Of a stretch of DNA of 64,000 bases, positions 1-64,000 are shown in pieces. The stretch covers positions 9,653 to 73,652 of the forward strand of contig DAOUUU010000002.1 of the NCBI GenBank assembly GCA_030667985.1. Reading direction: 5' to 3'. The position numbers and the translations under genes are program-made. This stretch comes from Candidatus Krumholzibacteriota bacterium. Its GTDB lineage: Bacteria; Krumholzibacteriota; Krumholzibacteriia; Krumholzibacteriales; Krumholzibacteriaceae. The number at the start of each line of letters is the position of its first letter. Positions within the stretch are counted from its first letter, which is position 1. The notes below the pieces were generated by a model, which did no database searches, was not told where the DNA came from, and saw only the letters and a list, made by a program, of their open reading frames with translations.

Positions 1-1
1 C

Positions 2-808
2 AAAGGGCACGAGTTCGGTATACTGAGGGCGAATGCCCGCGGGCGCATCACCGAGTTCAGGGAAAAACCGCGTGGCCAGTACCTGACCGAGATGAAGACC
101 GATACGAGCAGGCTCGGGCTCTCCGCCCAGGAGGCCCGCCGCCGCCCCTATCTAGGCTCTATGGGTATTTACCTCTTCAAGCACAAGGCGCTCAAGGAGA
201 CGCTGGGCGCGGAGGCGCACGTTGTCGACTTCGCCAGGGAACTGATACCGGGGGCGTTGAAGGGGCTCAAAGTTCAGGCGTATCTCTACGACGGTTACTG
301 GGAGGATATCGGGACGATAGGCGCTTTCTACAGGGCGCATCGCGATCTCATCACGGCCGTGCCCAGATTCAACCTCTTCGACGGCAACTTTCCCATCTAT
401 ACGCACACCCGTTTCCTGCCGGGCATCAAGGTGAACAGGGGCGAGATCGAGCGGTCGATCCTGAACGACGGAGGGATCATTGAGCGCTCGGTGATCAAGC
501 GCTCGGTCATAGGTGTACGCTCGCGTATAGGCGCGCGGACCTCGATAGAGGACTCGCTCGTCATGGGGGCCGATTACTTCGATGAAACGGAGGTCTGCGG
601 GCAGAGGATGCCGCCGGTCGGGATCGGGAAAGGCTGCAGGATAAGAAAGGCGATCATCGACAAGAACGTCCGCATCGGGGACAAGGTGGTCCTGGAGAAC
701 AGAAAGAAGCTCCGGAGCTACGACGATCCTGAGGAGCGGTTCTATATACGGAACGGAATCATAGTGGTGGTCAAGGGCGCCGTCATAGAGGACGGGTTCG
801 TAGTTTGA
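2..808 (+). CDS. glgC: glucose-1-phosphate adenylyltransferase, C-terminal part (5' end lies outside the window)
   Basis: Reading frame is open from base 2 (KGHEFGILRANARGRITEFREKP...). Motifs YWEDIGTIGAFYRAHRDLI plus a C-terminal left-handed beta-helix (hexapeptide repeats) are typical of GlgC. Stop is TGA at 806-808. Confidence 0.8.
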   Translation, partial: KGHEFGILRANARGRITEFREKPRGQYLTEMKTDTSRLGLSAQEARRRPYLGSMGIYLFKHKALKETLGAEAHVVDFARELIPGALKGLKVQAYLYDGYWEDIGTIGAFYRAHRDLITAVPRFNLFDGNFPIYTHTRFLPGIKVNRGEIERSILNDGGIIERSVIKRSVIGVRSRIGARTSIEDSLVMGADYFDETEVCGQRMPPVGIGKGCRIRKAIIDKNVRIGDKVVLENRKKLRSYDDPEERFYIRNGIIVVVKGAVIEDGFVV

Positions 809-1292
809 AGAAGCGCTCGACGCTCGTCGGATTCATCGGATCGATCGCCCGCGTCTCTTCGCTCGCCTCGAAGCCGTGCTTTGAGTATAGATGATGGGCG
901 TTCTCGAAGAGGACGTCGGACCAGAGGACGACACCGGGGTAGCCCTTGTCCCGCGCCCAGGATATCACCGTCTTGATCAGTGTGCTTCCGAGCCCTCTCC
1001 CCCGCTTTCCCTTGTCGACATAGAGGCGTTTCAGTTCGCAGGTCTCGCCGTCGAGGGGAAGGACACCGATCGCCCCCGAGACCTCGCCTCCGTCATCGAC
1101 AACCCAGAACTCGCCTCCCGCATCCTGGTAGGTTTCCTCGATATCGGCCAGGTCATGATCGAACTGCTCGAAATCCATCGTATAATTGTAATCGTCATAG
1201 ATCGATTTGATGATGTTGACGATGGCGGGGCGGTCCTCCGGGCGGTAGCGTCGCACAAAAGGAGTATGTTCATCTTTTCTGGATCTGTCCAT
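783..1292 (-). CDS. GNAT family N-acetyltransferase
   Basis: 169 aa. Acetyl-CoA binding motif (RGRGLGSTLIKTVISWARDKGYPGVVLW) has the Q/RxxGxG/A pattern of GNAT folds. Convergent with glgC with a small overlap; start is uncertain. Confidence 0.65.
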   Translation of the reverse strand: MDRSRKDEHTPFVRRYRPEDRPAIVNIIKSIYDDYNYTMDFEQFDHDLADIEETYQDAGGEFWVVDDGGEVSGAIGVLPLDGETCELKRLYVDKGKRGRGLGSTLIKTVISWARDKGYPGVVLWSDVLFENAHHLYSKHGFEASEETRAIDPMNPTSVERFFKLRTRPL

Positions 1293-1304
1293 CTAGAGTC
1301 CGTT

Positions 1305-3059
1305 TCAGCGACGGCTCTTCGAGCCCGTCCCCCGGTAGCGGTTCGTGATCGGGAGCCTCCGGTCGCGCCCGAATGCCTTGGGCGTGATCTTTATTCCCGG
1401 AGGAGCCTGGCGGCGTTTGTACTCGTTCATGTCGATCATGCGGACCATCCGCTGCACCGTCTTCCTGTCCAGCCCGCGCGAGACGATCTCGTCTATCGAG
1501 AGATCCCGCTCGACGTAGAGCTCGATGATCGTATCGAGTATCCGGTAGGGCGGTAGTGTGTCCTGATCCGTCTGATCCGGCTTGAGCTCGGCGCTGGGTT
1601 TGCGGGTTATCGTCGAACGGGGGATAAGGGCCCTGTGCGCCTTGCGGTTGCGGTAGCGGCAGAGTGTGTAGACGAGAGTCTTGGGGACATCCTTCAGCAC
1701 GGCGAAGCCGCCGGCCGTATCGCCGTATAGGGTGCAGTAACCGACGGCGATCTCGCTCTTGTTGCCTGTCGTGAGTACCAGCCAACCGAATTTGTTCGAG
1801 AGGGCCATGAGCAGGTTGCCCCTTATGCGCGCCTGTATGTTTTCCTCGGTCACATCCTCCCGCTTCCCCCTGAACGACTCTTCCAGTACCGAGAGGTATG
1901 AATCGAAGATGGGATCTATTCCCATCTCGAGCAGATCTATGCCGAGGTTTTTTGCGAGCATCCTCGCGTCGGCGAGGGTGGCGGCCGATGTGTAGGGTGA
2001 AGGCATCGTGAGAGCGTGTACCCGTTTGCGGCCGAGAGCATCGACAGCGACGGCCGCTGTGAGCGCTGAGTCGATCCCGCCGCTCAACCCTAGAACTACG
2101 CCGTCGAAACCGTTCTTATCGACATAGTCGCGTGTGCCCAGAACGAGGGCGCGGTAGATTTCCTCGTCCGGTTTTGGATGCAAGGGGGTGCGTCTTTTTG
2201 CCTGCGGCCGCGTCCGAGGGGTGGTGAGCGGCCTGAGATTGCGGGTGACGAGCCGAACGCCAGGATCGGCCTTGCGCCTTCTCGCGTCTCGAGGCCCTCT
2301 CTCCGGATCTATATCGGCGATGACCAGGTCCTCCTCGAAGGGCCTGCACCGTGCTATGGTCTTTCCGTCCGGGCCCGCGAGGACGCTGCTGCCGTCGAAG
2401 ACGAGCTCGTCCTGGCCGCCGATGAGGTTCACGTAGGCGAGGTAGCAGCGGTTTTCCCTCGCCCTCCTCCGCATCAGCCTCTCCCGCGCGGGGCCCTTCC
2501 GGCGGTGGTAGGGCGAGGCGGAGATATTAAAGACGATCCGCGCTTCGCCCGGCCCGGTCTGCAGCGGTGTCGGGCCGTCGTCGGCCCATATGTCCTCGCA
2601 GATGCTGATGCCGACTGCGAGCGTGCCGAAGCGGCAGACGAGCGCTTCCTCTCCGGCCTGGAAGTAGCGCTTCTCGTCGAAGACGCCGTAGTTGGGCAGG
2701 TGTATCTTGCGGTACCGCGCCGCGATCTTCCCGCCCGCCAGAACCGCGCATGTGTTGTAGGGTTTTTGACCGTTCCGTTCGGGGGCTTCTGGAGCGCCGA
2801 CCAGGAGCACGATTCCGCGTGCGCTCGTAGCGAGGCGCATGAGAGCCGCTTCGCAATCCTTCAGGAAACGGGGTTTCAGCAATAGGTCCTCAGGCGGATA
2901 TCCGCAGAGCGTGAACTCGGGAAACGCGAGGATCTGGACCCCGGCCTGTTTTGCCTCGCGGGTCATCTCCCTGATCCCGGCGGCATTGCCCTCCAGATCC
3001 CCGACGGCGGGGTTGATCTGGGCCAGGCCGATCCGCACTGTCCGATTCTTGCTTGTCAT
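1305..3059 (-). CDS. nadE: glutamine-dependent NAD+ synthetase (N-terminal CN-hydrolase domain plus C-terminal NAD synthetase domain)
   Basis: 584 aa. N-terminal nitrilase-like part (VRIGLAQINPAVGDLEGN, FPEFTLCGYPPEDLL). C-terminal PP-loop (GLSGGIDSALTAAVAVDALG). Confidence 0.9.
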   Translation of the reverse strand: MTSKNRTVRIGLAQINPAVGDLEGNAAGIREMTREAKQAGVQILAFPEFTLCGYPPEDLLLKPRFLKDCEAALMRLATSARGIVLLVGAPEAPERNGQKPYNTCAVLAGGKIAARYRKIHLPNYGVFDEKRYFQAGEEALVCRFGTLAVGISICEDIWADDGPTPLQTGPGEARIVFNISASPYHRRKGPARERLMRRRARENRCYLAYVNLIGGQDELVFDGSSVLAGPDGKTIARCRPFEEDLVIADIDPERGPRDARRRKADPGVRLVTRNLRPLTTPRTRPQAKRRTPLHPKPDEEIYRALVLGTRDYVDKNGFDGVVLGLSGGIDSALTAAVAVDALGRKRVHALTMPSPYTSAATLADARMLAKNLGIDLLEMGIDPIFDSYLSVLEESFRGKREDVTEENIQARIRGNLLMALSNKFGWLVLTTGNKSEIAVGYCTLYGDTAGGFAVLKDVPKTLVYTLCRYRNRKAHRALIPRSTITRKPSAELKPDQTDQDTLPPYRILDTIIELYVERDLSIDEIVSRGLDRKTVQRMVRMIDMNEYKRRQAPPGIKITPKAFGRDRRLPITNRYRGTGSKSRR

Positions 3060-3263
3060 AAACCGTCCGCCTCAAAGGCCTTATCATGTTTGTATCATTG
3101 ATCGCGCCCCTTATCGGGACGTACACATTGTGTATTGTATCACCGAACCGCCCGCCGTAAAAGCGCATATTGACGGGCGCCCCTTCCCATGCAACAAAAA
3201 GGTTTCGCGGCCGTATGAGAGGTATTAGCGGGAGAAAAAAGCTTTTATCGAAAGGATGGAATC

Positions 3264-4508
3264 ATGAGGAGATCAGTGATATCCCTGACCGCGGTGTTTC
3301 TGGTTGTCTTTGCGTCCTCGCTCATCGTATTCGCCGGAGAGGCGGAGAAGACGATCGAGAACCAGTTCGGGATCGAGGCGGGAAAGAGACTCGTGCTCGA
3401 TATAGAGACGGGCGGCGAGATAATCGTAACTGGATGGGACAAGGATCTCGTGAAGGTCGTCGTCGATCTGGACGGCAAAGATTGCGAATACTTCGAGATC
3501 GACTTCGACGAATCGTCGAAGGGGCTCGAGATAGAGACCGAGTATTCGAAGAACAAGATCCGTCACTGCGGCGTCGATATCCAGATCATGGTGCCGGCCG
3601 TGTTCGATATCAAGATCGAGTCGATGGGCGGCGATCTGAAGATCGAGAAGGTCGACGGCGAGTTCAAGGGAAGGACGATGGGCGGCGATATCGAGCTGCT
3701 CGAACTCAAGGGCGAGGTGGCGCTCACCACCTATGGCGGCGATATAGATGTGAAAAACTCGAAGCTCGACGGCAAGGTCAAGACGATGGGTGGAGATATC
3801 ATTATCAGCGAGGTCGAGGGTGATATCAAGGGGTCGAGCATGGGTGGCGATGTCACCTATCACAAGGTCACCGGCGGCAAGGAGAGCGAGGAGGTCTCCG
3901 TTACGACGATGGGCGGAGACATAAACCTCGATTACGCAGGCAAGTACGTCAAGGCGAAGACCTTCGGCGGCGATGTCAATGTCGTCCACGGAGAAGAAGT
4001 CAATGTGATGACCCTGGGCGGCGACATCGAGGTCGATGACGCTCCCCTCGGAGCCAAGGTCAAAACGATGGGCGGCGACATTCATGTAGGCAAGGTCGGC
4101 GTCTACGCGAAGGCTTCGACGATGGGCGGCGACATCAAGGTCGACGCGGTTGACGGATGGGTGGAAGCCTCGACTATGGGCGGCGACGTGACCGTAACGA
4201 TGGTCGGAGATCCCGGCACGGGCGAGCGTCACGTCGAGCTCAAGTCCATGGGCGGCACCCTGGAAGTGATCTTGCCCGATGGCCTCTCGATGGATTTTGA
4301 TATCGAGCTCGCCTATACGAAGAATGCCAAGCGCAAGTACAAGATCATCTGCGATTTTGATATCGAGCTCGAAGAGACGGACAAGTGGGAGAACAGCTGG
4401 GGATCGAAGAGAAAATATATATACGGAACAGGCACCGTCGGGGGCGGCGAGCACAAGATCACGCTCAAGACGGTCAACGGGGATATCATTATAAAGAAGG
4501 GCAAGTAG
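3264..4508 (+). CDS. secreted DUF4097-like ('putative adhesin') beta-strand repeat protein
   Basis: Signal peptide (MRRSVISLTAVFLVVFASSLIVFA), followed by about 13 tandem 18-aa units centred on (T/S)MGGDI. The long antisense ORF 3273..4667 is judged spurious. Confidence 0.6.
   Translation: MRRSVISLTAVFLVVFASSLIVFAGEAEKTIENQFGIEAGKRLVLDIETGGEIIVTGWDKDLVKVVVDLDGKDCEYFEIDFDESSKGLEIETEYSKNKIRHCGVDIQIMVPAVFDIKIESMGGDLKIEKVDGEFKGRTMGGDIELLELKGEVALTTYGGDIDVKNSKLDGKVKTMGGDIIISEVEGDIKGSSMGGDVTYHKVTGGKESEEVSVTTMGGDINLDYAGKYVKAKTFGGDVNVVHGEEVNVMTLGGDIEVDDAPLGAKVKTMGGDIHVGKVGVYAKASTMGGDIKVDAVDGWVEASTMGGDVTVTMVGDPGTGERHVELKSMGGTLEVILPDGLSMDFDIELAYTKNAKRKYKIICDFDIELEETDKWENSWGSKRKYIYGTGTVGGGEHKITLKTVNGDIIIKKGK
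3600..4265 (+). repeat. tandem 54-bp periodic coding repeat (atgggcggcga(t/c)at core, about 12-13 copies) inside the DUF4097-like gene
   Basis: The motif recurs at about 3624, 3679, 3785, 3839, 3908, 4068, 4122, 4176 and 4248. A 19-bp direct repeat gattttgatatcgagctcg lies further downstream at 4296 and 4354. Confidence 0.55.
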
Positions 4509-4535
4509 ACATATCGCCGGCATTGCGCTCCGGCT

Positions 4536-4590
4536 GAAAGAAAAGGGGGAGGCCGCTATTGCCCGGTTTCCCCCTTTCTTTGTCTTGAGG
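4536..4590 (+). terminator. rho-independent terminator-like hairpin downstream of the DUF4097-like gene
   Basis: gaaagaaaagggggag...loop ggccgctattgcccggtt...tccccctttctttg. About 13-bp imperfect stem followed by a T-rich tract (tttctttgtctt). Confidence 0.45.
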
Positions 4591-4713
4591 CCATCCGGAC
4601 AGCCGAATATGACCCTGCCCCTCGTAAAACGGGGGCGTTTCCGTATTTTTTCCGGATGTAAGTACATAAATTAAAATATATTGCAGCTTATTGTGGAATT
4701 AGCAGGATAATTG

Positions 4714-4742
4714 TTGACAAAAACGGGGTTTTGCCTGATAAT
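4714..4742 (+). promoter_or_regulatory. sigma-70-like promoter (TTGACA-N17-GATAAT) upstream of the Lrp-family gene
   Basis: TTGACA at 4714-4719, 17-nt spacer, GATAAT at 4737-4742. An AT-rich region is immediately upstream. Confidence 0.4.
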
Positions 4743-4789
4743 GTTCGAGGCAATTAAGCCAGATACCAATCGTGAAGCCGGGAGTCACT

Positions 4790-5329
4790 ATGGCGGCCGA
4801 GAACAGCGGGTTACACCCCGCCGATAAGCGGATTCTGGAGGTGCTCCAGAACAAGGGGCGCATACCCAATGTTCAGCTCGCAGGCGAGGTGGGCCTCAGC
4901 CCCTCCGCCGTCCTCGATCGTGTTCGCAAGCTCGAGGAGCGGGGCATCATCAAGAAGTATGTGGCCCTGGTCGACAACAAGCTCGTCGGTCTCGGGACCG
5001 TCGCCTACGTCGCCGTTTCGCTCAACTTGCATCAGAAGGATTCGATAGAGAATTTCCACCGGTTCGTCGAGGGGTGCGCGAAGGTGCTCGAGTGCCACCA
5101 CGTTGCGGGCACGGAGGATTATCTTCTCAAGGTCTACTGCCACGACATAGATGACTATGAGCATTTTCTGCTTACCGCGCTAACGAGGATCGAAGGCGTC
5201 GACCGGGTGAAGACGATGTTCGTCCTCTCGACGCTGAAGCGTGAAACGGCCATACCGCTCGAATTTGGAGACGAAAGCAGGGCGTGCATGGAGATGAAGG
5301 AGAATTTAAGCAGGAATAACACCGAGTGA
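4790..5329 (+). CDS. Lrp/AsnC family transcriptional regulator
   Basis: HTH_AsnC motif (ILEVLQNKGRIPNVQLAGEVGLSPSAVLDRVRKLEERGIIKKYVALVD) followed by a RAM/ligand-binding domain. ATG at 4790 with GGAG 5 nt upstream; the ORF track starts at an upstream GTG (4772). Confidence 0.8.
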   Translation: MAAENSGLHPADKRILEVLQNKGRIPNVQLAGEVGLSPSAVLDRVRKLEERGIIKKYVALVDNKLVGLGTVAYVAVSLNLHQKDSIENFHRFVEGCAKVLECHHVAGTEDYLLKVYCHDIDDYEHFLLTALTRIEGVDRVKTMFVLSTLKRETAIPLEFGDESRACMEMKENLSRNNTE

Positions 5330-5430
5330 CGGGAGGCGCCGCAGGACATCGGGCGGAGGATTTCCCGCGAGCCGGAAAAACAGGAAAGCAAGAACCCCGG
5401 CTTTGAGGCCGGACGAAAGGAGGCAGCAGC

Positions 5431-6618
5431 ATGAGTAAGCACAAATTCGACACGATCGCTGTGAAGGGGGGCTTTGGGTGGGACGAACAACTCCGGTACC
5501 GAACCATGGCGCCGCCCCTCATCCAGAGCGCCGTGTTCCCGTACGAGTCGGCCGAATGGGCGGCCGACCTCTACAGCTACAAGATCGAAGGATTCGCTTA
5601 CGGGCGGATCAACAATCCGACCAATGATATCTTCGAGAAACGGATGGCGTTGCTCGAAGGAGGCGAGGCGTCGCTGGCGACGTCGAGCGGCATGGCCGCC
5701 GTTTTCATGGTGGCTCACCATCTCGTCGAGGCGGGGGAAGAGATCACATCGTCGGTGCGTGTCTATGGCGGCACACAGCAGCTCTTCGAGACCTCATGCC
5801 CGCGTATGGGTATCAAGACCAACTGGGTGCTCGAACCGGACAAGATAGAGAGCTGGGAAAAGGCGATCACGCCCAAGACGAAGCTCCTGCATGTCGAATC
5901 GCCTAGCAACCCGAATCTTTTCGTCGCTGACCTGCCGGCGATCATTGAACTCGCGAAGAAGAGGGGAATCCCGCTGATGGTCGACAACACGATCTGCACG
6001 CCTGCGCTGATGCGGCCGATCGAGATGGGTGCCGATATCGTCATCCATTCGGCGACCAAGTATATCAGCGGCAACGCGACGAGCCTCTCCGGCGTCATCG
6101 TTGCCAAGAAAGAATTCATCGACCATATTCGCCACACAGGATACAGGAACATAGGGCCCTCTATATCGCCCTTCAACTCCTGGCTCTGCCTTCTCGGTCT
6201 CGAGAGTCTCTCTCTCAGGATGAAAAAGCACTCGGACAACGCGATGGCGATCGCGAAGTTTCTTGAGAAGCATCCCAAGATCGAAGCGGTCAGCTATCCG
6301 GGCCTTCCCTCCCACCCTCAGCACGAGGCTGCGAAGAAGACGATGAGTGCCTTCAGCTCGATGATGAGCTTCAATGTGAAAGGTGGTCTCGATGCAACGC
6401 GCAAGGTTATCGATAATCTCTCGATCGCCGTTCACACGACACACCTCGGCTCTTCACAGACTGTGGCGATCCAGCCCGCCGCAACGACTCACTTCCAGCT
6501 CGGACCGGAGGATCGCGCAAAGGCGGGCGTTCCCGACAACATGATCCGATACTCGGCCGGGCTCGAGGATGAGAACGACCTCATGGAGGATCTCGATAAC
6601 GCGCTGAATGCTGTATGA
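5431..6618 (+). CDS. metY: Cys/Met-metabolism PLP-dependent enzyme, O-acetylhomoserine sulfhydrylase-like
   Basis: 395 aa. PLP-lysine motif SATKYISGNATS and overall gamma-family layout. RBS AAAGGAGG 8 nt upstream. Sits next to hom and an Lrp regulator. Confidence 0.75.
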   Translation: MSKHKFDTIAVKGGFGWDEQLRYRTMAPPLIQSAVFPYESAEWAADLYSYKIEGFAYGRINNPTNDIFEKRMALLEGGEASLATSSGMAAVFMVAHHLVEAGEEITSSVRVYGGTQQLFETSCPRMGIKTNWVLEPDKIESWEKAITPKTKLLHVESPSNPNLFVADLPAIIELAKKRGIPLMVDNTICTPALMRPIEMGADIVIHSATKYISGNATSLSGVIVAKKEFIDHIRHTGYRNIGPSISPFNSWLCLLGLESLSLRMKKHSDNAMAIAKFLEKHPKIEAVSYPGLPSHPQHEAAKKTMSAFSSMMSFNVKGGLDATRKVIDNLSIAVHTTHLGSSQTVAIQPAATTHFQLGPEDRAKAGVPDNMIRYSAGLEDENDLMEDLDNALNAV

Positions 6619-6649
6619 CCGAAAGTGAATGGATGCAAAGGAGGAAGCG

Positions 6650-7675
6650 ATGCATAAGCTGGCCTTGATAGGATTCGGAGTAGTCGGGCAGGGGCTTGCG
6701 AGGATCCTGCACGAAAAGCACGAGGAACTGAAAAAGAAATACGGATTCGAGTGCTCCATCGTGGCGGTAAGCGATCTCAACAAGGGCTCCGCCTTCAAGG
6801 CGGAAGGCCTTGACATCGAGAAACTGCTGGAGCTTGCCGAAAACGAATCGATCTCGCAGTACCCGGGCGCCGAGACGGGCTGGGACGCCATCAAGACGAT
6901 CAAGGAGTCGGGTGCCGAGACAATCGTCGAGGTGAGCTATACGGACATCGAGACGGGCGAACCCGCCTACTCCCACTTCAATGCGGCGCTCGAGGCGGGC
7001 AAGCATCTCGTCACGACCAATAAGGGCCCGACCGCCCTGTTTTTCAAGGAGCTGAGCGAACTGGCCGCATCCAGGGGAGTCGAATTCCGTTTCGAGGGCA
7101 CTGTCCTCGCCGGAACGCCCGCGCTGAACCTTGCCGAACTTTGCCTCGCAGGCAACGAGATCAGGGAGATACGCGGGATCATGAACGGAACGACCAATTT
7201 TATACTGACCAACATGGAACTGGGTAAGAGCTACGAGGATGCCCTGAAAGAGGCGCAGGAGCTCGGGTATGCCGAAGCGGTCCCCGATGCCGACGTCGAG
7301 GGATGGGACGCGCTCGCGAAAGTCGTGATCCTTTCAAAGAGCGTTATGGGTGCCGATATCGGCGTGAGTGATGTCGACCGGACCGGTATCACCGGTATCA
7401 GTATCGATGACGTGGAGAAGGCGAAGAAGGACGGAAAACGCTGGAAGCTGATCGGCAAGGTCACTCGCGATGGGGACAAGGTCACAGCGTCCGTCGCGCC
7501 GACGATGATCGATATCACGGATCCACTCGCCGCTGTCGGCGGCGCCACCAACGCGCTCACCTTCGTGACCGATCTGATGGGCGAAGTGACGATAGTCGGA
7601 GCGGGTGCGGGGAAGATAGAAACCGGCTTTTCCCTTCTCGTGGATCTTCTGGAGATCGATAGAAGAGAAAAGTAA
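6650..7675 (+). CDS. hom: homoserine dehydrogenase
   Basis: N-terminal Rossmann GxGxxG (LALIGFGVVGQG) and catalytic-domain motif NGTTNFILTNM. ATG 6650 has RBS AAGGAGGA; the ORF track begins at an upstream ATG (6629) in the same frame. Confidence 0.85.
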   Translation: MHKLALIGFGVVGQGLARILHEKHEELKKKYGFECSIVAVSDLNKGSAFKAEGLDIEKLLELAENESISQYPGAETGWDAIKTIKESGAETIVEVSYTDIETGEPAYSHFNAALEAGKHLVTTNKGPTALFFKELSELAASRGVEFRFEGTVLAGTPALNLAELCLAGNEIREIRGIMNGTTNFILTNMELGKSYEDALKEAQELGYAEAVPDADVEGWDALAKVVILSKSVMGADIGVSDVDRTGITGISIDDVEKAKKDGKRWKLIGKVTRDGDKVTASVAPTMIDITDPLAAVGGATNALTFVTDLMGEVTIVGAGAGKIETGFSLLVDLLEIDRREK

Positions 7676-7759
7676 CCGAGCGAAGGGTGATTTAGTGGTG
7701 CCCGCTCTCCGTCGTAGAGCAGTGCGCCGCGCGCAGAACATCGAAAGGAATGATGGCCT

Positions 7760-9172
7760 ATGAAGATGCTGATCGCAGGCAAGTGGGTCGACAAGAAGGA
7801 GAAGATCGACGTAAAGAATCCATATGATGGTTCGATCATCGACACGGTGCCGGACGGCGACGCCAAGGATGTGGACAGGGCGATAGCATCGGCGGAAGAG
7901 GGCTATCGGATAAACCGGAACCTCCCGGTGCACGAGCGGATCAGGATACTGCTCGGAGCGGCGCGCATCGTAGAGGAGAAAGCGGAGGATTTCGCCAGGA
8001 CGATTGCGACCGAGGGAAGCAAAACGATCCGGGAAGCCAGAAAAGAGGTCGCGCGAGCCGTCCATACGATGACGATCTCCGCCGAGGAGGCCCGCCGTAT
8101 AGCCGGCGAGACGATCCCGTTCGATTCGATGCCGGGATCGGAGAATCGCGTCGGGTATTACTTCCGGTTTCCTATCGGTATCATAGCGGCGATCACGCCC
8201 TTCAACGATCCGCTGAACCTCGTTGCACACAAGCTAGGCCCCGCGATAGCGGCCGGGAACTCGGTCGTTCTAAAACCCGCGACCGTAACACCTCTCTCCG
8301 CGATCAAGCTCGGGGAGGCGCTGATGGAGGCTGGGCTGCCCGCGAACGTGCTCAACATCGTGACCGGCTACGGGGTCAAGATCGGCGATCCACTCGTCTC
8401 AGATCCGCGTATCCGCATGATCAGTTTCACCGGCGGTGTGGAAGCGGGCGAGCGCATAGTCAAGATGGCGGGACTGAAGAAGATCGGCATGGAGCTAGGC
8501 TCCAATACGCCGGTCATCGTCTGCGAGGACTGCGATCTCGACAAGGCAGTCGAGCTCAGCGTCTCGGGCGCCTTCTGGGCGGTCGGCCAGAACTGCATCG
8601 GCGTACAGCGCATCTACATCGAACAGGGGATCTACAAGCGCTTCGAGACCCTCTTCGTCGCCCGTACCCGGCAGATGAAGGTCGGCCCGCAGCTCGAAGA
8701 GGACACAGATATGGGTCCAATGATCACAGAGGGAGAGGCGGAACGGATCGAGAGATGGGTCGAGGACGCGGTGAAGAAGGGCGCTAAGGTGCTGACGGGC
8801 GGAAAGCGGAAGGGTTCGGCCTACGATCCAACCGTTCTGGCCGACGTGCCGGCCGGTTGCACGCTGGACAAGGAGGAGGTCTTCGCCCCCACGGTCAATC
8901 TCTATCCGGTCAAGGATCTCGACGAGGCGATCGCGAAGGCGAACGATGTGAAATTCGGTCTGCACGCGGGCATCTTCACGCAGGATATAAACAAGGCCTT
9001 CAAGGCGATCCGGGAGCTCGACGTCGGCGGTGTCATAGTGAACGATTCCTCCGACTACCGGATCGATATGATGCCGTTCGGCGGAGTGAAAAGGAGCGGG
9101 CTTGGCCGTGAAGGGATCAAGTTCGCCCTTCAGGAGATGACCGAGCCGCGGGTTGTCTGCTTCAATCTGTAG
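7760..9172 (+). CDS. NAD(P)-dependent aldehyde dehydrogenase family protein
   Basis: 470 aa. Catalytic Glu motif MELGSNTPVIV and Cys motif VGQNCIGVQRIY. N-terminal KNPYDGSII is typical of ALDH. Confidence 0.8.
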   Translation: MKMLIAGKWVDKKEKIDVKNPYDGSIIDTVPDGDAKDVDRAIASAEEGYRINRNLPVHERIRILLGAARIVEEKAEDFARTIATEGSKTIREARKEVARAVHTMTISAEEARRIAGETIPFDSMPGSENRVGYYFRFPIGIIAAITPFNDPLNLVAHKLGPAIAAGNSVVLKPATVTPLSAIKLGEALMEAGLPANVLNIVTGYGVKIGDPLVSDPRIRMISFTGGVEAGERIVKMAGLKKIGMELGSNTPVIVCEDCDLDKAVELSVSGAFWAVGQNCIGVQRIYIEQGIYKRFETLFVARTRQMKVGPQLEEDTDMGPMITEGEAERIERWVEDAVKKGAKVLTGGKRKGSAYDPTVLADVPAGCTLDKEEVFAPTVNLYPVKDLDEAIAKANDVKFGLHAGIFTQDINKAFKAIRELDVGGVIVNDSSDYRIDMMPFGGVKRSGLGREGIKFALQEMTEPRVVCFNL

Positions 9173-10355
9173 GGATGGACCGCCTGCGGCGGTAGAGCTC
9201 GTATGCGGCCAGGATGATAGTAAGGGCGACGGCCGAGCCGCCGCTCGAGAGGATCGTCCAGCCTCTGCTCGGAAGCGGGTAGCGCGCGACGAGGTAGTGC
9301 AGGCTCGACAGGAACCCGCCCGTCATGATGGCCCAGAAGAGCAGTTGGTTTCGCCCGATACTTTTTTTCATGATATATGCTATGAGCGGGTAGAAGACGA
9401 TGAAGGCTGGATTGAGCAGCCTCTCGTTGTTCGAGCCGAAGAGAGCGGCGAAGAATACCAGCGCAAGATAGAGAAGCAGATACTTCCGGCCCCGGAAGAA
9501 GCGGGCCGTCGCGCCTGCGAAGATCAGGGGCAGTGTGGTAAGGGGTACGAACGGGTTAACGAAGAGGTAGTAGAGCCCGTATGCCCTCGTCACCTTCTCC
9601 GAGTAAAGGATGAAGGCGCCGATCAGGGTCGGTCCGCCATCAGCGTAAAAGAATCCCCGGAAGATGGCAAAGATCGCGATTCCCGGAAATATGGCAAGTG
9701 ATGCGCGCGTGTACTCCTTTCCCGGCTCCCTCCGCTCGCGTAGATAGAGGAACACCGTCGGGATCATGACGAGAAATGTCTCACGCGTCAAGCTCGCGAG
9801 TGCCATCGCCAGGGCGAAAGCGAGCCATCGTCTCTCCAGCATCGACCAGAACATCCAGATGATGAAGATATTCATGAGGACATCGTTCGTGTGGAAGTAG
9901 TTCCAGGATGTAAAACCGAAGAAGTGCTTGTTGAAGGTATAGAGCACGGTCGCGGCCGCAGCGAGTGGCGGGTCGAACCCTATGTGCCGGATGAACCGGA
10001 ACAACAGGGCCGCGAGGGCTAGCGAGCAGAAACTGTTCAGCATGTAAAAAGAGGTGTCTATGTCAAAGGGCATGACTCCCGCGATGCAGGGCCCCAGTAC
10101 TCTGTATATGAACGGCCTCGGAACGAGCGGGTCGATTGAAGGGGAGGCGATTCCGATTGCCCTGTATTTATGGAGATCCCAGGCCGAGAAAAGCTCCCGT
10201 GTGTAGTCTATACGGCCGTAGAGACAGATCATAACCGCGGCGACGATGAGTGTCACCGCGAGAAGGAGGGTCTCCTGTCGACGACCGGTGGAGAGCGCGC
10301 TGTTCTGCTCGAAGATCGTGTTCATAAGGATATGGCGGAATCTTAAACCGTTCAC
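9162..10355 (-). CDS. polytopic integral membrane protein, possibly a GT-C-type glycosyltransferase
   Basis: 397 aa with about 10 predicted hydrophobic helices and aromatic-rich loops. No confident family assignment from sequence alone. Confidence 0.4.
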   Translation of the reverse strand: MNGLRFRHILMNTIFEQNSALSTGRRQETLLLAVTLIVAAVMICLYGRIDYTRELFSAWDLHKYRAIGIASPSIDPLVPRPFIYRVLGPCIAGVMPFDIDTSFYMLNSFCSLALAALLFRFIRHIGFDPPLAAAATVLYTFNKHFFGFTSWNYFHTNDVLMNIFIIWMFWSMLERRWLAFALAMALASLTRETFLVMIPTVFLYLRERREPGKEYTRASLAIFPGIAIFAIFRGFFYADGGPTLIGAFILYSEKVTRAYGLYYLFVNPFVPLTTLPLIFAGATARFFRGRKYLLLYLALVFFAALFGSNNERLLNPAFIVFYPLIAYIMKKSIGRNQLLFWAIMTGGFLSSLHYLVARYPLPSRGWTILSSGGSAVALTIILAAYELYRRRRSIPTD

Positions 10356-11110
10356 TCGAGGCCGAGAACGTCGTTCATCGTGTAGCGGCCTGCCGGTTTG
10401 CCCATGATGAACCTGATGGCCCGGATCGTGCCTCTCGCGAAGGTTCTTCTCGAGTGGGCGCGATGCGTGATCTCGAAGCGCTCCCCCTCGCCCGCGAAAA
10501 CTACAGTATGCTCGCCTGTCACGTCACCGCCCCGCAGGCTGTGGATCCCCAATTCATTCCCGGGCCGGGCCCCCAGCATGCCCGCACGGCCGTGAATCCG
10601 TTCGGTGCCGGGACGCGCCAGCTCGATAGCCTCTGCGATACGGGCCGCGGTTCCGCTCGGAGAATCCTTTTTCCTGTTGTGGTGTATCTCGATGATCTCG
10701 GCGTCGAAATCACTAAGGGCGGCCGCCACATCGCCCACTATCCGGAACATCAGATTGACGCCGGCCGACATGTTCGGGCTGATCAGGAGCGGTATATGCT
10801 TCTCCGCTTTTTGAGCCTGCTCGAGCTGTGCGGGCGTAAATCCGGTCGTGCCGACGACGATCGGCTTGCCCGCCGCCGCGCTCGCCTCGATATGCGAGAG
10901 GGCAGCCTCGGGATTTGTGAAGTCGACAACGACATTGCCGTCGGGCAGGAGCTCCTCAAGGTTGGAGGTGACCCGCACTCCCGAAACCGATCCATCGAGC
11001 CCCGGAACTTCGATTGCTCCCCCCAGTTCGAGGTCATCCTCGGCGGCTATTTCAGCGGCGACCGAACCGCCCATCCTGCCGAGGGAGCCGCAGAGAATGA
11101 TTCTGGTCAT
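10352..11110 (-). CDS. dapB: 4-hydroxy-tetrahydrodipicolinate reductase
   Basis: DapB signature EIIEIHHNRKKDSPSGTA. Lies immediately downstream of dapA on the same strand. Confidence 0.9.
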   Translation of the reverse strand: MTRIILCGSLGRMGGSVAAEIAAEDDLELGGAIEVPGLDGSVSGVRVTSNLEELLPDGNVVVDFTNPEAALSHIEASAAAGKPIVVGTTGFTPAQLEQAQKAEKHIPLLISPNMSAGVNLMFRIVGDVAAALSDFDAEIIEIHHNRKKDSPSGTAARIAEAIELARPGTERIHGRAGMLGARPGNELGIHSLRGGDVTGEHTVVFAGEGERFEITHRAHSRRTFARGTIRAIRFIMGKPAGRYTMNDVLGLE

Positions 11111-11188
11111 CTGATTTCACCCCTTGTGTGGATGCACGCGCCTGCTTCCGGGCGCTTCACGCCCGAAGGTCCGAGTGCAACTTATAGA

Positions 11189-12064
11189 TCATGAAAGGAT
11201 ACCGTAGTTGGCGAGCGCCGCGCGAAGCCGCTCCAGGTTTTCGGGAAGCATCCTGACAAGCGGCAGCCTTACATTCCCCACGCCCATACCGAGGATGTTC
11301 ATCGCTTCCTTGACCGGCATCGGATTCGTCTCTATGAACATAGACTGGCTCAGCGGCAGGAGTTTGTAGTGCCAGGAGCGGGTGTCGTCGAGCTTCTTCT
11401 TGTCGAAGGCGCGGAGCATCGACAGGACATCCTTCGGCACGATATTACCGACCACGCTGACAACGCCCTTGCCCCCGATCGCGAGGACCGGGAATGTCAG
11501 GGTGTCGTCTCCCGAAAGCAGATCGATGCTTTCGCCGCAGCGCAATATGATTTCCGCCATCTGCTCGATGTTGCCGCTCGCTTCCTTGACCGCCACGATC
11601 TGCCCGTGCTTCGAGAGCTTCTCCACCGTCTTGGGAAGCATATTGAGGCCGGTCCGCCCGGGGACGTTGTAGAGCATCAGGGGCAAGCCTCCCTCGTCTG
11701 CGAGCTTGATGAAGTGGGCGAAGAGGCCTTCTTGCGTCGGCTTGTTGTAGTAGGGGGTCACGACCATGGCCCCGTTCGCTCCGATATCGGCCGCCTTCTT
11801 GAGGTTCTCGATCGATTTGGTCGTCGAGTTCGTGCCGCAGCCCGCGATGACCTCGATCTTCCCCGCAGCCTCTTCGACGACGATCTCGATAATGCGGAAG
11901 TGCTCTTCCCATGTGTAAGTCGGGTTTTCGCTGGTGGTTGCGCATGGGACGAGACCGTTCGTCCCGGCATCGATGTGGAAATGCACCAATTCGCGGAGTT
12001 TTTCCTCGTTAAGGCTTCCATCATCTTTAAATGGCGTAACGAGAGCTATATAGAGACCTTTCAT
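11189..12064 (-). CDS. dapA: 4-hydroxy-tetrahydrodipicolinate synthase
   Basis: 291 aa. Motifs GTNGLVPCATTSENPT and Schiff-base lysine region VAVKEASGNI. Confidence 0.9.
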   Translation of the reverse strand: MKGLYIALVTPFKDDGSLNEEKLRELVHFHIDAGTNGLVPCATTSENPTYTWEEHFRIIEIVVEEAAGKIEVIAGCGTNSTTKSIENLKKAADIGANGAMVVTPYYNKPTQEGLFAHFIKLADEGGLPLMLYNVPGRTGLNMLPKTVEKLSKHGQIVAVKEASGNIEQMAEIILRCGESIDLLSGDDTLTFPVLAIGGKGVVSVVGNIVPKDVLSMLRAFDKKKLDDTRSWHYKLLPLSQSMFIETNPMPVKEAMNILGMGVGNVRLPLVRMLPENLERLRAALANYGILS

Positions 12065-12285
12065 GTCGACCCCCCAGCTTCCTTGTGTCTCGATCGGTTC
12101 AAGAGCTCAATTCAGCATTGAGACTACGTTTTTTCCTTCTGCAGTGTCAAGCCCTATAGCCCGCATTGACATAACATATTATTATATAACTATTTATACG
12201 TTCAAGCCGGCCGATCTCCAGAGCAGCGAAAAATTATGAAAAACAACCTTGACTTATTTGAATATTATAATATTATTATGTTACT

Positions 12286-12621
12286 ATGCGAGAGAAACAA
12301 AAGAGCAACAAGGATGAAGAAAAGTCGTGGGAGCCCCTTCTCGAGAACGACATCGAGCGTTTCACCGAGATCCTCAAGGCGCTGGCAAACCCGGCACGCC
12401 TGAGGCTCGTCAACATACTTTCCGGCGGAGAGTATACGGTCAACGAGCTGTGCGAACTGGCGGGCCTTAAGCAATCGCTTGTCTCCCAGCAGCTGAAGAT
12501 CCTGAGGTTGAACAATATCGTTCAGTACAGGAAGCAGGTGCCCCACACCTACTACAGTCTAAAGGATCGAAATGTCGTTAGTATGCTGCACTGTCTAAGC
12601 CGGTGCGGCGATTTGAAGTGA
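12286..12621 (+). CDS. ArsR/SmtB family transcriptional regulator
   Basis: HTH_20 motif ILKALANPARLRLVNILSGGEYTVNELCELAGLKQSLVSQQLKILRLNNIV. An AT-rich divergent promoter region (12065-12285) lies upstream, with TTGACT-N16-TATTAT at about 12250. Confidence 0.75.
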   Translation: MREKQKSNKDEEKSWEPLLENDIERFTEILKALANPARLRLVNILSGGEYTVNELCELAGLKQSLVSQQLKILRLNNIVQYRKQVPHTYYSLKDRNVVSMLHCLSRCGDLK

Positions 12622-12638
12622 ACACGCAAGGAGGAACG

Positions 12639-12968
12639 ATGAGCGAGAATATCATTCATGTGACCGACGGCGATTTCCAGGGCCAGGTGCTCGATTCCGA
12701 GGTCCCCGTCGTAGTCGATTTCTGGGCGCCATGGTGCGGTCCCTGCCTGATAATCGCTCCTGCCCTCGAGGAGCTGGCCACCGAGTACGAGGGCAAGGTA
12801 AGATTCACCAAGCTTAATACAGAGGATAACCATGATACGGCCGTCAAGTACGGCATCATGAGCATCCCGACGATCAAGATCTTCAAGGGCGGCGATGAGG
12901 TCGGCTCGATGTCGGGAGCGGCCCCTAAGGATTACATGAAGGAATTCATAGATAATTCGATTGGTTGA
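12639..12968 (+). CDS. trxA: thioredoxin
   Basis: WAPWCGPC active site in a 110-aa protein. RBS AAGGAGGA 4 nt upstream of ATG 12639. Confidence 0.9.
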   Translation: MSENIIHVTDGDFQGQVLDSEVPVVVDFWAPWCGPCLIIAPALEELATEYEGKVRFTKLNTEDNHDTAVKYGIMSIPTIKIFKGGDEVGSMSGAAPKDYMKEFIDNSIG

Positions 12969-13179
12969 CGGCGGAGCGGCCGTAATAGCAATCGCTGAAG
13001 TGCCCGGACCAGCCAGGACCGGGCACTTTGCTTGTCCTCTCGGTAGAAGAGCGCACTTGGCAAGCGCCCTCTCTCTCGTATATACTCGTTCCTGAAGAAT
13101 TTCGCATGGATAGCGTTCGCCGGGCACTGCCGGCTGGCGGCGCGGACGGTGGACGGACCGGGCTCAGCAAGGGGGAGAC

Positions 13180-14709
13180 TTGAAGGAATTACCCTTTCTC
13201 ACCGGAGCTCAGGGCAAGGGCCCATTGCTTGTCTTGCTCTTCTTCATCTCCGCGACGGTCGTGACTGTCTGGGGGACCTGGGAAGGGACTCTGCCCGCAT
13301 CGGGAGAATCTGTTCTGGCCGAGATGGGCAGGGAGATACTCGTAACGGGTGACGGCTGGACCATGCACTTCGACTTCGAGCCGGTTGGCGATGTCTCGCC
13401 CCTGCCGCTCTGGTTCATGGCGGCCTGCTACAGGATCATAGGAGTGAATGAATTCTCGGCCCGGCTTCCGTTCGTCCTGTTTGCCGTTCTTGCCCTCTTT
13501 CTCACATATCTGATGGGGATGGAAGGAGCTGATTCCGGCAGGCGGAGCGAAGAATGGATAAACCGTAGCCGGGCGATCGGGCTTCTATCGGCCATCATAC
13601 TGGCATCGAGCCCGTTTTTCGGAAGGTATGCGCCGCATATCTTCCCGGCCGTGCCGCACGCGTTCTTCTCTGCGCTCGCTCTGCTGGGCCTGCTCTCGCT
13701 GCCCGGCGGGCGATCGGGATATATTCTGTGGGCGATCGGTCTCGCCGGTTCGATCTTTATATCCGGAGCGTCCGGCGCAGCAATTGTCGCCGGCGCTCTT
13801 GTAGTTTGTGTCGCCGATAGGGACCGGCGGTGCGTAGTGCGGAACGGCTGGTTCCTGCTCGCCACCGTCGTGGCTCTCGCGGCCGGCGGCGTCTGGCTGG
13901 TCTTGAACGCTCCGACTGGCGGAGGTGGCTTCTACGATAACCAGCTATGGGCCGGGTTCGCCGGATTCGCTCGCCCCCAGCAGGGGATATTAAAAGCGAT
14001 CTACGGTCAGATAAAGAATGTCTGGCTGCTCAATCTTCCCTGGTCGGTAGTTGCAACGCTCGCATTTTTACAGGCCATCTTGATTTATGGAAAGGAGGCC
14101 GCCAACCGGGGGATCGAGTCGATTGACCGCGCACTTGCTCTCTTCATCGCCGTCGTATTCGCGATTCTCGCCTTCACAAGCCCGGGAAAGACCGAGCAGC
14201 TTATTATTCTCATGCCGGCCGTTGCGGTGCTCTCGGCGCGCGAGATTACGAGATGGATAAATGGCAAGTCTCCCGAAAGGACCCTTTCGAGGCTCTGGTC
14301 ATTCAACCAGGCGATGGTGTCGATCTTTTGCCTTCTCATGCTTCTGCTGCTCGCCACGCCGCTTCGTCTTCACAGGGTCGATGTCGATCCCATCAAGGAG
14401 GTCGCCATGATGGCGAACCAGCAAGCGGGAGAGGGAGAGAGCATTGGCAATTACAACCAGCCATACAGGACTCAGGGAGCGAGGATGCTCTTCTACGGTG
14501 GCAGGTCTCTAGACAGGCCCTTCAGCGAGCCGGGCCCTGTTGCCGGAACATTCGAGCGAGATCCGGGAAAGATCTTCCTCTCCACGTTCGAAGACTTCAA
14601 GTCTCTCCGCGAATCTGAAGAAATAGATGTCGGGCTTCATATGATCTACCGCGCCGGATCGCTCGTGTTGTTCAGCGCGAGCAGCGGTCCCGAAGAGGTT
14701 CCACGGTAG
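13180..14709 (+). CDS. GT39/ArnT-PMT_2-like membrane glycosyltransferase family protein
   Basis: 509 aa. N-terminal multi-TM domain with periplasmic loops (GTWEGTLPASGESVLAEMGREILVTGDGW...PLWFMAACYRIIGVNEFSARLPF) and a C-terminal soluble domain. The start is a TTG with GGGGGAG RBS, so uncertain. Confidence 0.5.
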   Translation: MKELPFLTGAQGKGPLLVLLFFISATVVTVWGTWEGTLPASGESVLAEMGREILVTGDGWTMHFDFEPVGDVSPLPLWFMAACYRIIGVNEFSARLPFVLFAVLALFLTYLMGMEGADSGRRSEEWINRSRAIGLLSAIILASSPFFGRYAPHIFPAVPHAFFSALALLGLLSLPGGRSGYILWAIGLAGSIFISGASGAAIVAGALVVCVADRDRRCVVRNGWFLLATVVALAAGGVWLVLNAPTGGGGFYDNQLWAGFAGFARPQQGILKAIYGQIKNVWLLNLPWSVVATLAFLQAILIYGKEAANRGIESIDRALALFIAVVFAILAFTSPGKTEQLIILMPAVAVLSAREITRWINGKSPERTLSRLWSFNQAMVSIFCLLMLLLLATPLRLHRVDVDPIKEVAMMANQQAGEGESIGNYNQPYRTQGARMLFYGGRSLDRPFSEPGPVAGTFERDPGKIFLSTFEDFKSLRESEEIDVGLHMIYRAGSLVLFSASSGPEEVPR

Positions 14710-14753
14710 CCGCCCTCGAGCAGAAAGAATCAATCAACAACGGAGGATCCAAG

Positions 14754-16151
14754 ATGGCAAAGAAGATGACTATTCTCCTGTCCCTGATCCTTGTGCTATG
14801 CATCGGCGGGTGTGGTGGGAAGGTCGATCTCGACAGGACGGGCCTCGTGAAACTGACAGATCACGTTTACGCTTTCATCGCCCCGGGGCCGGAGGCCGAA
14901 GACGGGCTCGGCGCCAACAGCGGTTTCGTCGTGGGCAATGAGGCGGTCCTCATCATAGACTCGAGATATACACCCGGGCTTGCCCGGGAGCTGCTCGAAG
15001 CTATCCGCGGTGTGACCGGCCTGCCGGTCAAATACCTCGTTAATACGCACTACCATCCCGACCATACATGGGGCAACTCCGTGTTCAAGGAGGAGGGCGC
15101 CCGTATTCTCTCCTGCCTCAAGACCGACAAACTTATCCAAAGATATTCTCCAGCCTATCTCGATCATTACAAGAGGCGCGCCCCCGGTATATACGAACTA
15201 TTGAAGGATGTCGAGATCGTGCTTCCCGACAGTATTCTTGCCGAGGACATCTCTATAGATCTCGGCGGCGTCCTGGTTCGGCTCGAGTGCGTGGGGGCCG
15301 CGCACACGGCTAGCGACTGTATAGTCTCCGTGCCGGACGAGGGCGTTCTCTTTGCCGGCGGCCTTGTCAGTAACGGATACCACCCCAACCTTGGAGATCC
15401 AGGTATAGACCTGGAACACTGGCTGTCGACTCTCGAACGTCTGGAGACCGTAGGGTTCAAGTACATCGTGCCGGGCCAGGGGAAGGCGGGAACGGCGGAT
15501 CTCCTCGGCGAACAGAAGGTGTATATAACGAAGCTCAAAGAGCGTTGCAGGAAGGCGATAGGAGAAGGGGTTTCGCTCGACAGGGCCACTGAAGAGATAA
15601 TGGTTCCCGGGGCCGAGCTCTACGAGCAGCAGAACCTGCTCGCATTCAACATACAGGCTATCTACCGGAGTGAAGCGCTGGACGTTGTGCGGCCTCCATT
15701 CCGGTTTCTCGCTCCGCAGAGGTACATCCTCTCGGACGGAGCAGGCGACACACTGTCCGGATTTATCCGCTGGATCCGGGAATCGAGCAATGGCCGGTAT
15801 GAGATCGAGGTGAAGTGGCAGCCGACCATCCGTAGCGAGATCATAGCTCAGGATCTGAGGGATCTGTTGGCAGAGCACCTTGTGAGCAACAAGGATCTCA
15901 AGATGGAGATCGAGGGCTCCAAGAGGATCTGGATCGAAGATATGAATGCTCACGCCCTGTACGGTGAATGGAGGTACGCGGGCGGCCTCGGCTCACCCTC
16001 GGGATCCTGGGAATGGATCATGGGCAAGAAGGAGGAATCGCTCTTCACCATGAGGCTCTCGGTGAGCGGGGGGAGAAGCAAAGAGGAGAATCTCGGGGGG
16101 ATCGAGGTGCTCGAGCGCCTGATCACGACCATCAAATTCGGTTCGGAGTAG
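14754..16151 (+). CDS. MBL-fold metallo-hydrolase lipoprotein with C-terminal extra domain
   Basis: Lipobox LVLCIGGCGG. Metallo-beta-lactamase motif HYHPDHTWGN. About 180-aa C-terminal domain of unknown function. Confidence 0.7.
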   Translation: MAKKMTILLSLILVLCIGGCGGKVDLDRTGLVKLTDHVYAFIAPGPEAEDGLGANSGFVVGNEAVLIIDSRYTPGLARELLEAIRGVTGLPVKYLVNTHYHPDHTWGNSVFKEEGARILSCLKTDKLIQRYSPAYLDHYKRRAPGIYELLKDVEIVLPDSILAEDISIDLGGVLVRLECVGAAHTASDCIVSVPDEGVLFAGGLVSNGYHPNLGDPGIDLEHWLSTLERLETVGFKYIVPGQGKAGTADLLGEQKVYITKLKERCRKAIGEGVSLDRATEEIMVPGAELYEQQNLLAFNIQAIYRSEALDVVRPPFRFLAPQRYILSDGAGDTLSGFIRWIRESSNGRYEIEVKWQPTIRSEIIAQDLRDLLAEHLVSNKDLKMEIEGSKRIWIEDMNAHALYGEWRYAGGLGSPSGSWEWIMGKKEESLFTMRLSVSGGRSKEENLGGIEVLERLITTIKFGSE

Positions 16152-16160
16152 CGGAGCCGA

Positions 16161-17363
16161 TCACGCGCCGTGCTTCTTGAGCTTGCCGGCGTTGGCGAGT
16201 GCGAGCTCCATGATCTTCGTTGCGGGAAAGACCCCCAGCGCCCCGCGGTCGCATCCGCTCTCACTGAACTCTTCCGTATCATCGCGTCCGCAGACCGTCG
16301 AGTTTATAACAAACGGCACAGGGTGCCACGAATGGCTCTTCATGGCGCAGGGTGTCGAGTGGTCTCCTGTGATGATCAGGACATCCGGTTCGAGATCGAG
16401 GATCATGGACAGCCTGGCATCTACCTCCTCGATTATCCGCGCCTTGCCGCCCAGGTTTCCGTCTTCGCCGTACGAGTCGGTCTTCTTGATGTGGATGAAG
16501 AAGAAGTCGTGCCCGCTGTAGGCCGATCTCAGTGTCTCGAACTCCTCCTCGACACTGGACCCAGTTTCGATGACTTTCATTCCACAGAGTCCAGCGATGC
16601 CGCGGTAGAGGGGGTAGGATGCTATTGCCGCCGCCTCCAGGCCGTATCTCTCGCCGAACGGTTCGAGAGCCGGCATGCGGGAGATGCCCCGCAGGAGAAG
16701 GGCATTCGCCTTCGGTTCGTTCGCAAGAGCTTTTTCCGCCCTCTTGATGAATTCGATTATGATGTCCCGTGTGCGCTCCGAGGCCTTGTCCAGCGCCACA
16801 GGCTGGAGCGGCTTCTTGCCGGTAAGCTGGGGATCGGTCTCCTCGACAGCGGGAGAGAGGCCCTTGCCCCTCAGCACGACACCGAAGCGGTACTCCATGA
16901 CGGGCATAACGATGACCTCGACGCCGTCGATATCGCCGATATTCTCCTGGAGCAAGGCGCAAACGCGAACGCTTTCCTCGTGGGGCAGCCTTCCCGCCCG
17001 ACGGTCGGTCAGCACGCCCTTCCCGTCCACCGTCGCGAAGTTGCCCCTGATGGCGATATCATTATCCTTTAAACGGAAGCCGGCACCCGTAACCTCGATC
17101 ACTCCCCTGCCGATGTCGTGTTCGGGAGCGAGAGGATCGTACCCGAAGAGGGCTAGATGAGCGGGCCCGCTTCCGGGCGTGATCCCGTGCGAGATCGGCA
17201 GGCTTCTGCCGCACAGGCCGGCTGCCGCGACGCTGTCCATGTTCGGCGTGCGCGCCTGTTCGAGCGCGGTCCTGGGAAATTCAGCGCTGCGGATACCTCC
17301 GAGACCATCAAGTACGAGCATGACTATCTTCGCGTCGTTCGGCCGTAACAGATGTCGCAACAT
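16161..17363 (-). CDS. apgM: ApgM-type (archaeal-type) 2,3-bisphosphoglycerate-independent phosphoglycerate mutase family protein
   Basis: N-terminal KIVMLVLDGLGG and metalloenzyme-superfamily layout. ATG at 17363 is preceded by GGAGG; the ORF track extends to a TTG at 17369. A possible TTGACA-N16-TATACC promoter lies at 17398-17425 on the minus strand. Confidence 0.75.
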   Translation of the reverse strand: MLRHLLRPNDAKIVMLVLDGLGGIRSAEFPRTALEQARTPNMDSVAAAGLCGRSLPISHGITPGSGPAHLALFGYDPLAPEHDIGRGVIEVTGAGFRLKDNDIAIRGNFATVDGKGVLTDRRAGRLPHEESVRVCALLQENIGDIDGVEVIVMPVMEYRFGVVLRGKGLSPAVEETDPQLTGKKPLQPVALDKASERTRDIIIEFIKRAEKALANEPKANALLLRGISRMPALEPFGERYGLEAAAIASYPLYRGIAGLCGMKVIETGSSVEEEFETLRSAYSGHDFFFIHIKKTDSYGEDGNLGGKARIIEEVDARLSMILDLEPDVLIITGDHSTPCAMKSHSWHPVPFVINSTVCGRDDTEEFSESGCDRGALGVFPATKIMELALANAGKLKKHGA

Positions 17364-17578
17364 GGGCAACTACCTCCTCTACGAGTGCAGGGTCAAGGGT
17401 ATAGGTAAACAGAGCGGTGTGTCAAGAGAGCAGCGCGGCGGCCCGCTGGCAGGGCCTTGTGTCCGCTCCATGCCAGGCGCGAATCTTTTCCCCGGCCGGG
17501 TTGACACGGGATGGGGCTCTCACGTAAAATAATACCGATACGTATTGCTCATTGTTCACTATTAACGAGAGGGCTGAT

Positions 17579-19096
17579 ATGAGATTGAACGGATTGCTGT
17601 TAAGCAGGGTGGGCGCCCTACGGAGGTTTCGGATTGTTTCACTGGTGTGTGTTCTACTGCTCTTTGGGTGCGGCGCAGAGGAGGAGCCCCGGATCGCGTG
17701 TGTGGATCCGTTACCGCGCGTGATCCAGGTGGAGAACGAACTGGAAGCGATCAAGGCCTGGGTAACGAGCGGGCAGAAGGCCGATCTGCTCCTCAGGTTT
17801 GATTCGAGCGATGATATCGAGATAGTGCATCCCACCCTCGCCCAGAGCATGAAGAACGCGGCCGACCACCTGAAAAAGGGAAACACGGATGTTCTGGACC
17901 AGGTAGCGCCGCTACTCGAGACGAGCGGCGTCGTTGCACTGGGCCGTGCCGCCGGCCTCTACAAGCGTGTAGTGTGGGTCCTGCCAGTGTTCACCTCGAT
18001 CGGCAATCTGCCCCTCGACGGGTTCAAGTCGTTTCTGGTCACGAAGAGGGGATACAGCCCGCAGGAACTGACCGATCTCACTCGGGACGGCAAGTATATC
18101 ACCGGCACGCTCGGCGGCGTGCCCCTGACCGTCACGAACCTCGAGGATCTGAGCCTTGAGGGCGAAACGGCACTCATAGATATAGATCTTTCCTTCTTCA
18201 CGGGAATTCCGGGGGCCGCGATCGGTTACGGGCCCGGCACGGCGCTGGCGCTCGAATTTCTAAGAGCGCTGAGTATGAAGCAGGTCTCGACACGCCTGGT
18301 GACCGTCACTCTCTCGAATACGACACGTGTCGTACCTTTAGAGTTTCGTTATATGGGCACAGTTTTATCGGAGGCCCTCGAGGATCCGACGGCCCTGGGC
18401 CAATCGCCGCCGGTTAAGCTGTCGATCTCAGCTGAAGCGGAGAGGGCGATGTTCGAGGAAAGGACGGCGGCGGCCGACAGCATATACCGCGTACTGGTCG
18501 AGGCGAATCCTCTCGTGTCCGGTTTTCATTATTCCCTCGCCATGACGAGTGGCCTGCTCCGGAATGCGGAGGATTGCGCCGCCCACCTTGACGAAGCCTG
18601 CCGTCTCGATCCTGTGTATGCGCAGGGGCTGTTCCAGATCGCCAATAAGCTCGCCGCGAACGGCAGCCTATCCACGGCGGAAGATCTTTTGAGCCGGTCC
18701 GCGGTGCGGGGGGCCTACAAGGATAACGAGTTGAGCTACGGCACGGGCGTCATGTATGTGATGGCCGCCGCTCCGGACAGGGCGCTTCCCTTCCTGCAGG
18801 ACGCGGCCCGGTTCGATCAGGACGACTTCAGGCTCCAGAACCTCATCTACAGGACGAGCCGCGACGCCGGTGATGACGAGGGGATGATCGGGGCGCTGGA
18901 GATGCTCTGCGAGATCGATTCCGAGACGGTGAATCAGCATATGCCATGGGTCTACCGTGAGTTGGGTATCCTCTATGAGAAACGGGGAACCAGACAACAG
19001 GCGGGAAGGATGTACCGGCAATATCTCGAAGCCGTCCCGTCCGATTCTACAGCTGTGGAACTCAGGGCGAAGATACGGGAATACATGAAAATGTAA
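17579..19096 (+). CDS. TPR-repeat lipoprotein with uncharacterised N-terminal domain
   Basis: Signal/lipobox LLLFGCG. C-terminal half has TPR-like helical repeats (YRVLVEANPLVSGFHYSLAMT..., YRELGILYEKRGTRQQAGRMYRQYLEAVP). ATG 17579 has a GAGAGGG RBS. Confidence 0.5.
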   Translation: MRLNGLLLSRVGALRRFRIVSLVCVLLLFGCGAEEEPRIACVDPLPRVIQVENELEAIKAWVTSGQKADLLLRFDSSDDIEIVHPTLAQSMKNAADHLKKGNTDVLDQVAPLLETSGVVALGRAAGLYKRVVWVLPVFTSIGNLPLDGFKSFLVTKRGYSPQELTDLTRDGKYITGTLGGVPLTVTNLEDLSLEGETALIDIDLSFFTGIPGAAIGYGPGTALALEFLRALSMKQVSTRLVTVTLSNTTRVVPLEFRYMGTVLSEALEDPTALGQSPPVKLSISAEAERAMFEERTAAADSIYRVLVEANPLVSGFHYSLAMTSGLLRNAEDCAAHLDEACRLDPVYAQGLFQIANKLAANGSLSTAEDLLSRSAVRGAYKDNELSYGTGVMYVMAAAPDRALPFLQDAARFDQDDFRLQNLIYRTSRDAGDDEGMIGALEMLCEIDSETVNQHMPWVYRELGILYEKRGTRQQAGRMYRQYLEAVPSDSTAVELRAKIREYMKM

Positions 19097-19234
19097 GTGC
19101 CTGTTCCGCCGCCGCTTGACTGTTTACACGTCCAGGCTCATATTTATCACCGACGCGGTAACAATTTGCGTCCACGCGACGTACTATATACTGTCATTTG
19201 GCTATCAAAAGAGGTTTCCCTCTAAGGAGTTTCA

Positions 19235-20347
19235 ATGAGCAAAGGCAAGAGAAAGAGATCGAAGCGGCTCGGCTGGATCATAGTTGCCGTAGCCGTCATC
19301 GCGGCGGCCGTTATCGTCTGGAGGGTCAAGGGCGGAAACGGCAGCGCGAATGATATGGGGCCGACCGTCGAGGTCGAACGGGGCGATGTTGTCGAGAAGG
19401 CGCTCGCCGTCGGATCGATCGTGCCGAGAAACGAGGTCGGCGTCAAATCGAAAGTCTCCGGTGTTGTAAAGACCATCTTCAAGGAACCGGGAGAACGTGT
19501 GCGGGCGGGAGAGTCGCTCCTCGAGATCCGGCCCGATCCGACGCCCCTCGAGCTGGCTCAGGCCAAGCGCGAGGTCGAGATGAACGATATAAACCTCAAG
19601 GACTCCGAGCGGAGGCTCGAGCGGAGCCGAGGACTCCTGGAGAAGAACCTGATATCGGACACCGAGTTCGAGGCGGTGGAGAAGGAATACGAACAGATAG
19701 CGCTAACATTCAAGATGAGCACGGAGCGCCTCGCTCTGATAGAAACGGGGCGCGTCGATATAGCCGGAAGCAGGATAGAGGGAGTCATCAAGTCCCCGAT
19801 CAACGGGTATATACTGGAAAAGAACATCAACATAGGCGATCCGGTGGTCCCGCTGACCTCATACCAGGCGGGGACTGTACTCATGACGATCGCCGACATG
19901 GACAGCCTCGTCTTCAAGGGCACGATCGACGAGATCGATGTTGGAAAGCTTTTTGTGGGGATGGCGGCGGAGATCAAGGTCGGCGCGTTGCCGGATGCGA
20001 GCCTGCCCGGTACGCTCGAGAGGATCTCGCTCAAGGCCAGAGAGGAGAACAACACGAGGATGTTCCCCGTCGAGATCTCGTTGGACGATCCAACGGTCGC
20101 TCTGCTCAGGGCGGGCTACTCGGCCAACGCCGATATCATAATAAACGAAGCAAAAGAGGTGCTCACGATACCTGAGCGGGTCGTCTTCTTCGAGGGCGAT
20201 TCGATTTACGTCAAGGTTCAGGTCGCCGGCGGTGGAGAAGAGATCGTGATAATCGAGACCGGTCTCTCCGACGCGATTCGAGTCGAGGTGAAGTCGGGCC
20301 TCGAGGAGGGTCAGAAGATCCTCGAGAAACCTCAGAAGAAACTATGA
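19235..20347 (+). CDS. efflux transporter periplasmic adaptor subunit (HlyD/MacA-like membrane fusion protein)
   Basis: N-terminal TM anchor, a coiled-coil hairpin region (EVEMNDINLKDSERRLERSRGLLEKNLISDTEFEAVEKEYEQ), and lipoyl/beta-barrel motifs. Lies directly upstream of two FtsX permeases. Confidence 0.75.
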   Translation: MSKGKRKRSKRLGWIIVAVAVIAAAVIVWRVKGGNGSANDMGPTVEVERGDVVEKALAVGSIVPRNEVGVKSKVSGVVKTIFKEPGERVRAGESLLEIRPDPTPLELAQAKREVEMNDINLKDSERRLERSRGLLEKNLISDTEFEAVEKEYEQIALTFKMSTERLALIETGRVDIAGSRIEGVIKSPINGYILEKNINIGDPVVPLTSYQAGTVLMTIADMDSLVFKGTIDEIDVGKLFVGMAAEIKVGALPDASLPGTLERISLKAREENNTRMFPVEISLDDPTVALLRAGYSANADIIINEAKEVLTIPERVVFFEGDSIYVKVQVAGGGEEIVIIETGLSDAIRVEVKSGLEEGQKILEKPQKKL

Positions 20348-20366
20348 TTCAGGATCGGTTGACGCG

Positions 20367-21632
20367 ATGAAACATCTCTGGGTCGAAGCGGCGCATATTA
20401 TCTCACTCTTCAAGGAATTCCTGCGCGATATGAGGGCGCAGAAGAAGAGGACGGCGCTCACGATCTTCGGCATCGTGTGGGGGACGGCGGCTGTAGTCAC
20501 GCTGATGGCGGTCGGCGTCAGCACAAAACGCCAGAACATCACGAATTTCCGGGGGTTGGGCGACGGCATCATACTCGTCTTTAGCGGCACCACGACTAAA
20601 CCCTACGAGGGCTTCGGTGTGGACCGCCGCATCAGGCTACAGAAATCGGACGTCGAGCTCCTCGAGCGCGAGATCCCCGAGATCGCGATGATCAGCGGGG
20701 AGTACCAACGCTGGGATGCTTTCCTCAGGAACGGCAAGCAGGTACGCAGCCCCGTCGTGACAGGAGCTCCTCCAGTATACGGCGATATGAGAAACGTCAT
20801 ACCGCGTGTCGGGGGAAGGTTTTTCAATGAGGAAGACATGGAGATGCGCCGCCGCGTCATCTTCCTCGGGAACGAGCTTAACGAATTCCTCTTCGGCGAG
20901 GAGGATCCTATCGGGAAGGCGCTTCTGTTGAACGGGATACCCTTCACCGTGATCGGTGTCCTCGAGGACAAGGTTCAGAACTCGAGTTACGGCACGCGCG
21001 ACGAGGACCGTGCCTTCATACCGGCCACGACCTTCGAGGCGATGTTCGGGCACAGGTACGTAAACAATATCATCGTCACCCCGCGGAGCGACATTCAGAA
21101 CACGCGTTATGTCGTCGATCGCATATACCAGGTGCTCGGCAAGAAGTACATCTTCGATCCGACCGACGAGGACGCTCTTCAGGTCTGGGACACGGCGGAG
21201 TTTTTCAGCGAGTTCATGCTCTTCTTCGACGCGTTCAACGTCTTTCTCGTCATGATGGGAGTGATGACGCTCTGCGTCGGCGGCCTCGGCGTCTCGAACA
21301 TCATGTATGTCGTGGTGCGCGAGCGAACCAGGGAAATCGGCATCAAGCGGGCGGTCGGGGCGAATAAAAGGGTCATCATCGCGCAGTTCTTCGCGGAGAC
21401 TTTTTTCATCACATTCATCGGGGCGGTGGTCGGATTTCTCATAGCTTGGGGCATCACGAAGGCCGGTGCGCTGATGCCGCAGGAGGCCAGGGAGGGACTC
21501 GGCACGCCGGTGATAGACCCGCTCGTCGCGCTCGTCTCGATAGCGATCATTGCGGGAATAGCGTTTTTGGCCGGCTTCTTCCCGGCGAGAAAAGCATCGA
21601 AGCTCGATCCGATAGAGTGCCTGCGATACTAG
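20367..21632 (+). CDS. ABC transporter permease, FtsX/MacB-LolCE-type (MacB_PCD plus FtsX)
   Basis: 421 aa. N-terminal TM followed by a large periplasmic domain and a 3-TM FtsX C-terminus (IKRAVGANKRVIIAQFFAETFFITFIGAVVGF). No ATPase domain. Confidence 0.8.
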   Translation: MKHLWVEAAHIISLFKEFLRDMRAQKKRTALTIFGIVWGTAAVVTLMAVGVSTKRQNITNFRGLGDGIILVFSGTTTKPYEGFGVDRRIRLQKSDVELLEREIPEIAMISGEYQRWDAFLRNGKQVRSPVVTGAPPVYGDMRNVIPRVGGRFFNEEDMEMRRRVIFLGNELNEFLFGEEDPIGKALLLNGIPFTVIGVLEDKVQNSSYGTRDEDRAFIPATTFEAMFGHRYVNNIIVTPRSDIQNTRYVVDRIYQVLGKKYIFDPTDEDALQVWDTAEFFSEFMLFFDAFNVFLVMMGVMTLCVGGLGVSNIMYVVVRERTREIGIKRAVGANKRVIIAQFFAETFFITFIGAVVGFLIAWGITKAGALMPQEAREGLGTPVIDPLVALVSIAIIAGIAFLAGFFPARKASKLDPIECLRY

Positions 21633-21641
21633 GACAAAATC

Positions 21642-22883
21642 ATGTTCAAGACGCTAGTACAGGAATTTATATTCGATCTCAAGAATCAGAAGACGCGCGT
21701 CTTTCTGACAGTAGCCGCGATCGTCTGGGGAACGATGTCGGTGGTGCTGCTCCTCGCGTTCGGCTTCGGCCTCGAGAAGCGCCTGACCGACGGGCAGCTG
21801 AACTGGGCCGACGCGACGGTCAGCGTCTGGCACGGCGAGACCTCGGAGGTCTTCCAGGGCTTGCCGCGCGGACGCACGATACGTTTCACCGCGGACGATG
21901 TAAAGATGATCCGCGAGAACATACCGCTCGTCGAGAAGATAAGCCCCAGCTACGGCAGGAATATGCGGCTCAGGAACGGCGACGTGAGAACGACGACTCA
22001 TGGCGAGGGTGTCGCGCCCGACTTCATGTGGATGCGCAGGATGTTTCCGCAGGCGGGCGGGCGGTTCTTGAATGATGCCGATATAATTGAGCAGCGCCGC
22101 GTCGTTTTCCTCGGAGACAAGATCGCCGCCACACTCTTCGGCGAGGAGGACCCTGTCGGCAAGACGATAGAGATAGACGATATACCGTTCATCGTCATAG
22201 GTGTCATGGTAACCAAGATGCAGACCTCGATGAGCAACGGTCCCGACGAGGAACGGGCGATCATTCCGCATACGACCTTCGCCACAGTCTACAATCAGAG
22301 AAATCTCTACAATTTTCTGGTACGGCCCTCCGATCGCGCGAAATCGAAGGAGCTGATCGCCGATATCAAACGGCTGCTAGGGCGAAAGTACCGTTTCGAT
22401 CCGGAGGACGAATACGCGATACGCGTCTACGACACGATCGAGTGGGAAGAGATCGGCAAGAAGATCTGGCTCGGCCTTAACATATTCTTCGGCCTCGTCG
22501 GTTCGATGACCCTGATCGTGGCCGGCGTCGGCGTCGCCAATATCATGTATGTCGTCGTCAGGGAGCGTACGCGAGAGCTCGGCATAAAGAGGGCGGTCGG
22601 GGCGAAACGGTGGCACATCATGATACAGTTCGTAGGGGAGAGCTTCCTGCTCACAGGCGGCGGCGGCCTGCTCGGCATCGCGATCTCGCTCGGCATCGTA
22701 GGCCTGGTGGGCCTCGTGCCGGTAGACTCTGGGCCGATGAAATATATGGGTCATCCGATCTTCTCGTGGCCGATAGCGATAGCAGTCGTCTGCATACTGA
22801 CTCTGATCGCGCTGCTGGCCGGGATCTTTCCCGCGAAGCAGGCGGCCGACGTGGATCCGGTCATGGCGCTGCACTACGAGTGA
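21642..22883 (+). CDS. ABC transporter permease, FtsX/MacB-LolCE-type (paralogue of the previous gene)
   Basis: 413 aa with the same architecture. IKRAVGAKRWHIMIQFVGESFLLTGGGGLLGIAISLGIVGL is paralogous to the preceding gene (IMYVVVRERTRE.GIKRAVGA shared). Confidence 0.8.
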   Translation: MFKTLVQEFIFDLKNQKTRVFLTVAAIVWGTMSVVLLLAFGFGLEKRLTDGQLNWADATVSVWHGETSEVFQGLPRGRTIRFTADDVKMIRENIPLVEKISPSYGRNMRLRNGDVRTTTHGEGVAPDFMWMRRMFPQAGGRFLNDADIIEQRRVVFLGDKIAATLFGEEDPVGKTIEIDDIPFIVIGVMVTKMQTSMSNGPDEERAIIPHTTFATVYNQRNLYNFLVRPSDRAKSKELIADIKRLLGRKYRFDPEDEYAIRVYDTIEWEEIGKKIWLGLNIFFGLVGSMTLIVAGVGVANIMYVVVRERTRELGIKRAVGAKRWHIMIQFVGESFLLTGGGGLLGIAISLGIVGLVGLVPVDSGPMKYMGHPIFSWPIAIAVVCILTLIALLAGIFPAKQAADVDPVMALHYE

Positions 22884-22891
22884 TGCACGGA

Positions 22892-23872
22892 TCACTGGCC
22901 TTGCTTTGTGCCGCGCTGAGTTCTCTGGTTGCCTTTAAGTATGTCCAGGAGCTGCTTGATCTTCCCATCGTCCAGAGCGGCATGCAGCTTGTTCAATAAT
23001 TCTGAGAGAGTGCGCTCGTCCCTTATACGGGCGGCGAGGCGGTAACTTCCACCCTCGAGATGCTCGGGAGAGTGTATCGCGGCGCCGGGAGGAAGCCGCA
23101 TCTCCTTTACGATTTTTCCTATTCTCTCGAGGTCCCTGTCGAGCGAGGGGTATGCGGTTGCTGTGAGGGTCTCGAGCAGCCCCACGCCCCGCACTTCGTA
23201 GTCTTTAGCAAATGATTCCCAGACATCGTCTCCCATATCCTTCAGGCGGAGCATGATCCTGACAGCCTCCCGCTGCTCCTTGCGATTCAGGCCGCTCCCG
23301 GCTAGGATACGCGCGGCTTCGATATCGTTTGGGCCGAGGGAGAGCAGGTCTCCGGTCGAGAGTTTACTGTCGTGGAGGGAATCGAGTATGTCTTCGGGTA
23401 ATTCGAGCAGCCTGCCCGTCGCTTCGAGATAATCTTTGGATAGGGTCTTGCCCGCGGCCTTTTCGAGCCGGCCGAGCGATACCTTAAAGTTTTCTTCGAG
23501 GAACTCGCGGCACTTGACCGTCAGCGTGATCTTCTCGAGATCTGTGAGCGCCGCTCCGTGCCGCACGTCCTCGAGCCAGAGAGATGCGATCTCGTCCCTG
23601 GTCGCGGTCTCCTCCGTGATGATAAAGGCATCGATCTTTTCGAGCCCCGCTTGTCGGGCCGCCGCGATCCTGCGGTGACCGAGTACGACTACTGGAGCTT
23701 TGCCGTAGAGGATCGGTGGATCGATCATGCCATACTGTCGGACAGAGGCTATAAGCTCCGTATCGGAGGCGGATTCTCCGTCATCGCCTGGAAGTCGCCA
23801 CCGAAACCTCAGCGCCGCGTCCCTGCCCAAAGGGAGCTTCGAGGGATCTACAGGTATAAGGATTCTTTTCAT
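22892..23872 (-). CDS. ParB/Srx-fold (ParB N-terminal domain) protein, orphan
   Basis: ParB-box-like arginine patch VVLGHRRIAAARQAGLEKIDAFI (compare GERRWRAA). C-terminal region is helical. No parA adjacent. A 280-bp AT-rich region lies upstream. Confidence 0.6.
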   Translation of the reverse strand: MKRILIPVDPSKLPLGRDAALRFRWRLPGDDGESASDTELIASVRQYGMIDPPILYGKAPVVVLGHRRIAAARQAGLEKIDAFIITEETATRDEIASLWLEDVRHGAALTDLEKITLTVKCREFLEENFKVSLGRLEKAAGKTLSKDYLEATGRLLELPEDILDSLHDSKLSTGDLLSLGPNDIEAARILAGSGLNRKEQREAVRIMLRLKDMGDDVWESFAKDYEVRGVGLLETLTATAYPSLDRDLERIGKIVKEMRLPPGAAIHSPEHLEGGSYRLAARIRDERTLSELLNKLHAALDDGKIKQLLDILKGNQRTQRGTKQGQ

Positions 23873-24157
23873 ATATTATTAATAAAGATTCTTGATGGTT
23901 TCCCAACTCGAATTCTTATTTATATACAGCCCACCCCTTCTTCTTCTCATATTTGAGCCTCATTTTCAAGGCGACGAATGCCGTAAGTCCAATAAAATAA
24001 GTTCCAGCGCTGAGACTAATATTATGTTAACTAAATTCCTTTGGGTTATTCCTAGGTCATTTCGGGGGCTCGGGTGATGCGGGGGGCACAAGCTCGCGAT
24101 CGCGCACTCGGAACACTTCGGAGCGGGCGCCGTGCAGCAGGACCGAAGAAGGCATGA

Positions 24158-24892
24158 TCAATCGAAGAACCTGTATCGAATCAGAGTAACGATTGCTTCG
24201 ATGCCGTCAGTCCAACCTATCTTCTTCCCCTCGCTCTTGATCCTCGGTTCGTAGTTGCTGATCTCCACCTCTCGTATCTCGTGCCCGGACTTGAGGGCCT
24301 TGGCGGTGACCTCGGGACAGAACTCGAAACGGGTGCATTTTAAGCGTATCGATTTCAAAAGGTCGCTCCTGAAGGCCTTGTAGCATGTCGCCTCGTCGTT
24401 CAGCGCCTGGCCAAAGAGGATGCGGACCGCCCAGACGAGCAATCTGTTGGCGATCCTGTTCGGGAGCGGCATTCCCTTAGGCATGCCGTGCATGAACCGG
24501 CTTCCGTAGGCGATTTCGCTCTCTCCCGCGAGTATGGGCTGTACGACACGCGGGATCTCGTTGGGATCGTACTCGAGGTCGGCGTCCTGAATGATTATCA
24601 CATCGCCGGTCGCGTACCGTATGCCGGTCCTTATCGCCGCCCCTTTACCCATGTTATGGTCGTGCTGCAGGTATATGATCCCCGTCTCCTGCTTCAGGAG
24701 CTCTCTCGTGCCGTCCGTCGAACCGTCGTCGACGATGATGATCTCCTTTTCGAATGGAGCCCCCCGCAGGCGTCCGAGGAGCTCGGCGATCGTCGCGGTT
24801 TCGTTGTATACGGGAACGATGACCGAGATGAGGGCGGGATGATCGGTTGGCTCGCTGTCTCGTGACATGGCGTACACTCTCGGTTGGGGCAC
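24158..24892 (-). CDS. GT2 family glycosyltransferase, polyprenol-phosphate sugar synthase (DPM1/ArnC/GtrB-like)
   Basis: Motifs SVIVPVYNE, IIVDDGSTDGT, and DxD (IIIQDADLEYDP). Confidence 0.8.
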   Translation of the reverse strand: MPQPRVYAMSRDSEPTDHPALISVIVPVYNETATIAELLGRLRGAPFEKEIIIVDDGSTDGTRELLKQETGIIYLQHDHNMGKGAAIRTGIRYATGDVIIIQDADLEYDPNEIPRVVQPILAGESEIAYGSRFMHGMPKGMPLPNRIANRLLVWAVRILFGQALNDEATCYKAFRSDLLKSIRLKCTRFEFCPEVTAKALKSGHEIREVEISNYEPRIKSEGKKIGWTDGIEAIVTLIRYRFFD

Positions 24893-25093
24893 GGGACCGT
24901 CAAGGACCCTGTAAGTGTTTTTATAAACTATGAGTAAAGCAAGAGGGATAGTATAACGGAACGGGCCCCTAAAACAACGATTTTTCTATTTTCCTCAATG
25001 GGGTGAAAGTGCGGAACTCATATGGGGATAAGGTGTTTACAGTGGATAGAGAGTCGGTTGATTTTTCATGCGTTTACCGTTATATTGAGACCT

Positions 25094-25594
25094 ATGAAAC
25101 TGTTACGGATAGCTATTCTCCAGGCGATGATCGTACTGGGGGCGGGAGTCATCGTTGCTTTCGCGCATAACGCCATTTCGGTGAATGGTATAAATCCGTT
25201 CAGAAAGGTCGTAGATGTCCCGGTCGTCGAGGAAGATGCCGGGTCCTCGAGCAAGGGTATCCGCATAGTGAATCTCGAGGCTATGCTCAAGGCGACTGGC
25301 CGCGGCGCCAATATTATCGATGCGAGAACGAGGGCTGAGTATGAGATCGGACATATCCCCGGAGCTATCCTTCTCGATTACTACGATATGGGCCATTACC
25401 TCGACCGGGTCCTCCCGAGGCTCGACCCAGAAAAAGAGACGATCCTTTACTGTTACGGCCCCGATTGCGACGACGCGGAGTTGCTCGCGCGCGAGTTCTA
25501 CGCGCTTGGATTCACCAATCTGCTCGTCTACCGGGGCGGTTTCGATGAGTGGGATGGTTCCGGTCGAATGATCGAGGAAGGAACCGGCAAGTGA
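25094..25594 (+). CDS. rhodanese-like domain protein with N-terminal membrane anchor
   Basis: Rhodanese motifs IDARTRAEYEIGHIPGAI and ILYCYGPDCDD (active-site Cys loop). The ORF track starts earlier at 25022; ATG 25094 precedes the TM helix. Confidence 0.6.
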   Translation: MKLLRIAILQAMIVLGAGVIVAFAHNAISVNGINPFRKVVDVPVVEEDAGSSSKGIRIVNLEAMLKATGRGANIIDARTRAEYEIGHIPGAILLDYYDMGHYLDRVLPRLDPEKETILYCYGPDCDDAELLAREFYALGFTNLLVYRGGFDEWDGSGRMIEEGTGK

Positions 25595-25614
25595 ATAACC
25601 GTGACGAGAAGGGC

Positions 25615-26127
25615 ATGGCGCCGGAACAGGGCGGAACTCCCTCCGGCGAAAGCGCCGCGCACTGGATATTCAACGGCAATGTCATCGCCGTGCTGCGGCT
25701 CGTGCTCGCTGCCGTATTCATCTATGCCTCATTCCAGAAGATCGGCAAACCATTGGCATTCGCCGACGAGATCAGGATGTACCGGATTCTCGACATCGGC
25801 CCGTTCCTCTATATCATGGCCATAGTGCTTCCCTGGGCGGAGCTCCTCTGCGGAATATCGCTGCTGACGGGGATTTTCATGAGAGGGTCGGCCCTCTTTC
25901 TTCTCGCTATCAATGCGGTTTTTCTTGTTGCCGTAACTGCCCGGACGATTGGTATAATGGGCGAGGAAGGTATAGAGTTCTTAAAAGTGTATTTCGACTG
26001 CGGATGCGGCTTCGGGGAGACCCACGCCTGGAAGAAGCTGCTGGAGGATCTGGCCTTCATGATCTTCTCGGCGGTGATCCTCTTCGCCCCGCGGTATAGG
26101 TACGTTGTCAACCTGTCAAGGAGGTAG
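25615..26127 (+). CDS. DoxX/MauE-like small membrane protein
   Basis: 4-TM 170-aa protein (VLRLVLAAVFIYASFQKIGKPLAFADEIRMYRIL...) of the type commonly paired with rhodanese or thiosulfate oxidation proteins. Start is uncertain (ATG 25615 or GTG 25591). Confidence 0.5.
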   Translation: MAPEQGGTPSGESAAHWIFNGNVIAVLRLVLAAVFIYASFQKIGKPLAFADEIRMYRILDIGPFLYIMAIVLPWAELLCGISLLTGIFMRGSALFLLAINAVFLVAVTARTIGIMGEEGIEFLKVYFDCGCGFGETHAWKKLLEDLAFMIFSAVILFAPRYRYVVNLSRR

Positions 26128-26129
26128 TT

Positions 26130-26612
26130 GTGAAAAGGAGTATCGTACCCGTTGCTGTTCTGCTGCTCGTCTCATCCTTTCTCTGTGTTTCCGGGGCGAG
26201 AGGTGCGATTGCCTATGTGGATAAGGGAGATATCGAAGTTGGGCTCATACTCGGCGAACCTACCGGTTTCAGCGGGAAGGTATGGACGACCGCGAGTACA
26301 GCCTTCGATATCGGTCTCGCCTGGTCGTTCGGAGACGGGGGCCACTTTCATGTCCACGCTGACTATCTCTTCCATAACTTCGATTTCCTCGAAGTGGATT
26401 CGGGCAATCTGCCGATCTATTTCGGTATCGGAGGCAGGGTAGTGATCAAAGACGATGATTCCAGGATAGGGCTCCGTGTATCCATAGGGCTTGAGTACAT
26501 ACTCGAGAACCATCCCTTCAGCTTTTTCTTCGAGGTCGCGCCTGTAGTCGATTTCGCGCCCGAGACCGAAGCTGATGTAAACGGCGGCATCGGCGTAAGA
26601 TTTATTTTTTAA
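26130..26612 (+). CDS. small outer-membrane beta-barrel protein (OmpW/OmpX-like size)
   Basis: Signal peptide, alternating hydrophobic beta-strand pattern, C-terminal ...GGIGVRFIF ending in Phe. GTG start with an AAGGAGG RBS. Confidence 0.45.
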   Translation: MKRSIVPVAVLLLVSSFLCVSGARGAIAYVDKGDIEVGLILGEPTGFSGKVWTTASTAFDIGLAWSFGDGGHFHVHADYLFHNFDFLEVDSGNLPIYFGIGGRVVIKDDDSRIGLRVSIGLEYILENHPFSFFFEVAPVVDFAPETEADVNGGIGVRFIF

Positions 26613-26829
26613 TGCCCTGCCGTGACCCGGAGGAGATGAAACGGGTCCTGGTGTGATCTGTGTTCGGCAATCGAGCTGTATTCCGGTGGGATGCAGATAG
26701 AATCGGTTTGCCCCTGCAGCGGCAATTTCTTAATTTTCCAAGCATTCAGATGCCCGGTCCATCGATTCGGGAATGATGGATAGTGGCCTAGGCAGTTTCG
26801 AAACGTTTTATTTTCAAGGAGCCTATAAG

Positions 26830-28509
26830 ATGAAGAGCCCCACGAGGAAACTCCCTCCCCCGAACATGACGGATTACGAGAAAGCTAGGAAAGAATTCAA
26901 GATCGATGTACCTGAATATTTCAACTTCGGGTTCGATGTCGTCGACCGGTGGGCGGAGGACAGGACGAAGCTCGCCCTCGAGATTGCGGGCGAGATGGGA
27001 GAGAGGCTCGACAAGTACACATTTTACGAGATAAAAATACTCTCGAACAGGTTCGCCAACGTGATGAGAGAGCGGGGGCTAAAGAAGGGCGACCGGGTGC
27101 TGGTCATGCTCCCATGGCTGCCGCAGTGGTATATCGCGATGATCGGCATGATCAAGCTTGGAGTGATTCCCATACCTTCGACGACTCTTCTCACGCCGCG
27201 TGATATCAGGTACCGCGTGAACGAGTCGGAAGCGGTCGGCATCATCACCGATATCCCCGACGCTCCCAAGGTCGAGGAGGCGATGGACAGGTGCCCGAGC
27301 CTTAAGATATGCATGCTGGCGAGCGGTCACCGCCGCGGCTGGCTTACATGGAAAGACGAGATCGAGAAGGCGTCACCCCGTTTCGAGCCGTCCGAGAAGA
27401 CGAGGAGCGACGACACGATGCTCCTCTATTTCACATCGGGCACAGTCGCGCATCCCAAGATGGTTCTCCACACCCAGGCCTCATATGCGCTCGGGCATCG
27501 GATCACATCGACCTTCTGGCAGGATCTGAAGCCGACCGATCTCCACTGGACCGTGACCGACACCGGCTGGGCCAAGGCGGCCTGGGGGAGCCTTTTCGGG
27601 CAGTGGACACTCGGGGCGGCGGTCTTCAACCACTACACGACAGCGAAGTTCGACGCCAAGCTCACGCTTCGGATAATCGAGAACTTCGGCATTACGACCT
27701 TCTGCTCTCCGCCTACAGCTTACCGAATGTTCGCGCAGCTCCTATTGGGCGACTACGATCTCTCGTCGCTTCGCCACTGTATGAGCGCCGGGGAGCCGCT
27801 CAACCCAGAGGTGATAAGAGTATGGGAGGATGCGACGGGCTTGAAGATATACGACGGGTACGGCCAGACTGAAACGGTCAGCCTCTGCGCCAACTACAGG
27901 TGCATGCCGGTCAAGATCGGATCGATGGGTTTGCCGGCGCCCGGCTTCGATGTGCGGGTCATCGATGACGATGGGAAGGAGACGAAGGCAGGTGACGAGG
28001 GTTATGTCGTTGTCAAGGTCAAGCCGGAGCGGCCGGTGGGGCTCTTCAAGGAATACTGGAAGAATCCGGAGGAGACGAAGAACGTCTACCACGGCGATTA
28101 CTACTATACGGGCGACAAGGCGTACAGGGACGAGGACGGGTATCTCTGGTTCGTCGGCCGGGCCGACGACGTGATCCTTTCGGCCGGCTACCGCATAGGT
28201 CCCTTCGAGGTGGAGAGCGCGCTCGTCGAGCATCCCGCTGTCGCCGAGGCTGCCGTCATCGCCGCGCCGGACGAGGTGCGTGGCGAGATAGTCAAGGCCT
28301 TCGTCATACTGGCCGAGGATTACAGCCCGAGCGACGAGCTGACCAAACAGCTTCAGGATCATGCCAAGAAAGTTACGGCTCCATACAAGTATCCCAGGGC
28401 GATTAGCTATGTAAAGGATCTTCCCAAGACGGTAAGCGGCAAGATCCGCCGCGGCGAGCTCAAGAAGACCGAGTGGGAAGCATATGAGAAAGAGAAGGAA
28501 GGCAGCTGA
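26830..28509 (+). CDS. AMP-binding acyl-CoA synthetase (medium-chain/acetyl-CoA synthetase-like)
   Basis: AMP-binding motifs LLYFTSGTVAHPKMVLHTQAS, YGQTET, YYTGDKAYRDEDGYLWFVGRADD, and PKTVSGKIRR. Confidence 0.8.
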   Translation: MKSPTRKLPPPNMTDYEKARKEFKIDVPEYFNFGFDVVDRWAEDRTKLALEIAGEMGERLDKYTFYEIKILSNRFANVMRERGLKKGDRVLVMLPWLPQWYIAMIGMIKLGVIPIPSTTLLTPRDIRYRVNESEAVGIITDIPDAPKVEEAMDRCPSLKICMLASGHRRGWLTWKDEIEKASPRFEPSEKTRSDDTMLLYFTSGTVAHPKMVLHTQASYALGHRITSTFWQDLKPTDLHWTVTDTGWAKAAWGSLFGQWTLGAAVFNHYTTAKFDAKLTLRIIENFGITTFCSPPTAYRMFAQLLLGDYDLSSLRHCMSAGEPLNPEVIRVWEDATGLKIYDGYGQTETVSLCANYRCMPVKIGSMGLPAPGFDVRVIDDDGKETKAGDEGYVVVKVKPERPVGLFKEYWKNPEETKNVYHGDYYYTGDKAYRDEDGYLWFVGRADDVILSAGYRIGPFEVESALVEHPAVAEAAVIAAPDEVRGEIVKAFVILAEDYSPSDELTKQLQDHAKKVTAPYKYPRAISYVKDLPKTVSGKIRRGELKKTEWEAYEKEKEGS

Positions 28510-28513
28510 TAAA

Positions 28514-30253
28514 ATGGCCAAGAAGAAGACAGGGAAAAAGGCGAAGGCGGCGGAGTTTGCCATGAGCTACGCCCATGCCGAGTCCGGAGATCCGCTCATA
28601 GGCGAGACGATAGGGCACATGTTCGAGCGGATAGCGTCGAAATACCCGGAGAGCGAGGCGCTCGTGTATGTCCCGACCGGAGAGAGGTACACATACAGCG
28701 AGTTATTCGATGTTTGCAGCAGGGCGGCGAAGAGCTTCATGGCGTTGGGCGTACGAAAGGGCGACAGGGTCGCGGTATGGGCGACCAACCATCCCGAGTG
28801 GGTCATAGCGCAGTTTTCCACCGCCCTGATCGGCGCAGTCCTCGTCACGGTGAATCCGGCCTACAGGACGCATGAGCTCGAGTACGGGCTGAAGAACTCC
28901 GAGGCGCAGACCCTTATACTGATCCCGCGGTTCAAGAGCTCCGATTATGTCGGAATGATCAATACGGTAGTTCCTGAGGTGAAGGATGCCGAACCGGGCA
29001 AGATCGATTCGAAGACCCTGCCGCTGCTCAAGAACATCATACTGATAGGGGACGAGAATCAGCCCGGAATGTTCTCCTGGAAGGAGTTCATGGAGCTGGG
29101 AGCGAACATCACGGACTCAGAGCTCGCAGAGCGCGGAGAGGATTGCGATTTCGACGAGATTATAAATATTCAGTACACCTCCGGCACGACGGGAATGCCC
29201 AAGGGGGCGAGCCTGACGCACCACAATATCCTGAACAACGGTTACTTTGTCGGCCAGACGATGCATTTCACAGAAGAGGACCGCCTTTGCATACCGGTTC
29301 CTTTCTATCACTGCTTCGGCATGGTACTCTCCAACCTCGCCTGCGTGACGCACGGCGCGGCCATGGTCGTCCCCGGCGAGTACTTCGACCCGCTATCTGT
29401 TCTCGAGGCGGTCGAGAAGGAAAAATGCACTGCCCTTCACGGCGTGCCGACGATGTTCATCGCCGAGCTCGCATATCCGGACTTCAAGAAGTTCGATCTC
29501 TCGACACTTCGTACCGGCATCATGGCTGGAGCCCCCTGCCCTGTCGAGGTGATGAAGCAGGTGAACGACTCGATGAACATGAAGGAGGTCACCATAGCCT
29601 ACGGGCAGACCGAGACATCGCCGGTCATAACACAGACGTCGGCGAAGGATTCGATCGAGCGCCGTACCTCCACCGTCGGCCCTCCGATCCCGCACACGGA
29701 GGTCAAGATCGTCAATCCCGAGACCGGGCACATCATCCCGGTCGGTGAACAGGGCGAGCTCTGTTGCAGGGGCTACCAGGTGATGCGCGGCTACTACAAC
29801 AATGATCGCGCTACCGAAGAGGCGATCGATGAAGCCGGGTGGATACACACGGGCGACATTGCCCTGATGAAGTCGGACGGAACCTTCAAGATCACGGGCC
29901 GCATCAAGGACATGATCATACGCGGAGGCGAGAATATCTATCCGAGAGAGATAGAGGAATTTCTCTACACGCATCCTAAGATCCGCGACGCGCAGGTTAT
30001 CGGCGTGCCGGACCAGAAGTACGGCGAGGAGATCTGTGTCTGGATCCAGTTCAAGGAGGGGGAGTCAGCGGACGGCGACAAGATCAAGGAGTTCTGCAAG
30101 GGCAAGATAGCCCACTACAAGATACCGAAGTATGTGAAGTTCGTGACGGAATTCCCGATGACGGTCACCGGCAAGATACAGAAGTACAAGATGCGGGAGA
30201 TCTCGATCAAGGAATTCGGCCTGGAAGAGGACGCGGGAATCGAAACGGCGTAG
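28514..30253 (+). CDS. AMP-binding fatty-acid--CoA ligase family protein
   Basis: Motifs IQYTSGTTGMPKGASLTHHNI, YGQTETSPV, and GWIHTGDIALMKSDGTFKITGRIKDMI. Confidence 0.8.
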   Translation: MAKKKTGKKAKAAEFAMSYAHAESGDPLIGETIGHMFERIASKYPESEALVYVPTGERYTYSELFDVCSRAAKSFMALGVRKGDRVAVWATNHPEWVIAQFSTALIGAVLVTVNPAYRTHELEYGLKNSEAQTLILIPRFKSSDYVGMINTVVPEVKDAEPGKIDSKTLPLLKNIILIGDENQPGMFSWKEFMELGANITDSELAERGEDCDFDEIINIQYTSGTTGMPKGASLTHHNILNNGYFVGQTMHFTEEDRLCIPVPFYHCFGMVLSNLACVTHGAAMVVPGEYFDPLSVLEAVEKEKCTALHGVPTMFIAELAYPDFKKFDLSTLRTGIMAGAPCPVEVMKQVNDSMNMKEVTIAYGQTETSPVITQTSAKDSIERRTSTVGPPIPHTEVKIVNPETGHIIPVGEQGELCCRGYQVMRGYYNNDRATEEAIDEAGWIHTGDIALMKSDGTFKITGRIKDMIIRGGENIYPREIEEFLYTHPKIRDAQVIGVPDQKYGEEICVWIQFKEGESADGDKIKEFCKGKIAHYKIPKYVKFVTEFPMTVTGKIQKYKMREISIKEFGLEEDAGIETA

Positions 30254-30337
30254 GAGGGACAGCGCCGGCCTGGGCCTTCCTTGTAGAGAATGTATATATG
30301 AACGGTCCGTGAGGCTCGGTGAGCCGGCGGGCCGTTT

Positions 30338-31495
30338 CTATCTGCCGAGCTCGATCCCGAGGGATTCGGCGGTTCCGACCATCTGGCCCTTCGGATCCAC
30401 CCGTTTCAGCTTCTTTACGGCGCTCTCGATCGTCGCCGATGCGATACGCCTTCCCCTGAGGCAGACCATCTTCCCGAATCCGCCGTCGGCAATGAGATTG
30501 ACCGCTTCGACTCCGAAACGTGTCGCGAGGATACGGTCATAGGTAGTCGGCGTGCCTCCCCTCTGCAGATGACCGAGCACGGCCACCCTCGTCTCCAGTG
30601 TTGTGCAAAGGCCGATATTCTCGGCCACCCACCTTCCTATTCCTCCGAGGCGCCCCGGCCGGCCATCCATGCCGGGCTCGATCTCGTAGATTTTCTTGCC
30701 GTCCGCCGGCATAGCCCCCTCGGCGACGATGACGATGCTGAACCTGCTGCCCGAGTTCTTTCGCTGACTTATGTGCTCGCAGATCCTTCCGAGGTCGAAT
30801 GGGATCTCCGGAATGAGTATGACGTCGGCTCCGCCCGCGATTCCCGCTTCGAGGGCGATCCAACCGCAATCGCGCCCCATGACCTCTAGCACGAGGATCC
30901 TGTGATGGCTCTCGGCCGTCGTATGGAGCTTGTCGAGCGCGTCAGTAGCGCTGTTGACCGCGCTGTTGAATCCGAACGTCACGTCGGTTACTCCGAGATC
31001 GTTGTCGATCGTCTTGGGAATCCCTATCACCGGTACCCCCTTTTCGAATAGCGCCTGAGTGATCTTCATCGTACCGTCTCCGCCGACGGCGATCAGGACA
31101 TCGATCTCGAGCTCCTTTATCCGTTTTACTATATCGTTGGTTACATCTCTGTGGACGATCTTGCCCCCCTCCCTGATCGGGTAGTTGAGCGGGTTGCCCC
31201 TGTTCGAGGTGCCGAGGATGGTCCCGCCCCTCGCCTGCAGGCCCCGGACATCCTTGGATGTGAGTTTCCGGCAGGTGTCTGCACGGAGGAATCCATCATA
31301 ACCATCATGGATGCCGAGGACCTCCCAGCCGTGCCGGAGCACGGCCGCGCGGACGACTCCACGTATGACCGCGTTGAGGCCGGGACAATCGCCTCCTCCC
31401 GTGAGGATGGCTAGCCGCTTGATCCGGGAGGGATCGGGCATGGCGTGGCTTATTTTCTTCGGTTTTCCATTCATGGCTTTCTTGGCATGCGGCAT
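30338..31495 (-). CDS. pfkA: 6-phosphofructokinase (long, group III / PPi-PFK-like form)
   Basis: Motifs RLAILTGGGDCPGLNAVIRGVV, IAVGGDGTMK, PKTIDNDL, and MGR. Mixed ATP/PPi signature residues (Gly in GGDG, Lys in PKTIDNDL). Confidence 0.85.
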   Translation of the reverse strand: MPHAKKAMNGKPKKISHAMPDPSRIKRLAILTGGGDCPGLNAVIRGVVRAAVLRHGWEVLGIHDGYDGFLRADTCRKLTSKDVRGLQARGGTILGTSNRGNPLNYPIREGGKIVHRDVTNDIVKRIKELEIDVLIAVGGDGTMKITQALFEKGVPVIGIPKTIDNDLGVTDVTFGFNSAVNSATDALDKLHTTAESHHRILVLEVMGRDCGWIALEAGIAGGADVILIPEIPFDLGRICEHISQRKNSGSRFSIVIVAEGAMPADGKKIYEIEPGMDGRPGRLGGIGRWVAENIGLCTTLETRVAVLGHLQRGGTPTTYDRILATRFGVEAVNLIADGGFGKMVCLRGRRIASATIESAVKKLKRVDPKGQMVGTAESLGIELGR

Positions 31496-31653
31496 CTGTC
31501 AAAGCACCTCGCCTTCTATCGAATTGACTGTATGTAGGTCTCGATCGACATGAGCCGGCCGGATTTCGAATAGAGCAACCGGCGGCGACACGGACCATTT
31601 AATCCGAAACGGAGAGTATATTCAACACCGATTCTGTCCTGGGGGCTACGCTC

Positions 31654-31682
31654 TTGACCCGTAGGCACAAATATGGTATCTT
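31654..31682 (+). promoter_or_regulatory. sigma-70-like promoter TTGACC-N17-TATCTT upstream of the YHS-like gene
   Basis: TTGACC at 31654-31659, 17-nt spacer, TATCTT at 31677-31682. About 85 nt upstream of ATG 31767. Confidence 0.35.
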
Positions 31683-31766
31683 CGATGTGCAGTATGTGGT
31701 AAGAATACAATACATGCGAAGTATTATGAGATTGTCGGCCCGCAGGGCCCAAGGGAGGATCAAGGA

Positions 31767-32108
31767 ATGAAAAGATCGCTGCTTCTATTTCTCGTGGCTA
31801 CCGTGGCTCTATCGTTCGGATGCGGTAAAAAGGAAGAGGCACAGAAGTCGGATGTGGCCGTCAAGGAAAAGGTCCAGAGTACCAGGAAGGTCATGACGCC
31901 GGGAGAGACCCCGGAGGCGGCGAAGGATGGCACCTCCAGGAAATCGACCGTGGAAAAGGCCATGATCGTCGATGCGGTCACCGGGGAGAAGATCATAAGC
32001 GGGGATATACCCTATTCATATCTATATATGGACAAGACCTACTTCTTCAAGACCGAGGAGAACCTGCTCCTCTTCAAGCAGGATCCCCAGAAATATATAA
32101 TTAAGTAG
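31767..32108 (+). CDS. YHS/TRASH-like domain lipoprotein lacking the metal-binding cysteines
   Basis: Lipobox LSFGCG. C-terminal DAVTGEKI...YMDKTYFFKTEENLLLFKQDPQKYI follows the YHS pattern (DPVCGM...GKTYYFCS...F..NPEKY) with Cys replaced. RBS AGGGAGGA. Confidence 0.45.
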   Translation: MKRSLLLFLVATVALSFGCGKKEEAQKSDVAVKEKVQSTRKVMTPGETPEAAKDGTSRKSTVEKAMIVDAVTGEKIISGDIPYSYLYMDKTYFFKTEENLLLFKQDPQKYIIK

Positions 32109-32176
32109 GAGTGACAAGCCGTTTGCCAGTCGACTGGCTGGGCATTGTACACTCGTATTGTTGATAATGATTTCTT

Positions 32177-32203
32177 ATGCCTCCTCAGGAGGCATTTTTA
32201 TTG
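32177..32203 (+). terminator. rho-independent terminator (perfect 8-bp stem ATGCCTCC/GGAGGCAT, loop TCA, then TTTTTATT)
   Basis: atgcctcctcaggaggcatttttatt is read directly from the sequence, 70 nt downstream of the YHS-like stop. Confidence 0.6.
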
Positions 32204-32555
32204 CGTAAACTTTCTTTTACGCCTTCAGCCCATCTCATGATTTCCTATAGTTCCCTATTGTCGGAAGTTGTTGCTTGATAGTAGATTCCAGGTTTCGTCG
32301 CGTTTTCGGTCGCCGGCCGCTCGATCTGCACACCTGTAACTTCAATCATATCAAGTTCCCTTGGAATGGCCCTTGCCCTGCGTCCACATGAGTCAATGTA
32401 TTTTGAGGTCCCTATATGGAACAGGAGCCTACTCCCTCGTTCCTTATGGACCTGTTTCTGTTGGTGTTCACACACATGACTCCGGGATAGGCACGAAGGG
32501 CTATGTGATTGTCGAATCGGTCGATCCCGGGGGCAATGAGAAGGAGGGTCGTTAG

Positions 32556-33047
32556 ATGAAAAGGAGTCTTTTGGCTGCGGTCCTTGTTCTCGTTCTGACC
32601 GTGTGCGCTTCAGCCGCCTATGGGCAGGGCCCGGAACTGTTCGGCGAGATGAGTGCGCGCAAGATCGTCATGAGCGAGGATAACCGCGAGGTCGCGGTGC
32701 CGGCGGACCAGGTTTTTCCCCTCGACTGCGTCGAGTACACGCTGAGGTATGAAAACACGGGTAGCGCCTCGGCGACGGGAATCAACCTGATAGGTCCGAT
32801 ACCAGATGGCACTGTTTACCTGGACAAGACGGCTACCGGCATCGACGGGGCGGATCCCCTTTTCAGTATCGATGGCGGCAAGACCTACCAGGAAGTCCCC
32901 ATCACCTATACCGTCGTCAATGAGAACGGCGAGGAGGAGGCCAGGGAAGCGACTCCCGACATGATCACCCATGTCCAGTGGCACATGGAAAGCGATCTCG
33001 ATGCCGGGCAGGACGTAGTCGTCTCTTACCGCGTGCAGGTAAAATGA
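32556..33047 (+). CDS. small secreted DUF11 (conserved repeat domain) protein
   Basis: Signal peptide (LVLTVCASAAYGQ) and a single DUF11-like unit (VFPLDCVEYTLRYENTGSASATGINLIGPIPDGTVY). Strong RBS GAAGGAGGG. First gene of a co-directional four-gene locus. Confidence 0.55.
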   Translation: MKRSLLAAVLVLVLTVCASAAYGQGPELFGEMSARKIVMSEDNREVAVPADQVFPLDCVEYTLRYENTGSASATGINLIGPIPDGTVYLDKTATGIDGADPLFSIDGGKTYQEVPITYTVVNENGEEEAREATPDMITHVQWHMESDLDAGQDVVVSYRVQVK

Positions 33048-33111
33048 GCGATCCGGTTCCTTGGTATTTTTGGCCAAATTTTTTAAACCACCAGGAAGAT
33101 GGTGATCTGTA

Positions 33112-35808
33112 ATGATGAAACTTCGTATTTCAGGGCTGGTCGTAGTTGCTCTGATGCTGTCGTTGCTCCTTATAGGCACGACGGCTCAGGCGCAGACACC
33201 GGCCGGCACCACGATCCGGAACCAGGCTTCGGCCACGTTCGAGGATCTGATCGGCAACACCTACACGGCGACGTCGAATGAAGTCACGACCATCGTTCTG
33301 CCCGTGTACGGTCTTTCAATTCTTCCGGATGACTCGGGAGATGACCCACCTTCCGTGCCGGCTTTAACCCAGACGGCGATACCGGGCCAGACCGTATATT
33401 TCAGTTACAACCTGACCAACACCGGTAACGACGCAGATTCCTACACGCTCCTGCCGTTGATTCACGCTGGTACGTCGATGCTTATAGGTCTCGGCGACAT
33501 CACGATCTATCACGATCTGAACGGCAACGGTGTGCTCGACGGCGGCGAGCCCGCGATTTCGGCGGGCGGCGTTCCGGGCAACATCGGCCCGATAGTAGCG
33601 GGTACCACGGTGAACCTCCTGGTCAGCTATCAGGTTCCCGCCGCCGCTGTAGCCGGTATGGTCGCTTATGTCGGCATTGACGGAACGTCCGTCGGCGACG
33701 TTGCGCAGATCGATACGAGGAACTACCACCTGGCGACGGTCGTAAGCGACGCGACGCTCACGGCTGCCAAGACCGGTCTGCCCGCGAATGTCGATCCGGG
33801 CAACACGATTACCTATACGATCAGCGGCGCCAATGTCGGTAACGATGTCGCTCACGGTGTGACACTGACAAGTATCCCGGCTCTCACCGGCGTGCTCGTT
33901 TATGACATCATCCCGACCGATCCTTCGACCGGGTTGCCTCTGGGCGTCACAAGCACGGCGGGCGCTCCAGCGGGCGGCACAGTACTCTATCTGCCCTTCG
34001 GAAGCCCGACAGCCGGTTCGCCCGAGACCTGGGCATGGTCGTCGAGCTCGGCTGCCGGAGATATCGCGGTCGGGTATATCACCAACGGCGATATGGCAGT
34101 CGGCCAGAACTACAGCTTTACGTATGATCTCACCGTGCCCGTGACGATGCTGGCCGGTATCATCAACAACATCGGTAACGTCGCTTTCGTCGACAATAAT
34201 CCCGGTACTCCCGATCCGACGATCGTTGTGACGAACAACACGCAGATAGACGTGAATGTCGTCGCGGCTGTTCTCATCGGTCCGAACGGAGCGCCGGGCG
34301 CTGGAGCGCCTCCAGCGTACAACGACGACGTTCAGGCCGTTCCGCTGGCATACGCCAATACGACGGTCGATTTCATCAATACGGTTCGGAATGACGGTAA
34401 CGCGGCGGACGAGATCAATATTACTCTCGACCCCCTCTCGACCTTCCCGGCCGGTTATACGATCCAGTTCTTCCGCATGGACGGCGTGACACCGCTCGGT
34501 ACGGGCGGGGACGCCATTCCCGATGTCGGAACGGTCAACCCCGGCGCCACGGCGGACTTCATCGTTCGCGTGCAGATACCGAGTGACGCGGCGGCGGGAG
34601 GCCCCTACCAGGCCATAGTTCAGGCGACTTCGGTCAATGACGGGACAGCGTGGAACCTGACGACCGATGAGATCACGGCGGTCAACCCCGCTTCGGTCGA
34701 TATCGGTAACTACGATGGTCTCGCCGGGACGAATAACGGCCTCGTGAACCTGTTCACCGACCCCGGCCTCAACGTCGATTTCCCTCTCGACGTGATCAAT
34801 ACCGGCGGATCGAGCGATACTTACACGCTCAGTTCCCTGTTCGCCGCAGGCTGGTCGGTGACCTTCTATAATGATCTGGACGGCAACGGGGTCCTCGATC
34901 CTCCCGAGCTGGCGCCGATCGGCAACATCGGCCCGGTCATCGCGGGGGACGAAGTGCACGTCATCGCCCGGGTCGCTGTTCCCGCGGGCGAGGTGCCAGG
35001 TGTATTCCCCGTGACCTTCAGGGCAACCTCATCGAACAACCCTGTAATCTTCGACGAGATAGCGAACACAGTGACCGTCAATACGGCCGCGTCCGTTACG
35101 ATCGTTCCCGATCTTAGCGGAACTGGTACGGCCGGCGGCACAATCCGCTATCAGCACACGGTCACGAACACGGGCAACGTCAATGATACGTTTATGCTCA
35201 GCCATGTGAGTTCGAACGGATGGAGCTACGCCTACTTCGATCTCCTGAACAACCCGATCGTTTCGGTCACTCTCAATCCGGGAGTCAGCGAAGATGTCGT
35301 CGTTCAGGTGTCGATTCCCGGCGGTGTGGCTGTCGGAACGGTCGAGACCGGTACGATCACCGTTACCGGTAACGGCACCGGCGCCACTGACAGTGCCATC
35401 GACGTGACGACGATCGTCGCAGGCAACCTCGTTCTCACCAAGTCGGTCAACCCTGTAGGCAATCAGGTTCCGGGTACGGAGCTCACCTACAGGACCGATT
35501 ATGCGAACGTCGGTCTTGCCGGCATCACGACGATCTATATATATGATGCAATCCCGGCCTGGACGCAGTACCGCCACCTCTCCGCGACAACCGGTACGCT
35601 AGCTCCGGGTATCACGGCGATTGCTATCGAGTTCAGTGACAATGGCGGCGCCACATGGGTCTACGGCCCCTCCAGTGGCGGCGGCGGAGCGCCTGCCGGC
35701 TTCGATGCCAACGTGACCAATGTGCGCTGGGTCCTGACCGGCACGCTGGCTGGCGGCGGCGGAACCGCCGACGGCGTTGGATTCATCGTGAGGATCATAG
35801 CCGAATAA
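33112..35808 (+). CDS. large secreted DUF11-repeat cell-surface protein
   Basis: 898 aa with signal peptide and multiple DUF11-type units (YFSYNLTNTGNDADSYTL; TYTISGANVGNDVAHGVTLTSIP; YQHTVTNTGNVNDTFML; LTYRTDYANVGLAGITTIYIYDAIP). Rich in Thr/Gly/Asn. Antisense ORF 33364..34959 is judged spurious. Confidence 0.65.
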   Translation: MMKLRISGLVVVALMLSLLLIGTTAQAQTPAGTTIRNQASATFEDLIGNTYTATSNEVTTIVLPVYGLSILPDDSGDDPPSVPALTQTAIPGQTVYFSYNLTNTGNDADSYTLLPLIHAGTSMLIGLGDITIYHDLNGNGVLDGGEPAISAGGVPGNIGPIVAGTTVNLLVSYQVPAAAVAGMVAYVGIDGTSVGDVAQIDTRNYHLATVVSDATLTAAKTGLPANVDPGNTITYTISGANVGNDVAHGVTLTSIPALTGVLVYDIIPTDPSTGLPLGVTSTAGAPAGGTVLYLPFGSPTAGSPETWAWSSSSAAGDIAVGYITNGDMAVGQNYSFTYDLTVPVTMLAGIINNIGNVAFVDNNPGTPDPTIVVTNNTQIDVNVVAAVLIGPNGAPGAGAPPAYNDDVQAVPLAYANTTVDFINTVRNDGNAADEINITLDPLSTFPAGYTIQFFRMDGVTPLGTGGDAIPDVGTVNPGATADFIVRVQIPSDAAAGGPYQAIVQATSVNDGTAWNLTTDEITAVNPASVDIGNYDGLAGTNNGLVNLFTDPGLNVDFPLDVINTGGSSDTYTLSSLFAAGWSVTFYNDLDGNGVLDPPELAPIGNIGPVIAGDEVHVIARVAVPAGEVPGVFPVTFRATSSNNPVIFDEIANTVTVNTAASVTIVPDLSGTGTAGGTIRYQHTVTNTGNVNDTFMLSHVSSNGWSYAYFDLLNNPIVSVTLNPGVSEDVVVQVSIPGGVAVGTVETGTITVTGNGTGATDSAIDVTTIVAGNLVLTKSVNPVGNQVPGTELTYRTDYANVGLAGITTIYIYDAIPAWTQYRHLSATTGTLAPGITAIAIEFSDNGGATWVYGPSSGGGGAPAGFDANVTNVRWVLTGTLAGGGGTADGVGFIVRIIAE

Positions 35809-36108
35809 CAGACGTAAAGATCTCCGGTTCCGGGGTCCGATTCCCCGGGGCCGGGATCTCGGGTTGGTGATAAGAAGAATTATAAAATGAACTAGAAAGC
35901 ATAAGCTAAACGATTAAGCGAAAATGCTGAATTGGAGGTGGGTTTCCATGGTGAGATCGGCCTCTAATTCAGTTTTAGGAGGAAGGTACGGACGATGCGC
36001 CCGAACGATGACATAACCGGTTGATACGTACTCGGTTAGATGATGTCGCGTTTCGGGTTTTCGTCGTTTTCGAGGCGAGACGTGATTGGAAGGGCAAAAA
36101 TAAGAAGA

Positions 36109-39100
36109 ATGCTGATGCGCCTGTCGGGCAGGCGGGGGCTGGTCTTTTGCTGGATTTTCCTGCGGATCCTGTTCTTTCCGTCGATGGCGGTGGCACAGGT
36201 GCCGCCCGCCGGGCAGACGATCATGAGCCGGTCCATCGCTACGTTCGAGCAGGGCGGTTCCCTGTTGAGCGTCGTTTCGAACGAGGTCTCCCTCGACGTG
36301 CTCGCCCTTTTCGGGCCGGTGCTCCTGCCCGATGGAACGACCTCTGCTCCCGCAAACATCGCCTACGCCTTCAGCGGCGAGCGGGCATCCTTCCCGTACC
36401 GCTTGATCAACACGGCCAACACGGATGATACGTTCGAACTCGCCGTTTCCTATGAGTCCCCATCAGATTTCGTCCCATCGCTTACCGAGATATTTCTCGA
36501 TCTTGACGGAGACAGCCTGATCGATCCGGGGGAACCGCCGGTCACCAGCGTGGGGCCGCTCGGCTCCGGCGAGGAGGTCGCGCTCGTGCTCGCCGCGGAT
36601 CTGCCTGCAGGGCTCACCGGCGGCGAGACGGCACATATCGATCTTGCCGCGCGTTCTGTGGCCGATACATCGCTCGTCGATGGGGGAAACATTGTCCGTA
36701 TCGTCGCGAGGGACGAGGCGCGCGTGGAGCTGACCAAGTCCTCCTCGAGCGCGGCTGTGATGCCGGGGGATGTTATTGCCTTCACCGTCTCCTTCTCGAA
36801 TACGGGGGAGAGGTCAGCGACGAATGTTATCCTGTCCGATCCGATAGACAGCGGCGGCAATACGACCGGAGCTGTCTTTGTCGACGGCAGCGCGGCGGCC
36901 ACACCGCCTGGTATAATCGAGTATTTCGACGAGGCGACTGGATTGTGGGTCGATATCGCTCCTCCTGCCGATCGCGTAAAGGGGGTGCGCCTCCTGCTCG
37001 GCAGTCTCACCGCCGGGGAAACGGGGAGTCTGGATTTCAGCCTCTCGATACCGAACGGCATGCTCGCCGGCACGATCTTTAACACGGCCGCAGCCGGTTT
37101 CACCGGCGGAGACGGTCGTCCCTACTCCCTTCCGTCGAACGAGGTGGCTGTTCAGGTCGGCCGCGTCAGCACTCTATATCTCGGGCCGCCCGGCAATCCC
37201 ACGGCCCCCGAGGGAGGGCCCACGGACAGGAACGTGATTGCGCTCAATGCCGTCGATACCGTCTACACCTTCTGGCATGAGCTCCTGAACGCCGGCAACT
37301 TCACTGATACTCTCCAGATCGGCGTGATCGACTCAACGGTTATACCGGGTGATTGGCAGATGACATTCATCGATACGACGGGGTCGCCCCTAACGCCACT
37401 CACATCCAACAGGGCCAACGCGGGGCCCATTGCCGTCGGCGGGTCGCGAATCGTGGGGCTCAGGATAAGGTCTACCCGGGAAGGCTTCAGGGCTTTCCCC
37501 GGCAGGGAGCTCGCGTTTCTCGTCGAGGCGCGTTCCCTCGTCGACCCGAGCGCCGCCAATACCGTTCAGGATATCTTCGCGAAGACCGACCTGCCCCTGC
37601 TCTCGATCGTCCAGACGATACGCGAGCCGGTGGCGCAGGTCGGCGATGTGTTGAGCTGTGTTGTGACGATCGAGAACATAACCGACGAAACGCTGGTGGA
37701 CAGCGTATTAGTCATCGAGAATCTATCCCCCGGACTCGGCTTCGCGGGTGGAAACGACATACCGGAGATAAGCGGCAACGTTCTCACTTGGAACGCTGGA
37801 AGACTCGAGCCCGGGGAAAAGAAATATTTCGTCTTTCGAGCCAGGGTCAAGGTTGGGCAGGAATGGGACAGGCTTGTGAACAACGCCTGGGTCCACGGCG
37901 TCTCGGAGATCGGAGAGGTGGTTTCCGACGGTCCGGCGCAGGCCTCGATCAAGATCGTCGAGGGGATATTCACCAGGCGCGGGATCATACTGGGAGGCGT
38001 CTTCCTGGACGCCGACGGCGACGGCCTTTGGGGAGAGGAAGAGCGCGGGATACGCGGAGCTTCCATCTTTATCGAGGACGGGACCTACGCGGTGAGTGAT
38101 TCGTCGGGCCTCTATTCGATACCCGGTGTCGAGGAGGGGACGCATGTCGTTCGCATCGATCCCTCGACCCTGCCCGATTCGTTGATTCCGGGTCCGGGAA
38201 GCTACTTCGATCTCGGATCCTCCGAGGGCCGGCTCGTCGTAATGCCCCCCTCCGGAAACCGTACGGTCTATTTCCCTCTCGTTGGGCGCGTCGGTCAGGT
38301 CGCGGCGGTGGATGGATCATCCGCCGGTGTGGAAGGAGAGCGGGACGTTTCGATGAGCGCTATCTCCAGAGAGGCGGCGGGTCAAAGTCTGAACGTACTT
38401 CCCTTTGGAACGATCGCCGGCTCATCAGCGGAGGATTCCGGCAGCGGCCTTTCGGCCGGAACCGATACGACGGAAACTTTCGAGGCGATAACGATTCCCA
38501 GTTCGCACTTCAGGGAGGGGAGTTCCTACCTCGAGGAGATCCCGATCAGCCGGATCGCGGCGTTGAGTCTCTGGATTGGCGAGCATGCCGGCTGGAACGT
38601 TTCCATTTCCGGTTATACGGACAGCATTCCTATCAGCACCTCGGAATTTCCGTCCAACTTCGAGTTGTCGCTCGCCCGGGCCCGCTCGGTCTACCAGCTG
38701 CTCAGGATGAACGGCATACCGGAGGACCGGATGGATTACATGGGCTATGGCTCGAGGATGTCTCTCGCCCCGAACGATACCGAAGCGGGGAGGAAGCTCA
38801 ACGGACGTGTGGAGATCAAGGCCGTGCCGCCGGACGATTATGAGGATGGAAGTCAGGCGCTCGCCGAGTTCCTGAGCCGGCCGGATACTACAACATTCAT
38901 GCTCACCGATGACGCCGGGGTCTGCGCCGATATCATGAGTCCGGAGGAGGGCCGGGTCTTCCACGATCGCGCCGAGATCGATGTCGAGATCACCTCGCCG
39001 CTCGGCTCGCGGATCGAGCTCTACGTGAACAACGTGCCGGTCGGCACAGAGCGCATCGGGCAAAAACAGATAGATATCCGGGGTGGCACACTCGAGTATA

Positions 39101-41916
39101 TCTTCTACGGTGTGCAGATCAAGGAGGGGAAGAACGATATCCTGGTCGTTTGCGACGAGCACGGCGGAAAGAGAAACACATGCGTCCGGCGGGTATATCT
39201 GGCAGGAAGGGTGGCTGGGATCGTGCCCGAGCACGAACTGGTGCAGGCGCCCGCCGACGGCAAGACGAATCCGGAACTCGTGTTCCTCGCGATGGACTCG
39301 AACGGGCTTCCCGTCCGGGACGGTATCTTCGCCACGGTGACAGGCCCAAAGGATCTCATCGATTCGCTCGATGTGAATCCGCACCAACCGGGCATCCAGG
39401 CGGTAACGCGGGAGGGCAGGATATCGCTCAGCCTGCCGCCATCGAGGAATTCGAGGAGGGACAAGATCCGCCTCTCCCTCGATGGATCATCGAGCTCCTG
39501 CATCATGCATTACACATCGCCGCTCAGGGACTGGTTCCTGTTCGGATACGGAGAAGGCACGATCGGTTACGGACAGCTCACCGGAACGGGCACAACTCAC
39601 AGATCCCAGGAGCGCTATCATGACGGCCTCTACGCCGAGGGCAAGATCGCGTTCTACGGCCAGGGGGAGATTGCGGACGGCAACCTGCTGACCGCGGCCG
39701 TGAACACGAGGCCGCTTTACAATGACATGCTATTCAAACGTATCGAGCCGGAGAAGTACTATCCGATATTCGGCGACGCGAGCGAGCTCGAATTCAACGC
39801 CGCGTCGAGGAGCGGGACTTACCTCAGACTGGACCACAGGAGCTACTCGGCTATGCTCGGTGATTTCCAGACCGATCTTGGAGACAAGGAATTCACTCGC
39901 TATCACCGTTCCTTCAACGGCCTGCAGGGGGAGTCGCGTTTCAGCAGGGGGAGCGTCAAGGCCTTCATAACAAATACGGATCAACTTACATATCAGGAAG
40001 AGATACCGGCCGAGGGTGTGAGCGGATTCTACTTTCTCTCCAACTATCCGCTCGTAGAGAACAGCGAGAAGATACGTGTAGAGGTCAGGGACCGTTATCT
40101 GCCCGAGAGGATCCTGCGCGTAGATCACAAACAGACGAACAGGGATTACGATATCAACTACATGGATGGAAGCATTCTTTTCAAGGAGCCGGTGCCGGCC
40201 ACGGACAAGAACCTCAATCCCGTCACTATCGTAGTCAGCTACGAATGCAAGAGCGCAGGAGAAGAGAATTTTATCTACGGGCTCAGATCCTCGGTCGACG
40301 TCACCGACAGCCTCTCGGTGGGAATCACTGCAGTGCTGGAGGAGGAGGGAGTCGAGAATTCCTCGCTCGTCGGTATCGATCTAGAGGGAGCGATCTACAG
40401 AGGGCTCGTCGTGGAGAGCGAATACGCTCACAGCGAGAAATTCCTGTTGGGCGGCGGGGACGCCTTCAGGATCAGGATGAAAAACAGAGGAACGGACGGT
40501 GCCAAGTGGCAGGCCTACTACCGTGAGATCGATAACAATTTTTTCAATCCGTCCTTCTCCGGGGGCAAGACCGAGCTCGGAAGCAAAAAGTACGGCGGGG
40601 AGCTCGATTATCGTATCAGCCAGGCCTTTACACTGAGAGCGGAAGGGTACCGCCACAACCTTCGCGAGAGGGACGAGCAAAGGAGTTTTGCCGGTGTCAT
40701 GGGCAAGTACTACACGAGTATGCTCGACGGCAAGCTCGGTCTGGCGTCCGCTTCTCACAGCGATACGAGGGAGGGGGATCACTCCTCCGTTCTGCTCATG
40801 ACCGGGCTTTCCTTCGACCGCGACCGGACCGCCGCCAGCGTCGAGTGGGATCAGAAGCTAGCCGGCGAGGAGGTCCAGGAGTATCCGAACCGCCTCCAGG
40901 CCAAGCTCTCGAGGCGGCTCTACAAGTACGTGAATGCGGTGCTGCGGCACGAGTACCGCACAGGCAGCAGGACAGGCACGAGGCACGCGACGCAGCTCGG
41001 GCTCGAGTCGAACGTAAGCGAGAACCTTCATCTCTTCTCGCGCTACAGGCTCGAGGGGGCCATGAGCGGCGAGCGCGGTCAGGCGACGATCGGTATGAAA
41101 AACAAGTTCAGGCTCTCTCCCGATCTGACCGCGACTTTCAGCGCCGAGAAGCTCGTGACGGTGAGCGGCTCTGCCATCGACGATTTCCTCGCCTTCAGGA
41201 GCGGGGCGCTCTACACGCCGGTGGGCAAGGATTACCGTCTCAAGGCGGATTACGAGCTGCGCCTAGAAAACGAGAGGCGCAAGCACCTTGCCGGCCTCGC
41301 CGGGATCAAGAGAATGAGCGATCACTGGTCCGCCCTGCTGAAGGGAGACCTCTGGTACAGTGACGAGAAGATAGAGGCGAATAGGATAAAGGGAAGCTCG
41401 ACTCTGGGCTTAAGCCTCCGCCCGCGCGGCCACGGCTCGGTGGCGTTCCTCTCGCTTCTCAGGGCCGATTACGAGAGGAACAGCCAGGCCCATCCGGACG
41501 GGATCGACCGTGAGATCCTGGCGTCGTTCGAGGCGAACTATCCGGTGAACCGGGATTGGGAGCTCGAGGGAAAGATCGCGGGCCGATGGATCGAGAACAC
41601 ATTCGAGTCCTATACGGCCTCTACTTCGACATATCTCTACCAGGGGCAGGTGATCCGGATCCTCGGGAACAGCTGGGATATCTGCCTAGTGGGGCGCATC
41701 GTGCATCAGCACGAGACAAACACGGTAAGGTACGGCGGAGGGGTCGAGCTCGGCAGGCTCATGGCCGAGAACCTCTGGCTCGGGATCGGTTACGATCTCG
41801 GCGGGCACGAGGACGGCGACTCGCCGATCAACGATTTCGCGAGCGAAGGGTTCCACGTTCGTCTGCGGCTCAAGTTCAGCGAACGGCTGCTGGGAGTTTT
41901 CAACGGGATGGAGTGA
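36109..41916 (+). CDS. giant (about 1936 aa) envelope protein: N-terminal DUF11 repeats, SdrD-B/CnaB-like domain, internal OmpA-like peptidoglycan-binding domain, about 1000-aa C-terminal putative beta-barrel
   Basis: Signal peptide (MLMRLSGRRGLVFCWIFLRILFFPSMAVAQ). DUF11 units (VELTKSSSSAAVMPGDVIAFTVSFSNTGERSATNVILSDPI). SdrD-B-like GIILGGVFLDADGDGLWGEEERGIRGASIFIEDGTYAVSDSSGLYSIPGVEEGTHVV. OmpA_C motifs NVSISGYTDSIPI...NFELSLARARSVYQLL...GYGS...NGRVEI. C-terminal third shows the alternating aromatic/hydrophobic strand pattern of OM barrels (...GFHVRLRLKF). The ORF track start at 36040 is also possible. Confidence 0.65.
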   Translation: MLMRLSGRRGLVFCWIFLRILFFPSMAVAQVPPAGQTIMSRSIATFEQGGSLLSVVSNEVSLDVLALFGPVLLPDGTTSAPANIAYAFSGERASFPYRLINTANTDDTFELAVSYESPSDFVPSLTEIFLDLDGDSLIDPGEPPVTSVGPLGSGEEVALVLAADLPAGLTGGETAHIDLAARSVADTSLVDGGNIVRIVARDEARVELTKSSSSAAVMPGDVIAFTVSFSNTGERSATNVILSDPIDSGGNTTGAVFVDGSAAATPPGIIEYFDEATGLWVDIAPPADRVKGVRLLLGSLTAGETGSLDFSLSIPNGMLAGTIFNTAAAGFTGGDGRPYSLPSNEVAVQVGRVSTLYLGPPGNPTAPEGGPTDRNVIALNAVDTVYTFWHELLNAGNFTDTLQIGVIDSTVIPGDWQMTFIDTTGSPLTPLTSNRANAGPIAVGGSRIVGLRIRSTREGFRAFPGRELAFLVEARSLVDPSAANTVQDIFAKTDLPLLSIVQTIREPVAQVGDVLSCVVTIENITDETLVDSVLVIENLSPGLGFAGGNDIPEISGNVLTWNAGRLEPGEKKYFVFRARVKVGQEWDRLVNNAWVHGVSEIGEVVSDGPAQASIKIVEGIFTRRGIILGGVFLDADGDGLWGEEERGIRGASIFIEDGTYAVSDSSGLYSIPGVEEGTHVVRIDPSTLPDSLIPGPGSYFDLGSSEGRLVVMPPSGNRTVYFPLVGRVGQVAAVDGSSAGVEGERDVSMSAISREAAGQSLNVLPFGTIAGSSAEDSGSGLSAGTDTTETFEAITIPSSHFREGSSYLEEIPISRIAALSLWIGEHAGWNVSISGYTDSIPISTSEFPSNFELSLARARSVYQLLRMNGIPEDRMDYMGYGSRMSLAPNDTEAGRKLNGRVEIKAVPPDDYEDGSQALAEFLSRPDTTTFMLTDDAGVCADIMSPEEGRVFHDRAEIDVEITSPLGSRIELYVNNVPVGTERIGQKQIDIRGGTLEYIFYGVQIKEGKNDILVVCDEHGGKRNTCVRRVYLAGRVAGIVPEHELVQAPADGKTNPELVFLAMDSNGLPVRDGIFATVTGPKDLIDSLDVNPHQPGIQAVTREGRISLSLPPSRNSRRDKIRLSLDGSSSSCIMHYTSPLRDWFLFGYGEGTIGYGQLTGTGTTHRSQERYHDGLYAEGKIAFYGQGEIADGNLLTAAVNTRPLYNDMLFKRIEPEKYYPIFGDASELEFNAASRSGTYLRLDHRSYSAMLGDFQTDLGDKEFTRYHRSFNGLQGESRFSRGSVKAFITNTDQLTYQEEIPAEGVSGFYFLSNYPLVENSEKIRVEVRDRYLPERILRVDHKQTNRDYDINYMDGSILFKEPVPATDKNLNPVTIVVSYECKSAGEENFIYGLRSSVDVTDSLSVGITAVLEEEGVENSSLVGIDLEGAIYRGLVVESEYAHSEKFLLGGGDAFRIRMKNRGTDGAKWQAYYREIDNNFFNPSFSGGKTELGSKKYGGELDYRISQAFTLRAEGYRHNLRERDEQRSFAGVMGKYYTSMLDGKLGLASASHSDTREGDHSSVLLMTGLSFDRDRTAASVEWDQKLAGEEVQEYPNRLQAKLSRRLYKYVNAVLRHEYRTGSRTGTRHATQLGLESNVSENLHLFSRYRLEGAMSGERGQATIGMKNKFRLSPDLTATFSAEKLVTVSGSAIDDFLAFRSGALYTPVGKDYRLKADYELRLENERRKHLAGLAGIKRMSDHWSALLKGDLWYSDEKIEANRIKGSSTLGLSLRPRGHGSVAFLSLLRADYERNSQAHPDGIDREILASFEANYPVNRDWELEGKIAGRWIENTFESYTASTSTYLYQGQVIRILGNSWDICLVGRIVHQHETNTVRYGGGVELGRLMAENLWLGIGYDLGGHEDGDSPINDFASEGFHVRLRLKFSERLLGVFNGME

Positions 41917-41941
41917 TCTGTACAGAAGCTCTTCCGGGGTA

Positions 41942-44900
41942 ATGGAGATAGATAGGAGAATGATGACGGTCAGAATCGAAGATAGAGCAATGAGAGTGAA
42001 CCGGTCCGGGCGGTTGGCAGCGCGCGCCGTTTGCCTGGCCCTGTTGTTGATCGTCACGATGTCCGTATCCGCCATCGCTGCAGAACTCGTTATAAATGGC
42101 GGTTTCGAGGCGGGCGATTTCTCGGGCGGTTGGGTCGACGGTGCGGGGAATATAATGAGCAGCCAATTGAATCCGAGCTGGGCCGACCACGCCGTGTTGC
42201 TCGAAATGCCCTGTACGGGCAACTACTCGGCGCTCCTAGGATTCAAGTACGAATTGCCCCAGCGCCACTTCTACGGTTTCATGTACTACGATGTCACGAT
42301 TCCCAATGATATCTCGGCAGCGACGCTCTCGTTCGTGTATCGCCACATGGGATACGATGGTGATGGGCGCGATCCATTCAGCGTCGAGATCAGGGACCTG
42401 GGCGGCGTTACGCTCGAGACGGTCCTTACACACACATTCCCCGAGCGGACAGGTGTCTTCAAGGAGACCGGTTGGCTCTTATTCAGCTATGATATGTCGG
42501 CCTATGTCGGCCAATCGGTCCGTATCTATTTCGAACAGTTGAACAACATCGATAACAACTACGAGACCTGGGTCTATGTCGACGATGTCTCGCTCGAAGT
42601 GGACGGGTGGGTCGATCTTGTAGTGGATGGTGACGGGGACGATATCTTCGGAACTCCGGGCAGTGGAGCTGGCGGTACTTCGGCGCAGAGCACCGAGGTC
42701 GACAGGTCTTTGAGCTATTATATCGATATCGAGAACGAAGGCCCCTCAGACGATTCTTACGATCTCAGCCTGGCGCTGCCTGCCGGTTGGACCGCAGTCG
42801 TAAGATACGGAGGGACCGATTACTCATTCCCTTGGACCACGCCGATAGTTACGGCTGGAAACACGATACAGGCGGAGATCGTCATTACTGTGCCGGCGGG
42901 GGAACCGCCCGGCATGTATACGAGCATACTCGATGCTGTCAGCATCGCCGCCGGGGACCGATACGACAGTGTTTCACTCTTGACCAACGTAGTGCCCGCT
43001 CCCTATCAGCCCGATCTCGCCGTCGACGGCGATGGTATCGGCGTGATAGATCAGGAGGGCGCCGAAGGCGGTTATTCGATCCAGACAGCACTGCCCTCCA
43101 CTACGGTCGACTTCGCGATCGAGCTGGTGAATTTCGGCACGGAGAATGACTCGTTTGTGATATCTTGGGCATCGGAACCGCCGCTCTCCGCCGTCGTTCT
43201 CGACGGGGCGATAGTGCATGCCGCTCCATTCACGAGCGCGGTTATACCTCCGGGTGTTTCCCTCTTCTATACGATACGTGTCACGGTGCCCGCTGGAGTG
43301 CTCGGTGGAGATTACTCGACCGAGCTCTTCGCCCGGTCTACAGGCGACATTCTCAAGTTCGACGGCATCACGGCCGTTACGCGTGTACTCGCCCCCGCCG
43401 TAGATATGCTGATCTGCGGCAGCGGCGACGACATAGTAGATCCGACCGGCTCGGGCCTCGGCGGAAGCTGCACATCGATCGGAGTTCCAGGCGAGATAGT
43501 ATACTTACCCATCGTGCTTCAGAATGAGGGAACCGTACCTGATTCGTTCAGGCTCGCCTGGACGAGGCCGTGGAGTGGATGGACGGCAGTCATCACCGAC
43601 GGCGTGAATACCTATCCGTTTCCCTGGACGACGCCTCTCTTTGCCCAGGGCGAGGAACGGACCTATTTCCTTGCGGTCACAATATCGGACAATGCCGATT
43701 ATACTACCTATCTTTTTCTTCTCGACGCCGTATCGATGACCGACGGCGCGGCGAGCGAGAGCGTTACCGCTTCGGTGACAGTCAGCTCGGTCAACGAGAT
43801 AGATCTATGGATCGACGGCAGCGGCGACGATATCTACGGCCTGCTGGGTTCGGGCCTCGGCGGTTTCTCGACGCTCGCGGGAAGCCCTGGAGAAACGCTC
43901 TTCTTTACGATCACACTCGAGAACGAGAGCGGCACAGATCTCTTCGATCTCTTCTGGACCGCTCCGGCCGGCTGGGAGGTGCTTATCGGCGACTCAACCT
44001 CCTCGATGCGAGGCGTCACATCGGGCACCTATACACTCGAGGTTCGTGTGCCGGCAACTGCCTCGGAGGGCACTTTTCAGGTCATCCTAGACGGACAGAA
44101 GGTGGACAAGCCATACCTAGTCGACAGCGTCAGCGGTAGTATCGTCGTAACGAGGAGCTATATCGTCGATGCGGTCATAGACGGAGACGGTGATGGTATC
44201 TACGGCACACCGGGGCTTGGTGACGGAGGTTTCTCGGCGGGGAGCGCCTTCCCGGGCACACGGATCACATTCTCCCTCGAGCTGCAGAACGATGGGAGCG
44301 AACCAGAGGGCTATACCGTCTCCTGGAACTCGATCGCGGGGTGGACCGCAGCGCTCGATGGGAATAGCTCGCCATACACCACGGTAGTGATACCGGCCGG
44401 AGGCCAGGCGGTTTATTCATTCGATGTAGATGTACCGGTCTCGGCATTGACGGGGGATTACGATTTTATCATCGATGCTGTCTCGACTGTCGATCCGAGC
44501 AATACGGAGAGCGTCACTGCCCGAGTCACGGTCGTGCCCGTTCCTCCAGCATTCATAGCGGTCACGGTCTTCGACGACATCGACCATGACGGTTCATACG
44601 ATCCGGGCGAGCCAGGCCTGGTTGGAGTGACAGTATTGGTGACCGATCCCGGCGGGGATATCACGGGGCTAACAGGAGCGGCAGGAACCTATATCTTCCA
44701 GGTGGACGCCGGCCTGCTGCGTGATGTGATTGAGGCCAATCCTGCCGGCATGTATTCCCTGAGCCCCGATACGGTCTCGGTGCCCGCTGGAGCAGCGGGG
44801 GATACAGCCTGGGTCTACTTCGCGGATGTAATGGGCCCGACGCTAGTTCCGAACAACTTAGCGAACGCGCCGGCCGGTGGATTCGCCGATTTTGCGCACT

Positions 44901-45577
44901 CGATCACGGCCGGCACTACGGGGCAGGCGGTCATCTCCGCCGTGGTTCCCGCCGGATGGGTGGAGAGCTTCTACCGCGACAACAACGGCGACGGACTCCT
45001 GGATCCGGGCGATACGCCTCTCACAGCTGCCGACCTCGATCTCGACCCCGCGGTGCCGGGTCTCGATGTCGTTCCGATCATACTCCATGTTTTCATTCCA
45101 CCCACCGTGCCGGCCGGGACGGTCGAGGCGATCATTGTCACGTTCGATCAGACTTTCCGCGGGACGGTCGTAACGGCGACGGTCTCGGTAATCGATCAGG
45201 TGACGGTGCTCGCATCGGCAAGCGGCCAGCTTCAGCTCGTAAAGGAGGTCGATCTCGCGGCGGCTCAGCCGGGCGGCGTGATTACCTACACTATTATTTT
45301 CTCCAATCCGGGAACGGAGAATGTCCAGGAGATCGAGATCATCGATCCGACCCCCGCCGAAGTCGATATCGTACTGGATGCGTTCGGCCCGGGACAGGAT
45401 ATCGCCTGGGTGAACGGAGCGGTCACGACCTACCTGACTGCCGAACCGGCCGACGCTGACGAGGCGATGTATATCGCTGCGACTAGAACGCTGCACGTTC
45501 TCCTCTCGCGGCAGGCTCCCTTCGCCCTTGCGCCGGGAGAAGAGGGTAGAATCATTTACATGGTGAGGATCCGGTAG
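41942..45577 (+). CDS. large secreted repeat protein: N-terminal CBM/galactose-binding-like domain, five tandem ~130-aa DGDGDD-motif modules, C-terminal DUF11 unit
   Basis: Signal peptide (RLAARAVCLALLLIVTMSVSAIAAE). N-terminal jelly-roll-like ELVINGGFEAGDFSGGWVDG...ETWVYVDDVSLE. Modules VVDGDGDDIFGTPGSGAGGTS / LAVDGDGIGVIDQEGAEGGYS / ICGSGDDIVDPTGSGLGGSC / IDGSGDDIYGLLGSGLGGFS / IDGDGDGIYGTPGLGDGGFS, each followed by (P)AGWTAV and VPAG. C-terminal DUF11 unit VITYTIIFSNPGTENVQEIEIIDPTP. Start could be 41942, 41960 or 41990. Confidence 0.6.
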   Translation: MEIDRRMMTVRIEDRAMRVNRSGRLAARAVCLALLLIVTMSVSAIAAELVINGGFEAGDFSGGWVDGAGNIMSSQLNPSWADHAVLLEMPCTGNYSALLGFKYELPQRHFYGFMYYDVTIPNDISAATLSFVYRHMGYDGDGRDPFSVEIRDLGGVTLETVLTHTFPERTGVFKETGWLLFSYDMSAYVGQSVRIYFEQLNNIDNNYETWVYVDDVSLEVDGWVDLVVDGDGDDIFGTPGSGAGGTSAQSTEVDRSLSYYIDIENEGPSDDSYDLSLALPAGWTAVVRYGGTDYSFPWTTPIVTAGNTIQAEIVITVPAGEPPGMYTSILDAVSIAAGDRYDSVSLLTNVVPAPYQPDLAVDGDGIGVIDQEGAEGGYSIQTALPSTTVDFAIELVNFGTENDSFVISWASEPPLSAVVLDGAIVHAAPFTSAVIPPGVSLFYTIRVTVPAGVLGGDYSTELFARSTGDILKFDGITAVTRVLAPAVDMLICGSGDDIVDPTGSGLGGSCTSIGVPGEIVYLPIVLQNEGTVPDSFRLAWTRPWSGWTAVITDGVNTYPFPWTTPLFAQGEERTYFLAVTISDNADYTTYLFLLDAVSMTDGAASESVTASVTVSSVNEIDLWIDGSGDDIYGLLGSGLGGFSTLAGSPGETLFFTITLENESGTDLFDLFWTAPAGWEVLIGDSTSSMRGVTSGTYTLEVRVPATASEGTFQVILDGQKVDKPYLVDSVSGSIVVTRSYIVDAVIDGDGDGIYGTPGLGDGGFSAGSAFPGTRITFSLELQNDGSEPEGYTVSWNSIAGWTAALDGNSSPYTTVVIPAGGQAVYSFDVDVPVSALTGDYDFIIDAVSTVDPSNTESVTARVTVVPVPPAFIAVTVFDDIDHDGSYDPGEPGLVGVTVLVTDPGGDITGLTGAAGTYIFQVDAGLLRDVIEANPAGMYSLSPDTVSVPAGAAGDTAWVYFADVMGPTLVPNNLANAPAGGFADFAHSITAGTTGQAVISAVVPAGWVESFYRDNNGDGLLDPGDTPLTAADLDLDPAVPGLDVVPIILHVFIPPTVPAGTVEAIIVTFDQTFRGTVVTATVSVIDQVTVLASASGQLQLVKEVDLAAAQPGGVITYTIIFSNPGTENVQEIEIIDPTPAEVDIVLDAFGPGQDIAWVNGAVTTYLTAEPADADEAMYIAATRTLHVLLSRQAPFALAPGEEGRIIYMVRIR
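42600..44560 (+). repeat. five tandem ~390-bp coding repeat modules (protein-level repeats of ~130 aa) within the 41942..45577 gene
   Basis: Module motif starts at about 42622, 43015, 43416, 43807 and 44177. The repeats are conserved at protein level (DGDGDD.fG..GSG.GG) and only loosely at DNA level. Confidence 0.5.
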
Positions 45578-45663
45578 AAATCGTTTAGGAGCTCGCGGAT
45601 ATTTTAAAAGGACCGTCTACACGAATTCAAACCGAGTACCGAGGCATGCACGTGCTGCGGATG

Positions 45664-46797
45664 CTACGTCTCCCGGAGGATATCGATGACGGCCTCTATC
45701 ACGAAGGAGACCTCTTCCTCGGTCAGCTTCGGATAGAGGGGAAGGCTTATTGTGCGCGAGCCGATCTCTTCGGCAACGGGGAACATACCGCGCTCGAATC
45801 CGAACCGCTTCCTGTAGTAGCTGAGCAGGTGTACGGGGTAGAAGTTGACCGAGACGCCGATGCCACGGTTCTGGAGCGCCTCGAGCATCCGGTCCCGCTT
45901 CCCCGGATCCACCAGTATCGTGAAGAGGTGGCAGGCATGCTTCGCCTCGGGCCGGGTAACGTGAAGTTCTATTCCCTCGATATCTTTGAAGGCTTCGACG
46001 TATCTGTTGCAGATCTCCCTCCTGCGCTTCAGAAATCCGTCCACCTTTTCGACCTGTTCGACCAATATCGCGGCATGGATGTTGTCCATGTTGTACTTCC
46101 AGCCGAATAGATCGACGTCGTACTGTTCGAAATGGCTCGTGTAGCGGTCGACGGCGCCCTTGTCGAGTCCGTGGAGCCGAAGCTTTTTGAGGAGCCCGAC
46201 CGAGGCGGGGTCCTTCGCCGAGATGGCACCGCCCTCTCCCGATGTGATGTTCTTGGTCGCGTAGAAGCTGAAGCAGGCGTAGTCGCCGTAGTGCCCCGAC
46301 CGCTTGCCGTTCCATTCCGATTCGAGAGAATGTGCGGCGTCCTCGACGATAACAAGATCGTGCCTGTCGGCGATTTCCTTGATCCGTTCCATGTCGCACA
46401 TCTGGCCGTAGAGGTGCACGGGGAGAATGCCCCTCGTTCTCTCGGTCACGGCCGCTTCTATCGCCTCGGGATCGATGTTCCCGGTCTCCCTGTCCACGTC
46501 GACAAGGACGGGTACGGCTCTCGCCATGAGGATACTGTTGGGCGATCCTATAAAGGTCAAAGGAGTCGTTATGACCTCGTCTCCTTCGCCGATGCCCGCC
46601 GCGAGAAGCGAGAGCTGCATGGCTGCCGTGCAGCTGGTCACGGCGACAGCGTGAGGGAGGCGGAGGTACTTGGCCAGCTTATCCTCGAATACCGAGACCT
46701 CTGCGCCGGTCGTTATAAAAAGCGATTTCAGGACGCGGGTGACCGACTCGATCTCCTCTTTCTCTATATTATGCTTGAAGAATTCTACCTTTTTCAC
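45664..46797 (-). CDS. DegT/DnrJ/EryC1/StrS family PLP-dependent sugar aminotransferase (ArnB-like)
   Basis: 377 aa. PLP-lysine region CFSFYATKNITSGEGGAI. N-terminal TTGAEVSVFEDKLAKYL is typical of the family. Confidence 0.85.
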   Translation of the reverse strand: MKKVEFFKHNIEKEEIESVTRVLKSLFITTGAEVSVFEDKLAKYLRLPHAVAVTSCTAAMQLSLLAAGIGEGDEVITTPLTFIGSPNSILMARAVPVLVDVDRETGNIDPEAIEAAVTERTRGILPVHLYGQMCDMERIKEIADRHDLVIVEDAAHSLESEWNGKRSGHYGDYACFSFYATKNITSGEGGAISAKDPASVGLLKKLRLHGLDKGAVDRYTSHFEQYDVDLFGWKYNMDNIHAAILVEQVEKVDGFLKRRREICNRYVEAFKDIEGIELHVTRPEAKHACHLFTILVDPGKRDRMLEALQNRGIGVSVNFYPVHLLSYYRKRFGFERGMFPVAEEIGSRTISLPLYPKLTEEEVSFVIEAVIDILRET

Positions 46798-47711
46798 GTT
46801 CGTTTCTCCTTCTCGGGTTCAAAGGGATCTATATGCACGAGGAGATTTGATACCTCTTCGAAGCGGGACCGGACCCTTTCGCGCGCCTCGTTGGCGATCG
46901 AATGGGATTCCAGCACGGTCAGATCCGGATCGACTTCGATGTGCACCTCCATGAAGATAATGCTTCCGTAATACCTGCCGGTCAGGTCGTGACAGTTCCT
47001 GACGCCCGGCACCGATTGTATCTCCTCCTTCGCTCCGTTCAAGAGCTCCTCGGAGAGGGAGGTGTCGATGATCTTCTTGATCGACTGAACAAGTATATCA
47101 ACGGCGACTTTCAAGATAAAGAAAGAAACGAGAAGAGCTGCGTAGGAGTCGAGCACCCTGAGTCTCGGAACGAAAGCCGCGAGGGTCACGCCTATCAGTG
47201 TCACGCCGGAGCTCCATGCGTCGGAGCGATGGTGCCAGGCGTTCGCTACCATCGCCTCGCTGCCGAGCTTTCTGCCGATCTTGACTGTTGCCTGGTAGAG
47301 CGCCTCCTTCGAGACCACAGATAGAGCGGCGATGATGATCGTGAACCGCGCGGGGGCCGCAAGCTCGCCGCCATATATAGCGAGGGCAGCATCAAGACCG
47401 ATCTTGACAGCGGCAAAGCATAGAAGGACTCCAACGCCGATCGTCGCGAGTGTCTCTATCTTACCGTGGCCGTAGGGGTGGTCGCTGTCCTTCTCCTTGA
47501 CGATGAAATGCAAGCCGATAAGGACGAGGAAATCAGATACAAAATCGGACGCGGAATGAACCGCGTCCGCAAGAAGTGCCTTGCTTCGGCCGTAAATGCC
47601 CCCGTAGATCTTCAGGACGATCAGGACGCCGTTTATCGCTATCCCGATCCAGGTGATCCTCCTGCCCGCATCGAGGTCGACTCTCTTGTGGTGATGGGTG
47701 TGTACTCCCAT
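46794..47711 (-). CDS. cation diffusion facilitator (CDF) family metal efflux transporter
   Basis: Six TM helices with LLADAVHSASD and HHRSDAWSSG motifs, His-rich N-terminus (MGVHTHHH), and a C-terminal cytoplasmic domain. Its stop overlaps the DegT start by 4 bp. Confidence 0.8.
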   Translation of the reverse strand: MGVHTHHHKRVDLDAGRRITWIGIAINGVLIVLKIYGGIYGRSKALLADAVHSASDFVSDFLVLIGLHFIVKEKDSDHPYGHGKIETLATIGVGVLLCFAAVKIGLDAALAIYGGELAAPARFTIIIAALSVVSKEALYQATVKIGRKLGSEAMVANAWHHRSDAWSSGVTLIGVTLAAFVPRLRVLDSYAALLVSFFILKVAVDILVQSIKKIIDTSLSEELLNGAKEEIQSVPGVRNCHDLTGRYYGSIIFMEVHIEVDPDLTVLESHSIANEARERVRSRFEEVSNLLVHIDPFEPEKEKRT

Positions 47712-47720
47712 TAACTCCTA

Positions 47721-50700
47721 TCACCGTAGATAGACGATCTTTCTCGTCTGGCTGAACGACCCGGTCTTTATACGGCAGAAGTATATACCCGATGCGACTG
47801 CTCGATCGGCGTTATCAACGCCTCTCCAGATCGTCTCGTACTGCCCGGCCTCGCGGGTCTTCTGCTCTAGTATCTTGATGAGCCGGCCTGCCGTGTCGTA
47901 GATGCGTATATCGACCGCGCTCTTGTTCTCTATCGAATAGGCGATTGTCGTCGTCCCGTTGAACGGGTTCGGGAAGTTCTGCTCGAGGCGGTTCACATAG
48001 GACGGAACCTCTGGCTCGTCGCCGACCGGATCGTTTCCGCAGTCACCGGACTCGCTCGAGTATCCGCCGCCCAGGCCGAGGGTCGTAACGGCCGATACGC
48101 GGTAGTACCAGCACTCGGTCACCGGATAGTGATCGAACGACTCTGTGCCCACCGGCGCCGTGCCCAGCATCAGCAGTTCATCCGGAACGAAGCCTTCGGT
48201 CGTATCGCCGTAGATGACGTAGTAGGCGAGCGACGGATCGGATATCTCGTCCCATATGACTTGTATGGTCGTGTCGTTCACAGCGGTGGCCGATGAGTTC
48301 TTCACATACTCGAGCGCCGCCATGATAGCGGCGGGACCGCCGAAGGCGCCCTGGTCCGCCCTCGAACCGTCAGGGTCGTTATAGACGATGTCCGGATCGC
48401 CCGTATCTATGCTGCCAGAGTGCACTAGCAGGTGATAGTCGAAGGACGTCGTATCGGAGTAATGGGGATTGCGGTATATGTTGGTCGTATCCGGCACCGG
48501 GCCGCTGTAATCGCCCGGCGAGTTGCCGTAGCAGTTGTTGTAGAGATACGTATGTGTGGACAGGTCGAGTACGGTCACCCCGTACGGCGAGCTGTAGCTG
48601 TAGATGTTGTTGCGCATATCGAGCGCGCCCTGTCCCTGCAGGTACATCCCTCCGCCAGAGATGACCGCTGTGTTGCGATCGAACGTGTTGTTCGTTATCA
48701 CTCCAAAGCAGCTGTCGGGATAGATGCCGCCGCCGATCATGGCGCTGTTTTTCGCAACGATGGTGTTCTCGATCTCGAAGTACGCAGCCTTCCCGTGTAT
48801 GCCTCCGCCGAATGTGCCGCTTGTGTTGTCCGTGATCACGACGCCCGAAAGGATCATCGTGTCCCTCTCGGCACTCACGGCCCCGCCGGAGCTCTCTACG
48901 CTGTTCGAGTACAGGGAGTCGCCGCTCAGGCTGGCGGGACTGAAGCGGGTATAGACGGCTCCGCCATACTTGTAGTCGTAGCAGCCGCTGATCACGTTGT
49001 TTTCCATGGTAAAGCTTGCATGATAGGCATATACGCCCCCGCCGCCCCTCATCCCGATGAATTCGAAGTTGCCGTAGGAGCCGGTGATCCGGTTGCCTGT
49101 GATATCGGCGGTTGCCATGTAGAGGTAGACGCCTCCGCCGACCTGGGCCTTGCAGGCCGTAATCATGTTGTTCTCTATGACCGCGTGGCCGTTGTAAACG
49201 GCGATTGCTCCGCCCCCGCTGAAATCGACGATAGAGGCCGTGCCGCAGTTTACGAAGGTGTTATGCTTGATCAGAGGTGAAGAGTTGTAGGCGAAGATGC
49301 CCCCGCCGTAGTTGCCGAGAACCGGCATGCTAAGACTCGTTCCCGATCCATTGGCGATGGTCATGCCCTCGATCCCGCAGTAGTCGGTGCCGAGGTTCAT
49401 AAACGATACACAGCTGCCGGAGCGCTGAATGCGGGACTCGTACGTCTCCGGGTCACGCACGGTGAATCCGCTGTCCCAGCCCCCCATGATATGCAGCGAG
49501 GCAATAGCTGTGACGGTCTCGCTGTATACGCCCTCTGCGACCATGATCGAGTCGCCCGGGTCGCTGGCGTCGACAGCATCCTGGATGCTGTGTGCGGCCC
49601 AGAACGGGGTCGAATAGGGGTGGATGTCCCCGCCGGTGGGTGATACGAACCGGTAGGGCGGGCCCTTGATGATGAAATCTTCGTCGCTCCAGTCGTATCC
49701 GGCGACCTCGCCGCCGAAGTAGGCGACGACCTTGATGCGGGCCGTCGGAACCGGCAGGTCGGAGACGGTCCAGCTGTACGAGTTTACGCCGAAGAGACCT
49801 GTAGCAATCGTGTAGTCCCAGGTCTCGCCGCTATTGATGCTGAGATAAATGCTCAGCGAGTCGGGCGTCTCGCGCGATGTGGTCCACTGGATCTGCTGAA
49901 AGCTTTCCACATCCCACACTTCGCCACCGTCGGGCGAGTCGACGCGGACCATCACGGTGCTCGGGATATAGCTTATCTGGTAATTGCTGCGGCCGATCCT
50001 GGCGGCGCTGTACTTGATGTATCCGAATCCTTCGATCCCCCAGGTGGGTCCCCAGCTGTTCTTGATGATCCAGGCGCCCTCGCCGGCGCAGGCGAAGTCG
50101 TCCCACCCGACGATCAGAACGCCGTGGTTGTTCGGATCGGCTGTTTCATGTTCGTAGCATCCGCTCGTATAGTCAAAGAAATCGTCCAGCACCGTCATCC
50201 CCGTATAGACGGGCCCTGTGTAGTATACGGAGCTCTTGATCTGGGCGATATCGGTGCTGACCATGCCGTAACTGCTTATCTTCGCGATCGGATCGCACTG
50301 ATCCTCGATGCAGGGCAGGTCGTCGCGCGCCTCGTACGGCATGCAGGTCTCGTCGATGGAGCCGTACCCTTCGAATATTTCATAAACGGCATAGGCCCAG
50401 CCCCCGCCGCAACCGGCACCGTAAGAGTTGCACTCGATCGCCTGCTGCTCGGAGAGATCCTCGATCCGGTTGTCGTAGATCCTGACGTGGGATTCGAGCT
50501 GCCCGACGCCTGCGAAAGCCCAGCAGGAGCCGCAGGCCCCCTGGGCCTTGGCCGGTGTCGTTCCCTCGTTGTCCCGCCAGTCGAACGTAAGGGGGAGCAT
50601 CGATGCTTCCAGCTGGGGAACGGCCGGTTCGAACACCGGGATCTTGTCGAGGAGCTCTTTCGGGACCGGTCTGTATCCAAGGAGCATTTTCTTCTCCTCG

Positions 50701-50918
50701 GGCGACAGGCGGGAAACGCCAGTTGTACCGGCGACCCAGTGGTATCCCTTCTCCTGGATCCACTTGTTCAGATCGGCGATTCTCTGCTCCTCGCTCTTCT
50801 CGGCGCGGAGCGGAGCCGTCGGCAGAATGATAATGGAAACAAATGCGATCAGGGCGATCGCAAGCGAAAACCGGGCGAACAGTCTCATGGGTTGCCTCTC
50901 TTCAAGAATCAATTTCAA
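47721..50918 (-). CDS. secreted multidomain protein: papain-like C1 cysteine peptidase, right-handed parallel beta-helix repeats, T9SS C-terminal sorting domain
   Basis: Signal peptide. C1A active-site region QGACGSCWAFAGVGQLESH with His region NHGVLIVGWDD. Repetitive NxxGGG beta-helix (PbH1-like) units. C-terminal NFPNPFNGTTTIAYSI...IYDTAGRLIKIL...GIYFCRIKTGSFSQTRKIVYLR matches the Por/T9SS CTD (TIGR04183 type). Confidence 0.75.
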   Translation of the reverse strand: MKLILEERQPMRLFARFSLAIALIAFVSIIILPTAPLRAEKSEEQRIADLNKWIQEKGYHWVAGTTGVSRLSPEEKKMLLGYRPVPKELLDKIPVFEPAVPQLEASMLPLTFDWRDNEGTTPAKAQGACGSCWAFAGVGQLESHVRIYDNRIEDLSEQQAIECNSYGAGCGGGWAYAVYEIFEGYGSIDETCMPYEARDDLPCIEDQCDPIAKISSYGMVSTDIAQIKSSVYYTGPVYTGMTVLDDFFDYTSGCYEHETADPNNHGVLIVGWDDFACAGEGAWIIKNSWGPTWGIEGFGYIKYSAARIGRSNYQISYIPSTVMVRVDSPDGGEVWDVESFQQIQWTTSRETPDSLSIYLSINSGETWDYTIATGLFGVNSYSWTVSDLPVPTARIKVVAYFGGEVAGYDWSDEDFIIKGPPYRFVSPTGGDIHPYSTPFWAAHSIQDAVDASDPGDSIMVAEGVYSETVTAIASLHIMGGWDSGFTVRDPETYESRIQRSGSCVSFMNLGTDYCGIEGMTIANGSGTSLSMPVLGNYGGGIFAYNSSPLIKHNTFVNCGTASIVDFSGGGAIAVYNGHAVIENNMITACKAQVGGGVYLYMATADITGNRITGSYGNFEFIGMRGGGGVYAYHASFTMENNVISGCYDYKYGGAVYTRFSPASLSGDSLYSNSVESSGGAVSAERDTMILSGVVITDNTSGTFGGGIHGKAAYFEIENTIVAKNSAMIGGGIYPDSCFGVITNNTFDRNTAVISGGGMYLQGQGALDMRNNIYSYSSPYGVTVLDLSTHTYLYNNCYGNSPGDYSGPVPDTTNIYRNPHYSDTTSFDYHLLVHSGSIDTGDPDIVYNDPDGSRADQGAFGGPAAIMAALEYVKNSSATAVNDTTIQVIWDEISDPSLAYYVIYGDTTEGFVPDELLMLGTAPVGTESFDHYPVTECWYYRVSAVTTLGLGGGYSSESGDCGNDPVGDEPEVPSYVNRLEQNFPNPFNGTTTIAYSIENKSAVDIRIYDTAGRLIKILEQKTREAGQYETIWRGVDNADRAVASGIYFCRIKTGSFSQTRKIVYLR

Positions 50919-51120
50919 TTACGTAGCGAACCATATATAATAAATTAAGATACAAGATTTAAAAAAACAAGCGATTTCGCCTTGCCGTCGAGAATCTCGT
51001 TGGATTTTAATGTGACGGAGCGAAATGCCGCTTTTCGGTACAATCAAAGGTTTTCTCGCGCAACTCCTGACGTATTATAACACAAAATTTACTGTTCTAA
51101 TAGGGAATTATGAATTGGCA

Positions 51121-51150
51121 AAAAAAGGGAGAGAGCTTCTGCTCTCCCCC
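51121..51150 (-). terminator. rho-independent terminator for the minus-strand gene 51180..51980
   Basis: On the plus strand: AAAAAAA then GGGAGAGAGC-ttct-GCTCTCCCCC (9/10-bp stem). On the minus strand the hairpin is followed by a U-run. Confidence 0.45.
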
Positions 51151-51179
51151 TCTATTCCGATGACTTCTCCAGGTCGACC

Positions 51180-51980
51180 CTATTCGAACATGTTCTTGAT
51201 CTGACCCCAGGTCGCCTCTTCATTGGCAAAAGCCTGAGTGGTCGACATATAAACATCGTTCACATCGACGACCAGGCCGTGGGCCAGCCAGTAAGACGAG
51301 CCCGAGGTCGGCCATGGATCGAAGATAAGGAGAAGGTCGTCCGCAAAGTCGGGCGTATCGAGGTCGTCGTATCCCGCAATTACCTTGCAGTGACCCGAAC
51401 CGGTCAGCGTCTCGCTCGGAAGGACTCCCTGATCAGCCGGCCAGCTGCCGATGTCCACCCAGAGGACCGGGTGGTTGTTATCGAGGTACCATCTGACGAT
51501 CTCGTAGGTGATCAACGGATTGGGAGTGCCCAAAGGTCCATGCTGGAAAGGCACCATTCCTACCGAATAGGCGAACGCGTTCTGCACCTCTGGAGGTGTA
51601 GTTCCCACGCCTGCGAACATACCGACACCGCGCGTTTCTAAAATGCCGTTACCCATTATCTCGCCAGTGACCTTCGCATTGTCATAGATGTTGTCTATGT
51701 CAATAAAGGGCGCTGCCTGGCCCATGTAGAGGCCGATCATAGAGACGGCCGCAGGGGCGCAGTAGCCCGAGCAGTAGGGACAGGTGTTTGCGGTAGCGCA
51801 GTTCCAGTCATGCACTCTGTTGGCCGGTAAACCGGGGACACTTGGCAGCGCACACAACATAGGAGTGTCCTTGTGCTGCCAGATCTGAGTTATAACTAGC
51901 GTTATTTGTGCACTATAGACCCCACTGGTGAATGCACATAACAAGCATGCTGCTACAACGATTGATAACAAACGCCGCAT
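51180..51980 (-). CDS. secreted papain-fold cysteine peptidase-like protein (peptidase C39-like, PF13529-type)
   Basis: Signal peptide MRRLLSIVVAACLLCAFTSGVYSA. Candidate catalytic Cys in YCAPAAVSMIGLYMGQ and His in SGHCKVIAGYDD (Cys-His-Asp papain-fold pattern). The ORF track extends to 52043. Confidence 0.4.
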   Translation of the reverse strand: MRRLLSIVVAACLLCAFTSGVYSAQITLVITQIWQHKDTPMLCALPSVPGLPANRVHDWNCATANTCPYCSGYCAPAAVSMIGLYMGQAAPFIDIDNIYDNAKVTGEIMGNGILETRGVGMFAGVGTTPPEVQNAFAYSVGMVPFQHGPLGTPNPLITYEIVRWYLDNNHPVLWVDIGSWPADQGVLPSETLTGSGHCKVIAGYDDLDTPDFADDLLLIFDPWPTSGSSYWLAHGLVVDVNDVYMSTTQAFANEEATWGQIKNMFE

Positions 51981-52072
51981 AGCTATATTCCCCCTTGCAT
52001 ATCGATTTCCGCGGACAAGTTCCTCGTGCCGCAGAGTTTGCACCTTTTTATAGGTGGTTAAAGGAGTAACAC

Positions 52073-52100
52073 TTGAGCTGTGCGGTCAGTGTACTATAAT
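52073..52100 (+). promoter_or_regulatory. sigma-70-like promoter TTGAGC-N16-TATAAT about 220 nt upstream of the NifU-like gene
   Basis: TTGAGC at 52073-52078 and TATAAT at 52095-52100, within a 260-bp AT-rich intergenic region. Confidence 0.35.
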
Positions 52101-52319
52101 CCATCCGGAAAGTCAATATTAAAATAAGGTAAAACACCTATGTTTCGACGTTTAAGACGGTTGAAACCTATCACAGTCGAAGCACTCTGTGTTTTCAGGT
52201 ATCTCGGAATAACACAGCGATGTCTAATCAATGGGCAGGATCCTTCTTGGCAATTCATATCCAGTGTTATATATTTACCGGCAATATATTTATGAGAAAC
52301 CAGCATGGAGGTGTATATC

Positions 52320-52544
52320 ATGAGAGAAGAAGTCGAAGCTGCATTGAACGAGATACGTCCCGGCCTGCAGGCCGACGGCGGTGATGTGGAACTCGTCGAT
52401 ATAGAGGATGGTGTCGTAAAGGTACGCCTGAAGGGCGCGTGCGCCGGCTGTCCGATGTCCCAGATGACTCTCACCTTCGGTATCGAGAGAGTTCTGAAGG
52501 AACGGGTCCCCGAGGTGAAGAAGGTCGAGGCGGTTCCACTTTAG
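52320..52544 (+). CDS. NifU-like (Nfu-type) Fe-S cluster assembly domain protein
   Basis: 74 aa. IRPGLQADGGDVELVDIEDGVVKVRLKGACAGCPMSQMTLTFGIERVLKERVPEV contains the CxxC motif of the NifU C-terminal domain. RBS GGAGGTG 6 nt upstream of ATG 52320; the ORF track starts at 52305. Confidence 0.7.
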   Translation: MREEVEAALNEIRPGLQADGGDVELVDIEDGVVKVRLKGACAGCPMSQMTLTFGIERVLKERVPEVKKVEAVPL

Positions 52545-52660
52545 TCCGCTGCAGCATAATGAGTTGAAAGGGGGACGAGCTCCCCCCTTTTTTGTCATAT
52601 TTCTTGCATGCCACTCCCTTTGAAGGCGGATGAAGTAGGATAGCTGCATGGGAGGAGTGC

Positions 52661-53164
52661 GTGTTGCGATACTTTAGATCGATTTTGCGACTCCCCTTCT
52701 CGAAAAGGGGCAAGGCGAAGCGTTCCATTTGGCGCAAGCTGGGCGTTGCCGGATTCACTCTGCTGGAACTCTTTATCGTTATAGAGATCATCGGTTTCCT
52801 TGCCACAATCGTAATGTCGAATTTTATCAGGTCAAAAAAAGCGGCCCAGGTTGCCGTTGTAGTTCAGAATACGAAGAACATACAGATAGCTCTCACGTCC
52901 TATTTCGCCATGACGGGGAATTATCCAGCCAGCCTGAATACGATATGGCTCCAGTTTTATCAAGGCCGGGTCGTCGGGGCCTACGATTATACTACGGGAC
53001 TTGGAGACCAGTCCGGATGGACTTTTCTGGAGAGCGCCGATCCGAATATTCAGTTCGCGGGGCTCGTGGGAGACTCCTACGCGATAAAGAGTACGGATAA
53101 CCTGCTGCCATACGCTCGGCTTGTATACGGGGACGTGGCTACCTCGGCCAAGATCATCCACTAG
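52661..53164 (+). CDS. prepilin-type N-terminal cleavage/methylation domain protein (type IV pilin / T2SS pseudopilin-like), orphan
   Basis: The class III signal G/FTLLELFIVIEIIGFLATIV matches the G/FTLIELMIVVAIIGILAAIA consensus. The leader before the Gly is unusually long, so the true start may be internal. GTG or TTG start. Confidence 0.55.
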   Translation: MLRYFRSILRLPFSKRGKAKRSIWRKLGVAGFTLLELFIVIEIIGFLATIVMSNFIRSKKAAQVAVVVQNTKNIQIALTSYFAMTGNYPASLNTIWLQFYQGRVVGAYDYTTGLGDQSGWTFLESADPNIQFAGLVGDSYAIKSTDNLLPYARLVYGDVATSAKIIH

Positions 53165-53338
53165 CGCCGCCGCTCGAGCGTGTATGATACCAGGTGGGTA
53201 TGTAACTGTTTGCGAGGATCGTTCGGCGCATGGACGGCCGTTGCGTTTGATACATAGTTTACCTTTGAATATAGGGGCGTCCGCCCCTATATTTATTTCA
53301 TTAAAATTCAAGCGAGCACCTCTCCGATTGGAGCGCCA

Positions 53339-54538
53339 ATGAGAAGGACCGCATTATTCATTCTCGGTACGCTCATATCAACGACTTTCGTTGTTCCGGT
53401 CATTTCCACCGAAAATCAAGTCCTGGAGGATGTGATGAAGCTTCACCGCAAGGCGATCGTTTTCGACGCTCACTGCGATACCGCCATGAGGCTCATAGGC
53501 AAGAGGGCCATCGACCTCGGGATCGGTTAGGAGCGTGGGCACATGGATCTGCCCAGGATGCGGGAGGGGGGGCTCGATGCTCAGATCTTCGCATGCTGGC
53601 CCAATCCCAGGCTCGAGAGGGATGTCTATGTCAAGCAGACGCTCCAGATGATTGACGCGCTCTGGGAGCAGTCGGAGCTCCATGCGGATGAGCTCGAGAT
53701 TGCGCTCGTGGGGAAAGAGGTCCGGCGGATCGTCGAATCGGGCAGGGTGGCGGGTATCATAGGTATCGAGGGCGGGCATGCGATCATGGCCGATCTAGGC
53801 GTTCTGCGCGATTACCACCGTCTCGGCGTCAGGTGCATGACCCTGACCTGGATGAACACGAACGAGTGGGCGGACTCCTCGGATGATTCGACCAAATGGG
53901 GCGGCCTGAATGACCTAGGCCGGCAGGTCGTGCGTGAGATGGACCGGCTCGGTATGATCATCGACTGCTCTCACGTCTCCGACAGCACACTCTTCGACGT
54001 CTTCGAGGTGACAGAGAACCCCGTTCTGATATCCCACTCCTGCATGCGTGCCCTCTGCGATATCCCTAGGAATGTCAGCGACGACGAGCTCAGGGCCCTG
54101 AAGAAAAACGGCGGGGTCATCTGCATCAACTACTTCCCCGGATTCCTCGATAAGAAGTTCAACGATGCGGTGACCGGGATCTGGAAGGAGTTCAGGGCGA
54201 GCGCGGACAGCCTCGCCGGCGTTTACAGCGGCGACAGGGAAAAGGCGTGGGATGAGCTCAGGCCGGAATACCGGGAGCGCATGGACGCTCTCGAGAATCC
54301 ATCGGTTACAGTGCTCATCGACCACATAGATCATGCCGTAAAGATCGTTGGAATAGACCACGTGGGGCTCGGCTCCGACTTCGACGGTATCTTGATAACG
54401 CCCGTGGGGCTGGATGATGTGACCGATCTGCCTGTTATAACAGCAGAGCTGGAACGGCGCGGCTACTCCGAGAAGGAGATCGAGAAGATACTCGGGAAAA
54501 ATCTACTGAGGCTCGTGGAGCGGGTCATGCGGCAATAA
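53339..54538 (+). pseudogene. membrane dipeptidase (peptidase M19 family) interrupted by an in-frame TAG at 53528-53530
   Basis: ORFs 53339..53530 and 53543..54538 are in the same frame. Read through, they give signal peptide, VFDAHCDTAMRL (Zn ligands), DLGIG, the stop, then ERGHMDLPRMREGGLDAQIFACW ... GIEGGHAI ... DHIDHAVKIVGIDHVGLGSDFDG. This is a contiguous M19 dipeptidase. TAG is used as a genuine stop elsewhere (for example the ALDH gene). Confidence 0.6.
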
Positions 54539-54612
54539 AAGCGGGGACCCACACGAGCCCCCGCTCATATTCCGGATAATAAATGGCTTTGTCGCCGCGG
54601 CGCCGGCCCGTA

Positions 54613-57075
54613 TCAGTAGACCGACACGATCTCATCAAACGGATCGCCGCCTCCTCCGAGGATCGAGCCGAGCGACCGGCCGACCGCCCCCGTGATACCC
54701 CCCTCGTCGAGATGCCAGAATAATCCAGGGAATGCCTTGTAGTAGACGGTGCGGTAGTCATCCTCGATACCCGCCATCGAAGCGGCATGCTCGACCGCGT
54801 CGCTGAGGCCGCCGAGCTTGTCGATTAGCCGTAACTCGAGTGCCTGCGTGCCGAAGTAGACCCTTCCCCGGGCGATCCTCTTCACCTCGTCCATCTCGAT
54901 CTTCCTGCTCGCCGAGACATGCTCGAGGAAATAGTCGTACATCCCGTCGATGTATCCGCCCAGCAGCTCCATCTCTTCATCTGTGAGGCGGCGGCTGGCC
55001 GACATTGCGTCGGAATGCTCGCCCGCCTTGAAGACCTCGTTGGTGATCCCGACCTTTTCGTATAGCCGTTCGATCACCGGTTTTGCAAATACTACCCCTA
55101 TGCTGCCGGTGAGCGTGAAGGGATCGGCGAAGATGGCGTCCCCGTACATGCTTATCCAGTAACCGCCCGAGCCGGCGATGTTGCCCATCGAGATTACGAC
55201 CGGGATGCCCTTCTCCTCCTGTATGCGCCTTAGCTCTGTCAGGATATCGTTGCTCGCGACGGCGGAGCCCCCGCCCGAGTCGACCCTGAAAACGATCGCT
55301 TTGACACAAGGGTTCTTCGCCGCTGCCTCGAGTTGCTTAACGACCGTCTCGGGGCCCATGGTCCTGCCGCCTCTTAAAAGATCACGTTTGCTCTTGCCCG
55401 AGCGTATCGAGCCGTACGCGCCGACGATGGCGACCGTTGGAGGCGGTGTCCACCGCTCCTCTCTGTAAGTGCGGCGGGCGATCGATGTGGTTCTTAACTT
55501 ATCAGGCCTCTCTTCTCCGGCGAGGCGCCCGAGTTCCTCCTTCGCCTCCTTCCCCCGTCCGGTGAGGTCGATCAGGCCCTCCTCTATCGCCTCCTTAGCG
55601 TTGAACATCCTTCCGTCGGCGAGTGAGAGCACCTTCTCGACACTCATCCCCCTACCCTCGGCTATTCCCTCGACGAGCAGGCGGTAGGATTCGTCGACGA
55701 GCGACTGCAGCTCTTCCGCCTGGACAGCTGTCGTTGTATCGGTATAGGGCGTGTGGAAGCTCGATTTGTATTCACCCGCCGTGTAGAAGTCCCAGTCTAT
55801 CCCGAGCTTGGCAAAGAGCCGCTTCATCCGGTTCAGCTCCAGAGAGACGCCGATCATCCCGGCGACGCTCTCTTCCGGCATCACTATGCGATCGGCGGCG
55901 GACGCGAGGTAGAGCTCCGGAGCCCACGCGGTCTCTTTGAGCAGCGCGACGACAGGCTTGCCGGCGGCCCGGACCTTTTCGACGGCCTTTCTGATCTCAT
56001 TCAGGTTGGCGCTGACCGGTCCGATGAACGATCCCTTGATCGGCTTGACCATGATAATGAGGCCCTTGATGTCCGGATCCTTCCTGACGTGCTCTAGCTC
56101 TCGGAGCACCCTGTGCAGATCTTTTCCCGTATCACCCATCAGCGCAAATCCGCCCCCCTCGTCGAGGTAGGTGCCCCCGATCACGATCCCGGCGTAGCGC
56201 TCGGGAGTGAAGATGGATTCCTTGTAGGAGTCGGCCGTCTCGACCAGTACGCCGTACCGGCCGTAGTCGTACTCGCCGCCGATGCGCGAACGGGCCATGT
56301 ATCGCGTCGCCTTCCTGTCGAGCGCGAATATGATCCCGGCGGTGAATTCCTCCCTGGGGTCGGGCGAGGCCGTCGAGTAGTCGCGGGCGTAGGAGCCGTA
56401 GAGCTCGATTCCCGGGACCACCATGAACCTGCCTCCGAAGAGCCAGCCCGGCTTGGTCTTATCGATGAAGTTGCCCTGTCCCGAGAGTGTGATCCGTTCG
56501 GTCAGGGGACGAAGGGAGAGGCCTCCGGTAAAGCTCTCCTCGAGGCGGCCGCCGGCAAAGCGCGGATTGTTCACGTTTCTGAAGAGGCCGCCGATCGAAA
56601 CGTACCGGTGGGGCCTGCCGAGGAATCCAATATCGACGGCGAAGGGCGAGCGGTCGGGTGCCGGTATGTCGGAATGGTGCCAGTGGAGCGAGGTCCCCGC
56701 GTAAAGGCCGGGAAGGAGTTTTGTCCCGACGCCCAGCAGGTATGTGTGTGATGTGTAGACGCCCGTATTCTGGTAGAGGTAACCGATTCCTCCGTTTCTT
56801 CCGGCGAGCGCCAGAGGTATCTCGGCTATACGGTTGTACTGGTAGATCCCGCCGAAGAGTTTGGAATTGTCCTTCCGGACGCCTAATCCTGCGGGGTTGA
56901 CGAAGAGCGCCGCCGCGTCGTCCGCGTCGGTTACGAAACGGAAGCTGTAGATGTCGCTCTGGAAGGGCGAGACCGCCGGTCCCAGAGAGTCCGCAGCCGC
57001 CGCGGCTTCTGCGGGGTTGAATGGAGCAGATAGAACACAGATTACGAACGCTAGAAAGATTGATGCGCGTTTCAC
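54613..57075 (-). CDS. sppA: signal peptide peptidase SppA, 67K type (two S49 domains) with an extra ~250-aa N-terminal beta-rich domain
   Basis: Tandem S49/ClpP-fold domains (IIMVKPIKGSFIGPVSANLNEIRKAVEKVRAAGKPVVALL; IVFRVDSGGGSAVASNDILTELRRIQEEKGIPVVISMGNIAGSGGYWISM). The N-terminal 250 aa show a signal peptide plus an alternating-strand pattern (FRFVTDADDAAALFVNPAGLG...GLSLRPLTERITLSGQGNF) resembling an OM beta-barrel or DUF. Confidence 0.8.
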   Translation of the reverse strand: MKRASIFLAFVICVLSAPFNPAEAAAAADSLGPAVSPFQSDIYSFRFVTDADDAAALFVNPAGLGVRKDNSKLFGGIYQYNRIAEIPLALAGRNGGIGYLYQNTGVYTSHTYLLGVGTKLLPGLYAGTSLHWHHSDIPAPDRSPFAVDIGFLGRPHRYVSIGGLFRNVNNPRFAGGRLEESFTGGLSLRPLTERITLSGQGNFIDKTKPGWLFGGRFMVVPGIELYGSYARDYSTASPDPREEFTAGIIFALDRKATRYMARSRIGGEYDYGRYGVLVETADSYKESIFTPERYAGIVIGGTYLDEGGGFALMGDTGKDLHRVLRELEHVRKDPDIKGLIIMVKPIKGSFIGPVSANLNEIRKAVEKVRAAGKPVVALLKETAWAPELYLASAADRIVMPEESVAGMIGVSLELNRMKRLFAKLGIDWDFYTAGEYKSSFHTPYTDTTTAVQAEELQSLVDESYRLLVEGIAEGRGMSVEKVLSLADGRMFNAKEAIEEGLIDLTGRGKEAKEELGRLAGEERPDKLRTTSIARRTYREERWTPPPTVAIVGAYGSIRSGKSKRDLLRGGRTMGPETVVKQLEAAAKNPCVKAIVFRVDSGGGSAVASNDILTELRRIQEEKGIPVVISMGNIAGSGGYWISMYGDAIFADPFTLTGSIGVVFAKPVIERLYEKVGITNEVFKAGEHSDAMSASRRLTDEEMELLGGYIDGMYDYFLEHVSASRKIEMDEVKRIARGRVYFGTQALELRLIDKLGGLSDAVEHAASMAGIEDDYRTVYYKAFPGLFWHLDEGGITGAVGRSLGSILGGGGDPFDEIVSVY

Positions 57076-57330
57076 GGAGTACCCCCTATGGTTTAGTCGA
57101 ATACAGGAACAATAACAATATCATTACGGAGAATCCAGCGCCAGTGTTTCGAGCGTTCGAAAAAGAGCTGAACCCGGCCCGGGGAGCTGGCCGCATTATG
57201 ATATGCAGCCGCGAATGATTCTCGATCCAACCGGTTTTTCGCTTCCCGGTGGAAAGCAGAGGTTGTTTGTATTACATTTAATATGGTGCCGGCGCCCCCG
57301 GTAAGGATATACTCTGCGGAAGGAGACCAG

Positions 57331-58278
57331 ATGAACTGTGACCCGAGATCCGGCAAGAGCGTATCATTCGTCAAGATAATCCTTTTCAGCCTCGTACTCC
57401 TTTTCCTTGCATCTCTGCTTTTAGCTGATGAGGATGGGGACCACAGGCCGCTGCTCGGTTTCTGGGGTATAATGGCGTATCCGAGGTACTGGATGTCCCT
57501 GGTCTTCGGGCTGCTCGGATTCATCCTGCTACAGAAGGTGCGCTTAACGAAAAATCTCCGTCTTCTCTTCCTGCCGATAATCTTCTTTATTTTCTCTCTC
57601 GTCGAGTTGCTTCCGCTAGGCGTCTTCGCGCAGCGTATGGGCCTGCACCCGAGCCCCGTATGCACCGTGTCAAAGCCGTTTCTCTTCTTCGTAGAGGGCA
57701 AGGTGATCCCGCTTGCCTTCTGGGTCTCGCTTCTCGTCATCGCGGCACTGACGCTCCTCGGCAACAAGCTCTTCTGCGGCTGGGTCTGCCCTGTCGGAGC
57801 GCTGCAGGAGCTCATCCACCGGATCCCCCTTCCTAAAAGGTTCAAACTCGAGGTCCCGTTTAGAGTCGCCAATTCGATCAGGATAGTGATCTTTGCGCTT
57901 TTCATCCTCTTCGTATTCACGATGGGTATCGAGATCTACGAGTATTTCAATCCATTCGAGGTGTTTCACTGGGATCTCGAAGCGGCCGGCCTGGTCATCC
58001 TGGGCGCTGTGATGCTCGTTGCCCTGTTCATGTGGCGCCCATTTTGTTACATCGTTTGTCCATTAGGACTTATAACCTGGGTTCTCGAGCAGTTTTCTTT
58101 GTTCAGGGTAAGGATCGAGCCGGGGATCTGCACCGACTGCGACCGCTGTATCCGGGATAATCCCTGTCTCGCGATGCGGGCGATAGTCAAGGGGAGCCGG
58201 GTCAGGCCCGACTGTTTCGCCTGCGGTCTCTGCATCGAATCCTGCCCGAAGAAGGGCCTCAGATACGACAGGAGATAA
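57331..58278 (+). CDS. polytopic membrane 4Fe-4S ferredoxin-type protein (NapH/MauN/NosR-C-like)
   Basis: Motifs FCGWVCPVGALQE, CTDCDRCIRDNPC and CFACGLCIESCP sit between TM helices. RBS GGAAGGAG before ATG 57331; the ORF track starts at 57283. Confidence 0.65.
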   Translation: MNCDPRSGKSVSFVKIILFSLVLLFLASLLLADEDGDHRPLLGFWGIMAYPRYWMSLVFGLLGFILLQKVRLTKNLRLLFLPIIFFIFSLVELLPLGVFAQRMGLHPSPVCTVSKPFLFFVEGKVIPLAFWVSLLVIAALTLLGNKLFCGWVCPVGALQELIHRIPLPKRFKLEVPFRVANSIRIVIFALFILFVFTMGIEIYEYFNPFEVFHWDLEAAGLVILGAVMLVALFMWRPFCYIVCPLGLITWVLEQFSLFRVRIEPGICTDCDRCIRDNPCLAMRAIVKGSRVRPDCFACGLCIESCPKKGLRYDRR

Positions 58279-58464
58279 ACTGACATAAATACCAAGGAAC
58301 GAGCGATTCTCCCCGGTAGCAGGGATAAACACAAGAGCTTTAAAATATAACGTTTAGCGATTGACAAATCATCCCTGCCTGTGGCACAATACGGATGGCT
58401 CAAGGTGGGGCTTGGAGGCCCGATGCCTGCCCGCTGGCGACTCTCTCCCGAGAAGGATGGTTAA

Positions 58465-61257
58465 ATGCAGAAGCGGAACGCGATACCCTTTCCCATGAAA
58501 GGGATTTTTTGTGCGCTGATCGCAGTCGTGCTGCTCATTCCGCTCTCCCCCGGGGCGCAGCGCAAGGGGCGGTTGGCGGGGCATGTCATTGACGTTCTGT
58601 CCGGGAAGCCGGTTCCGCAGGCGCTCGTCGCGATACAGGGGACGACCATCAGCACTTTGACCGACAGCAAGGGCAAGTTCCACATCGATCTTCCCGAGGG
58701 AAAGTACGGCATCACGATCTTCAAGGAGGATTACTACAGCACCTGCTATCAGGATGTGGAGATAGAGGGCGCGCGGATAACGACCTACAAGTGTGAGATG
58801 GTGCTGGGAGATCCGTCCATGAATATGTTTTTCAATATCGGCGGTATCACGGTGCTGGAGAAGAGGGATCTCCTTCCAGATAAAATAGAGACGACGCACG
58901 AGATATCAAGCGCCGAGATCGAGCACCACCTCGCAACAAATCTGGGCGACATCCTCGACATCCTTCCCGGCGTGGAAAGATCGAAGGCGCCGGGGCTGTC
59001 AAAGCTCAGCCAGGTCGATATACGCGGCGCTGGAATCGTCAGCAACGCGACTGAAAGGAACGCCGCCCTATTCGGTACGAAGGTGATAATCGACGATATT
59101 GCCATATCCAACAACGCGAATCTGCAGACAGGCACGGGGACCGCTTCGGCTGTGACATCGAGCACCGCCGGATCGGGGATCGATCTGAGGGGCATACCCG
59201 CCGACAACATTCAGAAGGTCGAGGTGATAACGGGCGTTCCGTCCGTTGAGTACGGCGATCTCACCACCGGGCTCGTCAAGGTATATACAAAGATGGGGCG
59301 GCAGCCTCACAGGTTGAAACTGAAATCAAATCCTGACACGAAAGAAGGTAACTTCGGCGGCGGTCTTAATCTTGGAAACACCGGGTTATCCTACAACTTG
59401 AATTACGCCTTCAGCGAACGGGACATAAGGCGCGAGGGAGATGAGTACTCCCGTTACAGCGGACAGTTCACCGTGCGGAACAAACTCCTCGGCGAAAAAC
59501 TCCAGATACTGAACAAGATGTACTATACCGGCGTTGACGATCAGAACAACCTGGACAAGAATGATCCTCTCTCAAAGGAATGGTACAACAAGGATTGGAC
59601 GTTTGTGTATGGGCACACGGTCGATTACGAACCTGTCAAGGACACGAAGCTCGAGTGGAGAGCGAACCTGAAATACACGAAACGGAACAGCTTTCATAAG
59701 TCGATGACCGGCGCCGACACACGCGTCCTGACGGACAACATGGAAGAGGGTACGGTCGAAGGAGTATTGAAGGCTGGGGCGTATATTTACGAGATATGGA
59801 CGAAGGGAGAGGAGTGGAACGCGAGCGGCAAGCTGAATTTCAGAACCGATCTCGAACTGGCGGGTTTCGAGCACTCCTTCCTGGCCGGCGGAGAGTACAC
59901 ATTCGACGACAACGTCGGTGAGGGCAAGATATTCGATCCCCTGGAACCTCCCTACGGAAACCTCGGGTACAGGCCGCTGTCGTACGATGAGGTGCCGGCC
60001 CTGCATACGGCCAATCTCTATATGGAGGACGAGATGAGGGGGTACTGGAGATTCAGGCCCTACACGATCAATCTCGGTATCCGGTACGAGATGTACTCGC
60101 CGTACAAGCTGCACCTCGACGGCATCTTCAACGAGAAGGGGGTCGTCGAGTCGAAAAACGGGACCTTCCTGAATCCCCGTGTCCGCATGAAGTACGAGCT
60201 GTTCGACGATACTCAGATACGCTTCGGGTGGGGCAAGAGCTCCAAGATGCCGTCCATGACAAAGATCTTCCAGGGGCCTAAATATTTCGACATAGTCGAG
60301 GAGAACGTCAGCCCTCCGGATTCAGTTCCCCTCGTCAGCACGTACTTATATAGATTCGACAACCGGAACATACTCGGATACCAGAACGAAAAAACCGAGC
60401 TTTCCATCGACAAGAAGATAGGCCAGGTGGGGCTTATCCTTACAGGTTTCCACTCTCGGTCAAAGGATATCCCCCGCACGGTAAACTCCCCGGTCACCCT
60501 CTACCGTTATCACTGGGACACATGGCCGGATGGAGAGCCGACGGTCATAGACACCTTTTACACTGATCCTGGAAATGACGGCTATGCGAGGAATGTGGGC
60601 TGGTCCAAGAATTACGGTGTCGAGTTCCAGTTGCTCACAAAGCGTATCGAGAAGATATCGACCGCTTTCCGCATCTCCGCCTCATACACCAAATCACGCT
60701 CGGGAGCGGACGGCCAATTCATGTCAGGTCCCCGCATTAACTCGGACCTCGGCGATAGGACGATCTATCCTTTCTACCTCTACACACAGCGATGGAGACA
60801 GAAGATGATCGTCAACTACAATGCCGACTGGTTCATCAAGAAGCTCGGGCTATGGGTCACCTTCTTTCTCCAGCAGACCCTTTTCGATGCAGACCAGTAC
60901 GTCACCGACCCGGTATTATACTCGACCGGCTATTATGACCCGGTTCTGGGGGGGGTGGTCCTGGTCACGCCCCAGGAATCGGCGGATCTCGGCCTCGACC
61001 GGTCCTACGACGAGCTGGATCTGGCAATCTCGAGGCGCCCGAATGACAGGTACCTATTCAACGTCAACGTCTCCAAGTCGCTATGGCGCGGTGCCGAGTT
61101 GTCCCTGTTCGTATATAACCTCTTCGACGACCCCGCCTATTACATTAACGAACAGGGCTACTGGAGGACGCGAAACCCGGAGATCTTCTACGGTGTGGAG
61201 TTCAGTATGGTGCTGGACGACCTCTGGAGGCGCGTTTTAAAACAGGAGGGACAGTGA
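58465..61257 (+). CDS. TonB-dependent outer-membrane receptor with N-terminal carboxypeptidase-regulatory-like domain (SusC-like layout)
   Basis: Signal peptide. CarbopepD_reg-like region GHVIDVLSGKPVPQALVAIQGTTISTLTDSKGKFHIDLPEGKYGITIFKEDYYS. Plug region ISSAEIEHHLATNLGDILDILPGVERS. About 700-aa C-terminal barrel with aromatic-rich strands ending ...YGVEFSMVLDDLW. Confidence 0.75.
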   Translation: MQKRNAIPFPMKGIFCALIAVVLLIPLSPGAQRKGRLAGHVIDVLSGKPVPQALVAIQGTTISTLTDSKGKFHIDLPEGKYGITIFKEDYYSTCYQDVEIEGARITTYKCEMVLGDPSMNMFFNIGGITVLEKRDLLPDKIETTHEISSAEIEHHLATNLGDILDILPGVERSKAPGLSKLSQVDIRGAGIVSNATERNAALFGTKVIIDDIAISNNANLQTGTGTASAVTSSTAGSGIDLRGIPADNIQKVEVITGVPSVEYGDLTTGLVKVYTKMGRQPHRLKLKSNPDTKEGNFGGGLNLGNTGLSYNLNYAFSERDIRREGDEYSRYSGQFTVRNKLLGEKLQILNKMYYTGVDDQNNLDKNDPLSKEWYNKDWTFVYGHTVDYEPVKDTKLEWRANLKYTKRNSFHKSMTGADTRVLTDNMEEGTVEGVLKAGAYIYEIWTKGEEWNASGKLNFRTDLELAGFEHSFLAGGEYTFDDNVGEGKIFDPLEPPYGNLGYRPLSYDEVPALHTANLYMEDEMRGYWRFRPYTINLGIRYEMYSPYKLHLDGIFNEKGVVESKNGTFLNPRVRMKYELFDDTQIRFGWGKSSKMPSMTKIFQGPKYFDIVEENVSPPDSVPLVSTYLYRFDNRNILGYQNEKTELSIDKKIGQVGLILTGFHSRSKDIPRTVNSPVTLYRYHWDTWPDGEPTVIDTFYTDPGNDGYARNVGWSKNYGVEFQLLTKRIEKISTAFRISASYTKSRSGADGQFMSGPRINSDLGDRTIYPFYLYTQRWRQKMIVNYNADWFIKKLGLWVTFFLQQTLFDADQYVTDPVLYSTGYYDPVLGGVVLVTPQESADLGLDRSYDELDLAISRRPNDRYLFNVNVSKSLWRGAELSLFVYNLFDDPAYYINEQGYWRTRNPEIFYGVEFSMVLDDLWRRVLKQEGQ

Positions 61258-62375
61258 GAGGGAGCTTGCATCTCGCGGTTGTCATCTCGGCTGCTTTGCT
61301 GGCAGGATGCGGGGTGGATATGCCCGGTACTCCGGACGGAAACGGCAGGGTCTATGTGGCCATAGCCGACACTTCCGGGTACATATCGGGCGAGCCGGGT
61401 GTTCCCTGCTATGTCGACAGCGCCGAGGTCAGTATCCAGTCGAGGACGCACCAATTCACCGCTGTCCTGCTGACCGGCCCTGACGGCGTCGTTGCCCTGG
61501 ACGATCTTGCTACCGGCCGCTACTACCTCTTCGCGCGCAAGGATGTTTATATAGAAAACAACAAAAAAGTCTTCGCGGGCGGGATGGAATTCTACATAAC
61601 GGGGGAAGAGACGGTCGAGGATACGGTGACCGTCGGCCTGATAGCGACGAGCGAACTGATGATCAACGAGATCTACTATACAGGAGCTACCTGTACCTTT
61701 TACATGTTCGACCAGTTCGTGGAGTTATACAACTCATCGAGCGACACTCTCTACCTCGACGGGATCATACTGACGAGGCACTACCCTGCGGCCGAACCGG
61801 ACCAGGACGAAGTCGATTACGTCAAGGCCCTCTATGCCTACCAGTTTCCGGGAACGCCGGTGACGGGACGCGAATATCCGATTCTGCCCGGGCAGTTCGT
61901 GGCGATCGCTTCCGATGCCATCAACCACAGCCTCTACTGTCCCACGAGCATCGACCTCTCCGTCGCCGACTGGGAATGCTTCAATCCACTTGGAAGCGAC
62001 TACGACAATCCAGGCGTCCCAAACCTCGTCAATATCAATCCTTCCCGAACATCGGATTACCTGATAGCCCTGAGCCACAACGCCGTGGTGATTGCGACGG
62101 GTGAGGAGTATACATACGAGGAGTACGGCGATCACGGGAGCATTCGCCTGATCATTCCTCTCCATACGGTGATAGACGGGGTCGAATACGCGACAAGCGC
62201 GACGTCGACCAAGGAGCTGACGATCAATGTGGATGCCGGATTCGCCGGGATAGGAATGACCAAGTACAGCGGCCAGTCGGTGGAACGGAGAGAGCTGGGT
62301 CTCGACACGAACGATTCCACCTTCGATTTTGTGATCATCGCTCCTCCGACACCGGGGTACTCGCACGTGCAATAG
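61254..62375 (+). CDS. lamin-tail-domain (LTD) containing lipoprotein
   Basis: Lipobox LLAGCG. LTD-like core LMINEIYYTGATCTFYMFDQFVELYNSSSDTLYLDGIILTR (compare the LTD consensus INE...EWIELYN...vdLsGw). GTG start with ACAGGAGGG RBS, overlapping the receptor stop. Confidence 0.55.
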   Translation: MRGSLHLAVVISAALLAGCGVDMPGTPDGNGRVYVAIADTSGYISGEPGVPCYVDSAEVSIQSRTHQFTAVLLTGPDGVVALDDLATGRYYLFARKDVYIENNKKVFAGGMEFYITGEETVEDTVTVGLIATSELMINEIYYTGATCTFYMFDQFVELYNSSSDTLYLDGIILTRHYPAAEPDQDEVDYVKALYAYQFPGTPVTGREYPILPGQFVAIASDAINHSLYCPTSIDLSVADWECFNPLGSDYDNPGVPNLVNINPSRTSDYLIALSHNAVVIATGEEYTYEEYGDHGSIRLIIPLHTVIDGVEYATSATSTKELTINVDAGFAGIGMTKYSGQSVERRELGLDTNDSTFDFVIIAPPTPGYSHVQ

Positions 62376-62394
62376 AGGAAAGGGGGGACAGGGC

Positions 62395-63522
62395 GTGAGA
62401 AAAATATTAACAGTGCTGCTTGTCTTCCCTGTCGGGCTCCTGCTCGGTTCGTGCGGAGAGGAGAAACCCGGAGCCCCCGACGGGGATAACGTCTTGACCC
62501 TCGTCGCGATGGACACGTCGGGTGTTTCCAGTGAAGAATGGCTGCCTGTGCCGGGCGCCACGGTCAGGCTGAACAGCCCCACATTCCATTACCAGGAGAC
62601 ATTCGAAACGGACGAAGAGGGCCGTGTGGTCATAACCGATCTTGCGGCGGGAGATTACACGATAATGGCGGAGAAGATAAACGTCGAGGAGAATGTCCTT
62701 ATACTCGGGCAGATGACCAAGCAGCTCCTCTACGATCCCGCCGCGACGGACACGATATTGATGTCCTATATGCAAACATCCCCTATCTCGATCAACGAGG
62801 TCTACTACTGCGGCTGCAGCGCCTCCGCCTATTACTACTACGATCAGTTCTTCGAGCTCTACAACTCGTCCAGCGACACTCTCTACCTCGACGGGCACAT
62901 CATGTGCCGGAGCACGCAGGTCCAGCTCTTTGATTGGGAATCGGTCGACTACGCTGTAGCCTATTTCGTCTATATCTTTCCGGGAACGCGAGGAGTTACA
63001 AAGGAGTGCCCGATCCCCCCGAAGGGATTCCTCGTTCTTGCCGGGGACGCGTATGATCATTCGCTGGTGTCCGGATTATGCGTGGATATGACCTCGGCCG
63101 ATTGGGAGTTCTGCAATCCCATAGAGTTCGATTATGATAATCCCTCCGTGCCCAACATCGACCCGATCACCCTCTGGAGCAGGGATTTCACTATCAATAT
63201 CTCCCATGTGGCGATCTGGCTGGCCACGGGGGAGGATTACTACTTCGATTTTCATTTCGATGGAGACAATATGAAGGAATATGTGAATGTGCCCATCGAG
63301 ACGATCCTCGACGCGGTGGAGTATTCGAGCAATCCGGATTCCCCCAAGTACGTGACCATCCGGATCGACGCGGGGCTTGGAGGAAACGGGATGACCAGAT
63401 ACAGCGCGCGGTCGATAGAGAGAAGGTACCCGGGACTGGATTCGAACAACAGCACCTTCGATTTTGAGATAATCGACACTCCGACCCCAGGATACCAGCA
63501 CCCGAGAGAGGAGGAAGGTTAA
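62395..63522 (+). CDS. lamin-tail-domain (LTD) containing lipoprotein, paralogue of the previous gene
   Basis: Lipobox LLGSCG. ISINEVYYCGCSASAYYYYDQFFELYNSSSDTLYLDGHIMCR. A 36-bp block (acaactc.tc.agcgacactctctacctcgacggg) is conserved at DNA level with 61728-61763. Overall identity to the upstream paralogue is about 35-40%. Confidence 0.55.
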   Translation: MRKILTVLLVFPVGLLLGSCGEEKPGAPDGDNVLTLVAMDTSGVSSEEWLPVPGATVRLNSPTFHYQETFETDEEGRVVITDLAAGDYTIMAEKINVEENVLILGQMTKQLLYDPAATDTILMSYMQTSPISINEVYYCGCSASAYYYYDQFFELYNSSSDTLYLDGHIMCRSTQVQLFDWESVDYAVAYFVYIFPGTRGVTKECPIPPKGFLVLAGDAYDHSLVSGLCVDMTSADWEFCNPIEFDYDNPSVPNIDPITLWSRDFTINISHVAIWLATGEDYYFDFHFDGDNMKEYVNVPIETILDAVEYSSNPDSPKYVTIRIDAGLGGNGMTRYSARSIERRYPGLDSNNSTFDFEIIDTPTPGYQHPREEEG

Positions 63523-63528
63523 CCCAAG

Positions 63529-64000
63529 ATGCGATCGATTGCGACAAACAGGTATGGTTTTGCGGTCCTCTTCCTGGCTTTGTCTCTCGTTGTTGTCGCC
63601 TCTGGCGGCTGGAGCAACGAGCTCAGGACATCGATGATGGGGAACTGCTCGATCGCACTCTACGATGAGGATAACCAGCTCAACCCGTACGACTTCGGGC
63701 ATAATCCCGCCTACATGCTGAATGATCTCGAGTTTGAATGGGTGCGGTTCATCTTCGGGCTCGAGGAGGAGAGAGGGGAGCTAAAACGCCCCTATGATCC
63801 TCTCCTGGTCAACAATCTCTATTTAGGGTTCACCGGTATCAAGAAGCTCAGCGACAGGCATGTGACAAAGGGTTCCTTCGCCTATACGAGGCTCTGGCAG
63901 AGAGAGATCCCCAACGCTCTCGAGATCGACCAGTACAACGATCCATTCTACCTCGTGGACGAAACGACGGGCGATTTCGAGTATTACGGGCCGTCCGCCC
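63529..64000 (+). CDS. secreted hypothetical protein (3' end lies outside the window)
   Basis: ATG 63529 with signal peptide MRSIATNRYGFAVLFLALSLVVVASGGWS. The frame stays open to the window end. Confidence 0.35.
   Translation, partial: MRSIATNRYGFAVLFLALSLVVVASGGWSNELRTSMMGNCSIALYDEDNQLNPYDFGHNPAYMLNDLEFEWVRFIFGLEEERGELKRPYDPLLVNNLYLGFTGIKKLSDRHVTKGSFAYTRLWQREIPNALEIDQYNDPFYLVDETTGDFEYYGPSA

Follow-up and report, generated by a model that had tools for sequence, protein, structure and literature searches.

The window, by which we mean the whole 64,000-nucleotide stretch of DNA that was analyzed, contains four open reading frames between positions 32556 and 45577, all on the + strand, as are the features described below unless stated otherwise. 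ORF calling and translation placed g1 (163 aa) at 32556..33047, g2 (898 aa) at 33112..35808, g3 at 36040..41916, and g4 (1211 aa) at 41942..45577, with gaps of 64 nt between g1 and g2 and 25 nt between g3 and g4. g3 comprises 1958 aa from its first ATG and 1935 aa from ATG 36109; with the latter start, the g2-g3 gap is 300 nt. This agrees with an earlier sequence-only reading, which had described four co-directional genes here and whose length for g3 matches the start at ATG 36109. The ORFs are genuine genes rather than chance ORFs, having homologues at E values down to 0. When the translations were read by eye, all four N-termini showed a hydrophobic signal-peptide-like segment, consistent with the signal peptides assigned to them previously.

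The 5′ boundary of the four-gene unit is marked by a terminator-like hairpin with a T-run (32177..32195; 8-pair stem, TTTTATT tail) that closes the upstream neighbor, a YHS-domain protein gene at 31767-32108. The GC content is 0.46 at 32000-32499 versus 0.57-0.64 within the genes, so that both the upstream terminator and the low-GC leader that had been proposed were found. About 180 nt 5′ of g1 lies a candidate sigma-54 (-24/-12) promoter, TGGAAT-N5-CTTGC (32362..32376). The related element TGGAA(C/T)-N5-TTGC occurs near the starts of g1 orthologues in 15 other Krumholzibacteriia-type loci, just 5′ of or around the ORF start and mostly 130-190 nt upstream, and two distant operons (L003 and L004) have two-component genes for sigma-54 activators immediately upstream. 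From this, we infer that the element functions as a sigma-54 promoter. Profile searches of the cluster and its flanks found no chaperone, usher, sortase, signal peptidase, or ATPase genes. The T9SS model Por_Secre_tail had no matches among g1-g4 at E ≤ 0.01 and matched the neighbor at 47721-50918 (- strand) with 37.3 bits, bearing out the earlier statement that the four proteins lack the T9SS C-terminal domain carried by nearby T9SS cargo.

Each of the four proteins matches models of the DUF11 family, which had been described as largely uncharacterized. That description is outdated: DUF11 now bears the name CLIPPER, and its crystal structure revealed a CnaA-like stalk domain in which an isopeptide bond joins Lys and Asn of the same chain (PMC12617251). 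The claim that all four carry DUF11-type units thus holds at the level of the CLIPPER family, with g1 falling just short in Pfam itself. g1 consists of a single truncated CLIPPER-like domain and scores 25.9 bits against TIGR01451 (cut-off 24) and 22.4 bits against Pfam DUF11, slightly below the 24.6 cut-off. For g2, which contains several Ig-like domains, the match is to DUF7507/CLIPPER_2 (31.3 bits, cut-off 27), while g3 and g4 match DUF11 with 53.6 and 37.8 bits, respectively. At its N-terminus, g4 has a jelly-roll/CBM-like module; it further contains repeated NPCBM_assoc-type Ig domains (NPCBM_assoc was also matched), an SdrD_B-like module, and, at the C-terminus, a truncated CLIPPER domain. 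The Pfam search suggested earlier therefore returned DUF11 in g3 and g4 and OmpA in g3, with SdrD_B in g4 remaining below threshold (27.5 bits, cut-off 29.7).

In g3, the signal peptide is followed by an N-terminal segment discussed below, Ig-like/CLIPPER domains, an OmpA-like peptidoglycan-binding domain (aa 827-921, 38518..38802; PF00691, 35.4 bits, cut-off 27.2), two Ig-like domains, and a predicted giant outer-membrane β-barrel (aa 1166-1946, 39535..41877), in line with the earlier assignment of a peptidoglycan-binding domain and an outer-membrane barrel to one member. The OmpA-like domain also matches MotB-, TssL-, and YiaD-type OmpA models. The predicted barrel has ∼34-36 strands, counted from the DSSP string; it resembles SlpA, matched no Pfam or NCBIfam model, and belongs to a family that forms at least 2,850 clusters when grouped at 50% identity. 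An all-β insertion in the barrel region (aa 1261-1385, 39820..40194) holds the most conserved motifs of the family, NSEKIRVEVRDR and DYDINYMDGSILFKEPVP, and may be a plug or lid.

The C-termini of g1, g2, and g4 are CLIPPER domains without their last two strands, and mature g2 and g3 each open with a 35-aa segment that shows homology to the missing pair. As a reference, we used the complete, unsplit CLIPPER domain of g3 (aa 224-377, 36709..37170): the acceptors, at the C-termini of g1, g2, and g4, align with its first ∼120 columns only, and the donors, at the N-termini of g2 and g3, fall on the remaining ∼35. The g2 acceptor spans aa 770-898 (35419..35805) and ends ...GFIVRIIAE; that of g4 spans aa 1096-1211 (45227..45574) and ends ...GRIIYMVRIR. 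The donor segments are QTPAGTTIRNQASATFEDLIGNTYTATSNEVTTIVLPVYG in g2 (aa 28-66, 33193..33309) and QVPPAGQTIMSRSIATFEQGGSLLSVVSNEVSLDVLAL in g3 (aa 53-90, 36196..36309), with 38% and 33% identity, respectively, to the tail of the internal g3 domain; g1 has no such segment. In a conservation scan of g2, the 39-aa donor window ranked second of 833, and the top window shares 38 aa with it; the donor is thus the most conserved part of the protein.

Head and tail HMMs built from internal complete domains only gave the same picture. The head HMM (first 115 positions of complete domains) matched g4 over positions 5-115 and stopped at its last residue (E 5e-6), and the tail HMM matched g2 at aa 34-62 (E 0.006). 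Across homologues, the head precedes the tail at 26 of 27 internal sites and at 2 of 34 N-terminal sites, 28 of the latter being in donor-acceptor proteins. At acceptor ends, 130 of 151 matches stop 0-4 residues from the C-terminus, where the HMM is complete within one position. Joining donor to acceptor had modest and mixed effects on the DUF11 score: for g1, addition of the g2 donor lifted it from 23.1 to 27.3 bits, and for the g2 acceptor, addition of its own donor lowered it from 16.2 to 12.7 bits. A profile of acceptor-donor chimeras retrieved no PDB entries. Single-sequence AlphaFold2 prediction of a g4-acceptor plus g2-donor chimera, for which no alignment was used, reached a pLDDT of 52.5, too low for a usable model, and a Foldseek search with it yielded no significant matches. 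Since the operon encodes the acceptor-only g1 and g4 and the donor-only g3, complementation would have to occur in trans, although for g2 self-complementation in cis is conceivable.

The split also appears to divide the known CLIPPER triad: the Asp stays with the truncated domain and the Asn lies on the N-terminal segment. In the crystal structure 9IFR, the bond links Lys715 and Asn806, with an Asp nearby (PMC12617251); an approximate consensus query aligned weakly (E 0.4) to 9ifr_A places the triad in the itK, tDtLP, and tNtA motifs. The acceptors of g2 and g4 hold the Lys in LVLTK and LQLVK and the Asp in IYIYDAIP and IEIIDPTP, respectively, and the candidate isopeptide Asn of the g2 donor lies within IRNQA. 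g1 has Gly at the position expected for the catalytic Asp, and Ser replaces the Asn in the g3 donor; across loci, barrel-protein donors have Ser in 21 cases and Asn in 12. Among g2-type (donor-acceptor) proteins, the donor Asn and the acceptor Asp are each present in 41/41, counts that are not independent events because most informative loci come from one candidate phylum. The Lys in the first acceptor strand (L.L.K motif) is found in close relatives with Krumholzibacteriota-type proteins, its placement being unreliable for distant donor-acceptor proteins. In a two-gene form from Geomonas/Citrifermentans, His replaces the Asn of the sole donor, and the Asp position of the sole acceptor is occupied by Ser, Thr, Ala, or Glu.

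Sixty-six loci had enough upstream sequence to be informative about gene order. At least one acceptor-ended protein precedes the barrel gene in 61 of them, and 35 have the full order of small acceptor, donor-acceptor, and donor-barrel, in many cases with an acceptor tip gene downstream. The order is kept from close relatives (∼60% identity) to barrels at 26-33% identity in other phyla, with carriers including Krumholzibacteriota, Nitrospiraceae, Geobacterales, Oligosphaera, Opitutaceae, Brocadiia, and Rhodocyclaceae. Synteny in relatives had been named as a check on the sequence-only reading; the conserved order and co-inheritance uphold its view of a dedicated multi-protein surface system over isolated adhesins. 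The four could instead be unconnected monomers, either fibrillar adhesins or envelope proteins, with nothing in common but their domains. Each N-terminal motif would then pack on the next domain of its own chain, the C-terminal domains would be stable seven-stranded sandwiches, and g3 would be an OmpA-type tether or a porin like Deinococcus SlpA or OmpM. We consider this distinctly improbable, as it leaves unexplained the strand boundary shared by three C-termini, the presence of the absent strands at two N-termini, the fixed order in which acceptor-only and donor-only proteins are found together across phyla, and the division of the triad between termini.

The organizing principle that escaped the earlier reading is these three truncated CLIPPER ends and two starts with missing strands. 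They predict a head-to-tail fiber and allow a role to be assigned to each gene. We thus propose, with somewhat better than even confidence, that the locus encodes a chaperone-free surface fiber in which donor-strand complementation completes a split CLIPPER domain; we found no account of a comparable system from Gram-negative bacteria in the literature. Following Sec export, g1, g2, and g4 would present their incomplete C-terminal domains, and g2 and g3 would expose the missing two strands as an N-terminal hairpin. With a lectin-like N-terminus and no donor, g4 is a candidate tip adhesin at the distal end; g2, carrying both donor and acceptor, is a candidate shaft pilin that would polymerize head to tail; and g3 would form the base, its donor inserted into the last g2. 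Two parts of g3 would anchor the fiber, the giant barrel in the outer membrane and the OmpA-like domain on peptidoglycan; the barrel, whose internal insertion is conserved, may double as a pore for subunit exit from the periplasm. Because the donor and Ig-like domains of g3 lie N-terminal to the presumably periplasmic OmpA domain, they would thread through the barrel, or the fiber joint would be periplasmic. g1 could act as a minimal cap or as a holder of free donor hairpins. Trans complementation, subunit order, the covalent bond, barrel export, and surface location are what we infer from the sequences.

The fiber is probably isopeptide-locked. With Lys and Asp in the g2 and g4 acceptors and Asn in the g2 donor, we predict that a Lys-Asn isopeptide bond forms spontaneously between the subunits at g2-g2 and g2-g4 joints and locks them, whereas the joints of g1, which lacks the Asp, and of the g3 donor, which lacks the Asn, are taken as noncovalent. 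An unlikely but serious alternative is that the architecture is the same and all joints are noncovalent, like those of chaperone-usher pili, the Lys, Asp, and Asn being structural leftovers of the CLIPPER fold. The triad is dispensable in whole lineages, as seen in the Ser of the Krumholzibacteriota-type g3 donor, the Gly of g1, and the His paired with Ser or Thr in Geomonas, and the covalent bond here is a sequence-based prediction. Against this stand the invariance of Asn and Asp in donor-acceptor proteins, the donor being the best-conserved segment of g2, and the bond formed by the equivalent three positions, by weak alignment, in the solved CLIPPER domain (PMC12617251).

Another possibility weighed against the linear fiber was that g3 anchors a sheath or a surface layer extending in two dimensions. 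The likeness of the barrel to SlpA, the proposal that DUF11 proteins are archaeal S-layer components (PMC12617251; PMC10787695), and a weak similarity of g2 to the putative S-layer protein model NF033506 (20.5 bits, far under the cut-off of 110) point that way, but one donor and one acceptor per subunit at most would give linear chains rather than a lattice, the lectin-like N-terminus of g4 suits a tip, and no lattice-forming features were found. We regard a layer as very improbable, and the sheath suggested earlier drew no support from our analysis.

The proposed fiber shares features with several known systems. Like chaperone-usher pili (type 1/P: FimH/PapG tip, FimA/PapA shaft, FimD/PapC usher), it would have a two-part, lectin-domain tip adhesin without a donor and a basal outer-membrane barrel with an internal insertion, and would assemble from a periplasm without an ATP source. 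Sortase-assembled Gram-positive pili are likewise covalent polymers whose multi-domain Ig-like pilins comprise tip, shaft, and base subunits, but here a sortase gene and LPXTG motif are absent and the linkage is predicted to be autocatalytic, inside the reconstituted domain. In BsaA (TasA family) of Clostridium perfringens, "donor-strand exchange and lock" ends in a bond involving an Asn-Glu-Lys triad (PMC11580942), and in the Sulfolobus thread, Asn57 is linked to the N-terminal amine of subunit n+2 (PMC9715654). Both insert an N-terminal donor strand into a neighbor and then form a sortase-free intermolecular isopeptide bond, as proposed here; their folds (TasA/camelysin and thread subunit) are not CLIPPER, however, and their monoderm or archaeal hosts have no outer-membrane component. 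CLIPPER stalk domains of fibrillar adhesins (DUF11, PF01345; 9IFR; PMC12617251) share the family and the Lys/Asp/Asn positions, but those described hold the triad in one chain and form an intramolecular bond, whereas here the Asn-bearing strands are absent from the terminal domains and are found at the start of a different protein. Deinococcus SlpA and Negativicutes OmpM bind the wall by an SLH domain and coiled coil instead of an OmpA-like domain, and have no CLIPPER domains, donor segment, or companion subunit genes. Finally, isopeptag/pilin-C, SpyTag/SpyCatcher, and SnoopTag/SnoopCatcher are laboratory-made splits of Gram-positive pilin or adhesin domains, in which a terminal strand with one reactive residue is split off, rebuilds the domain, and then bonds covalently. 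If our proposal is true, the g2 and g4 joints would be a natural counterpart of isopeptag/pilin-C and SpyTag/SpyCatcher, in which the split serves subunit polymerization.

The four co-directional ORFs proposed by the sequence-only reading are present as described on the + strand: g1 (32556-33047, 163 aa), g2 (33112-35808, 898 aa), g3 (36040-41916, 1958 aa, or 1935 aa if the start is the ATG at 36109), and g4 (41942-45577, 1211 aa). As read from the sequence, each opens with a signal-peptide-like hydrophobic segment. The start of g3 is ambiguous (36040-36115): the ATG codons at 36040, 36109, and 36115 give products of 1958, 1935, and 1933 aa, a more typical signal peptide follows from 36109 or 36115 than from 36040, and the first 23 codons may be untranslated. 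Housekeeping genes flank the cluster, with phosphofructokinase and a YHS-domain protein on the 5′ side and a DegT aminotransferase and a cation-efflux protein on the 3′ side. Pfam and NCBIfam profile searches found no chaperone, usher, sortase, signal peptidase, or ATPase in the cluster. A T9SS C-terminal domain had been said to be missing, and indeed no match to Por_Secre_tail or CHU_C was obtained in g1-g4 at E ≤ 0.01; the positive control was a secreted 1,065-aa papain-family (Peptidase_C1) protease at 47721-50918 (− strand) that contains a beta-helix region and whose T9SS Por_Secre_tail scores 37.3 bits. This protease confirms that the host exports other cargo through T9SS.

Upstream of g1, GC drops to 0.46 in the leader that follows a terminator-like hairpin (32177-32195). 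We sought a riboswitch in this leader, and a scan of the whole window returned no Rfam matches. The leader also holds a candidate sigma-54-type −24/−12 element, TGGAA(C/T)-N5-TTGC, at 32362-32376 (+ strand). Among the related loci from other genomes that we compared with the window (designated L002, L003, and so on), such an element is found near the start of the g1 orthologue in L008, L009, L011-L013, L015, L016, L019, L020, L022-L025, L038, and L040, making 16 loci with the window, mostly 130-190 nt before the ORF. In the distant operons L003 and L004, a sigma-54 activator two-component system lies directly upstream. Since the relaxed pattern occurs at chance frequency across the window, the sigma-54 case rests on the conserved position.

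DUF11-type units had been noted in all four proteins, and profile signal was recovered in each when PF01345, PF24346, and TIGR01451 were applied with their curated thresholds. The scores were 53.6 bits against DUF11 for g3, 37.8 bits against DUF11 and 50.3 bits against TIGR01451 for g4, and 31.3 bits against DUF7507/CLIPPER_2 (cut-off 27) for g2, while g1 reached 25.9 bits with TIGR01451 (cut-off 24) and 22.4 bits with Pfam DUF11, just under the 24.6 cut-off. Annotation on related contigs shows that CLIPPER is the newer Pfam label of PF01345. The earlier description of DUF11 as largely uncharacterised is out of date, since both the structure and the internal bond of a CLIPPER domain have been published (9IFR, PMC12617251). 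That domain is a nine-strand CnaA-like sandwich in which Lys715 on the first strand is joined to Asn806 near the end by an isopeptide bond, with an Asp nearby, and the bond confers heat and protease resistance (PMC12617251). The bonds treated there are intramolecular only, in monomeric stalks (PMC12617251).

As judged from sequence, the terminal domains of g1, g2, and g4 are not complete sandwiches with Lys, Asp, and Asn in one chain; they break off ahead of the strands that bear the Asn. Their C-termini halt after the same CLIPPER-like strand (...VSYRVQVK, ...GFIVRIIAE, and ...IIYMVRIR, respectively). We refer to such a domain, which lacks its last two strands, as an acceptor, and to an N-terminal segment homologous to those strands as a donor. 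Mature g2 begins with TPAGTTIRNQASATFEDLIGNTYTATSNEVTTIV and mature g3 with PPAGQTIMSRSIATFEQGGSLLSVVSNEVSLDV, and g3 also has a complete, ordinary CLIPPER domain at aa 224-377 with the tail GTIFNTAAAGFTGGDGRPYSLPSNEVAVQVG. All strands are present in this internal domain; its Lys and Asp are not conserved among orthologues. When aligned to the complete domain, the terminal domains of g1, g2, and g4 span only its first ∼120 columns, and the N-terminal peptides match the ∼35 columns that remain, with identities of 38% for g2 and 33% for g3.

To guard against circularity, we built "head" and "tail" HMMs from nothing but the complete domains inside g3 orthologues and ran them against every plus-strand ORF (1,612 in all) of the window and 84 related loci. 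The tail HMM gave 27 internal matches, and a head lies immediately before 26 of these. A further 34 matches of the tail HMM fell within the first 110 residues of proteins, where a head came before only two, and in 28 of these 34 the same protein ended in a truncated C-terminal domain. In the window, g2 aa 34-62 matched the tail HMM with an E value of 0.006, and g4 aa 1096-1211 matched positions 5-115 of the 115-position head HMM, the match ending at the last residue of the protein. With family-specific acceptor HMMs, 130 of 151 matches finished 0-4 residues from the end of the protein and left at most one position of the HMM uncovered. Among g2 orthologues, conservation is highest in the donor (mean pairwise identity 0.78 vs 0.66 mid-protein); its 39-aa window ranks second of 833 in conservation, and the top window shares 38 aa with it. 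Scoring acceptor-donor chimeras with Pfam gave small, inconsistent gains, and neither phmmer of a chimera nor an HMM of 12 chimeras reached 9IFR in the PDB. An AlphaFold2 model of the g4-acceptor/g2-donor chimera, made without an alignment, had a pLDDT of 52.5 and was discarded as evidence; a Foldseek search of the PDB with it returned no significant matches, the top ones being potassium-channel domains.

We then located the isopeptide residues by aligning a hand-written DUF11 consensus to chain 9ifr_A; this alignment, weak (E 0.4) and end to end, was used solely to locate the three triad residues and places Lys715 in "itK", the Asp in "tDtLP", and Asn806 in "tNtA". If index 10 of the chain corresponds to Lys715 and index 101 to Asn806, the Asp in LND counts as 749, one residue off the "Asp-748" of PMC12617251, which leaves the argument unaffected. 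The corresponding motifs are LVLTK and IYIYDAIP in the g2 acceptor, LQLVK and IEIIDPTP in the g4 acceptor, and IRNQA in the g2 donor. Across loci, in counts drawn largely from related genomes and hence not independent events, donor-acceptor proteins have the donor Asn in 41/41 and the acceptor Asp in 41/41, both Lys and Asp occur in 40 of the 56 tip-type (g4-like) proteins, the Asp position is Gly in most g1-type proteins, and barrel-protein (g3-type) donors in this phylum carry Ser at the Asn position (21 of 37). The L.L.K lysine is found in Krumholzibacteriota-type donor-acceptor sequences. Between g1 and the g3 donor, Gly pairs with Ser in 17 loci and Asp with Asn in four, a pattern that is phylogenetically clustered and has exceptions; we speculate from this co-variation that the g3 donor might be the partner of g1.

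The OmpA-like peptidoglycan-binding domain expected in one member is found in g3 at aa 827-921 (PF00691, 35.4 bits vs a 27.2 cut-off), and MotB-, TssL-, and YiaD-type NCBIfam domains match the same residues. A search with the region that follows, aa 940-1958, found close relatives among MAGs of Krumholzibacteria, Latescibacteria, and Eisenbacteria and, across many further groups, relatives that align over the full length with 22-34% identity; none of the relatives found has a Pfam annotation over this region. AlphaFold2 with a 30-sequence alignment modeled this region at a mean pLDDT of 80 as a pair of Ig-like domains and, after them, a single very large all-beta barrel, predicted to have ∼34-36 strands as counted on the DSSP string. 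In L003 (7394-13315), L005 (8998-14743), and L024, gene calls divide the g3 orthologue into a donor/CLIPPER/OmpA gene and a barrel gene, and g4 is likewise split in L005; these calls reflect either gene fission or assembly frameshifts. In L002 (1-13354), a stand-alone 1,117-aa barrel comes right after a SpaA_4/CLIPPER protein of 4,187 aa that does not end in a truncated acceptor, and from this case some members of the barrel family may serve one giant adhesin and not a multi-subunit fibre.

A genome scan for barrel relatives, with one genome per species and a 9-sequence alignment as query, found them encoded in at least 554 stretches. Among 66 loci with enough upstream sequence, 35 have a small acceptor, a donor-acceptor protein, and the barrel protein, and in 24 of these 35 a large acceptor-ended protein is also present downstream. 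The remaining loci have a donor-acceptor and barrel protein (3/66), an acceptor-only and barrel protein (23/66), or the barrel protein alone (5/66). The full gene order occurs in Krumholzibacteriota and a Latescibacteria-labelled MAG (L003/L065), in Nitrospiraceae, Desulfobulbaceae, Geobacteraceae, Opitutaceae, and Rhodocyclaceae, and in Oligosphaera ethanolica DSM 24202 and GCA_947496225.1; a Brocadiia locus (L073) encodes an acceptor, a donor-only protein, a barrel, and a tip. The genes therefore stay together in relatives, and the flanking PFK, YHS, and DegT genes are common to the window and its close relatives. Source records label the carriers of L006, L036, and the protein record P0010 as Patescibacteria, Micrarchaeota, or Bathyarchaeia; on a diderm outer-membrane system, such labels are probably binning or labelling errors.

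A reduced two-gene form was observed in L046-L059, L062, L063, L066, and L068 (Geomonas, Citrifermentans bremense, and Geomesophilobacter). It consists of an acceptor-only protein of ∼435-500 aa and a donor-barrel protein of ∼1,900 aa. The sole donor of the Geomonas/Citrifermentans form has His for Asn (LTPSGTVI.H.F), and the sole acceptor has Ser, Thr, Ala, or Glu for Asp. In L046 and L068, the pair is followed by a gene of ∼405 aa and by genes for a histidine kinase and a response regulator.

Because the operon contains acceptor-only (g1 and g4), donor-acceptor (g2), and donor-only (g3) proteins, completion would be possible only in trans and would give a linear chain. In such a chain, g4 would be the tip; its N-terminus has a jelly-roll/CBM-like module, with InhA-like MAM and choice-of-anchor J matches below threshold. 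The shaft would be g2, polymerising head to tail, and g3 would be the last subunit, its barrel fixed in the outer membrane and its OmpA domain on peptidoglycan. Joints would lock covalently where Lys and Asp meet Asn, as happens in cis in 9IFR, and subunits may be exported through the g3 barrel, the size of which could let folded Ig domains pass. Possible roles for the small g1 are those of a cap, a minimal tip, or a holder of unpaired donors. We judge this overall model, a donor-strand-complemented fibre built from a split CLIPPER domain and a fused anchor-barrel subunit, to be slightly favored by the sequences. While the observations of the sequence-only reading stood, its interpretation as a dedicated surface fibril or sheath was borne out in part and was open to considerable sharpening. 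More tentatively, and at somewhat less than even confidence, the system may be an unrecognised, widespread class of Gram-negative pilus that dispenses with sortase and chaperone, using a split CLIPPER domain with an autocatalytic intermolecular Lys-Asn lock and one protein as terminator, wall anchor, and giant-barrel pore. Specialists might, with substantial probability, count it as a new pilus class. We found no prior account in the full-text literature searched, which leaves out most subscription journals, so that an earlier description is possible.

To our knowledge, few pilus assembly pathways of diderms have been described, namely chaperone-usher, type IV, curli, type V, and conjugative. 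If the model is true, there would be a further diderm pathway yielding covalently linked fibres without chaperone, sortase, or ATPase, and a natural use of the split-and-ligate principle engineered into SpyTag-like tools, possibly a source of new orthogonal tag/catcher pairs. A barrel family now without annotation, with at least 2,850 sequence clusters, would also acquire a function, and roles that can be tested would follow for thousands of proteins labelled "DUF11 domain-containing" or "OmpA family" in environmental phyla (Krumholzibacteriota, Nitrospirota, Geobacterales, the PVC group, and Marinimicrobia, among others). Since there are cultured carriers (Geomonas spp., Citrifermentans bremense, and Oligosphaera ethanolica), the system is directly testable.

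Lastly, we compared the cluster with known systems. Sortase-dependent pili do not fit: there is no sortase gene in or beside the cluster and no LPXTG-type sorting signal, the chains ending right after a beta-strand (...RVQVK, ...VRIIAE, and ...MVRIR). For TasA/BsaA fibres, the cluster and flanks gave no Peptidase_M73/TasA or SipW matches, and the N-terminal SLH domain with large C-terminal barrel of an SlpA/OmpM-type tether is not found. Pfam likewise returned no matches to the 12-strand autotransporter or intimin barrels of classical and inverse autotransporters (type V secretion), and the predicted g3 barrel is ∼3 times their size. The proposed organization resembles that of chaperone-usher pili, in which the tip adhesin is donor-less, the shaft subunit has both donor and acceptor, and a terminator sits at the usher. 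Those pili are built from incomplete Ig folds with N-terminal donor extensions; at the sequence level, an analogous layout is seen here in a different fold family, with truncated domains, putative N-terminal donors, and a candidate tip that has no donor. Unlike in those pili, no PapD-like periplasmic chaperone gene is detected by Pfam or NCBIfam in g1-g4 or the flanking genes, there is no usher-family protein (PF00577, a 24-strand barrel with plug), and the barrel protein would itself serve as a subunit. "Exchange and lock" has precedents in BsaA of Clostridium perfringens (PMC11580942) and in Sulfolobus threads (PMC9715654). The nearest systems in the literature searched are archaeal tafi (PMC11821415) and pili described from Candidate Phyla Radiation bacteria (10.64898/2026.03.03.709456), which use donor-strand exchange with other folds and no outer-membrane component.

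Follow-up and report, generated by a model that had tools for sequence, protein, structure and literature searches.

Four adjacent genes in the window (the whole 64,000-nucleotide stretch that was analyzed) may encode a Sec-dependent surface-fiber system, in which subunits are joined through donated β-hairpins without a chaperone and the protein under study, C1935, serves as the outer membrane base. We give this reading, which draws on sequence complementarity and structure models, about an even chance of being correct. The decisive context for C1935 lies, in our view, in three neighboring genes, encoding A163, B898, and D1211, which a previous sequence-only reading of this DNA overlooked. No tRNA or Rfam features were found within the 64-kb window.

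Complementary half-domains in neighboring genes

The sequences suggest that the subunits complete one another's CLIPPER domain in trans. A163, B898, and D1211 each lack, at the C-terminus, exactly the one β-hairpin that would complete a CLIPPER domain, and B898 and C1935 open, directly after the signal peptide, with just such a hairpin. The features concerned are:

32556..33047, + strand: A163, a 163-residue secreted single-CLIPPER protein, putatively acceptor only (DUF11 match)
33112..35808, + strand: B898, an 898-residue secreted protein, putatively donor plus acceptor (choice-of-anchor T-like)
33196-33303, + strand: mature N-terminal CLIPPER hairpin of B898, residues 29-64, TPAGTTIRNQASATFEDLIGNTYTATSNEVTTIV (hairpin HMM, 50.5 bits)
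35710-35805, + strand: C-terminal CLIPPER domain of B898, lacking the hairpin and keeping Lys and Asp (alignment)
36109..41916, + strand: C1935, 1935 residues, putatively donor only, with an OmpA domain and a barrel module in the same chain
36199..36300, + strand: orphan N-terminal hairpin of C1935, the putative donor, residues 31-64, QVPPAGQTIMSRSIATFEQGGSLLSVVSNEVSLDV (hairpin HMM, 40.5 bits)
41942..45577, + strand: D1211, a 1211-residue secreted protein, putatively acceptor only (N-terminal MAM/choice-of-anchor-J-like domain)

A163, which has no N-terminal hairpin, ends in DAGQDVVVSYRVQVK at its stop codon, one hairpin short of a complete domain; comparison of A163 with the PDB returned nothing meaningful. 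The C-terminal CLIPPER domain of D1211 keeps Lys and Asp and stops, at APGEEGRIIYMVRIR and the stop codon, before the hairpin. This last domain aligns with residues 205-314 of the complete internal domain of C1935 and then ends; with the B898 hairpin appended, the alignment is colinear through residue 350 and the junction is gapless. The C1935 hairpin is homologous to the last two CLIPPER strands and colinear with residues 317-350 of the protein's own internal domain. Adding the hairpin to truncated domains brought slight gains in Pfam score (DUF11, 23.1 to 27.3 and 28.1 to 29.6; DUF7507, 18.3 to 19.0), and the split-domain case rests on pairwise colinearity rather than on these chimera scores. 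Pairwise alignment also served to assign the B898 and D1211 C-termini, on which an acceptor-end HMM built from the small-protein family gave no score.

Related loci were sought with a profile from a closer 13-sequence alignment, and 83 were compared. Immediately after the signal peptide, 174 N-terminal hairpins from across phyla share the motif TPAGTxIxNxAxxx[YF], with Asn in 151, Gly in 150, Ile in 155, and the aromatic residue in 168. The acceptor strand forms the exact terminus of 72 ORFs in these loci. Where it occurs internally (26 copies), a hairpin-like continuation was seen by eye in all 24 copies printed, and the hairpin HMM gave a score to no more than 5 of the 26. More than 40 of the 83 loci have, upstream of the module gene, a gene for an A163-like protein of ~160 residues; the proteins of this family always end in THIRWxLxxxLxPGxxGxVxYRVxVK at the stop codon. 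Such loci are found in Krumholzibacteriota, Nitrospirota, Acidobacteriota, Lentisphaeria, Desulfobacterota, Alpha-, Gamma-, and Zetaproteobacteria, Campylobacterota, and Bacteroidota. The division of roles (small protein acceptor only, mid-size protein donor plus acceptor, barrel protein donor only) recurs in Erythrobacter, Povalibacter, Geobacter, Acidobacteriota, Nitrospirota, Lentisphaeria, and Marinimicrobia-like loci. D1211, conserved in related loci on the downstream side of the module gene, is a candidate tip adhesin; both it and B898 resemble choice-of-anchor surface-protein families. Two possibilities count against this reading: a seven-strand sandwich lacking its last hairpin might be stable alone, and the N-terminal hairpin might pack in cis on the domain that follows it.

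A possibly divided isopeptide triad

The internal CLIPPER/DUF11 domain of C1935 matches PF01345 at residues 207-329 (53.6 bits, against a Pfam gathering score of 24.6) and carries K210, D244, and N325 at the spacing reported for the 9IFR structure. Its Lys/Asp/Asn triad is complete in sequence, the bond itself being predicted. In the CLIPPER crystal structure, the Lys lies in the first strand, and some 22 residues separate the Asn from the end of the domain (PMC12617251). Among mid-size or large acceptor domains, 25 of 37 keep the Lys and the catalytic Asp though their own chain lacks the Asn strand, and in the Geomonas/Geobacter clade the acceptor Lys/Asp and the donor Asn (now His) have been lost together.

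It is possible, on this sequence pattern, that fiber joints are locked covalently between Lys and Asn. The triad is not universal: most of the small family lacks Lys/Asp, and the C1935 hairpin has Ser in place of Asn. Outside two clades, covariation between the Lys/Asp of the small protein and the hairpin Asn of the barrel protein is inconsistent, and we therefore claim no covalent bonding for the small subunit. Clostridium perfringens BsaA is a described case of donor-strand exchange combined with isopeptide locking (bioRxiv 10.1101/2024.11.04.621531), and archaeal threads are reported to be another (PMC9715654). TasA-family fibers such as BsaA and, as reported, archaeal threads share with the mechanism proposed here a chaperone-free strand complementation and a split triad, with the Asn on the donor and the Lys and acid on the acceptor. 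They differ in fold, TasA/camelysin-like there and CLIPPER/CnaA-like here, and belong to monoderm or archaeal envelopes, with no outer membrane pore.

Architecture of C1935

C1935 lies within a plus-strand ORF spanning 36040-41916. The ATG at 36109, the start adopted previously, was retained: it gives a signal-peptide-like N-terminus, MLMRLSGRRGLVFCWIFLRILFFPSMAVA followed by Q, agrees with the start position of homologs, and yields a product of 1935 residues. Beyond the hairpin, the features are:

36109..36198, + strand: signal peptide, residues 1-30 (sequence; same position in homologs)
36727..37095, + strand: complete internal CLIPPER/DUF11 domain (Pfam residues 207-329; full domain about 205-350)
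37999..38160, + strand: SdrD_B/CarboxypepD_reg-like Ig domain, residues 631-684 (weak, below Pfam threshold)
38518..38802, + strand: predicted OmpA_C-like peptidoglycan-binding domain, residues 804-898 (PF00691, NCBIfam, and PDB matches)
38929..39516, + strand: two Ig-like domains, residues 941-1048 and 1056-1136 (AlphaFold2 strands; profile matches to GH2 C-terminal Ig domains)
39535..39675, + strand: two 17-residue strands, residues 1143-1189 (AlphaFold2; probably barrel strands 1 and 2)
39817..40182, + strand: inserted β-domain, residues 1237-1358, NSEKIRVEVRDRY...DYDINYMDGSILF (conservation and AlphaFold2 model)
40219..41877, + strand: predicted barrel wall of 32 consecutive antiparallel β-strands, residues 1371-1923 (both AlphaFold2 models)

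Distant loci also conserve, ahead of the module, the stretch of residues about 490-725. The OmpA-like segment, for which the previous reading had named PF00691 detection as a check, was detected at residues 804-898 with 35.4 bits against a gathering score of 27.2. NCBIfam OmpA-type models (MotD, TssL, YiaD, and others) cover residues 798-908 with E-values down to 3e-24, sequence matches of residues 793-910 in the PDB are exclusively OmpA-like domains (7rjj, MotB, PomB), and the AlphaFold2 model of the domain has an α/β fold at a pLDDT of about 80. The peptidoglycan-contact motif GYTD...LSLARA is present (GYTDSIPISTSEFPSNFELSLARARSV in the translation), and we take its Asp and Arg (TD...LARA) to be the diaminopimelate contacts of peptidoglycan, as reported for Acinetobacter baumannii OmpA. 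C1935 thus resembles the OmpA/MotB/Pal family in an above-threshold domain that keeps these two residues, its binding being predicted. It differs in lacking the N-terminal eight-strand OmpA barrel: no OmpA_membrane match was found, the OmpA_C domain is internal, and the giant barrel that follows is C-terminal and unrelated, such that a classical OmpA porin architecture was rejected.

Residues from about 910 to 1935 have no Pfam or NCBIfam match. AlphaFold2 was run on residues 790-1935 with an 83-sequence alignment (mean pLDDT 83.4), and a second model covered residues 1130-1935 (pLDDT 83.2, pTM 0.76). The second of the two Ig-like domains is Big_1/Invasin_D3-like (APADGKTNPELVFLAMDSNGLPVRDG); Big_1, Invasin_D3, and Glyco_hydro2_C5 were matched in 4-5 of the 27 family members scanned with Pfam. 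The inserted β-domain, the most conserved part of the family, is placed between the two sets of strands and is a candidate plug or gate. In both models the final 32 strands are joined by short turns.

The C-terminal ~800 residues are accordingly predicted to form a very large outer membrane barrel of 32-34 strands which, if the prediction is right, would be among the largest single-chain outer membrane barrels. Indirect signs suggest that it closes: an even strand count, in keeping with topological parity; an alternating hydrophobic pattern that is clear in 20 of the 32 strands; a β-signal-like final strand, GFHVRLRLKF; and structural matches confined to barrels. With the barrel-only model, all of the top 50 Foldseek matches in the PDB were outer membrane β-barrels, as were most with the longer model, including SlpA, LptD, MtrB, TonB-dependent receptors, FimD/PapC, and SprA. 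Match probability was 1.00 for nearly all, yet TM-scores were low, 0.15-0.29, for every solved barrel. A module profile searched against PDB sequences returned GH2-type Ig domains only, and no barrel.

A widespread module and its topology

C1935 belongs, as a typical representative, to a large unnamed family, with at least 3395 clusters at 50% identity and members in more than 575 species genomes of many phyla. No Pfam or NCBIfam model covers the family, and the literature searched held no description of it or of the mechanism in diderms; apparent mentions of DUF11 proved to be DUF1102 in the tafi paper and DUF1134 in a Brucella review. The module and a stalk protein, with or without OmpA, are adjacent but separate genes in six loci (L002, L033, L035, L061, L074, and L082). 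The seemingly split gene of L003 (P0021), which has no signal peptide and probably reflects a frameshift or an assembly artifact, was left out of the true splits.

The sequence-only reading stands in part. Its order of domains (repeats, an internal OmpA_C-like domain, then a very large C-terminal outer membrane barrel) is borne out by Pfam and AlphaFold2; structure prediction of the C-terminal ~1000 residues gave, at a pLDDT of 83, two Ig-like domains and 32-34 strands whose closure is deduced; and the suspected extra modules between OmpA and the barrel are there, as the Ig-like pair and the conserved inserted β-domain, a possible plug. What does not hold as stated is the paradox of an "inverted OmpA", whose chain would need to cross the outer membrane in an unusual way. 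Even-stranded outer membrane barrels have both ends in the periplasm, so a peptidoglycan-binding domain N-terminal to the barrel poses no problem. Known combinations of the two include the SLH-barrel proteins SlpA/OmpM, the LysM-barrel protein intimin, and the AMIN-secretin PilQ.

The family itself points the same way. Among 147 top representatives, OmpA immediately precedes the module in 60, follows it in 4, and is absent from 83. SPOR replaces OmpA in P0036, split systems carry OmpA on a separate upstream protein, and some modules stand alone behind a signal peptide of their own. Since OmpA may stand before or after the module, be replaced by SPOR, or reside on another protein, both ends of the module are probably periplasmic. 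For the paradox to survive, the N-terminal CLIPPER region must be extracellular, as the sequence-only reading assumed. We infer such a surface location for the CLIPPER regions, as an assumption of the model. If it holds, the simplest solution would be for the chain to thread once through its own wide barrel lumen, with OmpA as a periplasmic stopper, which would be unusual yet would need no new membrane topology.

Proposed assembly and competing explanations

In the proposed assembly, the C1935 barrel would sit in the outer membrane with periplasmic ends, and the OmpA domain upstream of it would bind peptidoglycan, fixing the assembly to the cell wall. Each donor subunit would use its N-terminal hairpin to complete the C-terminal domain of the subunit ahead, giving a head-to-tail chain. 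A163 or D1211, as acceptors only, would form the tip and B898, as donor and acceptor, the shaft; C1935, as donor only, would end the fiber and hold it to peptidoglycan and to the pore that C1935 itself forms. The fiber, and possibly the CLIPPER stalk of C1935 too, would pass via the barrel lumen. Joints from B898 to B898 and from B898 to D1211 may be locked by an intermolecular isopeptide bond involving Lys and Asp of the acceptor and Asn of the donor. The four-gene cluster encodes no other secretion components. Neither the cluster nor its flanking genes encode a PapD-like periplasmic chaperone or any other evident chaperone to prevent premature assembly, which counts against the donor-hairpin reading. 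The host organism also encodes T9SS cargo.

One of the closest analogies is with chaperone-usher pili. Common to both would be Sec-exported subunits, an incomplete Ig-like fold completed by the N-terminal segment of the next subunit (here proposed from sequence complementarity), a logic of tip, shaft, and terminator, and a large outer membrane barrel with a domain inserted between strands; neither encodes an inner membrane or ATPase component, and FimD and PapC both turn up as structural matches. The two also differ. The cluster has no chaperone gene and no PF00577 usher match at E<=0.1, so that usher membership, for which FimD/PapC offer low-TM structural matches only (at most 0.28), was rejected. 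In place of a single strand, the putative donor is a hairpin of two strands from a CnaA-like CLIPPER fold, the barrel is predicted to have about 32-34 strands instead of 24, and pore, terminating subunit, and peptidoglycan-binding domain share one fused chain.

C1935 could instead be a self-contained, autotransporter-like adhesin, its CLIPPER stalk a passenger through its own barrel and OmpA the periplasmic stopper, with independent surface proteins as neighbors and the N-terminal motif as a recognition or targeting element. We consider this unlikely, though several observations speak for it. The succession of repeats, anchor, and C-terminal barrel resembles type Va secretion; N-terminal regions in the family reach about 5700 residues (P0194), too long for the periplasm; and stalk-OmpA and barrel occur both fused and split. 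The Acinetobacter silvestris CLIPPER adhesin B9T28_05395 ends in an OmpA-like anchor, as do the split stalk-OmpA proteins, although its chain lacks a barrel and its CLIPPER domains bond intramolecularly (PMC12617251). Type V proteins also combine Ig-like repeats and a barrel in one chain, intimin has a periplasmic peptidoglycan-binding domain, and the Big_1/Invasin_D3-like domain of C1935 adjoins its barrel. However, partners that stop one hairpin short across phyla would go unexplained, as would the co-conservation of the ~160-residue acceptor-only protein with the barrel gene. With 32-34 strands, the modeled barrel greatly exceeds the 12 strands of type V barrels, and it lacks a PF03797 match, so that type Va membership was rejected. 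Intimin-type membership was rejected too: no LysM or IAT_beta match was found, and the Big_1-like domain precedes the barrel, unlike in inverse autotransporters (N-terminal LysM and IAT_beta, then Big_1). The peptidoglycan-binding domain of C1935, moreover, lies between "passenger" and barrel, an order unlike that of intimin.

Distinctly improbable, in our estimation, is an envelope tether combined with a large porin, in which OmpA and Ig-like repeats all lie in the periplasm, stapling the outer membrane to peptidoglycan as SlpA, OmpM, and OmpA do, and the partners form a periplasmic or envelope scaffold. The chlamydial DUF11 protein OmcB, long debated as periplasmic, lends this some credit. 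The best Foldseek matches of C1935 are of the SlpA/OmpM type (8agd_A, 7zgx_A, 8ae1_A; TM only 0.19-0.27), and Deinococcus SlpA likewise sets a peptidoglycan-associated SLH domain N-terminal to a very large, 30-strand barrel; one family member has a weak Pfam SlpA_C match (2.9e-4), and OmpA or SPOR domains flank the module. SlpA/OmpM proteins nevertheless have SLH and a coiled coil in place of OmpA, with no CLIPPER repeats and no partner gene cluster, and neither SLH nor SlpA_C was matched by Pfam in C1935. N-terminal regions of thousands of residues in relatives exceed the periplasm, 83 of the 147 representatives have no OmpA domain at all, CLIPPER and choice-of-anchor-like domains are typical of surface proteins, and the donor/acceptor pattern is left unexplained.

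Least probable, and very unlikely, is a dedicated T9SS-like translocon in which the giant barrel reads the truncated C-terminal CLIPPER domains of A163, B898, and D1211 as secretion tags and no polymer forms: T9SS CTDs are indeed recognized by SprA/PorV, all three partners have an Ig-like domain at their extreme C-terminus as a CTD would be, the barrel is SprA-like in size with SprA among the Foldseek matches, and T9SS cargo is present in the host, but the orphan hairpin colinear with the missing part of that domain and the Lys/Asp retained in acceptors go unexplained, and C1935 has neither SprA sequence similarity nor a Pfam match to this 36-strand translocon (TMq 0.16-0.17, TM only 0.17), so that SprA membership was rejected.

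Implications for diderm surface fibers

Beyond this locus, we advance more tentatively, and lean somewhat against, the broader proposal of a new and widespread class of diderm fiber or pilus. Such fibers would polymerize through split CLIPPER domains without chaperone or sortase, have their joints locked in many lineages by intermolecular Lys-Asn isopeptide bonds that form spontaneously, and be exported and anchored by a new 32-34-strand barrel fused to the terminating subunit and a peptidoglycan-binding domain. If the split-domain reading of C1935 and its partners is true, it would add a route of fiber building in Gram-negative-type bacteria beside chaperone-usher, type IV, type V, and curli. 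It would also explain how isopeptide-type, "Gram-positive-like" adhesin domains reach diderm surfaces and remain there. The joints, in a SpyCatcher/SpyTag-like arrangement, would supply protein engineering with natural, orthogonal catcher/tag pairs. The system is present in cultivable genera, for example Erythrobacter, Geomonas, Citrifermentans, and Povalibacter, which makes these proposals directly testable.

The four-gene cluster and the domains of C1935

The barrel protein C1935 is one of four neighbouring secreted proteins, named here by their length in residues, whose genes are co-directional and whose set and order are found again in related loci.

Genes of the cluster
32556-33047, + strand: A163, signal peptide and CLIPPER-type domain
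33112-35808, + strand: B898, signal peptide and CLIPPER-type domain
36109-41916, + strand: C1935, signal peptide and CLIPPER-type domain
41942-45577, + strand: D1211, signal peptide and CLIPPER-type domain

The C1935 reading frame occupies 36040-41916 of the + strand. Beginning at the ATG at 36109, as the sequence-only reading had done, yields a 1935-aa product with a typical signal peptide (MLMRLSGRRGLVFCWIFLRILFFPSMAVA followed by Q), and this start position agrees with the homologues.

Segments of C1935 recognised by Pfam or predicted by AlphaFold2
207-329: DUF11, recently renamed CLIPPER (Pfam, 53.6 bits; cut-off 24.6)
631-684: SdrD_B / CarboxypepD_reg (Pfam, sub-threshold)
804-898: OmpA, PF00691 (Pfam, 35.4 bits; cut-off 27.2)
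790-906: OmpA alpha/beta domain (AlphaFold2)
941-1048: Ig-like sandwich (AlphaFold2)
1056-1136: Ig-like sandwich, Big_1/Invasin_D3-like (AlphaFold2)
1143-1189: two strands of 17 residues (AlphaFold2)
1237-1358: compact beta-domain, site of the family's most conserved motifs (AlphaFold2)
1371-1923: 32 antiparallel strands without interruption, turns of 2-8 residues (AlphaFold2)
1925-1931: short helix (AlphaFold2)

An internal OmpA_C-like domain had been proposed from the sequence, and it is confirmed: the Pfam score exceeds the cut-off, NCBIfam OmpA-type models (MotD, TssL, YiaD, PA1041 and others) match residues 798-908 at E-values down to 3e-24, and the PDB sequence matches of C1935 are OmpA-like domains only. 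The domain carries the motif GYTD...LSLARA; in characterised OmpA-like domains, the Asp and Arg of this type of motif are the peptidoglycan contacts. Residues 910-1935, by comparison with Pfam and NCBIfam, returned no matches.

Several features surround the cluster. The window at 28484-32195 and a 62%-identical relative (L004, 388-5047) share a flank in which an AMP-binding enzyme, a phosphofructokinase on the opposite strand and a small YHS-domain protein come in that order; a terminator-like hairpin (32177-32195) lies between the YHS gene and A163. On the minus strand, 47721-50918 encodes a 1065-aa protein combining a papain-family C1 peptidase, a right-handed beta-helix and a T9SS C-terminal sorting domain (Por_Secre_tail), which implies that the organism has a type IX secretion system and fits the FCB group or Krumholzibacteriota. 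Also on the minus strand, 51180-52043 encodes a 287-aa protein with a Peptidase_C39_2-like domain (E 1.9e-6). Across positions 1-64000 there are no tRNA genes, and no Rfam family reaches threshold.

A predicted giant outer-membrane barrel

AlphaFold2 was run twice on the C-terminal region, for which 84 homologues were collected, giving a mean pLDDT of 83.4 and pTM of 0.62 for residues 790-1935, and 83.2 and 0.76 for residues 1130-1935, with the barrel blocks mostly scoring 85-97. Alternating hydrophobicity is clear in 20 of the 32 barrel strands, the final strand (GFHVRLRLKF) is beta-signal-like and conserved across the family, and in the C-terminal half turn lengths alternate as expected for a chain end in the periplasm. 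When the barrel-only model was compared with the PDB by Foldseek, the best 50 matches were all outer-membrane barrels—among them Deinococcus SlpA, LptD, MtrB, TonB-dependent receptors, FimD/PapC and SprA—and the longer model behaved similarly. TM-scores of just 0.15-0.29 mean that the module is not close to any one solved barrel. Its sequence profile likewise matched no solved barrel in the PDB, finding only GH2-type Ig domains, in agreement with the two sandwich domains; a few relatives have weak Pfam matches to OMP_b-brl, DUF2490, Porin_7 and SlpA_C. The very large C-terminal barrel first suggested from sequence patterns is thus upheld by the 32 consecutive predicted strands and the Foldseek matches, and a giant outer-membrane barrel is a well-supported prediction for the module. 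By the standard barrel-radius formula, 32-34 strands would give a lumen several nanometres wide, with room for a folded Ig-like domain.

A widespread module with varied wall anchors

C1935 is no oddity among bacterial proteins. Searched against 1.84 billion cluster representatives, the module profile gave 7791 matches at E<=1e-3, of which 5403 reached E<=1e-10 and 3395 reached E<=1e-30, and a scan of one genome per species gave more than 575 confirmed loci. The module is nearly always C-terminal in its host protein, which is usually 1000-2700 aa and up to 6889 aa long. The closest relatives of C1935 (54-88% identity) belong to Krumholzibacteriota and Latescibacterota; further loci occur in Desulfobacterota (Geomonas, Citrifermentans, Geobacter), Nitrospirota, Acidobacteriota, Lentisphaeria, Bacteroidota, Marinimicrobia-like bacteria, Alpha-, Beta-, Gamma- and Zetaproteobacteria, and Campylobacterota. 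Databases name family members only "DUF11 domain-containing protein", "OmpA family protein" or "hypothetical". Homologues of 50-60% identity (L016, QMVG01000017.1, and P0010) lie on contigs labelled Candidatus Micrarchaeota archaeon and Candidatus Bathyarchaeia archaeon, which are most likely mis-binned bacterial contigs.

Among the best 147 module representatives, OmpA lies directly N-terminal to the module in 60 (median gap 46 aa), C-terminal to it in 4, and is absent from 83. One member (P0036) instead runs from signal peptide to SPOR domain, also peptidoglycan-binding, to module, its CLIPPER-SdrD_B-OmpA part being encoded by a separate upstream gene. In Marinimicrobia-like and Bacteroidota systems the module stands alone as a protein of ~1030 aa that starts at the first Ig-like domain, bears its own signal peptide and is encoded just downstream of a stalk protein. 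This variety of placement, together with the standalone forms, indicates that the module is an autonomous exported unit; both of its ends tolerate a periplasmic wall-binding domain, as an even-stranded barrel would predict. Wall-binding domains N-terminal to a barrel are known elsewhere, in SLH-barrel SlpA/OmpM, LysM-intimin and AMIN-PilQ. Of the inverted-OmpA architecture put forward earlier—extracellular repeats, internal OmpA, C-terminal barrel—the order itself stands, but the topological puzzle attached to it loses much of its force, given that OmpA may also follow the module, give way to SPOR or sit in a separate gene. The paradox survives only if the N-terminal CLIPPER region of C1935 is extracellular, itself an assumption.

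Other arrangements were also seen. In Geomonas and Nitrospiraceae (L025, L026) the barrel protein extends ~450 residues beyond the module; in Geomonas relatives this tail holds an OmpA domain, and another ~400-aa gene comes next. At L003 (9992-13315, P0021), 45 nt separate the module gene from a CLIPPER-OmpA gene, but the P0021 product has no signal peptide, and a frameshift, stop or assembly error is a more probable explanation than a true split gene.

Complementary half-domains

A163, B898 and D1211 stop right after the strand "...pG..g.v.[YF].V.v", ending in DAGQDVVVSYRVQVK, GGGTADGVGFIVRIIAE and APGEEGRIIYMVRIR, respectively. Complete internal CLIPPER domains continue past this strand through a short linker into a closing two-strand hairpin, "..G..I.N.A.......SN.V...V", exemplified by C1935 residues 317-350. 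That hairpin is precisely what forms the mature N-termini of B898 (TPAGTTIRNQASATFEDLIGNTYTATSNEVTTIV) and C1935 (PPAGQTIMSRSIATFEQGGSLLSVVSNEVSLDV), directly after signal-peptide cleavage. Local alignment pairs the last D1211 domain with C1935 residues 205-314, where it ends; joined to the B898 hairpin, it pairs colinearly with residues 205-350 with a gap-free junction, as do A163 and the B898 C-terminus.

Across 83 loci, 72 ORFs terminate exactly at the acceptor strand. Internal acceptor strands numbered 26, and all 24 inspected by eye lead into hairpin-like sequence; the hairpin HMM gave a score to just 5 of the 26. The N-terminal hairpins (n=174) are well conserved, with Gly4 in 150, Ile7 in 155, Asn9 in 151, Ala11 in 141 and an aromatic at position 15 in 168. 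This HMM scored 71 of 127 long representatives, many others showing the motif by eye or being N-terminally truncated.

Three roles emerge: a ~160-aa protein with a truncated C-terminal domain and no N-terminal hairpin, one or two proteins of 300-900 aa with both, and a barrel protein with the hairpin and no truncated domain. The pattern is seen in Erythrobacter, a gammaproteobacterium, Povalibacter, Geobacter, Acidobacteriota, Nitrospirota and Lentisphaeria, and more than 40 of 83 loci, very distant phyla included, have a member of the ~160-aa A163 family upstream of the module gene. In split systems (L033, L035), the hairpin is carried by the stalk protein adjoining the standalone module. As far as sequence can tell, the cluster appears to share its tip, shaft and terminator logic with donor-strand-exchange pili; unlike theirs, its terminator forms one chain with the pore and, in the window's lineage, with an OmpA anchor.

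In the alphaproteobacterial form of the cluster, from Erythrobacter donghaensis (L001, MUYG01000005.1), the gene after the barrel protein (15155-17086) encodes a CshA_NR2 / SpaA_3 protein, an adhesin-type head, and flanking genes encode a two-component system together with one EF-hand and one GGDEF/EAL protein.

A possible covalent lock

In the crystal structure of a CLIPPER domain, an isopeptide Lys lies in the first strand and a catalytic Asp ~33 residues further on, while the Asn falls within the hairpin's opening strand, ~22 residues short of the end of the domain (PMC12617251). K210, D244 and N325 of the C1935 internal domain are spaced in the same way. The terminal acceptors of B898 (LVLTK...IYDAIP) and D1211 (LQLVK...IIDPTP) keep Lys and Asp and lack the Asn strand in their own chain; the B898 hairpin provides the aligned Asn. 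Of the 37 mid-size or large acceptors across loci, 25 keep Lys and Asp. In the Geomonas/Geobacter clade, loss of the acceptor pair goes together with a donor Asn-to-His change, and the window's clade has Ser in the C1935 hairpin and Gly at the Asp position of the small protein; these are only two events, both at clade level, and the ~160-aa family is mostly without the pair. Covalent locking is plausible at the B898-B898 and B898-D1211 joints, but not as a general feature. Split isopeptide locking has precedents in unrelated folds: BsaA of C. perfringens (bioRxiv 10.1101/2024.11.04.621531) and, reportedly, archaeal threads (PMC9715654).

A proposed mode of assembly

The analysis directly shows the domain content, the barrel prediction, how large the family is, that the cluster is conserved and that the half-domains are complementary; beyond this, we propose a working order. 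Sec would carry the subunits across the inner membrane, with the barrel inserted in the outer membrane and the OmpA domain bound to peptidoglycan. D1211 or A163 would enter the pore first, as the tip; B898 subunits would then be added from the periplasmic side, each N-terminal hairpin filling the open C-terminal domain of the preceding subunit. Finally, the C1935 hairpin would capture the fibre base, ending growth and tying the fibre to pore and wall. The C1935 stalk (~750 aa) would either be drawn out through the lumen or be kept periplasmic. The N-terminal regions of relatives, which can run to thousands of residues, argue for export, as does the choice-of-anchor-like character of B898 and D1211. 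Three relatives, P0194 (6889 aa), P0206 (3493 aa) and P0170 (3002 aa), have 2000-5700 residues N-terminal to the same module, a length that bears on whether this part could be housed in the periplasm.

An autotransporter-like adhesin that secretes itself is an unlikely alternative, leaving unexplained why the orphan hairpin and the truncated domains complement each other so precisely. An SlpA-like tether combined with a porin, which does not account for these complementary parts either, seems less likely again. A T9SS-like translocon recognising a C-terminal tag domain fails on the same features, and we regard it as improbable.

The module has no Pfam or NCBIfam model, and no description of it was found in the literature searched. 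Outer-membrane barrel, OmpA domain, CLIPPER domains and strand complementation are each of a known kind; what is new is their combination. The cluster stands a substantial chance of representing a distinct class of fibre-assembly system.

Follow-up and report, generated by a model that had tools for sequence, protein, structure and literature searches.

Which surface proteins would serve a TonB-dependent transporter (TBDT) that has no SusD-like gene beside it, and what would such a complex import? The question is raised by a locus in a stretch of 64,000 nucleotides from a Candidatus Krumholzibacteriota bacterium (contig DAOUUU010000002.1), referred to here as the window, in which a TBDT gene is followed by two paralogous lipoprotein genes. 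A preliminary description read the arrangement as a SusC/SusD-like pairing in which lipoproteins with a lamin tail domain (LTD) may replace SusD. All window features given below with coordinates lie on the + strand.

Results

The transporter gene (58465-61257) encodes a 930-residue protein with a signal peptide. The N-terminal carboxypeptidase-regulatory-like domain (residues 37-108, nucleotides 58573-58788) scored 43 bits against PF13620 and 40 bits against PF13715, bearing out the SusC-like N-terminal domain originally described, and the plug (residues 145-268, nucleotides 58897-59268) scored 41 bits against PF07715, with all three values above the Pfam cutoffs. The barrel region, which spans ∼660 residues after the plug and ends in ...FYGVEFSMVLDDLW plus a nine-residue tail, gave no match to PF00593 in a Pfam scan of this protein; this family is carried by TBDT orthologues at 57-67% identity. 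The pairing as a whole had been called SusC/SusD-like, but the transporter falls outside the SusC family, as TIGR04056 returned 24 bits against a cutoff of 368. The pairing is an analogue of SusC/SusD and not a variant of it.

Gene coordinates were as first described, including an overlap of 4 nt between the TBDT stop and the start of lipoprotein 1, and the gaps that follow are 19 and 6 nt. Approximately 75 nt 5′ of the TBDT start lies a sequence that resembles a promoter (TTGACA-18-CACAAT, the -10 being preceded by TG; 58361-58390), the best consensus match between 57000 and 64000 (10 of 12 positions). The same TTGACA...TGGCACAAT arrangement is found 5′ of the orthologues in loci L062, L063, and L064, and the site is the probable operon promoter. 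The best candidate Fur box upstream in the window matched 10 of 19 positions and is not convincing, only a weak AATCATT-like element overlaps the -35 in close relatives, and a riboswitch search at the locus found none.

Lipoprotein 1 (61254-62375; 373 residues, GTG start) and lipoprotein 2 (62395-63522; 375 residues) are 42% identical (E = 1e-93) and share a two-domain architecture. Each combines a signal peptide with a lipobox (LLAG↓C19, Cys codon 61308-61310, and LLGS↓C20, Cys codon 62452-62454, respectively). The lipobox cysteine does not vary among 42 homologues, and conservation extends to the mature N-terminus, C-x-x-[DE]-[KM]-P-x-x-x-D-G. Both proteins exceeded the PF16215 (DUF4876) cutoff of 27.9 bits, with 76 and 58 bits. 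In lipoprotein 1, a prealbumin/CarboxypepD_reg-like sandwich (about residues 30-124; the CarboxypepD_reg score in lipoprotein 2 is 25.9 bits) precedes a C-terminal LTD-type sandwich with insertions (residues 125-373, nucleotides 61626-62372).

The LTD assignment of the preliminary description holds for the fold but not for the family. The PF00932 matches have significant E-values (27.0 bits, E = 6e-6, for lipoprotein 1; 23.6 bits, E = 7e-5, for lipoprotein 2) but lie below the gathering score of 34.3, and canonical Pfam LTD membership was rejected in favor of DUF4876. The model match covers the N-terminal half of the C-domain, including the INE...ELYN...LxG motif (E = 6e-6), and reached 35.5 bits only once the insertions were artificially taken out; Pfam files the C-terminal half of the LTD-type domain as DUF4876. 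The INEiYY...ELYNsS motif first noted is present in both proteins, lipoprotein 1 reading INEIYY...FVELYNSSSDTLYLDG and lipoprotein 2 INEVYY...FFELYNSSSDTLYLDG. When an AlphaFold model of lipoprotein 1 residues 125-373 (pLDDT 82, pTM 0.85) was used in a fold search, 4Q1Z (BT_1938) ranked first and ranks 2-16 were occupied exclusively by the tail domains of lamins A/C, B1, and B2 (E = 8e-5 to 2e-2; TM normalized to target 0.47-0.62). 4Q1Z is likewise the best match to lipoprotein 1 by sequence (E = 4e-13) and by profile (E = 4e-26), and its fold-search E-values are 2e-17 and 7.5e-16. As modeled, the C-terminal ∼250 residues of the lipoproteins have an LTD-type fold, in common with the lamin tail domain (PF00932; 1IFR, 3UMN), and because of the insertions they exceed the ∼110 residues of the latter.

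The tandem duplication, with a 36-bp block conserved between the two genes at the DNA level, had been taken as a sign of recent diversification of specificity. The block is present but inexact: 73 nt (61696-61768 and 62828-62900) align with 81% identity, with two mismatches in the 36-nt core and an exact run of 24 nt. It encodes FxELYNSSSDTLYLDG, the most conserved motif of the DUF4876 family, in which E157, N160, L168, and D169 are conserved across phyla, and so merely reflects an invariant motif. In a tree, the two paralogues fall into two deep clades, each with orthologues from all sampled Krumholzibacteriota; lipoprotein 1 is of the first-copy type, and lipoprotein 2, of the last-copy type, groups with whichever DUF4876 gene comes last in each Krumholzibacteriota locus. 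By this topology the tandem duplication is ancient, not recent, and the retention of both clades in every Krumholzibacteriota locus argues for distinct roles of the two lipoproteins.

The pairing is conserved well beyond this genome. A homologous TBDT lies directly 5′ of DUF4876 in at least 35 of the 43 loci with room for one, and a full-length DUF6850 gene lies directly 3′ in at least 39 of 46, counts that cover about eight phylum-level lineages. The conserved order is TBDT, DUF4876 (one to four copies), DUF6850, and often then a double β-propeller sorted by the type IX secretion system (T9SS), as seen in Krumholzibacteriota, Marinimicrobia, Ignavibacteria, Calditrichia, KSB1, Cloacimonadota, Zhuqueibacterota, and Bacteroidota. 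Divergence of the TBDT tracks that of the lipoproteins (Spearman 0.87). The neighborhood survey thus identifies the lipoproteins as conserved TBDT partners.

The gene at 63529, initially described as that of a secreted protein, does start with a signal peptide but encodes a DUF6850 outer-membrane β-barrel, a conserved part of the module. Only its start is present (63529-64000, ATG), as the window end cuts the gene; the 157-residue fragment scored 38 bits against PF21012 (cutoff 27), and full-length orthologues have 485-496 residues. In relatives, the double β-propeller directly 3′ of DUF6850 carries a T9SS C-terminal sorting domain and BNR/Asp-box repeats, with an F510_1955 glycosylhydrolase score of 42 bits against a cutoff of 175. 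This order recalls PorQ/PorZ and PorV/PorU of the T9SS, in which a barrel fixes a CTD protein to the cell surface. The match of DUF6850 to the PorV/PorQ model is only faint (22 bits, cutoff 90) and no match to PorZ was seen, the propeller of relatives lying outside the window.

Upstream of the TBDT, a NapH/MauN-like membrane polyferredoxin (57283-58278; 331 residues) has Fer4_5 CxxCP membrane motifs and a C-terminal 2x[4Fe-4S] domain (Pfam Fer4_5, 51 bits; NCBIfam NapH/MauN, 81-83 bits, below cutoff). A Fer4_5 gene is also directly 5′ of the TBDT in L062 and L063, the two closest relatives with enough contig, and near the module in a Marinimicrobia (L042), a Bacteroidales (L057), and a Muribaculaceae (L058) locus; it is missing from most other Krumholzibacteriota loci. 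The association is recurrent, not universal, and the protein is a candidate inner-membrane redox partner. In agreement with the original reading, no SusD-like gene was matched among the flanking genes scanned by Pfam. The scan took in the two lipoproteins, the NapH-like gene, the start of DUF6850, and, upstream, a 167-residue ORF and the S49, C39-like, and C1 genes.

Discussion

The proposal that these lipoproteins replace SusD agrees with published work, in which DUF4876 proteins were put forward as non-SusD 'lids' (Price, Deutschbauer and Arkin 2023, bioRxiv 10.1101/2023.03.17.533168). That study found DUF4876-TBDT gene proximity conserved in 59-81 genera, 'virtually all' in Bacteroidota. 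The idea itself is therefore not new, and the window adds an example from a Krumholzibacteriota-like host. Two Bacteroides thetaiotaomicron systems, BT1939/BT1938 (4Q1Z) and BT3633/BT3632/BT3631, belong to the same Pfam family and likewise place the lipoprotein directly 3′ of a homologous non-SusC TBDT with an N-terminal CarboxypepD_reg-like domain; BT3631/32 is also a tandem DUF4876 pair, and in Bacteroidales L057 DUF6850 follows DUF4876 (118 bits) as in the window. Identity to the B. thetaiotaomicron systems is, however, only about 23-28%, the PepSY, DUF4857, and ABC genes present in BT3625-33 are missing from the window module, and in its lineage and relatives the module occurs with a T9SS β-propeller, a tricorn-like protease, and a NapH-like gene. 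PG1019 (DUF4876 lipoprotein) and PG1020 (TBDT) of Porphyromonas gingivalis show the same family pairing, although their host is a host-associated heme auxotroph and the orthologues are distant; they were still termed an 'uncharacterized transport system' in 2026 (PMC13096392).

Other known systems are analogues. SusC/SusD (RagA/RagB) also combines a TBDT, with an N-terminal carboxypeptidase-regulatory-like domain, with a surface lipoprotein believed to form a cap over the barrel and to bind cargo, but SusD is helical and TPR-like whereas the window lipoproteins are all-β (prealbumin-like plus LTD), and the predicted Bacteroides DUF4876 lids leave a large opening in place of the enclosed SusC/SusD-type cavity (10.1101/2023.03.17.533168). 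XusA/XusB/XusC and BtuB/BtuG, whose cargo is known, likewise join a TBDT outside the SusC family to a surface lipoprotein that is not a SusD, and the inner-membrane reductase partner XusC is conceptually like the NapH-like polyferredoxin; XusB and BtuG are nevertheless unrelated to DUF4876 (DUF4374 and BtuG β-propeller).

Could the lipoproteins instead face the periplasm or be structural, for example as assembly or stabilizing factors for the TBDT or the DUF6850 barrel? That lipoproteins are exported to the surface is established for Bacteroidota but unproven in Krumholzibacteriota, a second barrel they could serve is encoded directly 3′ in most loci, and B. thetaiotaomicron DUF4876 pairs gave no clear fitness phenotype in 519 conditions (10.1101/2023.03.17.533168). 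We nevertheless consider this role unlikely, as a BT1938 homologue is protease-accessible and biotin-labeled on intact B. fragilis cells, and in AlphaFold-Multimer predictions BT1938 and BT3632 sit on the extracellular face through high-confidence contacts that were absent in 23 control pairs (10.1101/2023.03.17.533168). The D/E at position +4, present in 62% of copies, is compatible with a Bacteroidota-type export signal.

With regard to cargo, the preliminary description suggested extracellular DNA, nucleotides, or a glycan. Fusion to secreted nucleases and phosphatases is frequent among bacterial LTDs, the LTD fold was confirmed by the fold search, and the Asp-box repeats of the relatives' propeller, with its weak F510_1955 match, are also known from glycosidases. 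As a generic β-sandwich scaffold, however, the LTD fold by itself predicts no ligand. The module holds no nuclease, phosphatase, or glycoside hydrolase gene, and across the approximately 60 loci examined none of the nuclease, phosphatase, or carbohydrate-active enzyme families attained its cutoff. The Bacteroidota orthologues belong to an iron/heme-starvation stimulon, and it is iron and heme that they respond to rather than carbohydrate or phosphate. Such cargo is very unlikely. Iron depletion raised expression of PG1019-22 by 21-214-fold and of BT3625-33 by 37-128-fold (PMC10434189). In P. gingivalis, excess hemin represses the DUF4876 gene (PMC10470040), and a hemH mutant grown in the absence of heme shows induction of PG1019/20 (PMC13096392). 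PG1019/PG1020 are the only DUF4876-TBDT members with consistent expression data, and the DUF4857 and ABC ATPase genes of BT3625-33 recur in loci of Marinimicrobia and Marinifilaceae. Induction of these orthologues by iron or heme starvation argues for iron-related cargo. Judged only from the regulation of orthologues that are about 25% identical to the window lipoproteins, the cargo would most likely be an iron-bearing compound, such as a chelate, a heme-like molecule, or a small iron protein.

Against such cargo count the lack of a convincing Fur box upstream in the window, the negative riboswitch search, and the rarity of the polyferredoxin in Krumholzibacteriota; moreover, the genes flanking the module in this phylum are mostly peptidases, not iron genes. 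In a rival reading, the TBDT and its lids might take up a protein or oligopeptide, possibly iron-bearing, that neighboring peptidases process, as in Fus (FusA/FusC) or YddB/PqqL (PMC6793856). Peptidases of different families recur on the same strand adjoining the module from phylum to phylum: eight loci have a fused double M16 peptidase (about 914-935 residues), a tricorn-like S41 protease follows the module in Krumholzibacteriota and L049, S46 is present in L057, and M19 and S49 lie upstream in the window and its relatives. Grinter et al. 2019 (PMC6793856) described TBDT-protease clusters for protein import and noted that FusC can be substituted by other proteases or by redox enzymes, and the ∼660-residue barrel region exceeds the median of 569 for lid-associated TBDTs in B. 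thetaiotaomicron (10.1101/2023.03.17.533168). Like Fus and YddB/PqqL, several distant module loci combine a TBDT, a large M16 peptidase, and an ABC ATPase, and iron-responsive expression in characterized relatives is a further likeness. However, Fus and YddB/PqqL were described in Proteobacteria and lack lid lipoproteins, an M16 gene is absent from the window, the M16 proteins found elsewhere are of a generic M16B-like type (4NNZ 216 bits; PqqL 83, FusC 65) and outside the FusC/PqqL clade, no sequence match of the window TBDT to FusA, YddB, or a solved TBDT could be detected at E ≤ 1e-3, and peptidase synteny in Krumholzibacteriota may be inherited gene order and not function. Protease-associated import is thus possible but doubtful.

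We consider it likely that the locus is the start of an operon for an 'alternate lid'-type TonB-dependent outer-membrane import complex with DUF4876 lids, for which iron-bearing cargo is the likeliest. A 22-strand-type non-SusC transporter would be served by two non-redundant DUF4876 lipoproteins, which would be flipped to the cell surface and there form a partly open lid over the barrel's extracellular face that captures cargo, before TonB pulls the plug. The DUF6850 barrel would be a conserved accessory, as would the type-IX-secreted double β-propeller in relatives, and the NapH-like polyferredoxin encoded just 5′ may reduce the imported cargo.

Organization of the locus and identity of the transporter

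The TonB-dependent transporter (TBDT) gene runs from 58465 to 61257 on the forward strand and encodes 930 aa. Its stop codon overlaps by 4 nt the GTG start of lipoprotein 1 (61254-62375, +, 373 aa), and lipoprotein 2 (62395-63522, +, 375 aa) begins 19 nt beyond the first. A preliminary description of this DNA had placed all three open reading frames exactly and had recorded the stop overlap. Six nucleotides after lipoprotein 2, an ATG opens a further gene (63529-64000, +) that is cut by the window end. This gene had been described as encoding a secreted protein and does specify a signal peptide, but its identity is the start of a DUF6850 barrel, as the 157-aa fragment scores 38.3 bits against PF21012 (cutoff 27).

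Domain searches placed the CarboxypepD_reg models (PF13620 and PF13715) and the plug (PF07715, 40.7 bits against a cutoff of 23.9) above their Pfam cutoffs on the transporter, as the preliminary description had anticipated. The PF00593 barrel model, which it had also expected, was not reported by Pfam for the window protein, whereas orthologues of 57-67% identity have it on record. TIGR01783 gave a partial match over residues 147-475, and the terminal aromatic residue usual for barrels is present (...FYGVEFSMVLDDLW). Krumholzibacteriota copies carry a short added tail at the C-terminus, and distant homologues end in ...DxLF. A comparison with PDB sequences returned no solved TBDT at E<=1e-3. 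By these features the window protein appears to have the plug and C-terminal beta-barrel that characterize TonB-dependent transporters in general. Membership of the SusC family, by contrast, is rejected: the SusC/RagA model TIGR04056 scored 24.1 bits against a trusted cutoff of 368.25 and covered only the N-terminal domain and plug. The earlier idea of a SusC/SusD-like pairing therefore keeps its CarboxypepD_reg domain and loses its SusC assignment, while its remark that no SusD gene is present holds, with no SusD/RagB-type family found in either lipoprotein or in the flanking genes scanned.

The lipoproteins belong to DUF4876 and are predicted to contain a lamin-tail-type domain

Both downstream proteins have a signal peptide and lipobox (LLAG/C19 in lipoprotein 1, LLGS/C20 in lipoprotein 2), and all 42 homologues in an alignment keep the lipobox cysteine. 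Aligned end to end, the two show 42% identity (E 1e-93), and both contain the motif INEIYY...FVELYNSSSDTLYLDG quoted earlier. The DNA-conserved block noted previously between their genes exists, but is looser than claimed: 73 nt at 81% identity, with two mismatches in the 36-nt core. It does nothing more than encode the motif that the family conserves best (E157, N160, L168 and D169).

Formally, the lipoproteins are members of DUF4876 (PF16215; 76.2 bits for lipoprotein 1 and 58.4 bits for lipoprotein 2, cutoff 27.9; residues ~212-365). They had been described as lamin tail domain (LTD) proteins, and a PF00932 search over residues ~130-222 gave scores of 27.0 and 23.6 bits that are significant (E 6e-6 and 7e-5; model positions 4-71 of 109), yet lie under the gathering score of 34.3 bits, so canonical Pfam LTD membership is rejected. 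A weak CarboxypepD_reg/prealbumin-like Pfam match covers residues ~50-100. The sole solved sequence relative is 4Q1Z (E 4e-13; profile E 3.8e-26 over residues 56-361), which the fold search showed to be BT_1938, a DUF4876 protein from Bacteroides thetaiotaomicron, and it was also matched by a model of the whole lipoprotein (pLDDT 79; Foldseek E 2e-17). When residues 125-373 were modeled alone (pLDDT 82, pTM 0.85), 4Q1Z again ranked first in the PDB (E 7.5e-16, TMq 0.74). Ranks 2-16 were occupied only by the Ig-like tails of lamins A/C, B1 and B2 (E 8e-5 to 2e-2, probability 0.96-1.00, TMt 0.47-0.62), and the matches after them were unrelated (E ~0.1). In silico deletion of the predicted insertions extended the LTD match to model positions 4-94 of 109 at 35.5 bits, barely above the cutoff. 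Because of the lamin-tail matches and the passing of the cutoff by the deleted construct, the LTD call was structurally right even though the Pfam threshold is missed. The C-terminal ~250 residues are predicted to be an LTD-type sandwich enlarged by insertions, with the DUF4876 model spanning its second half.

Across phyla, mature DUF4876 proteins share an N-terminal motif, C-x-x-[D/E]-[K/M]-P-x-x-x-D-G (window positions 61308-61346 and 62452-62490; homologous loci L002-L052), and position +4 is acidic in 62% of copies. The motif may serve for surface export in lineages other than Bacteroidota, or else for contact with the transporter. Orphan DUF4876-like genes with no adjacent TBDT or DUF6850 were also seen in other genomes (L009 7863-9110, L037 4186-5685, L043 1152-2537 and L045 1916-3298), some of them longer (~460-500 aa) with extra N-terminal Ig-like repeats.

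Correspondence with proposed transporter lids

Price, Deutschbauer and Arkin looked for lipoproteins encoded next to the 18 non-SusC transporters of B. thetaiotaomicron and proposed six non-SusD "lid" families, including DUF4876 (BT1938 with BT1939, and BT3632 with BT3633; bioRxiv 10.1101/2023.03.17.533168). In their AlphaFold-Multimer models the lids sit on the outer face of the transporter and leave an opening of ~20 A, while control pairings gave no confident contacts; lid-transporter gene proximity was conserved in 59-81 genera, a B. fragilis homologue of BT1938 is surface-exposed, and the DUF4876 pairs gave no fitness phenotype (bioRxiv 10.1101/2023.03.17.533168). BT3631 and BT3632 likewise form a tandem DUF4876 pair. 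The window locus shares sequence and gene-order features with such systems, namely lipoboxes bearing an invariant cysteine, a 4-nt overlap with the TBDT gene, a TBDT that fails the SusC model, and gene proximity conserved beyond one bacterial family. By this analogy the window lipoproteins are probably lid-type partners of the transporter. The suggestion in the preliminary description that they stand in for SusD agrees with the lid proposal, which had anticipated it.

Conservation of the module across phyla

Among named homologues, those closest to the window proteins come from Candidatus Krumholzibacteriota; the best hit is 96% identical, on a 1.9-kb contig. Contigs bearing homologues were examined, a family-profile scan of one genome per species yielded 56 loci, and all were analyzed by BLAST and locally built HMMs. 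The conserved order is TBDT, one to four DUF4876 genes and DUF6850, usually followed by a double beta-propeller with a type IX secretion (T9SS) sorting domain. A homologous TBDT lies directly upstream in at least 35 of the 43 loci with room for one, and DUF6850 directly follows DUF4876 in at least 39 of 46. These figures are lower limits, since several misses are artefacts of stop-to-stop ORF coordinates; DUF6850 in the Bacteroidales locus L057, for example, is confirmed by Pfam at 118 bits. The pairing of receptor and lipoprotein is therefore not unique to one genome and extends over about eight lineages: Krumholzibacteriota, Zhuqueibacterota, Ignavibacteria, Cloacimonadota, Marinimicrobia, Calditrichia, KSB1 and several Bacteroidota. 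For most lid pairs, the published conserved proximity was "virtually all" in Bacteroidota (bioRxiv 10.1101/2023.03.17.533168). Judged from gene order and homology, the module considered here is ancient and FCB-wide, not restricted to that phylum. TBDT and lipoprotein divergence from the window copies co-vary (Spearman 0.87), as they would for any two vertically inherited genes, and this fits one co-inherited transporter-lid subfamily.

The tandem arrangement had been read as a recent diversification of specificity. A neighbor-joining tree of 99 DUF4876 copies rules this out, because the Krumholzibacteriota sequences fall into two deep clades, and lipoprotein 1 groups in one of them with all first and middle copies from Krumholzibacteriota loci, lipoprotein 2 in the other with every last copy. 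Orthologues are 50-60% identical to the window copies, as compared to 42% between the window paralogues. The duplication therefore came before the sampled members of the phylum diversified, and they have retained both copies, which suggests distinct roles, such as two different lids on one barrel or dimer. Some lineages have gained further copies of the first type.

DUF6850 and beta-propeller partners

In each of the phyla sampled, DUF6850 is a near-obligatory third member of the module. Its full-length orthologues, at 50-118 bits, are predicted outer-membrane barrels of ~490 aa (for example at L001 12405-13883, L003 11274-12764 and L057 6360-7919). No match was found among PDB sequences, the similarity to the PorV/PorQ family is too faint to support membership (NF033709, 22.1 bits against 90), and no paper mentioning DUF6850 was found in the literature searched. 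In most Krumholzibacteriota, Marinimicrobia, Ignavibacteria and Cloacimonadota loci, a double beta-propeller (BNR/Ycf48/sortilin-like, ~740-820 aa) with a T9SS sorting domain lies 3' of DUF6850 (L003 12904-15204, L001 14021-15375, L042 2628-5090, L061 5842-8055); its only matches among PDB sequences were Ycf48-like propellers, PorZ being absent. Synteny with the closest relatives (L061-L063) predicts genes for the propeller and for a tricorn-like protease past the end of the window. The arrangement resembles PorQ/PorZ, in which a barrel anchors a CTD protein. Given a CTD double propeller after DUF6850 and T9SS cargo in the organism (the C1 peptidase at 47721-50918), a similar anchoring of the propeller by DUF6850 is conceivable.

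Redox and peptidase neighbors

Directly upstream of the TBDT, a NapH/MauN/CcoG-like membrane polyferredoxin (57283-58278, +) combines Fer4_5 with two [4Fe-4S] clusters. This placement is shared by the two closest relatives whose contigs extend far enough (L062 1836-2834 and L063 552-1502), and larger Fer4_5 proteins (620-715 aa) are found close to the module in Marinimicrobia and Bacteroidales (L042 5373-7241, L057 9410-11554), with another in Muribaculaceae (L058 2-919, -); the polyferredoxin is present in one Krumholzibacteriota sub-lineage and absent from most other loci of that phylum. It is reminiscent of the reductases that partner the Xus and BT3625-33 systems at the inner membrane, an analogy which suggests a reductive step after import, where the polyferredoxin may serve as redox partner for the cargo.

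Peptidases also recur beside the module, namely a fused double M16 (8 loci), tricorn-like S41, S46, S49 and M19. The double M16 genes encode ~914-935 aa on the strand of the module, inside or beside it, at L034 10768-13509, L041 2423-5284, L044 2405-5236 and L047 2442-5249, and further examples are at L051 8952-11798, L052 12894-15800, L038 13816-16596 and L053 3-2426. These loci come from several phyla and often have an ABC ATPase and a DUF4857 gene alongside. They recall the TBDT-protease clustering of proteobacterial Fus and YddB-PqqL protease-associated import (PMC6793856), but the M16 neighbors are nearer to generic M16B than to PqqL or FusC, and the window itself has no M16 gene and no PDB match for its TBDT at E<=1e-3; assignment to a Fus-type system is not supported.

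An S49 (SppA-like) peptidase (54613-57075, -; 820 aa) with a signal peptide and a ~300-aa N-terminal region without a Pfam match has kept its position, with the M19 dipeptidase on one side and the TBDT on the other, in many loci of Krumholzibacteriota (L003, L011, L017, L023, L030, L032, L064). Further upstream, a protein-degradation run whose gene order is syntenic across the phylum (47721-50918, -; 51180-52043, -; 52661-53164, +; 53543-54538, +) includes a 1065-aa papain-family C1 peptidase (47721-50918) with a beta-helix and T9SS sorting domain, a C39-like peptidase and the M19 dipeptidase. Among these genes is a 167-aa ORF with no Pfam match, whose hydrophobic N-terminal segment looks prepilin-signal-like by eye. 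Elsewhere in the window, three very large adjacent proteins (33112-35808, 36040-41916 and 41942-45577, all +; 898, 1958 and 1211 aa) contain DUF11, NPCBM-associated/NEW3 and SdrD-B-like repeats, with an internal OmpA domain in the largest, and are probably cell-surface proteins.

Regulation and candidate cargo

The only functional data are transcriptomes of distant Bacteroidota orthologues. On iron depletion, PG1019-22 rose 21-214-fold and BT3625-33 rose 37-128-fold (PMC10434189). The P. gingivalis DUF4876 gene is strongly repressed under excess hemin (PMC10470040), and PG1019/20, labeled an "uncharacterised transport system" in 2026, are induced in a hemH mutant without heme (PMC13096392). 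Marinimicrobia and Marinifilaceae loci have DUF4857 and ABC ATPase genes as in the BT3625-33 operon, and other loci have a HEAT-repeat protein gene as in BT1933-39. DNA, nucleotides or a glycan had been proposed as ligands, but no pointer to any of these was found across the ~60 loci examined. By analogy with the regulated orthologues the cargo may be iron-related, a reading we hold tentatively and somewhat short of even confidence.

In the window, the best match to a classical Fur box upstream of the TBDT agreed at 10 of 19 positions, no better than chance; in a few relatives 13-14 of 19 agreed. When 9-mers were searched without bias, motifs common to 12-13 of 23 upstream regions emerged, as compared to 8-9 in shuffles, mainly G/C-rich or A/T-rich words. 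The sequence TTGACAATCATT is conserved at -35 in close relatives and is only suggestive as a Fur site. The window has a good promoter-like site, TTGACA-18-CACAAT (58361-58390, +), which close relatives share; their copies overlap a weakly Fur-like AATCATT element. No riboswitch or other RNA element passed gathering thresholds in the whole window, and at E<=1 the region 57000-58700 gave just one chance-level miRNA match.

Implications

Transporters with non-SusD lids are a recently recognized and still largely uncharacterized class, and DUF4876-type genes are among those most strongly induced by iron or heme starvation in Bacteroides and Porphyromonas. The TBDT, LTD-fold lids, DUF6850 barrel, T9SS propeller, and protease or polyferredoxin might together form a single FCB-wide surface machine importing an iron-bearing macromolecule that is then reduced or proteolysed, with the sorting domain of the propeller tethering it to the cell surface via the DUF6850 barrel, much as PorZ is anchored by PorQ. 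We regard this as unlikely; if true, the machine would be an FCB counterpart, built from unrelated parts, of the proteobacterial Fus ferredoxin-piracy systems. The locus establishes no new principle and is an example of a DUF4876-lid system from a poorly known phylum, the idea having been anticipated by the 2023 preprint. What is added here is the LTD fold of DUF4876, the FCB-wide module, its DUF6850 and propeller partners, and the recurrent polyferredoxin and peptidase neighbors. With DUF6850, the T9SS propeller, Fer4_5 proteins and peptidases as further conserved partners, the hypotheses on cargo and mechanism are narrowed.
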